Of a DNA stretch of 64,000 nt, positions 1-64,000 are shown in pieces. The notes beneath the pieces are model-generated. The model was not told the DNA's origin. It saw only the letters and a program-made list of their open reading frames with translations, and did no database searches. A program made the translations under genes and the position numbers. How positions within the stretch are numbered: the first letter of the stretch is position 1; each line of letters begins with the position of its first letter. The stretch is taken from the NCBI GenBank assembly GCA_002269645.1, contig NIVC01003958.1, forward strand, positions 3,540 to 67,539. The letters are read 5' to 3'. This stretch comes from Macrostomum lignano (Eukaryota).

Positions 1-489
1 ATAGGGAGCGAGTGGGAGATGGGAGGGATTACCCGCTGAAAGGGATGCTAGGTGCGTCAAAGGTGAGTAGAGGAAGGGTGAAAGTGAGGCAAAAGAAGGG
101 TTGCGAAGGCGTAGGGGAGCGCGGCGGGCACAATTAGTATAATTAGATCAGGAGGCTGCGCTGACAGCGGATGCGGCGGCCACAGAAAACTCGGCGCCGC
201 CAGCTCAGTCTCCGCGGTCAAACATTTGCGTAGCTCACCGACGACTCTGAGAAGGAGACGGGAGGGGGTCTGGCAGCTGGACCGCAGCTGAGACACGGCC
301 TCATCGTCACGTCGAGACAGCAAATTTATTGTTGACATAAAGTTAGCAGAGTGACTTCCAGGATTTGGGTTCAGCCTCCAGAAGCGTCTTCCGGCAGTCT
401 GGAAAATTCTGCTCCTAGTAGACAGCTAATCTCAGCAAATTCTCTGAGCAGTTGGAGTTGGATTTTAGTTGGACTGCAAGGGTTGGAGT

Positions 490-1505
490 TTGACTGTGGG
501 GGTTGGAGCTGGACTGTGGGGGTTGGAGCTGGACTGAGGGGGTTTGTGTTGGACTGTGGGGGTTTGTGTTGGACTGTGGGGGTTTGTGTTGGACTGTGGG
601 GTTTGTGTTGGACTGTGGGGGTTTGTGTTGGACTGTGGGGGTTTGTGTTGGACTGTGGGGGTTTGTGTTGGACTGTGGGGGTTTGTGTTGGACTGTGGGG
701 TTTGTGTTGGACTGTGGGGGTTTGTGTTGGACTGTGGGGGTTTGTGTTGGACTGTGGGGGTTTGTGTTGGACTGTGGGGGTTTGTGTTGGACTGTGGGGG
801 TTTGTGTTGGACTGTGGGGCTTTGTGCTGGACTGTGGGGGTTTGTGTTGGACTGTGGGGTTTGTGTTGGACTGTGGGGGTTTGTGTTGGACTGTGGGGGC
901 TTGGAGCTGCACTGTGGGGTTGGGGCTGGACTGTGGGGTTGGGGCTGGACTGTGGGTTGGGGCTGGACTGTGGAGTAGGGGCTGGACTGTGGGGTTGGGG
1001 CTGGACTGTGGAGTAGGGGCTGGACTGTGGGCTTGGAGCTGCACTGTGGGGTTGGGGCTGGACTGTGGAGTAGGGGCTGCACTGTGGGGTTGGGGCTGGA
1101 CTGTGAGGTTGGGGCTGGACTGTGGAGTAGGGGCTGCACTGTGGGGTTGGGGCTGGACTGTGGAGTAGGGGCTGGACTGTGGAGTAGGGGCTGCACTGTG
1201 GGCTTGGAGCTGCACTGTGGGGTTGGGGCTGCACTGTGGGTTGGGGCTGCACTGTGGGGTTGGGGCTGCACTGTGGGGTTGGGGCTGGACTGTGGAGTAG
1301 GGGCTGGACTGGGGTTGGGGCTGGACTGTGGGCTTGGAGCTGCACTGTGGGCTTGGAGCTGCACTGTGGGGTTGGGGCTGGACTGTGGAGTAGGGGCTGG
1401 ACTGTGGGGTTGGGGCTGGACTCTGGAGTAGGGGCTGCACTGTGGGGTTGGGGCTGCACTGTGGGGTTGGGGCTGGACTGTGGGGTTGGGGCTGGACTGT
1501 GGGGT
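490..1505. repeat. G-rich minisatellite (about 20-nt GGACTGTGGGGGTTTGTGTT changing to about 19-nt GGACTGTGGGGTTGGGGCT), probably intronic
   Basis: Direct reading of tandem units. It explains all the overlapping low-complexity ORFs at 351-2030. Confidence 0.95.
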
Positions 1506-1568
1506 TGAAGTTCCACTTGAGCCGAAAGCAGGTGTCGCACCCGAACCACCCACCGCCGTCACCCGCAG

Positions 1569-3093
1569 TACAATCAGGCCAACGCCACCATCCAGAGCAT
1601 CCAGGAGGAGAATCTCGGCCAGCTGAACTTCTCCGTCGCCTACAAGGAGGAGACTGGCATCCTGACGGTGCGCATCATCCAGGCCATTGAGCTGCAGCCC
1701 AAGGACAGCTCCTGCGGCCTCGCCAACCCGTACTGCCGCGTGGCCGTGCTGCCCAACCGCAAGACGCAGACGACAACCAAGATACACAAGAAGACGCTCA
1801 ACCCCGAAATCGAGGAAGAGTTCATCTTCGAGGTGAAGCCACAGGACCTGAACTGGAGCGTGCTCGAGATCACCGTGTTCGACTATGACCCCTGCTCGCT
1901 CGATGACTGCCTCGGCCAGGTGAAACTGCCGCTGTCCGAGGCGGAGTTCAGCGAGCGGCAACTGCTGTGGAAGGGCCTGTCCGCAACTGAGAAGGACCCG
2001 GACCCGGTAAAGTGAACTCGCTTGAACCAAAACAACTCAAATGCTCAGCTGCAGCTGGGAAGGAGGTTCTCAGTGGTTAAGATAAACAGGCCGCAGGCAG
2101 CCCTAAAAACTGCCCAGTTTCTTTTTGATGCCCGACCAAAAAGCATTCGGAGCAGCCAGTGCGCTGAAATTCAGTCCATGCGAGCCCGACTCCATCACTC
2201 AGACAGCGGGGACGTCAGGTCCAAGTGCGGGGACCGGGGCAATACAAACACGAGGCCGTATTTGAAGAATGACTTCGAGTCGGGATGGGCAAATTGAACT
2301 GGCTTTCGTGCAGCTGGGGGCTCTGGGGAGACGAGCCATCCTGAATAAAACATCGCCATTCGACACATTTCGCGTAGCCTGAAAAATTGCGGGCTTGAGA
2401 TTTCGTGATGACAAACGTAAAGCTCAACAAGGTTCGATTGCTTGTGGGGATTAAAGCCTCAGAAATTCTAGAGAGTAGCTGCTGAGCTCCGGTGAGAACT
2501 AGAAAACCTATTCCGCTTCCCAGGAGCACAAGATCGGCGACCTGATGTTCTCCCTGTCCTACCTGCCAGCAGCCAAACGGCTCAGCATCTCCGTCATCAA
2601 GGCTCGTAACCTGCGCGACCCGGCCAAGGACAGACCGCTCAGTGGTGAGTTCTGGGAACCAATAGCTCACGCCAGCAATGTAGGCAGTTGCGCTTCTCTC
2701 GGACAGTCACCCCTGAAACCGCGAGTGCTGCTCACGGTACCCTTGAGAGTCCCCCGAATCCGCGACTCCGCAGACGCCACCGTCCGCGCGACCCTGTCGA
2801 TGCAGGGCGGCAAGAAGATCAAGCGGAAGAAGAGCTCCAACTGCAAGATGGCCGGCAACCCGGTCTGGGAGGAGGCCCTCATCTTCAACGGCGTGCCAGA
2901 GGAGGACCTGCGCTCCGGCTGCCTGGAGATCTCCGTCTGCCACGAGGGTGTCCTCAGCAGCACGGAGGTCGGCCGGGTGTACCTGGGCCCGGACACGGGC
3001 GGCCAGGAGTACCGGCACTGGTGGAACATGCTCAAGTCCAAGGGGGCCTCGGCGCGGTGGCACCGGCTGATGCCGTCGAAGGCGCGCAAGTGA
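1569..3093 (+). CDS. Synaptotagmin-like tandem C2 protein, 3' exons: ~1532/1569-2006, 2524-2644, 2774-3093 (5' exons not resolved)
   Basis: Spliced translation gives C2A (LGQLNFSVAY...KKTLNPEIEEEFIF...VFDYD) and C2B (GDLMFSLSYLP...NPVWEEALIF...HWWNML...WH). GT-AG sites at 2007, 2523, 2645 and 2773 have matching phases. The subfamily was not assigned. Confidence 0.9.
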
Positions 3094-5766
3094 CGCAACC
3101 TGCCCGCACAACGCCAGCCAGAGCTCAGGCCGCTGCCATGGAGAACTGGCTATTTGCTATTTGCTATTTAAATTCGACCCTGTAATAACTAATGTCCGAA
3201 TTCAGCAGAATTTTCATTCATATCTAACCGAAGACTGCGTCAGCTTGATCATTACTCCAGAAGCACTGCCAAAACTAGTTTTGAGAATCACGGAGATTCT
3301 AAGTAGAACTCGAACTGCTTCTCCGGAATGTGCAGAGTTGATCAGCGCAATGCAATGGTCCACTCTTGAAGGCACCGCATGCAACCTTGCATTGGCAAAC
3401 AGGGACCGGAGCCCTGCAGAGTTGTGCCTGCATGCGGTTTTGGTCTGCACTTTTCCTGTGGGTCCACGCCACCAGGTCCATTGAGTTCGCACTGTTTGCA
3501 AAGCTTTGCACAGAATTCCAGCTTAGAAGTCTTGGAATGAAAGCCAAGTAAAACTTTTTCAGAGCCAGATTTCAGCGCATTACCAGACTCGCTCCGCACA
3601 GCACTTATGTTCCTGCTCTCACGCCACCGCTGCAGACTCAGTGCGGACTGTGCCGGTAAGAGAATTGTTAATAGTTCAGAGGACGGACTTGATATCCACG
3701 CGTTTCAGTCGCGGTTGCCACGATCTCGTAACCATAGGGTCGTCGAGAAATGCTGCACCCACAAAGGAATTAACAAAGAAAAGTTCTTGTGCGTGCACTT
3801 TTACTTTTATGGCAATATTTCTCACCAACGACAGCCCCCTTAGCATCAAGAGCTCTGAAATATTAATAGTTAAAGTGCATGTACAAAAGAACATTCATTC
3901 GTTGATTCCCTTGTTGGTGCAGCATTTCTCTATACTGCATACTCGACCGGTTTTTTTATTTATTGCACTTTTAAAGCGAACGTATCCAAACTAAATACGT
4001 CGTAAATAATTAACTTCCCATATTTTGCACCTGTGTGTACTTCGGCGATGGACTGCGCGGCAGCGACCGAGGCCCCCCTGCCGCTCTCTGTCTCCTTTTA
4101 GGCTACACCTACCACTGGCTGTCCATTCCGATTTAAAAAAAACTCAAACAAGAAAATTTGTTTTAAGAGTCAAATAAACGGATTTGTCTTTGCTTTAATT
4201 TCTTTGAAACCCAAGAGAAAATCTCAGTAGAGCAGGTTGCACAGGGGAGGGACAGCCGGGCCTGTTGCTGCTCGAACACCCTCTCGAATACCCTCTCGAG
4301 CTGTCTGTCCTTCACAACCCGGCCCGCCTCTCTTCTGTAGCGCTGCCTCTGTCTCGCGCGGCCCCAGCCGGATGCACAGGATTCGGGAGCAGCCCTCGGC
4401 CACGCGGCCGCTACCTCCGGTGCAAATTACCGCTGCTGCCCCCCCCCCTGCCCTCGGATGCCCGCCGTTCAGCAGCTGCTCTGCAGCCGGGAGAGAAGCT
4501 CAAACTGGGAGGGAGGTGCCTGGGCGGAACGGCCAGTCTAAAAGGATTAATAAAACACAAATCTGCTGCCTCGACCGCAGCAGAGTGAGCAGTTTGCTGG
4601 GAAGGCAGTGGAGGGGTCAGGGGGGGGGGAGCAGTGGAGAACGCGGAAGCCGCCCGCTTCCCCTTCCTTCTCAACTGCGAAAGCTGAGGAAGCGGGGATG
4701 AGATTCCCCTTCCGCTGCGGAATCGCGAGAATTTCCGCCTGCTGCCGCTTCGATCACCATGCGATTTTCTTCCACCAGCTGCGCTATCCATCCTACTTGT
4801 CAGTAGGCTGCATTAATGATGTAGCCGTGCTTTTATTTCACTTTGCCCACTCAGTAGCCGAGCAGACCGACTTCATGGACAGCTGAAGTAGAAGGCCATG
4901 CACATTATTTTCTTAGAAACGCATAGCGCTAAAAGCGGTTTCACCATAGACAAATTCTGTCAATTGCTATCACTATGAAGTTCCATTTGCAAAGTTTCCA
5001 ATTTCACCAGAACGCAGTTGTTTGGTTAATAGATAACATGATGACTGACGCAACAATATCGTAACTACACGGGCCTCGGGCCTGTTCTGAGCCCAAACCT
5101 GTGTTGCATTAAAATTACTCAGACTAAAGCACAGCTAATTCGGTAGATTAGTCGGTTAAACCTGGCTAATATAAGATAAGCATTCGGGCTAACTCTAACT
5201 CGACTGGGGTGTCTGCCGGTCTGCAAGAGAGTCTCCAATTTCTGCCTGAAGAAGTGTTTGGACCAATCTCTTAGCCATGTTCTTGAATGTAGCTGGGTGG
5301 CTCTGGGCTGCGGCCGCGCACTTCACCGGATAAGACCGAGCATCGCGAGTGCAATTGCGAGCTGAAAACAGTTTGAGTCAGGCTGCACTTCCTGCTCTCC
5401 GCGAGACCTCTTCCTACCCGCCCACCGATGCCGCCCCAGCCTCCCAGTGGCCTGCGCCATCGCTTGATTGTTTGCCAACCCCAACTGCGCGCTCATGAAT
5501 TCGAGTGCACTACGCAACACACTGCCGCCCCCTCGCGCTGAGGTAGGTTTCTGTCCGAGCCAACACTGCTTTCTTGTCTCTCAGGCCTGGCGTGTTTTCT
5601 CCGTTCCTCTCGCTGTTCCCCCATCGCTATTTTTCTATTCTTACCGCCATTGGCCAGCTCGCCTACGACCTTACAGAGGTCTGCGGAATGAATTTTAAGG
5701 TCGCTCGTTCCCCTCGGCGAGAGCGCCAGTGAAGCTCCCGACCTGCCAAAGAACCGGACAGGCAAA

Positions 5767-8700
5767 ATGAGCAGCCGCCGCGAGTCCAAGGCCGAGAAGG
5801 CGAAGGACGAGGAGCTCGTCAGCTTCCTGAATGCGGCTGACAAATTCGAAGATATCGACGCTGACTCGGAAGAAGAAGCTGGCCAGGTCAACACTGAGGT
5901 GGTGCTGGTTGGTGAGTCAGCTGACTGAGGCAGACATGAGTAGGGAGCAGGTGAGCCGCTCTCTGATGGCTGAGGCAGACATGAGTAGGGAGCAGGTGAG
6001 CCGCTCTCTGATGGCTGAGGCAGACATGAGTAGGGAGCAGGTGAGCCGCTCTCTGATGGCTGAGGCAGACATGAGTAGGGAACGGGTGAGCCGCTCTCTG
6101 ATGGCTGAGGCAGACATGAGTAGGGAACGGGTGAGCCGCTCTCTGATGGCTGAGGCAGACATGAGTAGGGAACGGGTGAGCCGCTCTCTGATGGCTGAGG
6201 CAGACATGAGTAGGGAACGGGTGAGCCGCTCTCTGATGGCTGAGGCAGACATGAGTAGGGAGCAGGTGAGCCGCTCTCTGATGGCTGAGGCAGACATGAG
6301 TAGGGAGCAGGTGAGCCGCTCTCTGATGGCTGAGGCAGACATGAGTAGGGAGCAGGTGAGCCGCTCTCTGATGGCTGAGGCAGACATGAGTAGGGAACGG
6401 GTGAGCCGCTCTCTGATGGCTGAGGCAGACATGAGTAGGGAACGGGTGAGCCGCTCTCTGATGGCTGAGGCAGACATGAGTAGGGAACGGCCTATCATGC
6501 ACCTAATTCTCATTTTCGGTCAAGGCTCTGCAAAACTGAAAGCGAGGGAGCGGGCAGCAGGGGTTCCGAGCCGCATCTGCGCATCTGCGCTAATTTCCAC
6601 ACCCTGCTTACCTGGAGGATTCACACTTTTTAGTTGAAAAACTCCAAAGCTCCAAACAGCCCCCCCCCCCCCCCGGCACAATGTGGTGTCGGAATGAAGT
6701 GGGAAGCTTCGGTTTTTTACAACTTCGCAATTTGTTGCTAAGGAGATTCTGGGGCAGGGAAGCTGCGGGATCCCAACTAGCGTGACCTGGTTACCTGGGG
6801 GGGGGCAGAGAAAACTCTTCATCTGGATAATCGTGCCGGCCCGAATGCACTTCTGTCGAGGCCGTGCGGGGCGAACTTTCTTTGCTGGGCCCCGGTCGGC
6901 CTCTGTGCCGCCTCTTCCCGCTGGCTCTTCATCATTCCCAGCATCCCAGGTGGGCTGCCGCTACCGGCTGTTCTCGATCCGCTCCATCATGTCCAAATCG
7001 CGAACCCACCTCTGTCCGCATGTTGAATGCCGCTGCATCAGGCACTCCGACAGCAATAATTCCGCAATGATTCGGTGCAACCGTGCGCCGCTTTGAAAAA
7101 TTCAAATTAACTTAAAATTTTTCACCTTGAACTCGACTTTTGTATCCGGGATGTTTAACTGCTTGCGGAGATGGCGATTCACAACAATGATTAAATGACT
7201 TCCAGCACCCCCTCCCTGCACACCAACCACCAGCCTGAAGATCTTTGCGACTTCCAAGCACCCCCTCCCTGCACACCAACCACCAGCCTGAAGATCTTTG
7301 CGACTTCCAGCACCCCCTCCCTGCACACCAAAGCGGTGGCCCCCTTCCAGCTCTTTCACAGATTTTCACACGGAATCAACAAATTTGAGAGTTGAGCAGA
7401 ACCGAACCGTCGACCAAAACATCCCCAGACATTTCGCATGACTCGCCGAGCGATGAGGCTGGTGAGTCGAACGAATGCGGCTGCTGGGGCCTGCGCTGCC
7501 GCTGCCTGCGCCGGTTGAACCAGTTCGAGCTGTTCCTGCTGCTGCTGACTCTGTTCGGCCTGTGCGGCGGCCTGCAGAGCGCGCTGAAGTCGGCCAGCCT
7601 CACCAAGCTGGAGAAGCGCTTCAACTTTAACTCGGCCACGTCCGCCCTGGTGCTCATGGCCAACGATATGGTCTACCTGCCCAGCGTGCTGCTCGTCTCC
7701 TACTTCGGCTCGCTGGGTATGGCTGAGTGACTCTTCTCAACCAGCTGGGTATGGCTGAGTGACTCTTCTCAACCGGCTGGGTATGGCTGAGTGACTTTTC
7801 TCAACCAGCTGGGTATGGCTGAGTGAATCTTCCCAACTGGCTGGGTATGGCTGAGTGAATCTTCTCAACCGGCTGGGTATGGCTGAGTGAATCTTCCCAA
7901 CTGACTGGGTATGGCTGAGTGACTCTTCTCAACCGGCTGGGTATGGCTGAGTGACTCTTCTTAACCGGCTGGTTCAACTTAACAACTGTTTAACTACCAT
8001 CCTCATTGACAGCATGATCCAATTCTGATTTGATCAACTCAGTCTCAAAAACTTGTAATGCGATTTTTTATTAACAGTTGCTAAGCCAGTGAAGATTAAA
8101 TACCCTGGCATCCAACTTAGTCATTTATGAGAGGAGTGAATGCGATTTAAGGGGCCGTAGCTGAGTAGCTGAGTAGCTGAGTATCGGAGTAGTTGAGTAG
8201 CTGAGTCGTTAAGTAGCGGAGTAGCTGGGTAGGTGAGTAGTTGAGTAGTAGCTGAGTAGTTGAGTAGCTGAGTAGTTGAGTAGTAGCTGAGTAGTTGAGT
8301 AGCTGAGTAGTTGAGTAGTAGCTGAGTAGTTGAGTAGTAGCTGAGTAGTTGAGTAGTAGCTGAGTAGTTGAGTAGTAGCTGAATAGTTGAGTAGTAGCTG
8401 AGTAGTTGAGTAGTAGCTGAGTAGTTGAGTAGTAGCTGAGTAGTTGAGTAGCTGAGTAGTTGAGTAGCTGAATAGTTGAGTAGTAGCTGAGTAGTTGAGT
8501 AGTAGCTGAGTAGTTGAGTAGTAGCTGAGTAGTTGAGTAGTAGCTGAGTAGTTGAGTAGCTGAGTAGTTGAGTAGCTGAGTAGTTGAGTAGTAGCTGAGT
8601 AGTAGCTGAGTAGTTGAGTAGCTGAGTAGTTGAGTAGTAGCTGAGTAGCTGAGTAGCTGAGTAGTAGCTGAGTAGTTGAGTAGCTGAGCAGTTAAGTAGT

Positions 8701-11700
8701 CAAAAGGCTCGAACACAAATTTCACAATTTTGGTGTAAAATGGAGGCACCAAACCACAAAACTGATGTGCAAAGCGAGGCAAGCTGATACTCAAGCTGTG
8801 AGATCACTCAAATTTGGCCTGCAGCCCTTGGCTCCAGGCAGTGGGTGGAATTACCGAGCTGCTTCACTGCTGGCCATCAAACCATTCTGCAGGTCACCGG
8901 CCGCGTCTGCTGGCTTTCAGCTGCTTCGGCTACGGCCTGTCCGGACTTCTGTTCGCCCTGCCGCATTTTCTGTTCGGCGCAGCGCCGCAGCCAGCAGACG
9001 GCGCCTCGGCCAACCAGCAGCTGGGGTTCGTCTGCCCGGCCGACTCCGGGCTCCGCAACTCCACGCCCGCTGGCGCGATACCGCAGGGCCAGGACGCTGG
9101 ACTGGAATCGTCCGTGGCGCTGGGCCTGTTCCTCATCTCCGGCTTCGTCGAGGGCCTGTCGGTGGCGCCGTACTTCAACCTGGGCGTCGCTTTCATCGAC
9201 GACATCACGGGCGACTTCTCTGGCGTCTTCATCGGCCTCGTCATCGCCGCGAAGATTTTGTCGCCGACTCTCGGCTACCAGCTGTACGGAAAGGTTCGAG
9301 TGGAGAGGCTCGGAAATCAAGGGGGTTTGAGGGATTTGGGGGCTTCTCAAGAGTGCTCCTCAAGGCCTGCCAGAAGGCCTTCGACGAAACGCCGAGTGAG
9401 TGCCTCTCCTCTCCGGTAGGGTGCCAGAGCGTCAATTTCACAGTGTCAGGAATTGGCTCTCTTAGTAGTTCTGAGCTCTGAGTCGATCCACGTCCCCTCG
9501 CTGAATTAGTTATGCCAGTAAGCGAAGCTAATTCTGACCCCCCTCTCACCGTTCAAGGTTTTTGTCCGCCTCAGCGACCAGCTGATTCCGTCCGAACCGC
9601 GCGAGCGCGCCAGCCCTACCTACATCCCTGCCTGGTGGCTCGGCTTCGCCATCGTCGGCCTGCTGTCGCTGCTGCTCGGCCTGCCGATGCTGCTGTTCCC
9701 CTCCCGGCCCGGCTTCAATGCCGAGAAGTACCGGCGCCGGGCGGCGGGCGAGGGCGGCGGCCTCCTGTGCCGTGTCGCCCTCCGCCTGGGCGGCAAGCGC
9801 TCCTCTAGGCGTCGGAAAAGCCAATTGGAGGCAACCGCCGCCGGAGAGGCAAAGCCCAACAGCCTGCTCGGCTTTGTCGGCTCGCTCAAACGGTTGCTAA
9901 GCAACCCGGTGTACGTGTGCCTGCTGTGCGGCAACATGTTCGAGTTCATGGAGATCAACTGCATCATAGCCTACATGGTGAAGTACCTGAACCTGCACTT
10001 TCGCATCGGCAGCGGGGAGGCGGCAGTCCTGGCCGGCATCGCCGGGCCGGGGGCCAACGTGCTCGGCATCCTCATCAGCAGCTGCGTGGCCGCCTGCGTC
10101 AAATGGCGGGTGCCGCAGCTGGCCAAGTTCCACGCCTGCGTCAACTGCTTCGGAGTGCTGGCGGCCGCGACCGGGTTCCTGTTCGTCTGTCCGCGCGTGG
10201 ATCTGGTGGGCGGATTTCCGGCTGGTGGCCAGTGAGTGCCAGACTTTGTGTGCGCAGATAGCCTATTTGCCTGCCGGCCTAGTGACAAATTGTACTTGGG
10301 TGCAGCAGGGCTCCAACAATCCTTTTTTATCAAATTTATCAGCGGCGGCAGCTTCATCCCCGACTGCTCGGCCAGCGGCGGCCCCGGGGCACCTCAGCTG
10401 TCGCCCTTCGCGTCCGGCTGCAACTGCAGCGCCGCCGCCTTCAAGCCGATCTGCATCGACGGGAGGAACTTCTTCAGCCCGTGTGCCGCCAACTGCCACA
10501 CGGTAAGCGGCCTGTTCTGAGTGAATTTTTTGCAGTCAAATGAATCACCTTCTATCTGGCTGAATATATCTGTAAGATGGTTTGCTTAGTTGATTGCGTG
10601 TGCGCACGTTCACTAGCTCTTATGTACATTTGCTCGCTGCACAATGATAATATATAAGTGAATGCCTTGGCGCACTGGGCAGCCAAGAGTCGGTCTACGC
10701 CTTAAGCCAATTTCTCGTTTTCGCTTGTTCTTACATTGGTGGCAGCGGCGGCTATGACTGAAAATGAAGGCAGTGCAGAGAGCCCTACAGTGGCGGTGAC
10801 TCAGCCCCAAGCTAGTTTTGTCAACATGTTTTTGCGGCCGCCTCAATACCAGCATGGACAAGACTTTGAACTTTGGCTGGCACGATTCAACAATTTCGCA
10901 TCATCTCTTCCTGTGGATCAGCGCAAGAATGCTCTGCTGTCATTCCTCGACGACAAATCATATCAAGCGGCCAACAATTTGGATGCTGCCCTGTCCTACG
11001 ACGACTTTGAGAAGGCTCTGAAAAATCGATTTCGGCCATCAACATCCTCTGCTGAGCTGCAGGCGCAGTTCTTCAATCTGACTCAAAAGGACGGTCAGTC
11101 GGTTGCAGACTATTCCGATGCCCTGATCGTTGCGGCAAAGCGTGCGTTCCCGAGTCTGATGGAGACGAAAGCAGGTGCCGAGCAGGAGACGTCGGTGACA
11201 GCGAAGGACGAGCTTCTCAAAGGTCGGTTTCTATCCGGATTGAGGGACCCAGCTGTGCGAATGCAGACGCAGATGCAGCCAAAGGCGACATTCGCTGATA
11301 CAGTTGAAACAGCGCGATTCGTGGAATCGATACAGTCGCAAGGAGGCACCGCTACGGCTCTAGCTGCTGAGGTTCCCGAAGCCTTTGCAGTCGGAATTCA
11401 ACGGTCCCTGAAGGAGCTGTCCAACAAGCTCAGCCGCTGGGAGTCAAAGGACCAGGATCATCGTCAGAGCGGCGACAGACGCAGAGTTGTGACATGCTGG
11501 AAGTGCGGTAAGCCGGGCCATGTTCAAAGATTTTGCACTCAGAAGTCGGGAAACTTCGATGGAGCGGCGACCGCCGGGGTGCCGTTCCGCAAGTGAGAAT
11601 CCCGGCGCAACCAGTCGTAGAGGTGTCCTGCTCAGCCACTGGTGCCAACATGCTGGTAAACTGTCGCATCCTGCCAATGTGTGTCCCTGCCAGCTGTCTA

Positions 11701-14700
11701 GTTGACACTGGGTGTTCCCAGTCTTTGATGTCAAGTTCCCTGTTTCGCAAGCTGAATGAGAGGCTCCTGCCTTTGACCACTCCGGTGCAGTTGAAGCTGG
11801 CAGACGGTAACTATTTGGCTGCCTGTGGTTGGCAGGAAGTGCAGCTAAGTTTCGGTGTGGCAACGGTTCGACAAAGAGTTTTAGTTGTCGACAATCTGGC
11901 CAAGGATTTTTTGCTGGGTGCAGATTTCCTGGCAAACTGTGGCTGCGTCATCGACTGCAGTCGCCAAACGCTCACTGTGTGCGGTCAGCAAGTAAAAATG
12001 GAGTCATCGGCAGCAAGTAGCTGTGTATTCGCCGTTGAGGTAGCAGACAGGACAACCGTGCCCGCTGGTCACGAAATCGTCTTTCCAGCGAGATTGGCAA
12101 GTGAGTCAGATGCAGCTGTTGATGGTGAGTGCGGCATTTTTGAGCCTGACAATTCGAAGGACATCTCCACGGTCATGTGTGGAGCGCGCAGCCTCTCGGT
12201 GTTGCGAGGAGGACTCATCGCCGTTCACTATGTCAATACGGACACCAAGCCGCATACATTTTACCCCGGAACAAGACTGGGGACTTTTGAGCCGATGTCA
12301 GATGGTGCCGATGCAGAGTTGTCAATGCAAGCTGAGACAGTGAAAGGTCAAATCGCCGAGTATGTACCAAATGTGCACATTGATGAGAAAAATCTTACAG
12401 CCAATCAAGTTCAGTGTGTCAAAGATCTTCTGCATCAGTACCAGGATGTGTTCTCGAAAAGTCCAAACGACCTGGGCTGCACTTCACTCCTTGACCACAA
12501 AATTGACACCGGGTCGGCGAAACCTATCAGAGTGCCTCCTCGTAGATTGTCGCCGCCGAATCAGCGAGCTGTGTCAGAGATGGTCGAGCAGATGGTGAGA
12601 GACGACATCGTAGAGCCTTCGAATTCTCCGTGGTCGAGCCCGGTCATTCTGGTGAAGAAGAAGGACGGCAGTTTGCGCTTCGTGAACGACTTCAGACTGC
12701 TCAACTCCGTGACCGTCAAAGACAGTCATCCACTGCCTCACACCAGCGATCTGATCGATGCTCTCGCAGGATCCACAATGTTCTCAACGCTCGACTTCAC
12801 TAGCGGGTACACCCAGGTGATGCTGGACTCAGAGAGTCGCGCAAAAACAGCATTTCCTGCGCCACAAGGATTATTCCAGTACAAGAGACTACCGCAAGGT
12901 GTGTGCAATGGTCCTGCCACGTTTTCAAGGCTGATGGAACTCGTTCTGAAGGGCCTCCGATGGGAAGTGTGCCTGTCATTTCTTGACGACGTTGTCATCT
13001 TTTCGAAAGGATTCGAGGAGCATCTGCGGCGTCTTGAGCTTGTGTTGCAGAAATTCAGAACCGCTAACCTGAAGTTGAAGCCGACCAAGTGCCACTTGTG
13101 CTATCAGGAGATCTCATTTCTTGGCTTTCGAATCTCAAAAGATGGCGTGACCACTGACCCGGACAAGGTGAAAGCAGTGCAGGAGTGGCCAACGCCCGAA
13201 GATCGTTCAGAAGTGCGACAATTCCTGGGGTTATGTGGCTACTATCGTCATTTCGTTAAAAACTACAGTGAGATTGCTGAACCGCTGTACAAGCTAACGC
13301 AAAAGGACGTGACCTTCAGCTGGACTCTCGAATGCTCAGCAGCATTTAATCGCCTAAAGCAGTGCCTTACTTCCAGCCCAGTCCTCATCATGCCGACATT
13401 CGCAGAAGACGCTGAGTTCGTGCTAGATACCGATGCCTCTGGCGTGGCCATCTCCGGAGTTCTTCAAGAGCGCCGTGGTGGCAGGACGCAGGTGGTGGCG
13501 TACGGCAGTCGCATTCTGTCCAAAGCAGAGAGAAATTACTGCACAACGAGGCGTGAGCTGCTGGCAATTGTGCACTTCGTCGGTCACTATCGCAGCTACT
13601 TGTTAGGAAAAAGATTCACACTACGTACTGATCACGCCTCGCTGATCCATCTTCTGCGCTTTCGAGATCCCGATGGTCAGCTGGCACGGTGGCTGGATAA
13701 GCTAAGCGAATTCGACTACCAGACGGAGTATCGCAAGGGCGAGAAACATGGAAATGCAGACGCACTTAGTCGGCGACCGTGTCGAAAAGGACCTTGCCTG
13801 TGCAGTGGCTCTGCGCTCGCTGTCGAGTTCAATGACGACAGCGCGATTCGACGAGCACAGGCAGAGGATCAGTGCATGCAGAAGCTGGCGAACTGCTTGC
13901 GAGATGGGCAACCACCGGATAAGGCAGAGACGGACGGCTGGAGCAATCGGCAGCGGCAACTGCTGTCCGAGTTTAAGCGGCTGACACTGGTGAACGGACT
14001 GCTGTGCCGCCGATGGGAATCCGAAGATGGCAGCGCCTTTTGTCAGCAGCTGCTGGTGCCAGAGAGTCTACAGCGCGATGTTTTTGTCGAAGCTCATGCT
14101 GGAACGAGCGGCAGCCACTGCGGACCGCAGAAGACCATTGAAAAGATCAGGGCGCGACTCTACTGGCCTGGAATGACAGCAGATGTGACTGACTGGTGTG
14201 CTGCGTGCCTCGAATGCGCGACACTGAAAGATTCTGGCCAGCACAGGCGGGCACCTCTACAGAGCATGGCGGTCGGCAGCGTTGGCCAGCGACTGGAAAT
14301 GGACTTCATGGTGGGCCTGCCGAGGACCGATCGTGGAAATTCAGTCATCCTGGTAGTCATCGACACCTTCAGCAAGTGGACTGAGGCCTTTCCACTGCCG
14401 TCTCAAGACGCTGAGACCACAGCCCGGACGTTTGTCAACGAGTGGGTGGCTCGCTTTGGAGTCCCGCAGTCGGTGCACACCGACCAGGGTCGAAACTGGG
14501 AGTCACAGCTGTTTCAAGAGACGATGCGGCTGCTGAAAATCGACAAGACTCGGACGACAGGCTACCACCCTGAAGGAGACGGCGGTTGCGAACGGATGAA
14601 CCGGACACTGGTGCAGCTGCTGCGAGCATGGGTGAACGAGAATCAGCGAGACTGGGATCTTCATCTGCAGATTGCACTGATGGGCTACCGCACTTCAGTC

Positions 14701-16603
14701 CACAAGTCGACTGGTCAGACACCTTCGGCGATGCATTTCGGCCGGGAACTGCGACTACCACTGGACTTGGCATACGGAGGTCTGGCGCCGGATAGGCAAC
14801 GTCCTTGTGAATGGGTGGCCGAGCTGCGGAGCCGGCTGCAGACATCGCACGAAAGGGCGCGACAAAACTTGGAGGCAGCGCAACTGCACCAGAAGGCAGC
14901 GTACGACAGGAGGTGCCACGGCGAGGCATTCAGCGAGGACGATCTGGTCTGGCTGCACAATCCGGCGCTGAAGCGAGGCGAGAGCCGAAAATTTCATCGA
15001 TGGTGGACTGGGCCATGGCGCGTTAAAAAGCAGATCTCAGACGTCACCTACCGCATTCAGCACGAGGCCAATGCACGACGGCGAAGGGTGGTGCATTTCA
15101 ATCGCATGAAGCCATGCAACACGGCCAGTCCAGCTGCAGCACCTCAATTGCAACCAGCGGCGCAACTGCACAATCCTGACGAGGACGACCTGAGATTTGA
15201 CGGCGTCCCAGCCGGCGCCCCAGCCGGCGCCCCAGCCGGCGTCCCAGCCGGCGCCCCAGCCGGCGTCCCAGTCGGCGCCCCAGCCGGCGTCCCAGTCGGC
15301 GCCCCAGCCGGCGCCCGCGGCGCCCCAGCCGGCGCCCCAGTCGGCGCTCCGGTCGGCGCCCCAGCCGGCACCCCAATCGGCGCCCCGGTCGGCGCCCCTG
15401 CTGATGTTCCAGAGCATCCAGAACAGCCTGTATTGCGCCGAAGTGAGAGGGCCCGTGCCCCGCCAGAATTTTTTGGTGAAGTGTATACTCATTGAATGCA
15501 GATTTTCTTAGATATTTTTTTTTGAAACACTGACATTGCTTAAGTTCATTTTAATTTCCACTTTTATTTCCCTCAAATATTTTTTCGTTCAAATATTCGA
15601 TCAGAATTCGTCGAACTCATACTCGTAACTTTTTTTAACACAACAAAAAATGCAGAAAGTGAGTGGAACACTTTTTTTGAAAGAAGGAGAGCATTGTAAG
15701 ATGGTTTGCTTAGTTGATTGCGTGTGCGCACGTTCACTAGCTCTTATGTACATTTGCTCGCTGCACAATGATAATATATAAGTGAATGCCTTGGCGCACT
15801 GGGCAGCCAAGAGTCGGTCTACGCCTTAAGCCAATTTCTCGTTTTCGCTTGTTCTTACATATCGATACATCTCGCACAGAGGGGCGGCAACGTGTCCTGT
15901 GAGTGCATGTACAACAGCACCGCCGGCCTGAGCACCGGCGTGGTGGCCAGCTTCCCTCTGGCGCAGCTGCGAATGCGCACCAACCTGCTCTGCTCTGACG
16001 AATGCAGCTCCAATGTGTACACTTTCGTGGCGCTGTTCACCCTCCTCAAGCTGGTGCGCCTCAGCGCCCGCTCCCAGGAGGCGGTGTTGCAGCTGCGCTG
16101 CGTGCGGCCGCGAGACAAGGCGCTGGGCCTTGGTGTGACGTCATTCATGTTCAGCCTTGGAGGTCAGAAAATATTATAGAAAATCCCTTAATGAATGAAG
16201 CTATCGTGTTGCTTCTACAGAAAGCAGCTGTCATCGCGGGTATCTCGCCGAAACTCGCACTTAATCTCCCTCAACAGGCATCTGGGTGCCGCCATTTGTG
16301 GGCCACCTTTTCGACCGAGCCTGCCTGTTCTACGACCCGAGGCCGAGCTACAAGCGGACCTGCCTGTTCTTCGACACCCAGCGCTTCCGCTACTCCTTTG
16401 TGGGCTTCACCACCGCCGCCCTGGTGCCAGCGTGCGCCTTCTTCTTCTTGGCCTGGTACTTCACCGTCCGCCATCCGAGGTTCGCCGACATGTCCAGCTC
16501 GCGCCGCTGCACCCTGGAGATGCAGCAGCCCGCTGCTCTGGAGAGGCGCGGCGGCAATGATGCGGATGATTCTCCTGACAGGAAGGAGGCGCAGCATCTC
16601 TGA
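5767..16603 (+). CDS. SLCO: Organic anion transporting polypeptide (SLCO/OATP); exons 5767-5911, 7429-7716, 8893-9293, 9558-10231, 10343-10502, 15880-16162, 16278-16603
   Basis: Motifs LEKRFNFNS, SYFG-HRPR, AWWLGF, Kazal-like CNC...PIC...FSPC, RCV...DKALGLG and GHLFDRAC. All junctions are GT-AG with consistent phases. The exon 1 to exon 2 link is the least certain. Confidence 0.9.
5926..6490. repeat. 42-nt minisatellite, about 13 copies, SLCO intron 1
   Basis: Unit TGAGGCAGACATGAGTAGGGAGCAGGTGAGCCGCTCTCTGATGGC-like, with CAG/CGG variants. Confidence 0.95.
7713..7972. repeat. 32-nt minisatellite, about 8 copies, starting at the SLCO exon 2 donor
   Basis: Unit CTGGGTATGGCTGAGTGACTCTTCTCAACCAG. 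Confidence 0.95.
8158..8690. repeat. Compound GAGTAGCT/GAGTAGTT microsatellite, SLCO intron 2
   Basis: Direct reading of 8- and 11-nt units. Confidence 0.95.
10571..10735 (+). repeat. 5' LTR
   Basis: Identical by eye to 15695-15859, with 7-bp terminal inverted repeats. Confidence 0.97.
10737..10748 (+). promoter_or_regulatory. Primer binding site, tRNA-Leu type
   Basis: TGGTGGCAGCGG, 1 nt after the LTR, is complementary to the ...CCGCTGCCA-CCA 3' end of animal tRNA-Leu(AAG/UAG). Confidence 0.8.
10754..11596 (+). CDS. gag: Gag with CCHC zinc knuckle
   Basis: CWKCGKPGHVQRFC knuckle; ORF starts just after the PBS. Confidence 0.93.
   Translation: MTENEGSAESPTVAVTQPQASFVNMFLRPPQYQHGQDFELWLARFNNFASSLPVDQRKNALLSFLDDKSYQAANNLDAALSYDDFEKALKNRFRPSTSSAELQAQFFNLTQKDGQSVADYSDALIVAAKRAFPSLMETKAGAEQETSVTAKDELLKGRFLSGLRDPAVRMQTQMQPKATFADTVETARFVESIQSQGGTATALAAEVPEAFAVGIQRSLKELSNKLSRWESKDQDHRQSGDRRRVVTCWKCGKPGHVQRFCTQKSGNFDGAATAGVPFRK
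11548..11607 (+). promoter_or_regulatory. -1 ribosomal frameshift signal (G GGA AAC plus H-type pseudoknot)
   Basis: The heptamer is in the gag frame and pol is in the -1 frame. A 6-nt spacer precedes stems 11561-68/11581-88 and 11572-80/11599-607. Confidence 0.85.
11552..15495 (+). CDS. pol: Pol polyprotein (protease, RT, RNase H, integrase)
   Basis: LVDTG, FLDD, DTDAS...RRELLAIV, HHCC, D-D-E integrase and GPW motifs in an uninterrupted ORF. Confidence 0.97.
15679..15693 (+). promoter_or_regulatory. Polypurine tract
   Basis: GAAAGAAGGAGAG immediately before the 3' LTR. Confidence 0.8.
15695..15859 (+). repeat. 3' LTR
   Basis: Identical to 10571-10735. Confidence 0.97.
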
Positions 16604-16901
16604 CGTTGAGTTTCTTGGACTGCCTAAGCAATACAGGAACTCGCTGCTCGATAAACTTTGTGAACCATTGAGTAACGGCTAACGAAACTGAATGCCCGCA
16701 ACTGCGCCTAATAATTCGGACTCATGCGTACTCAAAGCAACCCAACCCTTCATCAGCGAATCGGTTTGCAAGCATGCGTAGCTCTGTCGAGTACACAATG
16801 CTTTGGCTGCTTTTGGTCCCTCCCAATGTGCTCCTTCATCCATCGGTACAAATTCTACTGCACAGTTCATTTTTGAAGTCATGGCCTTTTCTAGCTAGTA
16901 G

Positions 16902-17312
16902 TTAATGTACAGTTTGCTTGTGGAACTCACACCGTTTCCCAGTCTAGTTCAACAAAACTGATATGCAGTTCTGTTGAATTGCACAGTTTAATGTACAGTT
17001 TGCTTGTGGAACTCACACCGTCTCCCAGTCTAGTTCAACAAAGCTGATATGCAGTTCTGTTGAATTGCACAGTTTAATGTACAGTTGGCTTGGGGAACTC
17101 ACACCGTTTCCCAGTCTAGTTCAACAAAACTGATATGCAGTTCTGTTGAATTGCACATGGTAGATTGCCGCTAGCTAAATTGTACAGCCGGTGTTTGAAT
17201 TCCAAGCTGCCTTGTCGAAATACGAGTGGCGCTCTAAAAATGTAATGACAAAATTGCAAATGGAGATGTCTGACTTGCATATCAGTTTTGTTGCAATAGA
17301 CTGGGAAACGGT
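16902..17312. repeat. Three tandem 86-nt units plus one inverted partial copy (MITE-like TIR pair ~17102-17140 and ~17276-17312)
   Basis: Period 86 at 16902, 16988 and 17074. ACCGTTTCCCAGTCTAGTTCAACAAAACTGATATGCA matches its reverse complement at ~17276-17312 at 35/37. Confidence 0.75.
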
Positions 17313-17552
17313 GCATTTAGTCTCTCGGATCGTATCGAAGCTCTTGTAGGAGAATCTGAATGCACTCAGATAACTAAAGCTGCGAATAGCAAAAACTGAA
17401 ATGGTCATTCTGTAATCACGTGCAGACTGCTGATGGAGCAAAGCTGCGGCTCTCTGATAATGATAATAAATGTAAGGAATGCATCAATGTATTTAAACCC
17501 TTCTGGTATCTCAGCACATAAGGCCGATCAGAGTGTGTGAGAATATTTTGCC

Positions 17553-19069
17553 ATGGCCTGCAAGACGGTGGCAGTCAACCTGCTGCTGCTTGTCTGCATG
17601 AAGCTCATTGTTCAGCTTGCCAACATCGAGTATTCGGGCTTCGATAAAGACGAATTTGCCTTGATCAATGACACTTGCACATTGCTGAACTCGACGCAAC
17701 CAAACAAAGGTAGTTTTATTGGCCTTCTAACCAAAGGCCACGTGTTGAGATGCAGCCTATCGATTGTTGGCGGCCTGCTCGGCCGTGCCCTGGAGTACCG
17801 CAGCATCCTGTTCTTCGGGGAGCGATAATGTCCGTTGGAGTCTGTCTGATTACTCTTGTCACGCAGTTCGGCCTGGTTTGCACGCCGGCGCTGTACTATC
17901 TGGCCTGGATCCCGTATCCTCTGTACAATGGCCTGCTTCTTCCCACCATGTTCTACAGTCTGATTAGCTGGAGCTCCGGGCCTAAGAGCCGCATGCTGCT
18001 GGCGGTGCTGTACTACTTGGTGACTGAACTTCCTCCCATTCTGGAATCCAGCTCAGCATCCTTGTCAGGCATTCAGCTCTACGCCTACCGGCAGCATAGT
18101 GCAGTCGTGTCGGCAACGGGGGTTTCCCTGTGCCTGCTGTTCATGGCTCTGTCATTGGGGCTGGCAGCCGAGCCAAGCCGGCGCCAGTTTGAACAGCTGA
18201 CAGTCAGGCGCCTGATGCGGTACGCGCGCATCTTCGCAGCTTTTATAGTATTCGTAGCCCAGATGAACGACGGTCACGTATCGAATTACCGCATAGAAAT
18301 CCGGCACTTGGCCCCTATTTTCAATCGCACTGAAGCCAAGCCCAGCTGGGAGCAGTGGGCGTGGGATGTCAACTTCACTCGGCACGCCAACACTGCCGGA
18401 ATTCTCGCCGCCGCTTGCGCTCTGGTAGCCATGGCAGCCTCGCCCCACATTCGCTTCATGTCCCACAAGATGAGACTAAAGTTGGGCGTTGCCTTAGCGG
18501 CTGCAGCTTCATTAGGCTGTCTTGCAGCCTACCTGGTACTCGGCTGCAGTGCCGGATCGTGGGGTCCGGTAGCCGCATTCAGCGTTTTTGGTAACGCCGC
18601 GTTTTTCGATGGCGTCTCTGAGATGCTCAGCATTGTGGCCCTGTACGAACTGGCGGACGCGATCTCCTTTAGTCAGAACAAGCTGCTGCTGTTCGGCATC
18701 AGCTTCACCGCCAGCGCTCTGTCCGGTTTATTCAGGTACTGTGTTGGCCTCGCCGTCCATCGAATCGCTAGCGGTGGCGCGACTGGCGAAGGCACCGTGC
18801 TGCAGGTCGCGCGTCTCGATCACGTCATCGACTTCGGCCTGTCGATCTCCTGTCTGGCCTACGCGCACTGGCTGGCGTTTCCGCTGGCTTCCACCCTGGA
18901 GCAGCCGGACCCGTGGGGACTCGCTGACCAGCAGGAGCCGCTGATTCCATCGGGCCAGGGTGAACTGTCGGGCTCCGTTCAGCAAAAGGAAGTAACGCCT
19001 GGCTCGTTCCAAGAGCCGAGCAGTGACGAACCAATTGACAGCGACAATCTGCATCGCTCTAGCCGCTGA
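17553..19069 (+). CDS. Intronless divergent MFS-like multi-pass membrane protein, paralog 1 (one frameshift at GGGG 17817-17820)
   Basis: Adding one G joins ORF 17553 to ORF 17750 (FFGGAIMSV), collinear with IIGGAVTAV in paralog 2. Many hydrophobic segments, and VGGLLGRALEYRSIL resembles MFS motif A. Confidence 0.75.
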
Positions 19070-19857
19070 CATGATGGAAGACGGAAAAGTATGATTTTCT
19101 ATGGAACCACTTCAACTTTGTGCAAGTTTCGGCACGTTCACAGCTGTTTAGCTGCGATTTCTGAAATACACTGTTTTCGTTGTCCTGAGGACTTATACGA
19201 TGTGTTCTAATGGTGAGGCTAAGGGGTGAAAGTCCATGTTGTTCGCTTTGACTTCCACTGAAGCAGAAAGCGCCAATTGTTTGCACGAGACTGAAAAACT
19301 TCATTCAATTTTTTTACACACGGCGATTTCAGAACCACGGACTACTACTACTATGCATATGTTTAAGTCTTTGGGTTCTATCAGAAAATTCCTTAGTTTT
19401 CAACATTGCTTGTCAAAAATTATGAGCTGCTTTGAAAGCTTATTATATTTTTAGGGCATTTTGTAAACACAAACGTGCTGACTAGCAGAGACAGGCGTTT
19501 CGGTGACTTTCAATTGGGTAGACTTCATCGAAAATCCATATTTATTTGACTCGAAATGTAGTTTATAACGAGGGCAACAATTATTCAATAATTGCAAAAG
19601 TAGTATTTGGAGTTGATCAAGTTTAGTCACATCACGAAAGCACTCCATTCTCAGTCACGTTAATTAAAATAGCCAGTTAACTTCATAGTCTAAATTTAGG
19701 AGGTATGCGCTTATCTTTTCTTGTACTATGATTTATCACGTTGCATTAGTCATCAGTTCAACGACGACTACTGTAAATCCATCTGAGGTCTACTTGTATC
19801 TGGAGCGTTTATCGATGTGACGAGTTATTTCTCAGATTCTTTGTTAATAAAAATATG

Positions 19858-19930
19858 CTGCTGACTGAGTGACTGACTGAGTGACTGACTGACTGACTGA
19901 CTGACTGACTGACTGACTGACTGACTGACT
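19858..19930. repeat. (GACT)n microsatellite
   Basis: Direct reading. Confidence 0.95.
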
Positions 19931-21646
19931 AGTTGTCCTTTTTCAGTGCATGTACGCAAGGCCAGCCAGTATCGTCATTTTAGGTTTATTTGGCTAGGGC
20001 CAAGAAAGTGTTCAGACTGTGCGACACAAGTCAGATGTTTGTCGCTGCATGCCTGAAATGTTTGAAAAGATTTATGCTAAGGAAGGCATTCACAGAGATT
20101 CTTGCACATTAACTGTATTTTAAGCAAATGTACAGTGGCCAGTGAAGACAAGCGCGTGCGTCTTTCGCAGTTGAACATTTCCTTTTTGAGAAGCACACCT
20201 TACCATCTTTCGCAGCTGTCCATGGTAAACATGGAACGCTTGATGGCTTGCTTTCGTGCTGAGAGCCTCTGGGGTTGCGCGTTCTAACTGTACAAAAACC
20301 GAAATCTGCTGCATGGCACAGGTAATGTAACATAAAACATTACGGAATTTCAGATAGAAATGCGAACAAATATCGAATCTTGCATTGTCAAATATGTCCC
20401 AGTTCTGTTGGAAAAGTCTGGTGGCGGTGATCATCATGAAAGCAATTAACCAGTACGTCACCTTTGAGTACCTACTCTACAACAGTAATTTGTACCACAA
20501 AGTTAACGGCACCTGCCAGCTGAAAGACCCGTCAGGGTTGGTGAATTACACAAATGCTCCAATGATGTATACCTTTCACTTTGGATACACCCTGTCCGTG
20601 GTCGGTGGTCTCATGGCGAACAGCTACCTCGGATTCCGGCCGGTTCTGATTATCGGCGGAGCGGTGACTGCGGTGGCTGCGGCTCTTCTGGCCATCAGCA
20701 TCTCGCTCGGGCTGATCTGCCACCCGGCGTTCTACGCTTTTGTGTGGATGTTCCATCCTCTGTACATGGGTTTAATTGTACCTTGCCTGTTCTACGGATT
20801 CGTTCGCCTCAGCTGGGGGAGGAAGAGCCGCATGGTGCTGGTAGCCTTGTACTATTACAGCGCTGAAGCCTCCACGTGGCTGGAAGTTTTTGTCGCTCCC
20901 ATTGTGACATCATACTGGAATACCTACTACAGCATAATGGTTGGCGGCGTGTGCTTGAGCCTGATTTTTCTGTCGCTTTCAACAACACTAAAAGAAGATG
21001 AGGAGCCAAGCTCTATGGAAGTTCCAACCATGAAACGTCTCGTTCGGTTTTTTCGCATTCTCAGTGCCTTCACGATGTTTTCTATCCAGTTGTACGACGA
21101 ACACGTTGACGGGTACCAGAGGGAAGCCATTCTCTACTCGAGAAACTCGACAAGTAATTCGCTGTTTGAGTCCAACCTTCTGGCAGAAATGCAAGCTAAT
21201 GATTTGCCGCGGTACGTGAACATGGCCTCGAAGCTGGGCACATCCGCGCTCCTGATTCTATTAGGAATCAGCAGGCAAACGTCTTTCATATCGCACGAGA
21301 TCAGAATTCAGGTCGGAATCTTGACTGCAGCAACTGTTGCTCTATTTTGTTGTTCTGCAGATCTTCTTCTAGCAAAACTGGGCCCAGCAAGTCCCATTCT
21401 GACCACTTCCTTATTTTGTACAGCATCGTTTCTGGATGGAGCGTCGGAGATTGTCGTGATGGTCGGTGTGTATGAGTTCATCGATATGATTGGCACGAGA
21501 GACCACAAGCTCGTGCTTTTCGGCGTCGCCTTCAGCGTTTGGACTCTGGCTTACTTACTTACTTACTTACTACTGACGGGGGGCGCAGGCGCCGCGAATA
21601 GGCCGCGAGGCCCCTATCGCAACCCCAAGGTAAAAGAGCACAAGGA

Positions 21647-26383
<4,737 letters not shown>

Positions 26384-27573
26384 TCACGTTTCATGTCGTA
26401 ATGCCTCTTTTGACTAGCGACATGAACTATTACTACTGCGTGAACCATGCTCTTAATTTGATTCTGCTGGTCATCTGTCTCACGTACACCCGGTGCGTGG
26501 CTTTCCCGTTGGCCTTTCCCCTCATCCAGACGGACCAGTATCCGGAGCCAGAGGCTGAGGATGAAGCAAATGCTGAACGTGCGGCACTCCAATTGCCAGC
26601 AGAGCAGGATGATGGAAGTGGCTAATACCCGAGAATACATGCGAGTCCTGATCTGTCAAATTGATTGTTTGAGAGTTTTGCTGCAATTCTCTTTCAGACT
26701 TGTTTGACTGAGAGATATTTATTGTTCGTGACCCGTTGGGATTTGGGACCGATGTGACTCAAAAAACTCTTAAAGAAACTTGTGAAGCTGGTGTAATATC
26801 TCCAGTGTTTTAATAATCCTATATTTCCCATTCAATAAGTCAAAGCGTAGTCTTTGTTCTCTTCAGAAAGCATTTTTTTTCTCGGTACAAAATCAGTCTA
26901 GTCTCGCACTAGTCTCGGAAAGTTGGCCAAAATTTTCAATTTACATGTAGCTAATGCACTCGTAAAAGCACGCTCAAATTGTAGCTAATGAACAAATGAT
27001 TGGAAGGTATATCTTCGCATTATAACACAGTGAACTCGAAATAGCTGAATTTTTTCCTGCTTGAAGCTTTTCTATTTAATGCTACTAATATTTCAATGGT
27101 TAGTCATACCAATAACTATATCCATAACTATACGTGTACTTTATATCACAATGCATGAAAAGAACACATCGATATTGTTGAACTTTGTCTTGAAAGATTA
27201 ACCACCTTAGCTAGTAGAAAAACTAACAAAAGCTAAGCTCTTTCTGCAACAATAATGATTATTATTTGCACTTTGCAGTCACTTTTACCAAAGTACCAAT
27301 CGGTATTCAATATTTGACCTACATGTAACTAGCCCATTACGCTGGTATTGTACAGAAAACCCAATATTTTACACATGTCATACCGGTATGCATTCTCATG
27401 TAACTCGGGGAATTGCTTTCTTGCATCTAAACAAGCCATTGCTTATGTACTACTCAAACTGGTCTTTAATTACGCATCCCACTCGCTACATTCGTTACTA
27501 ATTCATTGGAATTATGAGTAATACATAGTCAATCGTCCTGTCGACCATTAAAAATTCATGGGGGGTTGTTAAT

Positions 27574-27815
27574 ATGTCTAGGCTCATGGGGAATTATTCA
27601 GATGTCTAGGCTCATGGGGAATTATTCAGATGTCTAGGCTCATGGGGAATTATTCAGATGTCTAGGCTCATGGGGAATTATTCAGATGTCTAGGCTCATG
27701 GGGAATTATTCAGATGTCTAGGCTCATGGGGAATTATTCAGATGTCTAGGCTCATGGGGAATTATTCAGATGTCTAGACTCATGGGGAATTATTCAGATG
27801 TCTAGGCTCATGGGG
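27574..27815. repeat. 28-nt minisatellite, about 8.5 copies
   Basis: Unit ATGTCTAGGCTCATGGGGAATTATTCAG. Confidence 0.95.
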
Positions 27816-29641
27816 GAATTGTTGTTGTTGAGATGCATAGGTCATGAGGGATATTGTTAAAGTTCTGTGGCTCAGCAGGGGGAATCTCTGAAATGAAATT
27901 CCAGAATCTCTGATCTTTGAAATATCTGAATTTACATCTCTGAGATTCTATTCTAATGTCAAGATTCATGGGGGGGGGATATATTGCTGAGTTGTCAAAA
28001 ATTATGTGGAAAAATTCTGAGATGTCAAGGCTCATGGGGGATTGTTGAAATGCTGTGGCTCGTCGGGGCAGCTCAGATGCTTTGATCCAAAGCTCATGGT
28101 GATCAGACACCTTATCTAGGTTAGATAGCTTGCTGTCAGGGTGGATGCTGCTTTTAACATCATTTTCCATAAGAAATTGAGAATAGTGACTGTTAACAAT
28201 GGCAAAGCCTACATGTAGTTTATTGAAAAGCTTCCATTATTTTCTTTGTTGCCTCCCCAACGGGGGGAACAGATTTGATATGTAGTACATGTACTAAGAC
28301 TTGAATTGCACCAATCGAATGCGACCAGCAACGTTGACGTCCAGAAATTCAATTAACTACATCAAATTCAAGTACCTTTTTAAACAGACGTTGCATTTTA
28401 GATAGTTGCAACTTGTCTAATGGTCGAAAGACCTGAAAGTCATCTATTGCGGGGCATCCAAAATGCTGGACAGTTAAAAACACCCTTAGTGGTGAAGAGA
28501 GCTACTTTAAGTTTACAGCGACGGTCTTGTCCCTGAGTGTGGCTTCTGGATAAGATAATGCTGGTGCAAGAGGGAGTTTGGTTGCTTCAGCATAGGATTG
28601 GGATTTTCATCAACCTGAACGTAGATTTACTCCTGCATTTCTGCGTCCGGGACGTTTTTCAAGGGCAGGGCTTCCGTTTGACCGCCTCAATCCACCCAGC
28701 TCTTGTGCAGTGTGCGCCATCATGCGCGCTCAATATTTAACCCACGCGCAGGAGACACTACTAAAAGAGTAGTATAATTTTGATGCACTATCTAGTAGTC
28801 TTTGACTTCTTGAACTTGCTTTAGCCGTAACAATCTATCTGTGTTCAAGTCACACACAGAGTTTCCTGCTGTTTGCGCTAAACTCGCGCTTTGTAGCGCT
28901 ACCCTTAGAAGAATCATTTTATATTACAAATTAAGGTTCCAAATTCTATTTAAATTTTCAAATGTCATTTAACGTCATGAATACAACTACACACTTCTAA
29001 CACTATATACTACTACTAGTCTGGCAAATGTATGATCAGAAGTTCCTATGCAACAAAGTACGCGATCAGCAAACCAGATCGCTGCTGTGATATAAAGCCA
29101 ATCATTACCAGCGGCTAGCAGCATTTTCCTCTAGCCACGAGAAGACTGATGGCCCAACTCAACTTTCTGCCGGCCAGAGTAAATCAAATTCCATGGCTAA
29201 ATTGGTAGTATCCGTTCTTGCCGGATAAGGTAAGCACTGCTTACCATGAGTATTCTAGGTTTTCTTGTTTTCTGACAATTATAGGCGTTGCATTCTACAT
29301 TCTTAATTGTTTCGTCAGTAACGTTCCTTAGTGCTTTGGTTCAAAAACACAACTTTTGTTCGAAGAGGCTTCATTAAAGTTTGAAATCAAATTTACTAAT
29401 AACAGAGTTAAACAACAAAAACGAGAATGAAAAACCTGATAATATTCTGGCTGATCAAACTTACTGCGCATACAGAACGTACGGCTCGTGCACTACAGAA
29501 ACTATAACTAGTGAAACTAATATAAATTATCAAGAGTTGTGAACTAATTTGAGCTAAAGACAAAAGGCAAAAACAGTAAACAGAATGGATGAAAACTTTA
29601 GTTTTAGCGGAAAGTGAGTCCATTCTGCCGATGCTCGTACT

Positions 29642-30650
29642 TCAACGCTGCGAATGCCAGCGTTGAAAGCAATCTAACAAACAAAGTCCCGGGCATCCTG
29701 GACATCGGCTGCAGAAATAAACTGTGCGCCGGGAACTGGCAGAACTGTAGCACATTCTGCACCTTTTCGTAGGTCTGGGCTGGGTAGGACGACCTGGGAT
29801 TTTCTCCGGAAAATGCTGCTCAGGGACTGCAACTGTTTGCAGCATGGAAGCCGGTCGCTTCCTGCCATTTCCAGTTCGCTCTACCAAATCACGGATGCTG
29901 GCTTCGAGATATCTGATAAAAGTATTCTGGCCACCACACTTGCAGTACAGAACCCAAGCGTTGCGCACCATTTAAAGGCACATATGCAAACCCAGCTTGT
30001 GGAACCATTTTGTTGTCTTTCTGCTGGCATCATAGGGCTGCAGGGGTGCCGTCCAGCGTGTCCACTCCACCGCTGTGCATCGTCTGTGCTCCAGTAGTCA
30101 TGTAGCTCGGACTTTTTGTTCAGGCCCATGTACAGGTGCATGCCGACTAGCTTTTTCAGCTCGCTTGCGGTGCAGTCCCGCCAGCTAGATACAATGGACG
30201 GAAGGACATCCGTCTCAGGATCCAGCTCCATCAGCATGGTGGCCACCTTGGCGTTTGTCCATTCAGCGAGGCATTGGAAAAGCTCTTCAGAAAGAAACAT
30301 TTGTAAAAATAAAGACTTATCCTTCTCAACATCCTCAGGAATTAAAAAGTTCGGATTTAGGCCAGCAGTTCCGGTAAATTCAAAACATTCTGTCCCTTCA
30401 TCGGACCCAGGCTCGACAAGTCGCCAAACATTCTCAACTACAGCAGCATCGCCATCTGCAAACTCCTGTTCTTCCTCGCCGTCAGGCCCTTCTATGGTTG
30501 GAGGATTGCCATCCAGTGCTTCTTCGCCAACCTCCTCGCCAGGCTCCTCGTCTATTGTTAAGTAGGAGTCGAGGCTTGCTTCACTATCAGAGGTCATGTA
30601 GTCGATCTCAGAGGCAGAAGCCACGTACTTTAGGATATCAGTGAGTAAAT
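29642..30650 (-). mobile_element. Internally deleted, decayed piggyBac-like transposase
   Basis: Acidic N-terminus, LFLQMFLSEE...AEWTN...ELKKLVG...DYWSTD, fused to GGVDTLD...RKTTKWFHKL, *MVRNAWVLY and the C-terminal Cys-rich KRCRMC...YFCSRC...LC...CF...WH. Termini were not found. Confidence 0.88.
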
Positions 30651-32339
30651 ACTGTGTCAAATTTAGCGAGAAAAGGCTAACAAACAAGTTGGTAAGAGTG
30701 TTACTGTAAGAAAGCTATTTTACTACAAAGGGAACTTGCTGTCTGAGCACAGATTTCTAAGGTAAGCAGCGCATACCAAGCAGGCAGCAAGTGAAACTGT
30801 TTTATTGGCTAAATCAGTAGTGCTGTTCATTTCCTTCCCATCTAGCACGTCAGTTTGAGCCAAGCTGGATCAGTAAGCCTAGCCGGCAGGAATGGAAGTG
30901 ACATGCTATGCCAGAAATTATCTATGGTAAGCACTGCTTACCAAGCAGTCGGGAACAGACAAATTATGGATTCTGGTTAGCCAGGAAGAGGCTCTAGACA
31001 TGAAAGAAGAAATCAGTTAAAAAGGTGCTAAATGGGTGTTCGCCTCGCGGCGGCTTGCTGGCGCACTAATCGGGCGTCATCACAAGTCTGACCAGTCGTC
31101 ATACAATTAACCGCTGCAAAAGCCAATTAAGTCGAAGATTTCTTACAATTTTCAACAAACTGTGTGCATATCGCATCTTCAATTGAAGGGCCAGCTCTAG
31201 CCGCTGCTAGTAGATTCTCAACAATTTTCAGTCTCACTAATTAGCTTTCAACCCCTTTCAATGCAATTGTTTTTCTTACCATGAAAACCACGGCAGAAAA
31301 AGAAGAAGCAGGAAAAATTTGGCAATTTTTTTACCGTGGCATTGACGTGCAGGTAAGGTTTTGAGGTTCAAGACCTGATTGAAGATTCATCACTGTGGGA
31401 GGAATTTAAAATTACGAGTAGATCACGAATGGGGCAGCACAATTAAAGTGCCACTATTTCACCTTGGCTACATACGAGATTGGAAAACTGAAGTAAATAA
31501 TAAAAACTGCCTGCTCAGCAGCGCGTTTGCTGGAATAAAATAGGCGGCCTCCTCTCACCGGTGGAGCGGTGGGCGCCACCCAACCAAAACGAGACAGAGC
31601 GTACATACGCGGCTGGGGTGCACAGAAAGAGCGTACTTGGGCACTAAAGCCGGTTTACTCAAGTGCAAGCCTAGCGCGAACCGCAGCCGAATACATCGGG
31701 CGGTAAACTGTGCTGGCTGTAGCTTTTCAGACATCAGCATCTCGGGCTGATCTGCCACCCGGCGTAAAACAGACAAGGGGAAATAAGACCCAATGTACAG
31801 TAAATGGAATAAGCAGACAAAAGCGTAGAAAAGCGCGCCTATATATTCGACACTTTCAAGTTTTGAAATCTACCGTCGTGAACATCCAGCAGCCTCCACT
31901 TGGCTTTATTACCGATTCCAGAACTAGAATCGGTTCGAAGCTTTTCATAGTTCCATTTTCAGAATCGGTTCCAGAACCGTGTTCTGGTTCTGGAATCGGA
32001 ATTATTCTGGTTCTAGAACCGATCTTCGTGAAAAGCCTTCACTCGTAAACGAGTGAATTTTTATTTCTTCGAAAGTTTAAGTTCTTCAAAAATTTGGCTG
32101 GGAATCGGAAGATTTTATATTAGAACTGACGTTCGTGTCGGCTTACACTACAATAACACATGATTTCTAATACATAGTTTATATTATAGCTAAGATCATT
32201 TACATTAAATGATTGTAACTATTTTTGCATATATATTTAAATAGTATTATTGTCAGGGTTTCGCTTTTGTCAGGTTGCTTATCAAAAATTAAATCTAATA
32301 AGACCTAATTGAAAATGAAATGCCTCTAGCATCTTGTAA

Positions 32340-32535
32340 ACTTTGTCCAACTCGGAATATCCCAACCGTTATTCCGACTGATTATTAAATACATTGCAAG
32401 TCTAAATATCATTCCGACTCTTATTTTGACTGATTATTAAATACATTGCAATGATTGGATGATACTTAGACTATTTCTAGAATAACCGCATTACGAGCTG
32501 GAATAATGGTCGGAATATTCTGAGTTGGACAAAGT
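32340..32535. mobile_element. MITE with about 37-bp imperfect TIRs
   Basis: CTTTGTCCAACTCGGAATATCCCAACCGTTATTCC versus the reverse complement of GGAATAATGGTCGGAATATTCTGAGTTGGACAAAG. TA (or TGTAAA) flanks both ends. Confidence 0.8.
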
Positions 32536-33099
32536 GTAAAAGGTCATACAAAACCATAAGCCTACATAAATATTATACTAAAAAATCAAGATATTCTATT
32601 TTAATTTTAGGCCAATGCTAAAGCCTTTGGCAAAGGCAAAGCCAAAAATTAAGATAAGTAATTTAGGAATATATAGCCTTAGGCCTAGGCTTAGGCCTAA
32701 TAAATTGCCTAGGCCTACTAGCTAATAGCACTACTCACTTTACTAGGCTTAGTAGGCCTAGTGCTTTGTTTGATAAAAATGCACTCTTAGAGACAGTTGT
32801 CTCCTAAGGCTAAACTAAAAATTTAATTGATCTCTACTGCAAACTTTGTACACATTTAACACATAGGCCTAATATACCAGATTAAAATATATACATGGCT
32901 AGAAATAGGATAGGGACTAAGGAGCCTACAATACAATGTCAATATACTATAAAATAAACATAAAAATAAAAGCTAATATTAAATTAAAACTAATATAAAA
33001 TAAAAGTAGGAAAAACTTGACTTTTTACTAATATTTTAACTAATATAATATAACAATTTTATTTAACTAATTTCTAAGTCCAATATGGTCATTTTGTAG

Positions 33100-33760
33100 C
33101 TTTTTAAAGCCTATTTTATTTATTGATAAAAAATCTAATATAGTTTGAAAGGTTAGGCTAAGATATAAAATATTGGGTTTTTATCTTATAGGTCTAATGA
33201 TAAAGTAATTAAAAAATCATTTTTGTTTAATTTTAAAAATATAGGAGCCTTTAATTTTTGTAAGTATTACTTTTAGGCCTAGTTCTTTTTATATTTATTT
33301 GTCTCTTTAATGAAAAAGATAATATAGTTTTTTATTGTAATAAAGGCAAAAAGCTAGATATATTTATAAAAACTTTTTTCCTTTTCTTTTTAGTTTATAT
33401 TACTTCTATATTATATAACTTCTATTTCTAATTATATTACTTCTATATTGCTTTTTAGCCTATAAGGGAAAGAACAAGCAAATGCATAACAATCCTAATA
33501 TCTTCTATAAAAGCAACAGATTAAAAAAGTAAATCAATGAATTCAAATACCTAGATGTATCATCTTCAAACCCAGTAATAACTCTAAAAGATACATTGCC
33601 CATCAGATCAAATAAGGATAATAATTCTACAATGTTTTAACTATTACATAAAGTCAAAGATACCACAGTCCACACTAGACATCATGCTTATCAGTAGACT
33701 ATTTAATTCTTGGGTCATATAAGTTATAACGTATGGTTATGAAATCTAGGGACCTTTAGC
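33100..33760 (+). pseudogene. Heavily mutated non-LTR reverse transcriptase remnant
   Basis: Collinear degenerate motifs LFIDKK-SN-IV* (FIDxKAFDxVW), L*VLLLGLVLF (PQGSxLGPxLF), NEFKYLD (EFKYLG) and SYNVW (YGxxW). Recognised by eye. Confidence 0.5.
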
Positions 33761-34115
33761 AACCTATATTTATCTCAAAACCATTGACAAAATTCTAAAA
33801 TTTCCATAAATACCTTCTTTACTTATCTAAAATCACTTGCAACTCTTTTATACTTGCAAAACTCAATTTAACACTTATCTCACTTACCATCTTGAATTTT
33901 TTCTTATATATTTCTTATATTATATTTCTTATATATATAAGAAATATATTTTAAAATAAAAATATTTTAATTTTATACAACCCCTGGAAAGTAAGGCCCA
34001 AACAACCCTTAGAAAGTGAACCTCCTTAAAAAACTACAAAACCTAGGTTTATCTTATGCTTGGGCGCAACCTGTTTGTTGCCAATAGAAATGGCCAAGTG
34101 ATTCCCAAGGTTGCG

Positions 34116-34725
34116 CATATATGCCCTATAGGAAAAAGTTGTAAAACCGCGGATGGTGTCCGGCGCACTTTTGAAATTTTTCTAAAGCGCAGCGCACGCA
34201 CAGGCGCAGCGCCTGCGCACGCTGCCCTTTCTTACTGGCTGCTGCTCTAGCAAATACATATACATGGAAATGGGTATAATACCTCTGTTGCAGGGGCTTA
34301 TACACTCGTAATTTATTAAGCTTAGAGATGTTCCGAAAATTCAATTTCAATTTTCCAAAATTTGAAATTTTTTAGGGAGCAAATTTCAATTTCGAAATAA
34401 AATTTAGAAGTGAAAATTTTGGTAGTGTCTAAAAAGTCGCTAAAAATAAACTACTTTCTACTACATATACATGTATTACTTTTTGCTTAAGCAGTAAATT
34501 GAAAGTAAAAAAGTGAGTGTTGATCATACTAAACTTTGTTTTTCTGAATTATGATTTTGGGAAATTTCAATTTTGATTTAGGAAAGTTAGCAAATTTTGA
34601 TTTCGACGAAACTGCAGATCTTCCGGAACATCTCTAATAATCCTAAAGCGCGGTAAAATAGTTTGACTCTTTTCTAAAGCGCGCGTCCGCGGGTTTTTAA
34701 CATTTATTCCAATAGGGCATATATG
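34116..34725. mobile_element. MITE with about 38-bp TIRs, containing a nested TA-flanked element (34325-34634)
   Basis: CATATATGCCCTATAGGAAAAAGTTGTAAAACCGCGGA versus the reverse complement at 34686-34725. Inner TIR is GAGATGTTCCG/CGGAACATCTC, flanked by TA. Confidence 0.75.
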
Positions 34726-37700
34726 GTTTATCTCACTTGCATATACAAACATTAAACCCTGGAGACAATTATAAAAAACAAAGCAATAATAACAAAACAA
34801 GTATATATCTCTTGGGAGCACAAACATTTCAAAAAATAGAAAACTACATAAAAGTTAGGCATTACAAAAATTGCTTTATGTATAAGAATATTTTTAGGCC
34901 TGATATAAAAAACTACTTCCCAAGTACTTTTAGAAGAAAAATACCTAGAAATCCTGCTAAAGCTTAAAACCAAGTTTGTACCAAACAAGTATACCCAAGA
35001 AAATGCAAACTTTTTGTCAAATATTCAGGAAATAAAATATTACACTATGTAGTTGAATATGCTGTTATACTAAATATCAGAAAAAAAGTATTTTAGACAA
35101 AGCCAATTGAGCACAGGGCATTTCTACAGCTTAGGCTATGCTATAAATGAAAGCAAAACTAAAAAAGACCTGCTAGCTATTGTAAAGATTTATAAACTCA
35201 TAAATAATCTTCATTCTTCTTTTACAACCAACATGAAAAGGTAGACAATACCCTGTATATACTACTCTATTATTACTTTTCTTATATCAATCAAATCCAT
35301 TATGTTGGACTTCCCAAAGCTAGATACTCCCTTTTGCTATATCTCCTTTCATATATCTGCAAAATAGAATTAGTATATTATATCTTTTGATATACTATAT
35401 TACCCCCTTTTCATTTTTTAATAAGGATTGGATAATAAAATAGTGGATCATAAGACAAAAAATGCCTAAATCTTCATGTTTGTATAATTTTTAAAATTAC
35501 ATTAGCAGTGCAACTTAGAATAGTTTTGAACAAAAATACTCATTTTGCAACTTACTTGAATCTCTAATCTTTTATACAACTTGTTTAATTCTTTGTAACT
35601 TAGTGTATTCTTTTCATTATGCTTTTTACTTTATTTTGCCTTTTCAATTTTGCTTCTTTGCCTTATTTTTTAGATACCTAGATAAAGACAACTCATTTTT
35701 AGTGTAATGAGTATATTGTATATATAATAAATATGTCAAAGTTATATATCAAAGTTTTAGCATTAAAACTAAAAATATTTTGTTACATTGCCCAAATTCA
35801 AGTTAAAGAAATATGGTTCAATAAAATGCTACTGTCTTATTGCCTTTTCATATGTTGTATTTGTTAAAATGTTTTTTTACATTAAAATATTTTTCCCTTT
35901 TCATGTTTTTGTGTATAAACTTTATATGCCTATGTTTTTTATTCCTTTGGCATATAATATAATATGGTATAAATCTAGAAAAGTCCAAATTTTTAAACAG
36001 AAGCTTAGCATTGTTTTAATTATTCTTTAAATAAGTGTGACTTATATTTAAACTTTTAAGAAATTTTACCTTAATTGATTTTTAAGTTTTAGGGTTTGCT
36101 TATATGCAGTATATACCTTTGCTAGCTAAAAGCTTTTTTATTTCTTTATCAAATTCTAAAAAATGATTTTTAATTGATAAAGTAGGCCTAGCATTTATAT
36201 TAATTTGCCATTTTTATATATTAGTTACATAATATAATATTGCAAGCTATGATGATTTCAATAAACATTAAATCTACAAATGTTATCAAAGTATTTATTC
36301 TAACAAATTTATCACTGCTTTATAAGCTAGTGTCCTTTTTAAGATGTGTATATATACTCTTTATTACTAATAGTAGTAATATATGTTGTAGGGCTTACTT
36401 CTGTCCTCCAACTATCCCACTATTGCCACCAAAGTTGTCACAGGGCTGATTCCTCTGTTCTGGAAATCTCAGCCGCTGATACCAAAGTTGTGCTAGGTTT
36501 TCAATTTTCCTCTGCTGATACTAAATTCTGCCTTTGGTATCTCTAACTGTTTCTTAGAATTTAATTTAAATATACTGGTAGCGTCTTATGTATTAATCTG
36601 GTAGCGTTCTTAGTATAGTCTGGTAGCGTTCTTAGTATATTAGTCTGGTAGCATTCTTAGTATATGGCCTGAGCGGTCTTACTGGTATATGTACTTTCTC
36701 TTTCCAGTCTGGGCGTTACCGAGATTAGAGGGTCACAGCGATCACTCTTAGTACTTTCTTTGCATGAATCCCTGATTCCCAACTCTCAATACCTCTTTAA
36801 AATAAGCAATGATCTGAGAATAAGTATTGAACAACGTTTTGAGCTTATAGCTATCGAACGAGTTATACTTCCATCCCTTCGGCTCTCTCCTATTTATACT
36901 AATCAATCGCGTATATTTAAAACAAACTCTTACAACTTGAGAATATTTCGCGTATTATAACAAAAGAATATTAATTTTCGCGCTAGTTCAAAAACAATAA
37001 TTCCTAGAAATAAGGTACCGCTACTACATATATAAATATATTAAGGTTTAAGTTAAGTCCAGGTAAATAATTAACTACTCTTATATAATCTATGATTTGA
37101 TTAGCACTAGGCTCTAAGCCATTTAAGTTGTCTACTAAGTATTAGTTATTTATTAGTTTATTTATTTCCTGGATCTGCCCTAATGCAACTAAGTTTTTTC
37201 TTTTTTTATAGCTGATAGAATATTCTAATTGAGAATTGAGATGCTTTAAATGTTTGAGCTTAAGTAGTATATACTGTTTTAGTAACATTGTAATTTAATT
37301 TAATATTGTATTTTAAAATTTTCTGAATTGCTTATACTCAAATGCAACCAATTTTCAGGTTGATCACATGTGATTTAAGTCAATTTTAGTTTTAGGATTA
37401 AATTAATCTTGTCAGCATTTATAGTTTTTATTTTCTATATTTTTTAATTTATAAATACCTTTCCATTACTTAACTTTGTGATATAATAATTAATAATTAA
37501 TAATATAATTTATTATATAAATAGTAGCACAAATCTGATTAAAATCAATAAAAGATACCACAAAGCACTTGTGCTGACTTCGACTGATATGATTCATAGG
37601 ATATATTTCCATAAAAAAACTTTATCCCCTCAAGTGTTTAAGGGAATACAGAATTGGAGTTTTCATTGCTTCAGATGTATTAATAGAGATCAGCTCAGTA

Positions 37701-38363
37701 ATTTCTCAGATAATTTCTCAGATAAACTATCAAGATTGCAAAATATCTACTTTCGCTCCCTGACAAAAAATTCACTGCCATTTGCTTAGGTTTGAGTGCC
37801 TTGCTTTGGCTGTGCTTCTTCACTCACTAGGAGCAGCGGCTGGTCATCATTATTTTTTAAGCAAAGCCAACTACACGCGTTTCATGGGCTCCTCTTAGCT
37901 CACGGTGTGCCACAAGCCCTGGCAGGTATGAGGAAGCGATCGCAACCTGTTCTCAGGCTATCATTAATGTCTTGAGCACAGAGGAACGAATGCACTCTGG
38001 CATGACTTGCAAGAGTGAGGCCGGTTTGCAACTCCTCCCGCTACGCCTGATCGATGCCTTCTCCGTGTCCGAATAGGCTTTTCGTCTTTGCTGCTTTCGC
38101 ATCTAGGGAATCAGCGATCCCTAGGGAACTTCTGCAACTGCTGGCACTGCCAATGCGTCGCCTTGACTCGCTCTGGCACTCCTTTCGTATCCCCCACCTC
38201 AGAGTTCCCCTGTCCTCCAATTGGCGGCCGGCTTCGCTCTGCTTTTCCTGCACCACTTTTCCTCACCCCCCTCCGCTTAAATACGCCAGCCGAGTTCAGC
38301 TGAAGTGCTGAGACTTCCGTGCCGCTTCTTGCTAGTTTGCCTGTCCGCCATCCCGCCGCCTTC

Positions 38364-38900
38364 ATGACTTCTCCGCCCCCGTCTGAGGCGCCCAACACTG
38401 ACGCCGCTGCAGCAGCCGCCGGATCGCGCGACTCTAGCGCCGAGCGCGCCCGCCACGTCACCTTCTCGCCCGGCGTCCACTCGCCGCTGCCGCACCAGCA
38501 CCAGCACCACCACAGGCGCCAGCAGCAGCAGCACCCGATCACGGGCCATCTGCACCCGGTCAGCCTGTTGGAACGGCCCGATTGCTCCTTCGTCATTCCC
38601 TGTCCGGTGGCGAGCGCCTGCCCGGTCCAGCGTCGCCGACTTAGCGACGATAATGAAGAAGAGGATGAAAAGGAAGAGAATGGGGCAGCTGGCGCCTCCG
38701 AGGCGGACGCTGAGCTGGCTTCGGGCGTGGATGATGCCGTGGGAGATTGCGATAGTGAAGAGGATTGCCACCAGTCCAGGATCGCTTCGCCGCCCCCTCC
38801 GACAGCGGCACCGAAGCCGTCGCTCGAGGACTGCCTCGCCATCTGCGCGCAGCTGGTGCCGCATTGGGACCGTCTGTCGGGCCTTCTATCTCTGCTTCAG
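38364..38900 (+). CDS. Probable first coding exon of an unknown protein, ending in a Death-domain-like helix pair
   Basis: ATG, GC-rich codon usage, low-complexity N-terminus, SLEDCLAICAQLVPHWDRLSGLLSLLQ, then a CAG|GTTAGA donor. Later exons are unresolved (41097-41184 is a candidate). Confidence 0.5.
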
Positions 38901-41900
38901 GTTAGAAGTGGTGTTGCGTGTCTCGATATTTCTGCAGCAGAAGCTGGCTTCAATAATCCATTCAGTTATGGCTTGTGTAAGGCTCGGGCAGCCAATTCCA
39001 TTCAAGCCTGGGACTAAAAAGCGAATCTTCACAGCGTTTTCGGCGTTGTGAAATTTCGGTTTTATGAAGTTTCGGTCTTGTGAAGGGTAGTGCTTTTCGG
39101 CTTTGTGAAATTTCGGTCTTATGAAAGCGACCCTCATAGACTTGGGGCAACTATTATGTCAGCGAAACTTCTGATTTTTTGTCTGCCTTTTCATCAACTT
39201 ATGACGCACGTTCCCTGGCGCTGCAAGCTGCAGAAGTAATCCCCGGAGTGGGAAGGCATGGCTCTGTTAAGAAGGCAGTTTCAGCTCCCTTCGCTCCCGA
39301 GTCCATTTACTCCGATAGCGTATCGAGCAGGCCGGCAGGAGAAAGAAAAGAAATAGTGAGAGCTCGGATCCCCTGGGCGTGCTGTTCGAATCAAATCCTA
39401 CTGGATTGCTAATGCCACGCAGCTTGCTGGCTCCTTTGCCTCATCATCGCGTGCACTCCGGAACAAACTCAGATCCTTGTGTTCTTTCGAGACTCCTCCA
39501 ATGCTTTGGCTATTGAGAATAGTCTTGCGCTCTCACTGGATTATGCGTTGCTTAGCGCCTTTATAGCACTATCTCTAGGAATATACAGTCTGCTCAGTCT
39601 TTTTCCTGATTAGGAGCCAGTACGTTCTTCTGACCGACCCACTGACCATGCCTAACTTTTGGCTTGGCTAGTTTATTAGCCACTATTTAAGCTGCAGCAG
39701 TGTTTAAATCGCGTGATCACGTGCCATCGAGAGAGCTAGCGGGGCTGAGTAGCTGCTATTGAGCACAGGTTTTTGGAGCCATAATCTGCAGTGATTGCTT
39801 TGCTGTGTTCGTGTTTTCCTAGCTTTGCCTTCATCGCTACTTATTTTTAAATCTTCCACACCGGAGATGAAGGGTTGATTCGCTCACGTGATCAATGTTA
39901 CCTTTTCCCATCCTCGCTCCGCAAAAGTTTCCTATCTTTCATCCATCTCCCGCTAGTGAGATTGGCTGTGTGTTTTTAATTCGGACTTCCCATTTCCGCA
40001 CCGGATGGGCCGCCCGGGCCCTCCCACTTCATTCTCTTGCTGCTCAGTCGACCAGTCAGCTGTGTCCGGTGCAGCTGCTGCAGGATGGGGATCCAAGGCC
40101 CTACCGGTTGGCCCCTGATTGAAAAAGAGTTCAGCCTGCCTGACCTGGCAGCTCTTCCTGCAGCATGGCTCTAGTCTCTTTACCCCCTCCCTTGCCACCA
40201 AGCGTGTTACTGGCTCGGTCTGTCGCTTGTTATTCTCTCGTCTTCTTTTGATGTTGAATTTTTTAAGTCAGGCCGGGGTTCCCGTCCTCTGATGCGTATC
40301 AGCAGGGGTTAAAGCCTATATATTCCCTGTCACTCACAGTCTCTGGCATGGCCTGCTAGGGTTAAAACCTTTTCTCGAAAGAGCAGTTCTGTAGAGTATC
40401 GCTTAATTATCGATGAGAAAATCCTTCACTAATCTTTTTCCTTTCTTAATCCGACGACTGGCCTGTGCGAGTCCGCTGTGCCGCCTAATTGCAAGTCGTA
40501 GCAGCGCATTGCGCTTTGCATTCAATGCAAATTGACTGTTGAGTGGGAAAGGAGGCGGAGCGGGCCATGCAAATTGAATCTTGTGTGGCAGACTTTTAGG
40601 GCCAGTAATTGATTATTAGGCTTGCTAAATTGGCCGGTCATGTAGCTGCAGTGCTGCATCTCTCCCTTCTATGCATCTATGGCAAGGCATGCAGACCTAA
40701 GTATACGCGGGTATGGATGTGGGAGAATGAAGTGCAACTGTGTGCGGCTCTACTCGGGAAAGGGGCTTAACGGTTGTTCGTCCCTTTCGATGGGAAGGAA
40801 AGACGAGGCTTTCCTGCACCGGATCTCTGGTTGTTTTTGGACAGCACAGCTGCTCTGAAAATTTATTTCAGTCCTACGACTTGCCTGCACTGTCTGCTTC
40901 GCTTTTTTGCTTCTAGAATCTTGATTAATCTTGATTCCTTCTTTCCCAGCTTTACCTATCAGATATAAGCATCTGGTAGTGTCACCTGCCTTTGCTTAAA
41001 ATAGTCTGCATGCTAGTCTACTTATCTCTGATAACATCTGCCCGGTAATTATACGGCAGCATTTTCCTGTCGCCCTGAGGTCACCTGTTCATGCAGGCTA
41101 ATGATGCAGCACGGGCATGCGCTGCGGCTCTTGCAGCTTCTGGCGTCGAGGCCTTTCAATGTCCAGCCATTTTTCATCGCCTGTAAGTCCCGCGCCCTCA
41201 TGCTTGCACAGTTTGAGAAGCTCAGAAACTGCCCGAGCAGATTTAAGGGTATACAGGTATTCTACACACCGTTCAAGTCTGATTTTTATTATTTGGATAA
41301 CGGCTCAAAGAAAAGGGGCATTGATGTAGGACAAGATTCTAAACTTAAGAATTGCTCGAGTCTTGTCGTTTTTGGCAAAAAATCCTGCAATTCTTGGCAG
41401 CCAGAGTAATTTTTAGCGCAGTTGGCTGAGCAAATTTTATTGTAGAGCCACCTCCGTCACTGACCGCAAATTCATTGGAGCTCACAGATAGGCCTGGTTA
41501 TAAATGCTCTTAGCATCCTCTTTAGATTTTCCAGCTAATCTCCGGTCTTAGTCTGAGTCCTAGGTTCTTGAAGCAATCTAGCGGATTTGCCTAGTTTACT
41601 GGAAGATATAGACTACTCCCATCTAATTGTGTAGCTTGTTCATTACTGTTGAATTATTACTGTTGTCTGTCATTATTTAGCTATTGTTAAAAAAATTGTT
41701 CTTTATGTGTTGTTCATTGGCAGTTAATTTTTGTTGCCCACCGCCGTCATTTGTGTTTTTTGCCGTCACCAAAAGTGCACGCTGAGCTTTTAGTATAGCG
41801 GAAACTGCGAATTGATGAAGTGCCTTATAAATTATATAATCTAATTAGCATAAGCTGCGCAGTGAGGCTGCGGATTTGCCTAATTGGCTAAATAAATTAC

Positions 41901-42060
41901 CTGTCAAGGTATCGGTTAGCGTGGCCCAGGATCCTCTTTAGATTTTAGCTGTGTTTATCGATGCGCGCACTGCGGGATCGGTTAGGGCATTCAGAACTGA
42001 TGAAGTGGGGTCCCAAACTCACTACTCTGCTCCCCCTATTGCAGCAGCAGCAGCAGCGGC

Positions 42061-45000
42061 ATGCCCCGAGGTGAAACCCGAAAGCGCTCCCTGCCGCCCA
42101 TCGCCGAGCACGAGGCGGCGGGGCCCGGCGCTGCTAAAGTCGGCAAAATGGCCGACCAGCCTGTCGTAAGTGCGGCAAGCCTTAGGGAGAGAGTGGGGAT
42201 GAGGAGGGAGCAGCTCGGTTCCGCTTAAGCGCTGGTCCTGCGGCGGCGGCGGCGGCACTTTTTCTGCTTTTTTTATCTCCTGCACGCGCAGCCTGCAGCG
42301 CAACTGCCGGAGCAGCTGCTGAATCTAATTTCCTCCCACCAGTTCCCCGGCCTCCCCAACCTGCTGCTCAGACTCGGCGCCCCGGCTAGGGCGGGGGGAT
42401 TATCGGGCGCGCGTGACTCGGCAGGCTTGAATTATTTTTTCCTCTGCCTTTTTGCCAAGCGTTGAGTTTTGTTTGCATCTGCTGTTTTAATCCAGTGTTG
42501 CTGGGAGAGTTTGTATCAAGTGAAGCAGCAAGTTGGCGGGACAGGAGCCCTTTTGTCCTTTGCCGCCTAAGTGTCTGCTTGGCCGGGGGGAGGGGAGGGG
42601 GCTGCACGAACTTGTCTAAGGGACATCTCGTATCAAAGATCGGTTCTGCTTCTCACTTAAAATTTATATTCTGTTCTGCATTTACTCTATAACTCTAACT
42701 GGAATCTTTTGTGCTTTCAATCAATTACTCTAATTTAAAAAGTAAGCTGGCCTTCGTCAAGGCCTAGCCATCTCCATCTGTTTGGTCTTTTATCTAAGAC
42801 TAAGAAATTTTCTGATCTAACACTGTTTCGATCCGATTCCCTGTTTTTAGATCTGATCCCGTCTTCTAGATCTGATCCCCTCTTCTAGATCTGATCCCGT
42901 CTTCTAGATCTGATCCCGTCTTCTAGATCTGATCCCGTCTTCTAGATCTGATCCCGTCTTCTAGATCTGATCCCGTCTTCTAGATCTGATCCCGTCTTCT
43001 AGATCCGATCCCGTCTTCTAGATCTGATCCCGTCTTCTAGATCTGATCCCGTCTTCTAGATCCGATCCCCTCTTCTAGATCCGATCCCGTCTTCTGGATC
43101 TGATCCCGTCTTCTAGATCTGATCCCGTCTTCTAGATCTGATCCCGTCTTCTAGATCTGATTCCCTCTTCTAGATCCGATCCCGTCTTCTAGATCTGATC
43201 CCGTCTTCTAGATCCGATCCCGTCTTCTAGATCTGATCCCGTCTTCTAGATCTGATCCCGTCTTCTAGATCCGATCCCCTCTTCTAGATCCGATCCCGTC
43301 TTCTGGATCTGATCCCGTCTTCTAGATCTGATCCCGTCTTCTAGATCTGATCCCGTCTTCTAGATCTGATCCCCTCTTCTAGATCCGATCCCCTCTTCTA
43401 GATCTGATCCCCTCTTCTAGATCTGATCCCGTCTTCTAGATCTGATCCCCTCTTCTAGATCTGATCCCCTCTTCTAGATCCGATCCCGTCTTCTGGATAT
43501 AACCTCTTTTAGATTTGATCCCTTTTTCTAGATCCGATCCCGTCTTCTAGATCTGATCCTCTCATCTAGTTCTGATCCCGTCTTCTAGATCTGATCCCCT
43601 TTTCTAGATCTGATCCCCTTTTCTAGATCTGATCCCCTCTTCTAGATCTGATCCCCTCTTCTAGATCTGATCCCGTCTTCTAGATCCGATCCCGTCTTCT
43701 AGATCTGATCCCATCTTCTAGATCTGATCCCCTCTTCTAGATCTGATCCCCTCTTCTAGATCTGACCCCGTCTTCTAGATCTGATCCCGTCTTCTAGATC
43801 TGATCCCATCTTCTAGATCTGATCCCCTCTTCTAGATCTGATCCCCTCTTCTAGATCTGATCCCCTCTTCTAGATCTGATCCCGTCTTCTAGATCCGATC
43901 CCGTCTTCTAGATCTGATCCCATCTTCTAGATCTGATCCCCTCTTCTAGATCTGATCCCCTCTTCTAGATCTGATCCCGTCTTCTAGATCTGATCCCCTC
44001 TTCTAGATCTGATCCCATCTTCTAGATCTGATCCCGTCTTCTAGATCTGATTCCCTCTTATAGATCTGGCTCTACCGGTATATCTTCTAGACCTTATCCT
44101 CTTATCCTCTTAAGACCTGATTCCCTCTTCTAGATCCGACCGTATCGCCTGGAGCAGATACAGGTTCTCACCGTATCTGGCCTTCAGATCTGACCAAAAT
44201 TTAGCGTAATTTATGGCAATATCTGTTTCGAATTATTATCGAGGCAAATTTTTCGGGAGAGAGAAAATCTTATCTACCATTCAAAAGGCTTTTATTATGC
44301 CTTTTGGCGCTAAATCAGCCAATGTCAGCGCCTTAGCTTCTGTGCGAGACTGATAAAGGAGTTGCAGTTTAAATCAGTGCAGGATTGCCGATTCATTAAA
44401 CTCATTTTAGAGCAGTTCAGGATAGCGGCTATATGGACTTTTACCGTGTTTACTAGAGGCCTGACCTAACTTGTGATTTTGTTTTGCTAATTGCGAACTT
44501 CATTGACATAGACCACATGGCTATATAGTCTGACACATTTCACAATTGTTTTCTCTGTCCGGTCTTTGTTCTCTGACCGATCCCGCTCTTTGTTCTCTGA
44601 CTGATCCCGCTCTTTGTTCTCTGACCGATCCCGCTCTTTGTTCTCTGACCGATCCCGCTCTTTGTTCTCTGACCGATCCCGCTCTTTGTTCTCTGACCGA
44701 TCCCGCTCTTTGTTCTCTGACCGATCCCGCTCTTTGTTCTCTGACCGATCCCGCTCTTTGTTCTCTGACCAATCCCGCTCTTTGTTCTCTGACCGATCCC
44801 GCTCTTTGTTCTCTGACCAATCCCGCTCTTTGTTCTCTGATCGATCCCTCTCTTTGTTCTCTGACCAATCCCGCTCTTTGTTCTCTGATCGATCCCGCTC
44901 TTTGTTCTCTGACCGATCCCGCAGTTTGTTCTCTGACCAATCCCGCTCTTTGTTCTCTGACCGATCCCGCTCTTTGTTTTATGACCGATCCCGCTCTTTG

Positions 45001-46545
45001 TCCTTTATCAAGCTAGTGAATTCAAAATCTATAACAGAACTTTGGAAATTCCGCGTTGCAGGGCGGGGAGCCGCAGCAGTCGCTGCAGCCGGGCTCCGCT
45101 GCCCCGAGCTTCACCTGTAAGGCTCTCCTGCCTGACCAGAGCTTTGGAGACGTCCGGCTGAGCGACTACTCGGGAAAGTACGTTGTGCTCTTTTTCTACC
45201 CGGCCGACTTCACCTTCGTGTGTCCGACCGAGATCGTGGCCTTCTCGGACCGGGCCGAGGAGTTCCGGAGGATCAACTGCGAGCTGCTGGCCTGCAGCAC
45301 CGACTCGCACTTTGTGCACCTGGCCTGGACCAACACGCCGCGCCAGGACGGCGGCCTCGGCCGCGTCAGCATGCCGCTGCTGGCCGACCGCTCCCAGGCC
45401 GTCAGCCGCGCTTACGGCGTCCTCAAAGCCGATGAGGGCGTCGCCTACCGCGGCCTCTTCATCATCAGCGACCGCGGCCTGATCCGCCAGGTGACCATCA
45501 ACGACCTGCCTGTTGGTCGCTCGGTTGACGAGACGCTCCGCCTGGTGCAGGCCTTCCAGCACGCCGACAAGCACGGCGAGGTCTGCCCTGCCGGCTGGCG
45601 GCCCGGCGACCGAGCGATGAAGCCGGACCCCAGCCTCAGCAAGGAGTACTTTCAGGTGCGGCGGGTGCTATGGGGAATCTCGCTGATGGAGGGCGACTAA
45701 CGAAATCTTGGCTGTTTTATCTGTAGGAAATTCTGAAAATACTGTTCCACAATTGAGTCTGAGCACTTGAGTCTTAATACTTGAGTCTGAGTACTTGAGT
45801 CTGAGTACTTTAGTCTGAGCACTTGAGTCTGAGTCCTTGAGTCTGAGTACTTGAGTCTGAGTACTCGGTTCTGAACACTTGAGTGTAAGCACTTGCTTGA
45901 GTCTGATTACTTGAGTCTGAGTACATTCTTCAGTTGATTTCTTGCTAATCGTCAGCTTAAAGATCGGTCCTAAGCTTTCCTTAGAGAGCAGCTTACGAGT
46001 ACATGTTAAGAGAAATAGCAAATTGTTCTCATTTAGCTGGCCAACGTCACGACAGCATTTTTGCGCTCACCTCAACAGAATTCATCAGAGTTATGAAAGC
46101 GCCGGATTATTCATGTGCGTCCACAGAGAGCTTGCCTAAATCTCCTCACCCTGTAATCCCTCTCGCCTGCCCTGAGTTCGAATCCTCTACACCCTACATC
46201 AACTCAAAGCCGCCGCATTGAAATTGTCGCCTTGGCATTCAGCCAGATGGCGGCGGCGGGCCGCAGCCGCCCGACAGCCCGCCCGCTGCCGTTGCCGCAC
46301 CAGAAGGCGCCGCCGCCGCTCCTCCCGAAGGCGACAAGGCGGCTTCGTCATCCCAGCCGGAACCGGAAGTGAAGCCTGCCGGGTCTCGGATTTTCCCCTG
46401 GCTGGACGAGAAGGCCTACAAGGCGCACGCCTTCGCCCCCGCCCGGCTGCTCCTGCTGGAAGAGGCGGCACTGAGCTGCTCCGCTCATGGTTGGGGTCTC
46501 CGTGCTCAGTTGTCCGTTATTGCCGTTGCTCTTTCTGTTGGCTAA
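42061..46545 (+). CDS. PRDX: Typical 2-Cys peroxiredoxin; exons 42061 (or 42148)-42165, 45062-45655, probable 46243-46545
   Basis: [41 protein letters not shown] and SKEYF. Phase-0 GT-AG junctions. The core exon is certain; the flanking exons are inferred. Confidence 0.9.
42845..44140. repeat. 19-nt minisatellite in the peroxiredoxin intron
   Basis: Unit CTAGATCTGATCCCGTCTT. Confidence 0.95.
44550..44998. repeat. 24-nt minisatellite
   Basis: Unit CTCTGACCGATCCCGCTCTTTGTT. Confidence 0.95.
45740..45925. repeat. Degenerate 14-nt repeat
   Basis: CTTGAGTCTGAGTA-like units. Confidence 0.85.
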
Positions 46546-46624
46546 TAGAAATTTGTGATTGTTCTCTTGGGTCTCGTTGGGGTTTTTAATGTTGCTCAAA
46601 GTGCATTGAAGCTGGTTAAACATG

Positions 46625-47680
46625 AGCATGAGACACCTGGTTAGACATGACCATGAGACACCTGGTTAGACATGACCATGAGACACCTGGTTAGACATGA
46701 CCTTGAGACACCTGGCTAGACATGACCTTGAGACACCCAGTTAGACATGACCTTGAGACACCTGGTTAGACAGGACCTTGAGACACCCAGTTAGACATGA
46801 CCTTGAGACACCTGGTTAAGCATGACCATGAGACACCTGGTTAGACATGACCATGTGACACCCAGTTAGACATGACCTTGAGACACCTGGCTAGACATGA
46901 CCTTGAGACACCTGGTTAGACATGACCTTGAGACACCTGGTTAGGCATGACCATGAGACACCTGGTTAGACATGACCTTGAGACACCTGGCTAGACATGA
47001 CCTTGAGACACCCAGTTAGACATGACCTTGAGACACCTGGTTAGACATGACCTTGAGACACCTAGTTAGACATGACCTTGAGACACCTGGTTAGACATGA
47101 CCATGAGACACCTGGTTAGACATGACCATGTGACACCCAGTTAGACATGACCTTGAGACACCTGGCTAGACATGACCTTGAGACACCCAGTTAGACATGA
47201 CCTTGAGACACCTGGTTAGACATGACCTTGAGACACCTGGCTAGACATGACCATGTGACACCTAGTTAGACATGACCTTGAGACACCTGGTTAGACATGA
47301 CCATGAGACACCTGGTTAGACATGACCATGTGACACCTGGTTAGACATGACCATGAGACACCTAGTTAGACATGACCTTGAGACACCTGGTTAGACATGA
47401 CCATGAGACACCTGGTTAGACATGACCATGAGACACCTGGTTAGACATGACCATGAGACACCCAGTTAGACATCACCTTGAGACACCCAGTTAGACATGA
47501 CCATGAGACACCCAGTTAGACATCACCTTGAGACACCTGGTTAGACATGACCATGAGACACCCAGTTAGACATCACCTTGAGACACCTAGTTAGACATGA
47601 CCATGAGACACCTGGTTAGACATGACCATGAGACACCTGGTTAGACATGACCTTGAGACACCTGGCTAGACATGGCCATG
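46625..47680. repeat. 25-nt minisatellite
   Basis: Unit GAGACACCTGGTTAGACATGACC(A/T)T. Confidence 0.95.
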
Positions 47681-48149
47681 AGGACACCAGCTTAGTTATA
47701 AAAAACAGTTAGTGTGCTGAATTGGTGTTTTTACATTTATTTACATTGCACCTGTTACATTAAAAGTTGTGGTTGGCAATTGTATTAGAGCCCATGCCCG
47801 CAGCTCAGTAGTCGCAATGCCTCTCCCTCCGCCCCTCTGACTGTTTCAGTCCATCTGAGCGAGCCAAGCTGACAGCCGCGGCCCGCTGGGATTCCCCAGG
47901 CCAGCCTGCGAGCTACCCAGACTTTCACGTCGGTATCCCAACATTTGCGCTTCGCAACATTTTTTAAGTCAACTCTTTTTTAATGTCTATTACTTTATCA
48001 TCTGTTCGAATGTGAGCACTTTAATCCTTGTCGTCCTCACCTGAGGGGCTAGTTGTGCAATAATAGTTTGTCGAGCCCCCATTGCAACACTGTCTCAAAA
48101 ATCGGCCTCCTGCTTATTCATTAAGTTCGTAGCTTAGTTAGACACTGAC

Positions 48150-48490
48150 GCAGTTGCTATGCAGTTGCTATGCAGTTTCTATGCGGTTGCTACGCTCTTG
48201 CTATGTAGTTGCTACGCAGTTGCTACGCAGTTGCTACCCAGTTGCTACGCAGTTGCTATGCAGTTGCTATGCAGTTTCTATGCGGTTGCTACGCTCTTGC
48301 TATGTAGTTGCTACGCAGTTGCTACGCAGTTGCTACCCAGTTGCTACGCAGTTGCTATGCAGTTGCTACGCAGGTGGTACGTAGTTTCTATGCGGTTGCT
48401 ACGCGGGTTGCTCTGCCGTCGCAATATAGTTTCTACATAGTTACTATGCAGTTGTCACATAAAGGTCACGCAGTTGCTATGCAGTTGCTA
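48150..48490. repeat. 11-nt based repeat with higher-order duplication
   Basis: GCAGTTGCTA(T/C) units. Confidence 0.9.
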
Positions 48491-49139
48491 AGCGGATAGT
48501 AAGCAGTTGCTACACGCCGAACCTAAGATGTGCAATGGCCCCACCAGCCCCAGCCCCAATTTTTTTACTTGTTTTCGTTGTCTCAAGCAGGCACACTTTT
48601 ACTTTAGCCTAGGCATTTGTTATTTTATTTTCTACGGTAAGGCTTCGCCACTGCCAAGCAGTTTGCAACAGTCCCATGATTGGCAGCTTTTCAATGTTTA
48701 TCGCCCAGCTGCAGTTCGCAATTGCCTGTGCTTCATCATCATCATTTGTTCTGTTCAAATCGCTATTATTAATTGTTGTCACTTTTTCCCCATCAATTTG
48801 TCACCCCCTGAGGCGCCTCGGATCAACCAGCGAGTTTTTCATCTCCCAACTTTTCATTCCCTCCCAGATACTTCAGTGAATTGATTGCGCAATTCAGCGC
48901 CTCAACTATTTGAATATTTTGTCTCATTGTTGTCTCCCAGCCAGCTTCCGACCGCTTCAGTTTCTATTCTTTATAGCTACAATGGTATTTCAGCAAATAC
49001 AGACGAATCAGCCACGAATCGACAATCCCGAAGTATTTTACGTTTCAGAAATTGACGGCTTGTACTTTTCATTTTCTATTTTGTAGATTAGCTATGAGAT
49101 TAACTCATTGTTCGGGTACTTGTTTTGCTATGTGGGGAT

Positions 49140-49960
49140 TCAGTGAGCTCCCATCCCCTCCCTGATCCTTCAGTGAGCTCCCCCCATGATCCTTCAGTGA
49201 GCTCCCCCCTGATCCTTCAGTGAGCTCCCTCCCTGATCCTTCAGTGAGCTCCCTCCCTGATCCTTCAGTGAGCTCCCCCCTGATCCTTCAGTGAGCTCCC
49301 TCCCTGATCCTTCAGTGAGCTCCCTCCCTGATCCTTCAGTGAGCTCCCTCCCTGATCCTTCAGTGAGCTCCCTCCCTGATCCTTCAGTGAGCTCCCTCCC
49401 TGATCCTTCAGTGAGCTCCCTCCCTGATCCTTCAGTGAGCTCCCTCCCTGATCCTTCAGTGAGCTCCCTCCCTGATCCTTCAGTGAGCTCTCTCCCTAAA
49501 CAGTGAGCTGAGTCCCTGCTGATCCTTCAGTGAGCTCCCTCCCTGATCCTTCAGTGAGCTCCCCCCATGATCCTTCAGTGAGCTCCCTCCCTGATCCTTC
49601 TGTGAGCTCCCCCATGATCCTTCAGTGAGCTCCCTCCCTGATCCTTCAGTGAGCTCCCTCCCTGATCCTTCAGTGAGCTCCCCCCATGATCCTTCAGTGA
49701 GCTCCCTCCCTGATCCTTCAGTGAGCTCCCTCCCTGATCCTTCAGTGAGCTCCCTCCCTGATCCTTCAGTGAGCTCCCTCCCTGATCCTTCAGTGAGCTC
49801 CCTCCCTGATCCTTCAGTGAGCTCCCTCCCTGATCCTTCCGTGAGCTCTCTCCCTAAACAGTGAGCTGAGTCCCTGCTGATCCTTTAGTGAGCTCCCTCC
49901 CTAAACAGTGAGCTGAGTCCCTGATCCTTCAGTAAGCTCCCTTCCTGATCCTTCCGTGAG
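49140..49960. repeat. 24-nt minisatellite
   Basis: Unit CTCCCTCCCTGATCCTTCAGTGAG. Confidence 0.95.
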
Positions 49961-50499
49961 CTCCCAGCCACTCCCTGAATTCCCGATGGCAATGATGAGG
50001 CAGTGATGCAGCTGGAATAGTTTTAGTCAGCGGCTTCAACTGCTTTGGCGAGGCTTTCAACCATTGCAAACTGCTCGGCTAAGACTCGAGTACCTGAGCT
50101 GCTATCAGATTAAACTGCAACTGACTATTTCGAGGCTGGCGATGATTTATGCCAGCTTGAGCAGCACTGAGTGGCTTCTTCTTAAGCAGCTCCGATAAGG
50201 TTTGCTGCATCTCTCGATAAAAAAGCTTTGCCCACACAGCGTAATACTCGTAAATCAATTTTTGTTCAGAGTTCAGACGCTGCATAGGAACAGAACTTTT
50301 ATTGTACTAGTGAGGTCACGCTCCCAAGCTAGGTTTAAGGTCTTCATCTGGGGCATCTGGGTTCTGCTGATTAAGCAGATGAAGCTGAAATACGAGTAGC
50401 TTGCCCCGTGTATCACAAAAAAATTAATAAATTGCCATCATGCTACTTATCTGCATTGGAGCGTAGTAGTAGAGATAATCAATTTGCTTTTCTCTAGAA

Positions 50500-51700
50500 C
50501 CTTCACTGGGTTCTCATTCCCTCTCTGATCCCTTACTGGGTTTTTATTCCCTCTCTGATCCCTTACTGGGTTTTTATTCCCTCTCTGATCCCACTGGGTT
50601 TTTATTCCCTCCCTGATCCTCACTGGGTTCTCATTCCCTCCCTTGATCCTCACGGGGTTCTCATTCCCTCCTTTGATGCTCACTGGGTTCTCATTCCCTC
50701 CCTGATCCCTCACTGGATTCTCATTCCCTCCATGATCCCTCACTGGATTCTCATTCCCTCCCTCATCCCTCACTGGATTCTCATTCCCTCCCTTGATCCT
50801 CACTGGATTCTCATTCCCTCCCTGATCCCTCACTGGATTCTCATTCCCTCCCTCATCCCTCACTGGATTCTCATTCCCTCCCTCATCCCTCACTGGATTC
50901 TCATTCCCTCCCTCACCCCTCACTGGATTCTCATTCCCTCCCTCATCCCTCACTGGGTTCTCATTCCCTCCCTCATCCCTCACTGGGTTCTCATTCCCTC
51001 CCTCATCCCTCACTGGGTTCTCATTCCCTCCCTCATCCCTCACTGGATTCTCATTCCCTCCCTCATCCCTCACTGGGTTTCATTCCCTCCCTCATCCCTC
51101 ACTGGGTTCTCATTCCCTCCTTCATCCCTCACTGGGTTCTCATTCCCTCCCTCATCCCTCACTGGGTTCTCATTCCCTCCCTCATCCCTCACTGGATTCT
51201 CATTCCCTCCCTCATCCCTCACTGGGTTCTCATTCCCTCCCTCATCCCTCACTGGATTCTCATTCCCTCCCTCATCCCTCACTGGGTTTTCATTCCCTCC
51301 CTCATCCCTCACTGGGTTCTCATTCCCTCCTCATCCCTCACTGGGTTCTCATTCCCTCCCTCATCCCTCACTGGGTTCTCATTCCCTCCCTCATCCCTCA
51401 CTGGGTTCTCATTCCCTCCCTTGATCCTCACTGGATTCTCATTCCCTCCCTTGATCCTCACTGGATTCTCATTCCCTCCCTTGATCCTCACTGGATTCTC
51501 ATCCCTCCCTGATCCTCACTGGATTCTCATTCCCTCCCTTGATCCTCACTGGTTCTCATTCCCTCCCTTGATCCTCACTGGATTCTCATTCCCTCCCTTG
51601 ATCCTCACTGGGTTCTCATTCCCTCCTTTGATCCTCACTGGGCTCTCATTCCCTCACTGATTCCTCACTGGGCTCTCATTCCTTCATTCATCCTTCGGTG
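50500..51700. repeat. 30-nt minisatellite
   Basis: Unit CACTGGGTTCTCATTCCCTCCCTCATCCCT. Confidence 0.95.
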
Positions 51701-51734
51701 TTCAGCCACCCTTATATCCTTTAGTATTCCCTTC

Positions 51735-51995
51735 ACCTGACCATTGCCCTCACCTGACCATTGCCCTCATCTGACCATTGCCCTCACTGACTATTGCCCT
51801 CACCTGACCATTGCCCTCACCTGACCATTGCCCTCACCTGACCATTGCCCTCATCTGACCATTGCCCTCACCTGACCATTGCCCTCACCTGACCATTGCC
51901 CTCATCTGACCATTGCCCTCACCTGACCATTGCCCTCACCTGACCATTGCCCTCACCTGACCATTGCCCTCACCTGACCATTGCCCTCACCTGAC
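51735..51995. repeat. 17-nt minisatellite
   Basis: Unit CATTGCCCTCACCTGAC. Confidence 0.95.
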
Positions 51996-52048
51996 TGATT
52001 TCAGCGCCCCCGCACATTCTCCACTATCGCGTCCGCTGCCGCCTCGCC

Positions 52049-55000
52049 ATGACGATTCGGCGAGCGGCCGCTCGTCCCGCGTGGCTTCGCCGCTGGCTGC
52101 ACGCGGCTGCTGGGCTGCGCCATGCGGAGGTCATCAGCGGCAACCAGCAGTTCCCCCTCATCAGCCCGCAGCAGGTGCGCCAGCTGCTGCGCCAGGGAGC
52201 CGAGCGGCACACGGCTGACGTGGCCGGCTGGCAGGTCTCCGTGCACTGCAACCAGGTGCCCTGCAACCGGCCCGTGGAGGACAGGTGACGGCTGGTCTTG
52301 GTTTCACTTGAAATTTCTTTCAATTTGTGCGTCTCCTGACTCAACTGCCACTCGTGGGTCACCTGACTCAACTGCCACTCGTGGGTCACCTGACTCAACT
52401 GCCACTCGTGGGTCACCTGACTCAACTGCCACTCGTGGGTCACCTGACTCAACTGCCACTCGTGGGTCACCTGACTCAACTGCCACTCGTGGGTCACCTG
52501 ACTCAACTGCCACTCGTGGGTCACCTGACTCAAATGCCACTAGCGGGTCACCTGACTCAACTGCCACTCGTGGGTCACCTGACTCAACTGCCACTCGTGG
52601 GTCACCTGACTCGAATGGCACTCGTGGGTCACCTGACTCGAATGCCACTCGTGGGTCACCTGACTCAACTGCCACTAGCGGGTCACCTGACTCAACTGCC
52701 ACTAGCGGGTCACCTGACTCAAATGCCACTAGCGCGGTCACCTGACTCGAATGCCACTCGTGGGTCACCTGACTCAACTGCCCCAATCTCCAGACTGGCC
52801 GTCAGCCGCCTGCTGATTGGGCCTCCCGTGCAGTCGCAGGACGGTCCGCTGCTTGTCGGCGTCTTCGACGGGCACGCAGGACCCGCGTGCGCGAACTCCG
52901 TGCACCTGCGCCTGCCCGACTACCTGGCCGTGGCCATGGCCGACCCGCTGCGCCTGCACGACATCAAGGTGGCCGGACAGGCCCTCAGTCTCAACATTGC
53001 CAGGCTGCCCCACGGCCCGGAACTCGAGGAGGAGCTCGGCCGGCTGCACGACCAGCAGGTGCTGCGCCTGTTGTCATAGCAACTTACTAGCAACGCTCTG
53101 TCGCTGTTCTTCATTTTTAACTACACCAGCCTGCTGGATTCTTCGCTCCCTACCGCAAATCCTGTGCTGGATTCACCGCTCCGCAAATCCTGTGCTGGAT
53201 TCTCCGCTCCGCAAATCCTGTGCTGGATTCTCCGCTCCCTACCGCAAATCCTGTGCTGGATTCTCCGCTCCCTACCGCAAATCCTGTGCTGGATTCTCCG
53301 CTCCCTACCGCAAATCCTGTGCTGGATTCTCCGCTCCCTACCGCAAATCCTGTGCTGGATTCTCCGCTCCCTACCGCAAATCCTGTGCTGGATTCTCCGC
53401 TCCCTACCGCAAATCCTGTGCTGGATTCTCCGCTCCCTACCGCAAATCCTGTGCTGGATTCACCGCTCCGCAAATCCTGTGCTGGATTCTCCGCTCCCTA
53501 CCGCAAATCCTGTGCTGGATTCTCCGCTCCCTACCGCCCCATCCTGTGCTGGATTCTCCACTCCCTACCGCAAATCCTGTGCTGGATTCTCCGCTCCCTA
53601 CCGCAAATCCTGTGCTGGATTCTCCACTCCCTACCGCCCCATCCTGTGCTGGATTCTCCACTCCCTACCGCAAATCCTGTGCTGGATTCTCCGCTCCCTA
53701 CCGCCCCATCCTGTGCTGGATTCTCCGCTCCCTACCGCAAATCCTGTGCTGGATTCTCCGCTCCCTACCGGCTCCTCGAATTCCACTCTCCCTCTGCTTT
53801 CGCCCCTCCCCTCTTTAACCAGCCAGCCACCCGTACCGCAGCTGTCCGCCTTCACCTCGGAGACGCTGTCCATGAGCGAGCCGGAGCCGCTCGGCCACCG
53901 CCTGCGGGAGGCCATGCAGCGCCTCGACACGGACATCGGCGAGGCTGCGCAGCCCCGGCCAGGCGCCGCTGGCCTCAACCGCGCGCTGCTCCGCGTGGCG
54001 CTGTCCGGCTGCGTGGGCACCGTGGCGCTGCTGGAGCCGCCCGACCGCCTCCACGTGCTGCACGTTGGCGACTGCGCCGCCGTCCTCGGCCGCTGCCACG
54101 ACCAGCTGTGGTACGCGCACAAGCTCACCGAAGAGCACCGAGCCGACAATCCCGCCGAGCTCGAGCGCCTCATGCGCTCCCATCCGGTCAGCGAGCGCGA
54201 CTTCCTTGTCCGCTACGACCGCCTGCTCGGCGAGCTCATGCCGCTGCGCGCGTTCGGCGACATTCGCTACAAGTGGAGCGCCGACCTGCTGCGCACCGCC
54301 GGCCGCCTGCTGCAGCTGCCCGCCACCTACAACCCCGTGCCGCAGTACTACTACACCCCGCCTTACCTCACCGCCGAGCCCGACTTCGCCACGCAGCAGG
54401 TGACCTACGCTCATGTGACCCCCTCCTCTAATGTGACCCCCTCCTCTAATGTGACCCCCTCCGCTCATGTGACCCCCTCCTCTAATGTGACCCCCTCCTC
54501 TAATGTGAATCCCCCTCTAATGTGGTCCCCTCCGCTCATGTGACCCCCTCTAATGTGGTCCCCTCCGCTCATGTGACCCCCTCTAATGTGACCCCCTCGG
54601 CTCATGTGACCCCTCCTCTAATGTGACCCCCTCCTCTAATGTGACCCCCTCCGCTCATGTGACCCCCTCCTCTAATGTGACACCCTCCTCTAATGTGAAT
54701 CCCCCTCTAATGTGGTCCCCTCCGCTCATGTGACCCCCTCTAATGTGACCCCCTCCTCTAATGTGACCCCCTCCGCTCATGTGACCCCCTCCTCTAATGT
54801 GACACCCTCCTCTAATGTGAATCCCCCTCTAATGTGAATCCCCCTCTAATGTGGTCCCCTCCGCTCATGTGACCCCCTCTAATGTGACCCCCTCCTCTAA
54901 TGTGACCCCCTCCGCTCATGTGACCCCCTCCTCTAATGTGACACCCTCCTCTAATGTGAATCCCCCTCTAATGTGGTCCCCTCCGCTCATGTGACCCCCT

Positions 55001-55579
55001 CTAATGTGACCCCCTGCTCTAATGTGAACCCCTCTAATGTGACCCCCTCCGCTCATGTGACCCCCTCTAATGTGACCCCCTGCTCTAATGTGAATCCCTC
55101 CGCTCGTGTGACCCCCTCCTCTAAAACCCCTCCGCTCGTGACCCCTCCTCTAATGTGAACCCCTCCGCTCATGTGACCCCCTCCACTATGTCCTCCACTC
55201 ATGTGACCCATGTGTCTGCTGCTCCCCATCCTGGCAGATTACAGGCGACGACCGGTTCCTCATCCTGGCCTCCGACGGCCTGTGGGACCACCTGCCGCCC
55301 GAGGACGCTGTCGCCATTGTCGGAGCCGCCATCGACAGCGGCGCCTTCGGCATCGGCGGAGGCGGCGGCAGCAGCGGCAGCGACGCGGAAGAAGTCACGG
55401 AGAGCGGGCGCAGCGGCGCCAACCTTGCCACGCTGCTGGTGCGGGCGGCGCTGGGCGGGCAGAAGCGGGGAGACTCGGAGCCCTCGGAGGCGATGATCAC
55501 CCAGCTGCTGTCGGCGCCAGCCAACGTGGCCAGGTACTACAGGGACGACATCACCGTGGCAGTGCTGCTGCTGCACTGA
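52049..55579 (+). CDS. PDP1: Mitochondrial pyruvate dehydrogenase phosphatase catalytic subunit (PP2C family); exons 52049-52284, 52794-53058, 53842-54399, 55238-55579
   Basis: Arg-rich transit-like N-terminus, NQVPCNRPVEDR, VFDGHAG, VGDC, LMPLRAFGDIRYKW, TPPYLTAEP, LASDGLWD and RYYRDDIT. All phases are consistent. Confidence 0.93.
52335..52780. repeat. 27-nt minisatellite, PDP intron 1
   Basis: Unit CACCTGACTCAACTGCCACTCGTGGGT. Confidence 0.95.
53128..53770. repeat. 33-nt minisatellite, PDP intron 2
   Basis: Unit AAATCCTGTGCTGGATTCTCCGCTCCCTACCGC. Confidence 0.95.
54400..55210. repeat. About 18-nt minisatellite, PDP intron 3
   Basis: GTGACCCCCTCCTCTAAT and GTGACCCCCTCCGCTCAT units. Confidence 0.95.
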
Positions 55580-55677
55580 CGCAAGTTGTTTTCGTGCCAT
55601 TAACCTGCGTATTGACAGAAACTGTTGTAAAGTGAGCATTCACATCCAAAGCTTTGTTTTCAATTCAATTGATTGCT

Positions 55678-56516
55678 CCGCTGGTCTCTACTGACAGTAG
55701 TTTCGGGTGAAAACAACAGCCTATTTACAGTCTCTGCTGGTCTCTACTGACAGTAGTTTCGGGTGAAAACAACAGCCTATTTACAGTCTCTGCTGGTCTC
55801 TACTGACAGTAGTTTCGGGTGAAAACAACAGCCTATTTACAGTCTCTGCTGGTCTCTACTGACAGTAGTTTCGGGTGAAAACAACAGCCTATTTACAGTC
55901 TCTGCTGGTCTCTACTGACAGTAGTTTCGGGTGAAAACAACAGCCTATTTACAGTCTCTGCTGGTCTCTACTGACAGTAGTTTCGGGTGAAAACAACAGC
56001 CTTTTTACAGTCTCTGCTGGTCTCTACTGACAGTAGTTTCGGGTGAAAACAACAGCCTATTTACAGTCTCTGCTGGTCTCTACTGACAGTAGTTTCGGGT
56101 GAAAACAACAGCCTATTTACAGTCTCTGCTGGTCTCTACTGACAGTAGTTTCGGGTGAAAACAACAGCCTATTTACAGTCTCTGCTGGTCTCTACTGACA
56201 GTAGTTTCGGGTGAAAACAACAGCCTATTTACAGTCTCTGCTGGTCTCTACTGACAGTAGTTTCGGGTGAAAACAACAGCCTTTTTACAGTCTCTGCTGG
56301 TCTCTACTGACAGTAGTTTCGGGTGAAAACAACAGCCTTTTTACAGTCTCTGCTGGTCTCTACTGACAGTAGTTTCGGGTGAGACAACAGCCTTTTTACA
56401 GTCTCTGCTGGTCTCTACTGACAGTAGTTTCGGGTGAGAACAACAGCCTTTTTACAGTCTCTGCTGGTCTCTACTGACAGTAGTTTCGGGTGAAAACAAC
56501 AGCCTATTTACAGTCT
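55678..56516. repeat. 56-nt tandem repeat, about 15 near-identical copies
   Basis: Period 56, no spacers. Confidence 0.95.
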
Positions 56517-58381
56517 CTCCAAGATTTCAATTCACACCAAAAAGGCAGGTTGGCGCCGGCTCTTCGAAACGAATAAATAATCTGCTCGCTCTCCGTTGCC
56601 ACCCCGGCGCTCTGGCAAGGATTTGCTAAGAAGGATTTCCCCCTTTGTGCTTCTCTGCTTTCCTGTAATTTTTTTTTCACGTGCTCGCTAATCTCCTTAG
56701 CTATTCGAGGCTGGAATTCTGTATCCGGCTGCCTTGAATTTTGTCTGCTTTTTAGTTGCTTTTAGAGCAGCGGAGGCACTCGGCTGATTGCCGCCCCCCC
56801 GCAGAGGCCCCTGGGCCCGCACTCTGTCTGATAACTTTGCTTTATTAGCAACTTACCTAATTGTCCAACGCGGGGTCAGCTCTCTGTGTGCTCACGCTGA
56901 CTCTCAGTTCTCTCATACTGCTGGAAGTAGCCTGTCCGCTATGTTCCAGTGCCAGCCGCCTGCTAAAGTACAGATAACATCTTCACAGCAGTCTGTAATG
57001 TGTTGCCTGCATTGCTCATGTGCGCTGCCTGTTTTATAACTGTAAGTCTGCTCTGTCCGCCTACCCGCCTGTTCGTCTCATTCATTTTGTCTGCCGGCAT
57101 GAAATTAATAAATTAAAAAAAATGAAATATTAAAAATTCTTGTTTCTAGCTTGAAGATCCATATTTTAAATGCAATAAATGCTAATTTGAGCAATAAAAT
57201 TGTCTTGACTGATTATTTTACTAAGAGAGAGTTCATAGCCCGAGGCAAGGGTCAATTAGAGAAATCTCTCTACCCATTAGTCTGCGGGGGCTTCCCATCA
57301 GCGTCAGTTCTATTTTTTTCTGTACAGCCGGGGTCGCACCGGTTTTGGCCTGTATTGTTGCTATTCAATAGGTGCTGTGCGGCGGCACTGTGCTTTATGC
57401 TCACTCAGTTCCAAGTTGTGACGTCCAATGCAAAAATAGACACTTCAGGCACTCGGCTCGGTCGTCTGTGAGCGCTCTTAGATGGAGCTACGCTCGAACT
57501 GCTCGAACTGGTGTCTAAAATTAGATACTCGTCATGACTCGCAGTAAGATGACTCTGCCCAGCTGGCTGGCAGGCCCCATCACCCGCGCCGAGTCTCACT
57601 CGGGTGCTGCTGACGCTGCAGTCGCCCTGCCGGCGAGGACAGGCGCAAACTCTGCGTTTCGTCGAATGACTGGGAGGGAAATTCAGGCAGCTCAACTGAA
57701 AACGCGTCATTTGGGGTTGGTTTGTGCCCGAAAATCGACCGGTGGCTGTCTTGCGATTCACGCCAATGAGGGCCAGGTCACAAGGCACAGAACACATGCC
57801 TTACGATTAGAAAGTCAAGAGCCGCCGTACACCCTGTGTGAGCGAGTGCATGGGTGCGTGCTTGCGTACAGTATTAGCGGCCCTTGTATGTGCTCAGGAG
57901 TCAGCGGAATGGGCAGAATTGCCCCAGCGTACTGGTTGCGAGCCGGTGTCGCTGAAGGCGTTGCGCCTTGGAGCCCGCAGCCCCTCCTGCAGCAACATGT
58001 TAATGACGCCGCTCTGCGTCAGTTGATGCTCGCGCAACGGCTTAGTTAACAAGGCCTGAGTTCCATACAGACAAACTTTGCCTTCTCTTTTTAGTTGCAC
58101 TGACACCGTTTGGACGGCAGCTTCTAGTGGGTGTGTGGGTGCAATTTGGTTCGTGGGTGCAAATTTCCATGTTGAACTCAAATTCAGCAAAATGTTTCGG
58201 GTTGTCAGAGATGACAGGATTTGACAACATTTTGACATTGTATTTTAGATTAATAGCGGTAGAGAAGACGAAACGGATTAGGGAATAGTACAAGTGAGAT
58301 TGTGAGTCAAATCGCAGCCTCTGCAGCTGCATCTCGCAGGTGTTCAAGTTTATTTTTAACTCTCCAAAACAAATATTTGAG

Positions 58382-59280
58382 TCAGCGACGTCTCCACGAG
58401 TCCTGCGCAGCTCCCGCCCACTGCTGCCGCCCGCCCATGGTGACGTTGAGCCTGTTGTCGTCCCCGACGATGTTGAGCAGGCCTCCGTTCTGGTTCACCC
58501 CGCCGCAGTCCAGCAGGTCGGCTTCGCTGCCGCCGGCCTCCCTCCCCAGTCTGGACCGCGGGCCGCACGCCTCGACCGTCTGCTCGGTTCGCAGGCTGGC
58601 CATCGAGTTCCATCGGCCGTTGGGCTGGTGCTCGGGCCGGCAGAGCCGCAGCTCCGGCTGGGCCGCCGACTCCGCGGTGTTGACAGTCGCCGGATTCGCC
58701 CCGGCGCTGCTTCTGGCCGGCGGAATCGGCATCTGCCGGAACTCCCAGAACAGCGACTTCAGCTCCGCCAGGGCGAAACGCCGCGGCTTTGTCTCAACGC
58801 AGCTGAGCAGCTCCGCCTCCCTCTCCAGCAGCTCCTGCCGGGACTTCACTTTCCTCCGCTCCAGAAACTTCACGAGCTGCCGGTCCGTGTTGGCCGCCTT
58901 CAGCGAGTTTCTCCAGCGCTTCTTCGCCGGCTTTTCTTCGAGGGCCTCCTCCCAGCCGCTGCTGTAGGCGCTCTCGCCGCGGTTCCAAAGCTTGGCGTTG
59001 TCCAGCACCTTCAGGAGCTCGTTGTGGGAGAAGCGCTGCCTCCGAGACCCGGCTCGGTCGATGATGCTCTTGCGATGCTCGACCAGCTGCTGCACATCCG
59101 TGACCTGCTGCACCTCGATGAAGTAGTCCGCAGGCACCTGCGCGTTTTTTGTCTCTTAAAAAAGGTCACGAGATCCTGGCTGACCGGCCGGCTGCCGATT
59201 TCCGCATAGCCGCTCTCGCCTGAGACCCGCGGCAGTTGCGGGTTTCTGAGGCGGACTGGAAAATCGCTCAGTTCGGACAT
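58382..59280 (-). CDS. Family gene A: helical domain (probably two copies), linker and RHIM-like motif; one frameshift at T6 59145-59150
   Basis: Adding one base joins ORF 59280 (QDLVTFFKRQK) to ORF 59137. C-terminal QNGGLLNIVGDDNRLNV. Confidence 0.7.
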
Positions 59281-59565
59281 GATCGCCGAGATGGTTCGCT
59301 GCTTGGCTACGTGGCGGTTCTGAGTCTTGGCTGGCTGGCTGCTTCGTCATATTTTTATATCTTGGGTTCATTCCGCATTATAGTGCCTCCCCCTAAAATA
59401 TCTGTGACTAATAATACCCTCTAAGTGGGCTTTTGTTGTCACAATGTACAGTGCAGACTCGTGCACAATGCCCGGCATAATTTTGTATATTTAAAATAGA
59501 GCTGGCAGACAGATGCGCCTCCATAGTTTTGCCCAGAACCGCCGCTTCATCCAAGCAGCTCAGAG

Positions 59566-60474
59566 ATGAGTGACGTGAGTAGGGCGATTCAGTCCTGGCA
59601 GGGCGACGCGCGGGTGAAGAAGTTCATCATCAAGTCCTGCCCGAAGGGCGACAGCCTCGGCCAGTTCCTCCGGGATGAGAATCTGCGAAGTCTCAACAAG
59701 AAAATTGCCAAACAGAAAAATGCGAAATTCGCTATTAAAGATGTTGACGCGCGCTGTGAACCATCTCAGGGACAGCTGGGCTGCCAAGATGTCGCAAGCC
59801 GCACGAGCGGAGCCGGGCTACGATAGCCTCGCCGAATCCGGCGGCCGAGCGGAGTCGGGCTACGATAGCCTCGCCGAATCCCCCTGCCGCAGCTCAGCCT
59901 CTGAAGCCAGCGCCACCCAGACTTGCAGAAGCGTCTCCTCTCTGGCCAACCGGCCGCTGCCGCCAGTGCCATCAGAGCGGCGGGACTCCGACCGCGGCTA
60001 CCAGACTCAGTCAGGCAGCCTGTCTGATGAGGACTCGCAGGCTGCCGGAGCTGCAGCAGCCCTAGCTGCGACCGCGGAGCCGAGCGTCCAGCCTCCGCGG
60101 CCGCAGCCGAGACGCTCTGCAGTCAGGGTGAGTCACAATGATGCCGCGAGCAGCTCCTGCGGTGCCGCCGAGGCTGCCGAGCAGCTGGTGGCGGACTCTG
60201 AGCAGGACTCGGCTGGCCGCACCTGGTCGGAGGCCGCGGCAGTCAGAGCTCCGCAGCCCCGGCCGCGGCTCAGCTTGGCCCGTCGTTCCAGCGAGACTCG
60301 TGGCGGCGATGACGCGTCCAGCCTCTCGGGACCCGCCGCCACCGCTGCGGCCCCGCCATCGAGCGGTCGACGCCGGTCTGCCAGAACGGCTTCTTCAACA
60401 TCCACGGCGGCAAAAACGAGATCGATGTCGACCTGGAGGCTGTGAAAATGTTGATGGACTTCAAATCGAAATGA
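59566..60474 (+). CDS. Family gene B: helical domain, Tyr-motif linker and RHIM-like motif; frameshifts near 59743 and 60351
   Basis: MSDVSRAIQSWQGD...; GYDSL twice; terminal frame QNGFFNIHGGKNEIDVDLEAVKMLMDFKSK*. Confidence 0.7.
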
Positions 60475-61075
60475 TGACCTTCTGATTCATATTTTGCACT
60501 GCTCAATTGGTCATTTTTTCTCTGTAAAATGAAATAAAAACAATAAATCTTTTCGCGCGATATCTTTTCAAAAATATATTCGAATAACCTCATTGAAATA
60601 GTTGATCATCGTTTTTTTATTTCTGAGATCCGAATTGGATTGTAAAGTTTCTGTTGTCCTTGCATTTCGTTAACCTTGCCGTGCTGGCGCTGGCCTCGAT
60701 GCAGTAAGAGTTTGCAAAATAGTCAAGGCTATTTTTAGAAACCATTGTTGGGAATTTCAAACAGAAGAGCTAATAGTGTCTAATAGAGGCACAACCCTTT
60801 TGCCCAACCCAACCCAACCCTTCTGACCAACCCCAAATGTTTATTCAGGCACCTGACGTCAGGGCCTATTAGGTAGGTGCGAATGTCAAGGTACTTTTGT
60901 AATTTTTTTTTTATTCCTGACAATGTTTATTCGTGTTATTGGAACTGCGGCCTACGGTTCTGTGCTTATTAAATGATATGACAACCCGCAGCCAGCGGCT
61001 ACCTCGTATTAAATTTTTTTGCTCCTGATACACTTATAAATGCGCTGCAGACTTTCCAGTACTTAGCGCTCGGAC

Positions 61076-61806
61076 ATGCCAAGCCAGGTGGTCAGGAGAT
61101 TCGCTGCTGGCAGGGCGACCCAGCCGTCAAAAAGTTCGAGTCCGCCTGCTCGAAGTCGACCAGCCTGCAGGCGTTCTTCAGCGAGCGCAAGGATCAGCGA
61201 CTATTGAAGAAGTTCCACGATCAGAAGCCGCAGAAGTTCGAGCGCAACCAGCTGCTAGATGCCCTGCAGCACTCCGGAACTGCCTGAGTCAGCGGCAACA
61301 GCGCGAGAACGCCACCGGAAGCGCCGCCGGAAGCGCCGCCAGAAGCGCCGCCGGAAGCGCCGCCGGAAGCGCCGCCGGAAGCGCCGCCGGAAGCGCCGCC
61401 GGAAGCGCCGCCGGAAGCGCCATCGGAAGCGTCGAAACCGGCTACTGCAGCGTGAGCACCAGCTCAAGTCTTCCCTTGGACGCAGCTGCGACCCATCGCT
61501 CGGTGGGTGCCCGCGGCCTCCGTTCTCAGCCCGGTGGATCCGCAGCGGCCGAGCCTGTCTACGACGAGCTGTACCGCGCCGGCGGCTCCCTGCGGCACCA
61601 GCAGCTGTTGAAGCGCCGAAGCCGCGGTCTCGCGCCTCCCTGGCGACGCTGGCGCCAATCTGGTGGGCTGCGCCTCGCCAACTCCGCCGGTGCCGGCGCC
61701 GCGAGCCTCGAGTGACGCGCGCTGGCGGCAGAGCAGCGGCATCAATATTTCTATAACTTGTCCTGTCCAGCTGCAGACTGAGTGTTATCAAGGACGACTG
61801 AACTAG
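61076..61806 (+). CDS. Family gene C (about 4 apparent single-base deletions; gene or pseudogene)
   Basis: EIRCWQGDPAVKKF...KPQKFERNQLLDAL is clearly homologous to gene B. Also (GSAA)n, ETGYCS, EPVYDEL, APKPRSRASL and RQSSGINIS. Confidence 0.6.
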
Positions 61807-62490
61807 GAGGAAGAGACACTTAGAGGAAAATAGTAGTATTTGCAGCAGGACAGTCCACAACCAGTACGCTGGGGCAGTTCTGCCCATTCCGCTGACCCCT
61901 GAGCACATAGAAGTCCTGACTTTCTAATCATCAAGCATGTGCGCTCGTCTGTGCCTTTGGGGGGGGGGGGTTGGCCCTCATGGTTGTGAATTGCGCGAAA
62001 ACCATACACAAAGCCCCAAGTGAACGTGGCCAGGGTGATGCGAGGTCAGACGCCAAAATGATTTTACAAGGAGTGAATATTTCGCAGCCCGAATTCCAGT
62101 GGAATTTATTTATTCTTAATCTTCTACTTAAGCTGCTCTTAGCTATCATATCCCTGATTTTTTAAGCCAAATTATTAGAGTCAAATTCATCTTATTGACA
62201 GCCTGTCACCTCACGGTTCGTGTAAATCAATTGTTCAAGTATAGCAGATGTTGAATTGCCATGCAGTTTCATGCGATCTTGCCTGTCCCGTTTCAGATCT
62301 TTTCAGTAGTTTTTGCAGTTCATTTTTTTTCAATTTAAGCGTAGTTTTTTAGTTTTAATAAGGCACTTAGTAAGCCGCCCTTACTAGTCAGTGTCTAATT
62401 ATAGACCTATTGTACATTTAGTAATTTGCCGAGCGTACAGCCTAAAAATGCCGAGCGCTCTCCCTTACAGCCGCACCGACAGCCATCGCG

Positions 62491-63313
62491 ATGAGCTCAA
62501 ATGCGCTCTTTCTGATCGACATCGTCCGCGACTCGGGCGGCAGCCGGGAGGCCGGGAATTTCGTCATCAAGAACTTGCGAAGAACCTCACGGCGAAAGAC
62601 TTCCTGGACAAGAACTACAGCAGGCGGCTGTCTCGTCAGTTCGAGGCATCAAGAAACAGCCGTGCTCGCAGCGGGAGTTCCAGCAGCTCCTCGGCAAAAT
62701 GAGGCGGCTCAGCCAGGCCTCAGTGAGCGGCGGCGAGCGAGACTCCGCCTACGACAGCTCGACAATTTCATCCCGCGCCTCCAGTGCCAACCAGCTGGTG
62801 GCGGCAAAGGCGGCGGAGGCGGCGGAGGCGAAGGCGGCGGAGGCGGCCAGGCGGAGGCGGCCAAGGCGGAGGCAGCCAAGGCGGAGGCAGCCAAGGCGGA
62901 GGCGGCCAAGGCGGAGGCAGCCAAGGCGGAGGCGGCCAAGGCGGAGGCGGCCAAGGCGGAGGCGGCCAAGGCGGAGGCGGCCAAGGCGGAGGCGGCCAAA
63001 GGCAACTGGGAAGCCACGCGGTGGTGCAGCCGGCGCAGCGGCTCGGAGCTCCGCCGCCGATTCTGACGCCGGGCTCGGAGAGGCCCGGAGGCGAGCCGCA
63101 GCGGTTGGCTCAGCCGCGGCTGCCCACGGTGCCACGCAGGTGGCAGATCGGCAGCAGCCGCCGCCTCCGCCGCCGCCGCCATCCGCACCGGCACCTCAGC
63201 CGCAGCCGCAGCCGCAGCCGCAGCCGCAAGCGATCTTCAGGCCAGGCAGAGTCAGGCAGAGCGGTGCCATCAACGTCGTGGGCCACAGGACCAGCATCGC
63301 GGTGCGCGACTAA
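62491..63313 (+). CDS. Family gene D (about 5 apparent single-base deletions; gene or pseudogene)
   Basis: NFVIKNL-KNLTAKDFLD...RRLSR aligns with gene B KFIIKSCPKGDSLGQFLR...RSLNK. Also DSAYDS, (AAKAE)n and terminal RQSGAINVVGHRTSIAV. Confidence 0.6.
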
Positions 63314-63771
63314 GCGGAGATTTAAGGCCGGTGAACTGCGCTGTACATTAACTTTTCTGAATGCCAAACTGACATTAGCCTACTGACTGACCCTGTGTAC
63401 ATTATCCAGCATGCGAATAATAAATTTATGATCCGTTCGCTCACAGTATGTAAACTTCTTTTCTGTTGCAAACAATAGCTCTTGGTCCCGCCTTGCCGTT
63501 ACTTGAGGAGAGCATCAAAGCAGATGGGGCTCTACAGTGCAGTGGCAGCGCTAACGAGCTGCTCCGCTCAAGCTCAAAAACGGGAATCACCAAAGCCTCA
63601 GATTTTTAAAAAGTATCGCTTCGCACAAAGCACACCTGTCCTCCGCGTGCCTTTGTTCGCGCCAAGCTCCTGGAAACGTTGCGTTCAGACCCTGCCTGCC
63701 TCCTTGCCTGCTGCTCTCTTCACTGATAAACACGGCACCGATCTCGTTAGCTCAGACTGCCTTATGCTCTG

Positions 63772-63975
63772 CCTTCTGCTCTGCCCTCTGCTCTGCCTTC
63801 TGCTCTGCCTTCTGCTCTGCCTTCTGCTCTGCCCTCTGCTCTGCCTTCTGCTCTGCCCTCTGCTCTGCCTTCTGCTCTGCCTTCTGCTCTGCCTTCTGCT
63901 CTGCCTTCTGCTCTGCCTTCTGCTCTGCCTTCTGCTCTGCCTTCTGCTCTGCCCTCTGCTCTGCCTTCTGCTCTC
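63772..63975. repeat. 12-nt minisatellite
   Basis: Unit CTCTGCCTTCTG. Confidence 0.95.
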
Positions 63976-64000
63976 TCCTCCTCCCTTACCTTCTTGAGAC

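What the first reader, a model, noticed from the sequence alone, without database searches (positions are those of the whole stretch)
58382..63313. Cluster of four hidden paralogs sharing a C-terminal RHIM-like motif: candidate amyloid-signalling adaptor family
Seen: after repairing single-base indels, four adjacent intronless genes end in related motifs. A has QNGGLLNIVGDDNRLNV (58442-58493, minus), B has QNGFFNIHGGKNEIDV (60382-60429), D has QSGAINVVGHRTSIAV (63257-63304), and C has a partial RQSSGINISITC (61729 onward). The motif is kept although the surrounding linkers are unrelated low-complexity repeats, and B's copy lies in a frame the ORF track misses. Established: RHIMs (e.g. RIPK3 VQVGDNNYLTM) are short beta-arch motifs that drive homotypic amyloid assembly in immune and cell-death adaptors. 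A's G-D-D-N-R-L-N-V is in register with G-D-N-N-Y-L-T-M, but the canonical [IV]Q[IV]G core is replaced by N[IV]xG. Inference: folded domain plus disordered linker plus motif resembles an adaptor set that co-polymerises, possibly an undescribed invertebrate signalosome.
Basis: partly seen in the sequence, partly recalled or inferred. Interest (0 to 1): 0.85.

Follow-up and report, generated by a model that had tools for sequence, protein, structure and literature searches.

The report
Flatworm orphan genes share C-terminal motif
Four neighbouring genes of the flatworm Macrostomum lignano really do encode related small proteins that end in the same short glycine/asparagine-rich motif. The motif looks like the kind of sequence that lets proteins stack on one another, but it is not a RHIM, and amyloid formation has not been tested.

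Summary
The window is the end of Macrostomum lignano Mlig_3_7 contig NIVC01003958.1.

**The genes.** Genes A (58382-59280, -), B (59566-60474, +), C (61076-61806, +) and D (62491-63313, +) are intronless paralogues. Their frameshifts are assembly errors. Two other contigs of the same assembly cover the locus almost base for base and carry all four as intact ORFs that end in the motif.

**Shared architecture.**
- One orphan helical module of about 70 residues (two in A).
- An E[ST][GA]Y..S-type acidic/serine motif.
- An unrelated, disordered, low-complexity linker.
- The motif V-x-Q-[NS]-G-x-Φ-N-[IV]-x-G-x-x-[NT]-x-Φ-x-[VL], where Φ is a hydrophobic residue.

**Independent support.** An A-like protein from an unidentified sequencing run is 44% identical to A, has an unrelated linker and keeps the motif. 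Patterns fixed before it was found match it (chance about 5e-5).

**RHIM membership fails.**
- The defining G-Φ-Q-Φ-G core is replaced by G-x-Φ-N-Φ-x-G.
- Pfam and Protein Data Bank (PDB) sequence searches find no RHIM, although a RIPK3 RHIM control does.
- Only paralogue A resembles RIPK3, and only marginally.

My best reading, at about 0.35, is a new β-arch, amyloid-signalling-like assembly motif. An ordinary docking peptide is about equally likely. No immune domain or motif-bearing partner was found. Interest is moderate.

The parts
58382..59280 (-). Gene A, 299 aa when intact. It has two tandem helical modules, two ES[GA]Y motifs, a disordered linker and the C-terminal motif. The window copy lacks one G in a G-run (C-run on the + strand) at about 59128-59130, which splits the ORF.
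   Evidence: Searches give the ORFs and frames. One search shows identity to NIVC01004833.1 apart from that one base. Searches give the intact protein PAA46496.1 / UniProt A0A267DBG6. One search shows the internal duplication.
58436..58498 (-). A motif: VNQNGGLLNIVGDDNRLNVTM.
   Evidence: It is identical in the homeologous locus L001.
59281..59565 (.). 285-bp spacer between the divergently oriented start codons of A and B. A shared bidirectional promoter is an inference.
   Evidence: from coordinates only. Not tested.
59566..60474 (+). Gene B, 302 aa when intact. It has one helical module, a duplicated E[SP]GYDSLAES motif, a Ser/Ala/Pro-rich linker, the motif and a short C-terminal helix. The window copy has an extra base near 59752 and a missing base near 60369.
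   Evidence: Intact copies are PAA59452.1 on NIVC01002260.1 and PAA93898.1 on NIVC01000020.1. AlphaFold2 model.
60376..60435 (+). B motif: VCQNGFFNIHGGKNEIDVDL.
61076..61806 (+). Gene C, 244 aa when intact. It has one helical module, a (GSAA)n linker, an ETGYCS motif and a degenerate motif. The window copy has seven frame-breaking indels relative to L001.
   Evidence: Intact in NIVC01002260.1 and in L001.
61720..61803 (+). C-terminal region of C: RWRQSSGINISITCPVQLQTECYQGRLN. The Q-S-G-x-I-N-I half is kept. The second Gly and the Asn are lost.
62491..63313 (+). Gene D. It has one helical module, a DSAYDS motif, an (AEAAK)n and Pro/Gln-rich linker and the motif two residues before the stop. The window copy has five frame-breaking indels relative to L001.
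   Evidence: Intact in NIVC01002260.1 and in L001.
63251..63310 (+). D motif: VRQSGAINVVGHRTSIAVRD.
59810..59869 (+). B's tandem acidic/Ser-Tyr motifs (AEPGYDSLAES, AESGYDSLAES). Counterparts lie at 58958-58975 (-) and 59200-59217 (-) in A, 61434-61451 in C and 62741-62758 in D.
   Evidence: P0004 also has them, as ESVYAS and ESGIYD.

Best explanation
**What it is.** The region holds a tandem cluster of four transcribed, intronless genes. They belong to an orphan family seen so far only in Macrostomum lignano and in one unidentified sequencing sample.

**Architecture of each protein.**
- One helical module of about 70 residues with five predicted helices (two in A) and no recognisable fold or family.
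- A conserved acidic/Ser-Tyr motif, [DE][ST][GA]Y..S.
- A rapidly diverging, disordered, low-complexity linker.
- An uncharged C-terminal motif of about 18 residues: V-x-Q-[NS]-G-x-Φ-N-[IV]-x-G-x-x-[NT]-x-Φ-x-[VL].

**Most likely mechanism (inferred).** The motif is a strand-arc-strand-arc-strand (β-arch) element. Its two invariant glycines would form the turns. The Asn and Gln residues would form ladders. The alternating Ile/Val/Leu residues would form the core. Stacked in register, copies of the motif would let the paralogues, and possibly unknown partners, assemble homotypically. That would work like the amyloid signalling motifs RHIM, HET-s, PP and BASS, but this motif is a distinct sequence class.

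**Shown.**
- The genes are real, intact and paralogous.
- The motif is conserved at the protein level, lies at the C-terminal end of a predicted disordered tail, and has charged residues only at its variable positions.

**Inferred.**
- β-arch formation, homotypic assembly, and any signalling or immune role.
For: **Real, intact genes.**
- Intact ORFs lie on overlapping and homeologous contigs of the same assembly.
- The GenBank gene models come from a genome-guided RNA-seq assembly, which implies transcription (PMC5730564).

**The motif is under constraint.**
- It is kept in A, B and D, and partly in C, although the linkers cannot be aligned.
- It is kept in P0004, which is 44% identical to A in the folded part and has an unrelated 40-residue linker.
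- P0004 matches two of the three patterns fixed before it was found (chance 4-7e-5).
- Synonymous codons differ at conserved Gly, Gln, Asn and Val residues.

**Features typical of amyloid signalling motifs.**
- About 11 constrained positions spread over 18 residues, which is long for a docking peptide.
- Two Gly residues flank a Φ-N-Φ strand, followed by G-x-x-N-x-Φ-x-Φ as in RIPK1 and RIPK3.
- Conserved positions carry no charge, and only the degenerate C copy has a Pro inside the motif. This fits the β-arcade rules described in PMC4262963.
- AlphaFold2 leaves the motif disordered and undocked, with pLDDT 31-55.
- The layout 'helical domain, linker, C-terminal motif' matches HeLo/Bell effectors and Drosophila Pirk (PMC4262963; bioRxiv 10.1101/2020.01.06.895854).
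Against: - There is no experimental or computational test of fibril formation. ArchCandy and multimer modelling were not available.
- The motif fails the RHIM/PP/BASS3 signature and every profile test against RHIM.
- No protein of another architecture (NLR, kinase, Death, TIR) carrying the motif was found. The whole M. lignano proteome could not be scanned for a short motif, so this absence is weak evidence.
- The N-terminal module has no link to immunity or cell death.
- Amyloid signalling motifs are rare in animals, whereas docking peptides are common.
- Copy C has lost the second Gly and the Asn.
- Very few sequences are available: four paralogues and one outside relative.
Confidence: 0.35

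Rival explanations
1. The motif is an ordinary linear docking element. It would bind as a single β-strand or hairpin to a folded partner, possibly the family's own helical module in cis or in trans, without forming an amyloid. The paralogues keep it because they share that partner.
For: - It is a conserved island in a disordered tail, which is the classic context of a docking peptide.
- All paralogues share both the module and the motif.
- Such elements are far commoner in animals than amyloid motifs (general knowledge).
- B has a predicted short helix directly after the motif, so the tail may hold more than one binding element.
Against: - AlphaFold2 does not dock the motif on the helical module in either model. 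The alignments were very shallow, so this is weak evidence.
- About 11 constrained positions over 18 residues, all uncharged and rich in Gly, Asn and β-branched residues, is unusual for a docking peptide.
- No known linear-motif class that I could recall fits (from memory, not tested).
Confidence: 0.35
2. The motif is a true, highly diverged homologue of the metazoan RHIM/cRHIM, and the family is a flatworm counterpart of RHIM adaptors such as Pirk, IMD or TRIF.
For: - The C-terminal half, G-x-x-N-x-Φ-x-Φ, is in register with RIPK3 GDNNYLTM and RIPK1 GNHNYMD.
- A against RIPK3 gives p about 0.02.
- Pirk likewise carries a RHIM-like motif at its C-terminus (PMC4262963).
Against: - The defining G-Φ-Q-Φ-G and [IV]Q[IV]G cores are absent. 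Asn occupies the position three residues before the Gly, where cRHIM has Val (definitions from bioRxiv 10.1101/2020.01.06.895854 and PMC13506858).
- There is no Pfam RHIM hit at E<=10.
- There is no PDB RHIM hit at E<=10, while the positive control works.
- B, C, D and P0004 show no similarity to RIPK1 or RIPK3 above shuffled controls.
Confidence: 0.07
3. The motif is a stability or localisation signal, such as a C-terminal degron or a targeting signal, rather than an assembly element. It might act together with the DSGxxS-like motif.
For: - It lies at or near the C-terminus.
- It co-occurs with a conserved [DE][ST][GA]xx[SDE] motif that resembles β-TrCP phosphodegrons. The resemblance is from memory.
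Against: - The distance from the motif to the C-terminus varies from 2 to 19 residues, which argues against a strictly C-terminal signal.
- The pattern matches no degron or targeting class known to me (from memory, not tested).
Confidence: 0.13
4. The cluster consists of decaying pseudogenes, and the shared motif is a relic of recent duplication with no function.
For: - The window copy carries about 15 frame-breaking indels.
- The density of 1-bp indels in C and D is no lower than in intergenic DNA.
- The L001 copy of A has its own frameshift.
Against: - The same locus is intact on overlapping contigs that differ almost only by indels, so the breaks are consensus errors.
- The paralogues are old: their linkers cannot be aligned and their modules are 14-40% identical. 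The motif survives nonetheless, with synonymous codon differences.
- P0004 is an intact ORF with the motif.
- dN/dS between the homeologues is 0.25-0.78, on small counts.
Confidence: 0.03

Closest known systems
RHIM (RIP homotypic interaction motif) of RIPK1, RIPK3, ZBP1, TRIF and viral M45
   Same: It is a short motif of about 18-20 residues in a disordered region. It has a conserved Gly turn followed by x-x-N-x-Φ-x-Φ, and a central hydrophobic-amide-hydrophobic triplet (Φ-N-Φ here, Φ-Q-Φ in RHIM). It is shared by several proteins that could then interact homotypically.
   Different: The core is G-x-Φ-N-Φ-x-G instead of G-Φ-Q-Φ-G, so the middle strand is two residues longer and has Asn in place of Gln. 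No similarity is detectable at profile level. No kinase, Death, TIR or Zα domain is attached. Fibril formation is untested.
Drosophila cRHIM proteins, especially Pirk/Rudra (also IMD, PGRP-LC and PGRP-LE)
   Same: Pirk is a small protein without recognisable enzymatic domains, with internal repeats and a RHIM-like motif at its C-terminus (PMC4262963). The overall layout is similar.
   Different: The cRHIM core is VxxG (PMC13506858), whereas here Asn sits three residues before the Gly. There is no sequence similarity to Pirk or to IMD-pathway proteins. I am not aware of an IMD pathway in flatworms (from memory, not checked here).
Fungal and bacterial amyloid signalling motifs (HET-s/HRAM, sigma, PP, BASS1-10) on HeLo, HELL or Bell effectors
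   Same: The order is the same: an N-terminal helical domain, a flexible linker and a C-terminal motif of about 20 residues rich in Gly, Asn, Gln and aliphatic residues. Genes that carry the same motif are clustered in the genome.
   Different: In those systems the motif is shared between an effector and the N-terminus of an adjacent NLR. Here only 'effector-like' paralogues carry it, and no NLR was seen in the window or within about 7 kb downstream of D. The helical module shows no similarity to HeLo or MLKL. The host is an animal.
SAM-like / (HhH)2 five-helix modules (considered for the N-terminal module)
   Same: The size is about 70 residues, with five predicted helices including a long last helix, and the modules are in tandem in A. 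The weak Foldseek hits are to NusA AR1-AR2, RNA polymerase α-CTD, the RAD51 N-terminal domain and SAMHD1.
   Different: All of these hits are non-significant; the best is E=0.37. There is no SAM hit in Pfam or among PDB sequences. I do not assign this fold.

Membership tests
RHIM (Pfam RHIM; RIPK1/RIPK3 type) | Central tetrad [IV]-Q-[IV]-G within G-Φ-Q-Φ-G (definition from bioRxiv 10.1101/2020.01.06.895854). | tested here: not met
   The cores are GLLNIVG (A), GFFNIHG (B), GAINVVG (D) and GLVNVCG (P0004), i.e. G-x-Φ-N-Φ-x-G. The regex [IV]Q[IVLC]G..[NS].[ILMV].[IV] gives 0 hits in the window.
RHIM (Pfam RHIM; RIPK1/RIPK3 type) | Sequence or profile similarity to known RHIMs. | tested here: not met
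   The four C-terminal peptides (A, B, C, D) give no Pfam family at E<=10. The motif profile and the A peptide give 0 PDB hits at E<=10. The RIPK3 24-mer control finds RIPK1 RHIMs at E 0.01-0.18. In Smith-Waterman alignments against RIPK1 and RIPK3 with shuffled controls, only A against RIPK3 reaches p about 0.02, uncorrected.
RHIM (Pfam RHIM; RIPK1/RIPK3 type) | A conserved Gly followed by x-x-N-x-Φ-x-Φ. | tested here: met
   The sequences are GDDNRLNV, GGKNEIDV, GHRTSIAV (Thr in place of Asn) and GQGNQVAL. RIPK3 has GDNNYLTM.
RHIM (Pfam RHIM; RIPK1/RIPK3 type) | A non-globular motif flanked by disordered sequence. | tested here: met
   AlphaFold2 gives pLDDT about 40-55 for B and about 31-35 for P0004 across the tail and motif. 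The motif is not packed on the helical domain. The alignments were shallow.
RHIM (Pfam RHIM; RIPK1/RIPK3 type) | Forms cross-β fibrils and mediates homotypic interaction. | not testable with these tools
   This needs ThT, EM or ssNMR, co-aggregation assays, or multimer modelling.
RHIM (Pfam RHIM; RIPK1/RIPK3 type) | Sits in proteins with immune or cell-death domains (kinase, Death, TIR, Zα, NACHT). | tested here: not met
   A, B, D and P0004 (whole) and the N- and C-terminal pieces of C have no Pfam domain. Foldseek against the PDB gives nothing below E=0.37.
Drosophila cRHIM | A VxxG core (PMC13506858). | tested here: not met
   The residue three positions before the conserved Gly is Asn in A, B, D and P0004.
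NLR-associated amyloid signalling motifs (HRAM, PP, sigma, BASS) | The same motif occurs at the C-terminus of an effector and at the N-terminus of an adjacent NLR/STAND protein. | tested here: not met
   In the window, in the 21-kb homeologous locus L001 and in about 7 kb downstream of D in L007, only the four paralogues carry the motif. Neighbouring genes are a PP2C and retroelements. The rest of the genome was not searchable.
NLR-associated amyloid signalling motifs (HRAM, PP, sigma, BASS) | A motif of about 20 residues rich in Gly, Asn, Gln and aliphatic residues, after a helical domain and a flexible linker. | tested here: met
SAM domain | A five-helix bundle of about 70 residues recognisable by profile or by fold. 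| tested here: inconclusive
   Five helices are predicted per module at pLDDT 70-90. There is no SAM hit in Pfam or PDB sequences. Foldseek finds only non-significant SAM-like or HhH hits, the best at E=0.37.
β-TrCP phosphodegron (DSGxxS) | D-S-G-x-x-S, phosphorylated and bound by β-TrCP/Slimb. | tested here: inconclusive
   The motifs found are ESGYDS, EPGYDS, DSAYDS, ETGYCS, ESAYSS, ESGYAE and, in P0004, ESGIYD and ESVYAS. Only the pattern resembles the degron, and the consensus is recalled from memory. Phosphorylation and binding are untested.

The most novel reading that the evidence does not exclude
The motif Q-[NS]-G-x-Φ-N-[IV]-x-G-x-x-N-x-Φ-x-[VL] would be a previously undescribed class of animal amyloid signalling motif, independent of RHIM and cRHIM. 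Through it, a family of flatworm-specific helical-module proteins would co-polymerise into a signalling or regulatory assembly, possibly switched off through the adjacent DSGxxS-like phosphodegron. That would extend prion-like signalling in Metazoa beyond the RHIM lineage.
Probability: 0.15. Interest if true: 0.8.

Novelty: new variant of a known kind. Interest (0 to 1): 0.42.

Why it matters
**If the motif does drive templated assembly.** It would be the first animal amyloid-signalling motif outside the RHIM/cRHIM class. It would sit in Macrostomum lignano, a transparent flatworm in which stable transgenesis is established (PMC5730564), so live imaging of fusion proteins and mutation of the motif are feasible. 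It would also bear on whether amyloid signalling motifs arise repeatedly by convergence.

**If it is only a docking peptide.** The result is a modest annotation gain: a lineage-restricted family with a defined architecture.

**Practical points, whichever reading is right.**
- The frameshifts in this contig are assembly errors.
- Several GenBank models at this locus are truncated or end in the wrong frame. PAA93897.1 is one, and so are the 116-, 256- and 101-aa models on this contig.
- Intact versions already exist on other contigs.

Tried and rejected
- **My own first repairs were wrong.** I placed A's and B's frameshifts at A/T homopolymers. The intact copies and P0004 put them elsewhere: a GGG run in A, and a CG-rich site in B.
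- **Word-indexed protein searches** with A, with B and with an A/P0004 alignment returned only M. lignano proteins and P0004.
- **The exhaustive HMMER search of 1.84 billion representative proteins** added only P0004.
- **The metagenome scan** found nothing.
- **Pfam scans** at E<=10 on whole proteins, modules and motif peptides gave no meaningful family and no RHIM, HET-s, SAM or Death-fold hit.
- **Foldseek of both AlphaFold2 models against the PDB** gave no match with E below 0.37. I raised a SAM-like fold from the five-helix pattern and dropped it as unsupported.
- **PDB sequence searches** with the A-type profile gave only a chance hit to a designed TPR protein.
- **Expression data.** The gene identifiers do not occur in the searchable literature or in the supplements that are held.
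- **Source of P0004.** The runs SRR30276812 and SRR30276804 could not be traced to an organism.
- **Pseudogene reading.** I rejected it once the overlapping contigs were found.
- **DNA- or RNA-level conservation, or gene conversion, of the motif.** I rejected this because the paralogues use different synonymous codons.

Full report
**1. Where the window comes from**

[quoted passage not shown] An exact look-up of the window's own ORF places it on GenBank assembly GCA_002269645.1 (Mlig_3_7), contig NIVC01003958.1, which is 67,539 bp long. The window is contig positions 3540-67539, so the finding lies at the very end of a contig.

The rest of the window holds a PP2C phosphatase gene, a Ty3/gypsy element and another RT/RNase H element. 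Mlig_3_7 is a Canu assembly of PacBio reads, polished with Pilon. Its GenBank gene models come from a genome-guided RNA-seq assembly (PMC5730564). The genome holds three near-identical subgenomes, and 93% of read pairs map to more than one locus (PMC10733133). That makes short-read polishing unreliable (my inference).

**2. The observation**

Three-frame translation shows the four genes and their motifs at, or within 3 nt of, the stated coordinates:

| Gene | Coordinates | Strand | Motif |
|---|---|---|---|
| A | 58382-59280 | - | VNQNGGLLNIVGDDNRLNVTM |
| B | 59566-60474 | + | VCQNGFFNIHGGKNEIDVDL |
| C | 61076-61806 | + | RQSSGINISITCPVQLQ (degenerate) |
| D | 62491-63313 | + | VRQSGAINVVGHRTSIAVRD |

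Regular expressions for the motif hit only these sites in the six-frame translation of all 64 kb. Shuffled sequence gives 0.03-0.07 hits. That test is circular, because the patterns were derived from these sites.

**3. The frameshifts are assembly errors**

Three lines of evidence agree.

- *The homeologous locus.* The locus on NIVC01000020.1 (L001) is 88-97% identical in DNA and keeps the same gene order, including the PP2C gene. It carries B, C and D as single intact ORFs with the motif in frame. Most single-base differences from the window are deletions in short C or G runs.
- *Intact GenBank proteins.* The 90%-identity clusters of the window's ORFs contain two more GenBank proteins. PAA59452.1 is B, 315 aa as annotated and 302 aa from its Met. 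PAA46496.1 (UniProt A0A267DBG6) is A, 299 aa.
- *Overlapping contigs.* The contig that carries PAA59452.1, NIVC01002260.1, starts inside this locus. It aligns to window 58701-64000 with 5 mismatches and 73 gap positions in 5335 columns, and B, C and D are all intact there. The contig that carries PAA46496.1, NIVC01004833.1, is identical to the window across about 920 nt of gene A, except for one extra G in a GGG run at window position about 59128-59130.

So the same locus was assembled more than once, and this copy has uncorrected indels. The exact frames of some low-complexity linkers were not: D's repeat is AEAAK rather than RRRRP.

Between the window-type copy and L001, pS is 0.04-0.07 and dN/dS is 0.25-0.78, on small counts.

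**4. Anatomy of the family**

- *Helical module.* B, C and D share an N-terminal module of about 70 residues (WQGDxxVKKF...SLxxFL...). B and C are 40% identical. B-D scores z=5.3 and C-D z=3.8 against shuffles.
- *A has two modules.* In P0004, module 1 against module 2 gives z=7.2. In A the value is 4.1, and C against A module 1 gives 4.4.
- *Structure prediction.* AlphaFold2 predicts five helices per module at pLDDT 70-90. Everything after the modules is disordered, including the motif, at pLDDT 31-55. B has a short helix after its motif.
- *No known family or fold.* Neither Pfam, nor PDB sequences, nor Foldseek against the PDB (best E=0.37, to NusA) identifies the module.
- *Acidic/Ser-Tyr motif.* After the module, every member has one: ESGYDS, DSAYDS, ETGYCS, ESAYSS or ESGYAE.
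- *Linkers.* They are unrelated low-complexity sequences.
- *Gene arrangement.* A and B are divergently oriented, with 285 bp between their start codons.

**5. The motif is under protein-level constraint**

Aligned, the motif reads V-x-Q-[NS]-G-x-Φ-N-[IV]-x-G-x-x-[NT]-x-Φ-x-[VL].

The exhaustive HMMER search found one relative outside the known M. lignano set. This is P0004, a 230-aa intact ORF on two Logan contigs of about 1 kb from runs SRR30276812 and SRR30276804.

- It is 44% identical to A over the two helical modules.
- In DNA it matches the window over only one 183-nt stretch, at 67% identity.
- Its 40-residue linker is unrelated to A's.
- It ends ...ADQSGLVNVCGQGNQVALTIT.
- It matches two of the three patterns I had fixed. 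The chance for shuffled P0004 is 4-7e-5.

Codon alignment shows that the conserved residues use different synonymous codons. The first Gly is GGA, GGC, GGT or GGG. Gln is CAG or CAA. Asn is AAC or AAT. This rules out DNA-level conservation and gene conversion as explanations.

Charged residues occur only at variable positions. Proline occurs within the motif only in the degenerate C copy.

**6. Is it a RHIM?**

No. The published signature common to RHIM, PP and BASS3 is G-Φ-Q-Φ-G (bioRxiv 10.1101/2020.01.06.895854). The Drosophila cRHIM core is VxxG (PMC13506858). Here the two glycines are six residues apart (seven in A, which has an extra Gly), around x-Φ-N-Φ-x.

The profile tests all fail:
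- Pfam reports no RHIM, even at E<=10.
- The motif profile and the A peptide find nothing among 177,635 PDB sequences at E<=10.
- As a control, a 24-residue RIPK3 RHIM finds RIPK1 RHIMs at E 0.01-0.18 in the same search.
- With shuffled controls, only A against RIPK3 is marginal (p about 0.02, 10 comparisons). B, C, D and P0004 are not similar.

What is truly shared is the G-x-x-N-x-Φ-x-Φ half and the general grammar of β-arch motifs.

**7. What it most likely does**

Several features are what functional amyloid signalling motifs look like, according to PMC4262963 and the BASS paper:
- About 11 constrained positions lie within 18 residues.
- Two invariant glycines bracket a hydrophobic-Asn-hydrophobic strand.
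- A further N-x-Φ-x-Φ strand follows.
- Charge is excluded from the conserved positions.
- The setting is disordered.
- The layout is 'helical domain, linker, C-terminal motif', repeated in clustered paralogues.

I therefore rank a β-arch homotypic assembly motif of a new sequence class first, but only at about 0.35. Nothing here tests fibril formation. No partner of another architecture was found. Amyloid motifs are rare in animals.

A conventional docking peptide that binds a folded partner is about equally likely (0.35). A stability or targeting signal gets 0.13, true RHIM homology 0.07, and pseudogenes or chance 0.03.

**8. Limits**

- No NLR-like gene and no other motif-bearing gene lies in the window or within about 7 kb downstream of D. 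Adjacency is not expected in an animal genome in any case.
- I could not retrieve expression data for these genes.
- The organism behind P0004 is unknown.

**9. Verdict**

The motif is real, conserved and non-globular, and it has the look of an assembly motif. 'RHIM-like' is not a valid family assignment. The amyloid, adaptor and immune roles remain hypotheses. Interest is moderate.

Noticed in passing
window 58701-64000 (and gene A, 58370-59290): The end of this contig duplicates the start of contig NIVC01002260.1 (5 mismatches, 73 gap positions in 5335 columns). It also duplicates part of NIVC01004833.1, where gene A differs by one base in about 920. The locus is therefore assembled redundantly, and this copy has unpolished indels. 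As a result the four GenBank models on this contig (116, 256, 101 and 289 aa) are truncated or patched.
   Followed up: yes
L001 10001-10957 (NIVC01000020.1, protein PAA93897.1): The homeologous copy of gene A has its own complex indel after ...RWNSMA. The annotated 318-aa protein therefore ends in the wrong frame and lacks the motif, which is present in the +1 frame.
   Followed up: yes
window 59810-59869, 58958-58975 (-), 59200-59217 (-), 61434-61451, 62741-62758: Every family member, and P0004, carries one or two acidic/Ser-Tyr motifs ([DE][ST][GA]Y..S: ESGYDS, DSAYDS, ETGYCS, ESAYSS) just after the helical module. The pattern resembles DSGxxS β-TrCP phosphodegrons such as Emi1 DSGYSS. That resemblance is from memory and was not tested.
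   Followed up: partly
window 58730-59190 (-): Gene A and its relative P0004 contain two tandem copies of the helical module found once in B, C and D (QDLVTFFKRQKTRR... and RQLVKFLERRKVKSR...). Module 1 against module 2 gives z=7.2 in P0004.
   Followed up: partly
window 59281-59565: A and B are transcribed divergently, with only 285 bp between their start codons. This suggests a shared bidirectional promoter.
   Followed up: no
L003 1-32 and L004 1-73; L003 880-1003: The two Logan contigs that encode P0004 are identical from 2 nt upstream of the ATG onward but differ completely before that point. They could be alternative 5' exons or two loci. Downstream of the gene lies a fragment resembling a reverse transcriptase (judged by eye), and L003 ends in an Illumina adapter.
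   Followed up: no
window 52000-55000: The neighbouring PP2C phosphatase gene (Pfam PF00481) is embedded in several tandem-repeat arrays, with periods of about 27-33 bp judged from the offsets of the BLAST self-overlaps against L001. It is conserved next to the cluster in every copy of the locus.
   Followed up: no
window 11533-15495 (+) and 21647-24658 (-): There is an apparently intact Ty3/gypsy pol ORF of 1320 aa (protease, RT, RNase H, integrase). A second ORF of 1003 aa has RT and RNase H domains but no integrase hit.
   Followed up: partly
window 32001-38000: A 6-kb AT-rich island (GC 27-31%, against 50-60% elsewhere) has no ORF of 90 aa or more. Its origin is unknown.
   Followed up: no
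window 56000-56518, 63757-63974, 27556-27820: Three minisatellites: 56 bp x 9.3 copies, 12 bp (CTGCCTTCTGCT) x 18 at the contig end, and 28 bp x 9.4.
   Followed up: no
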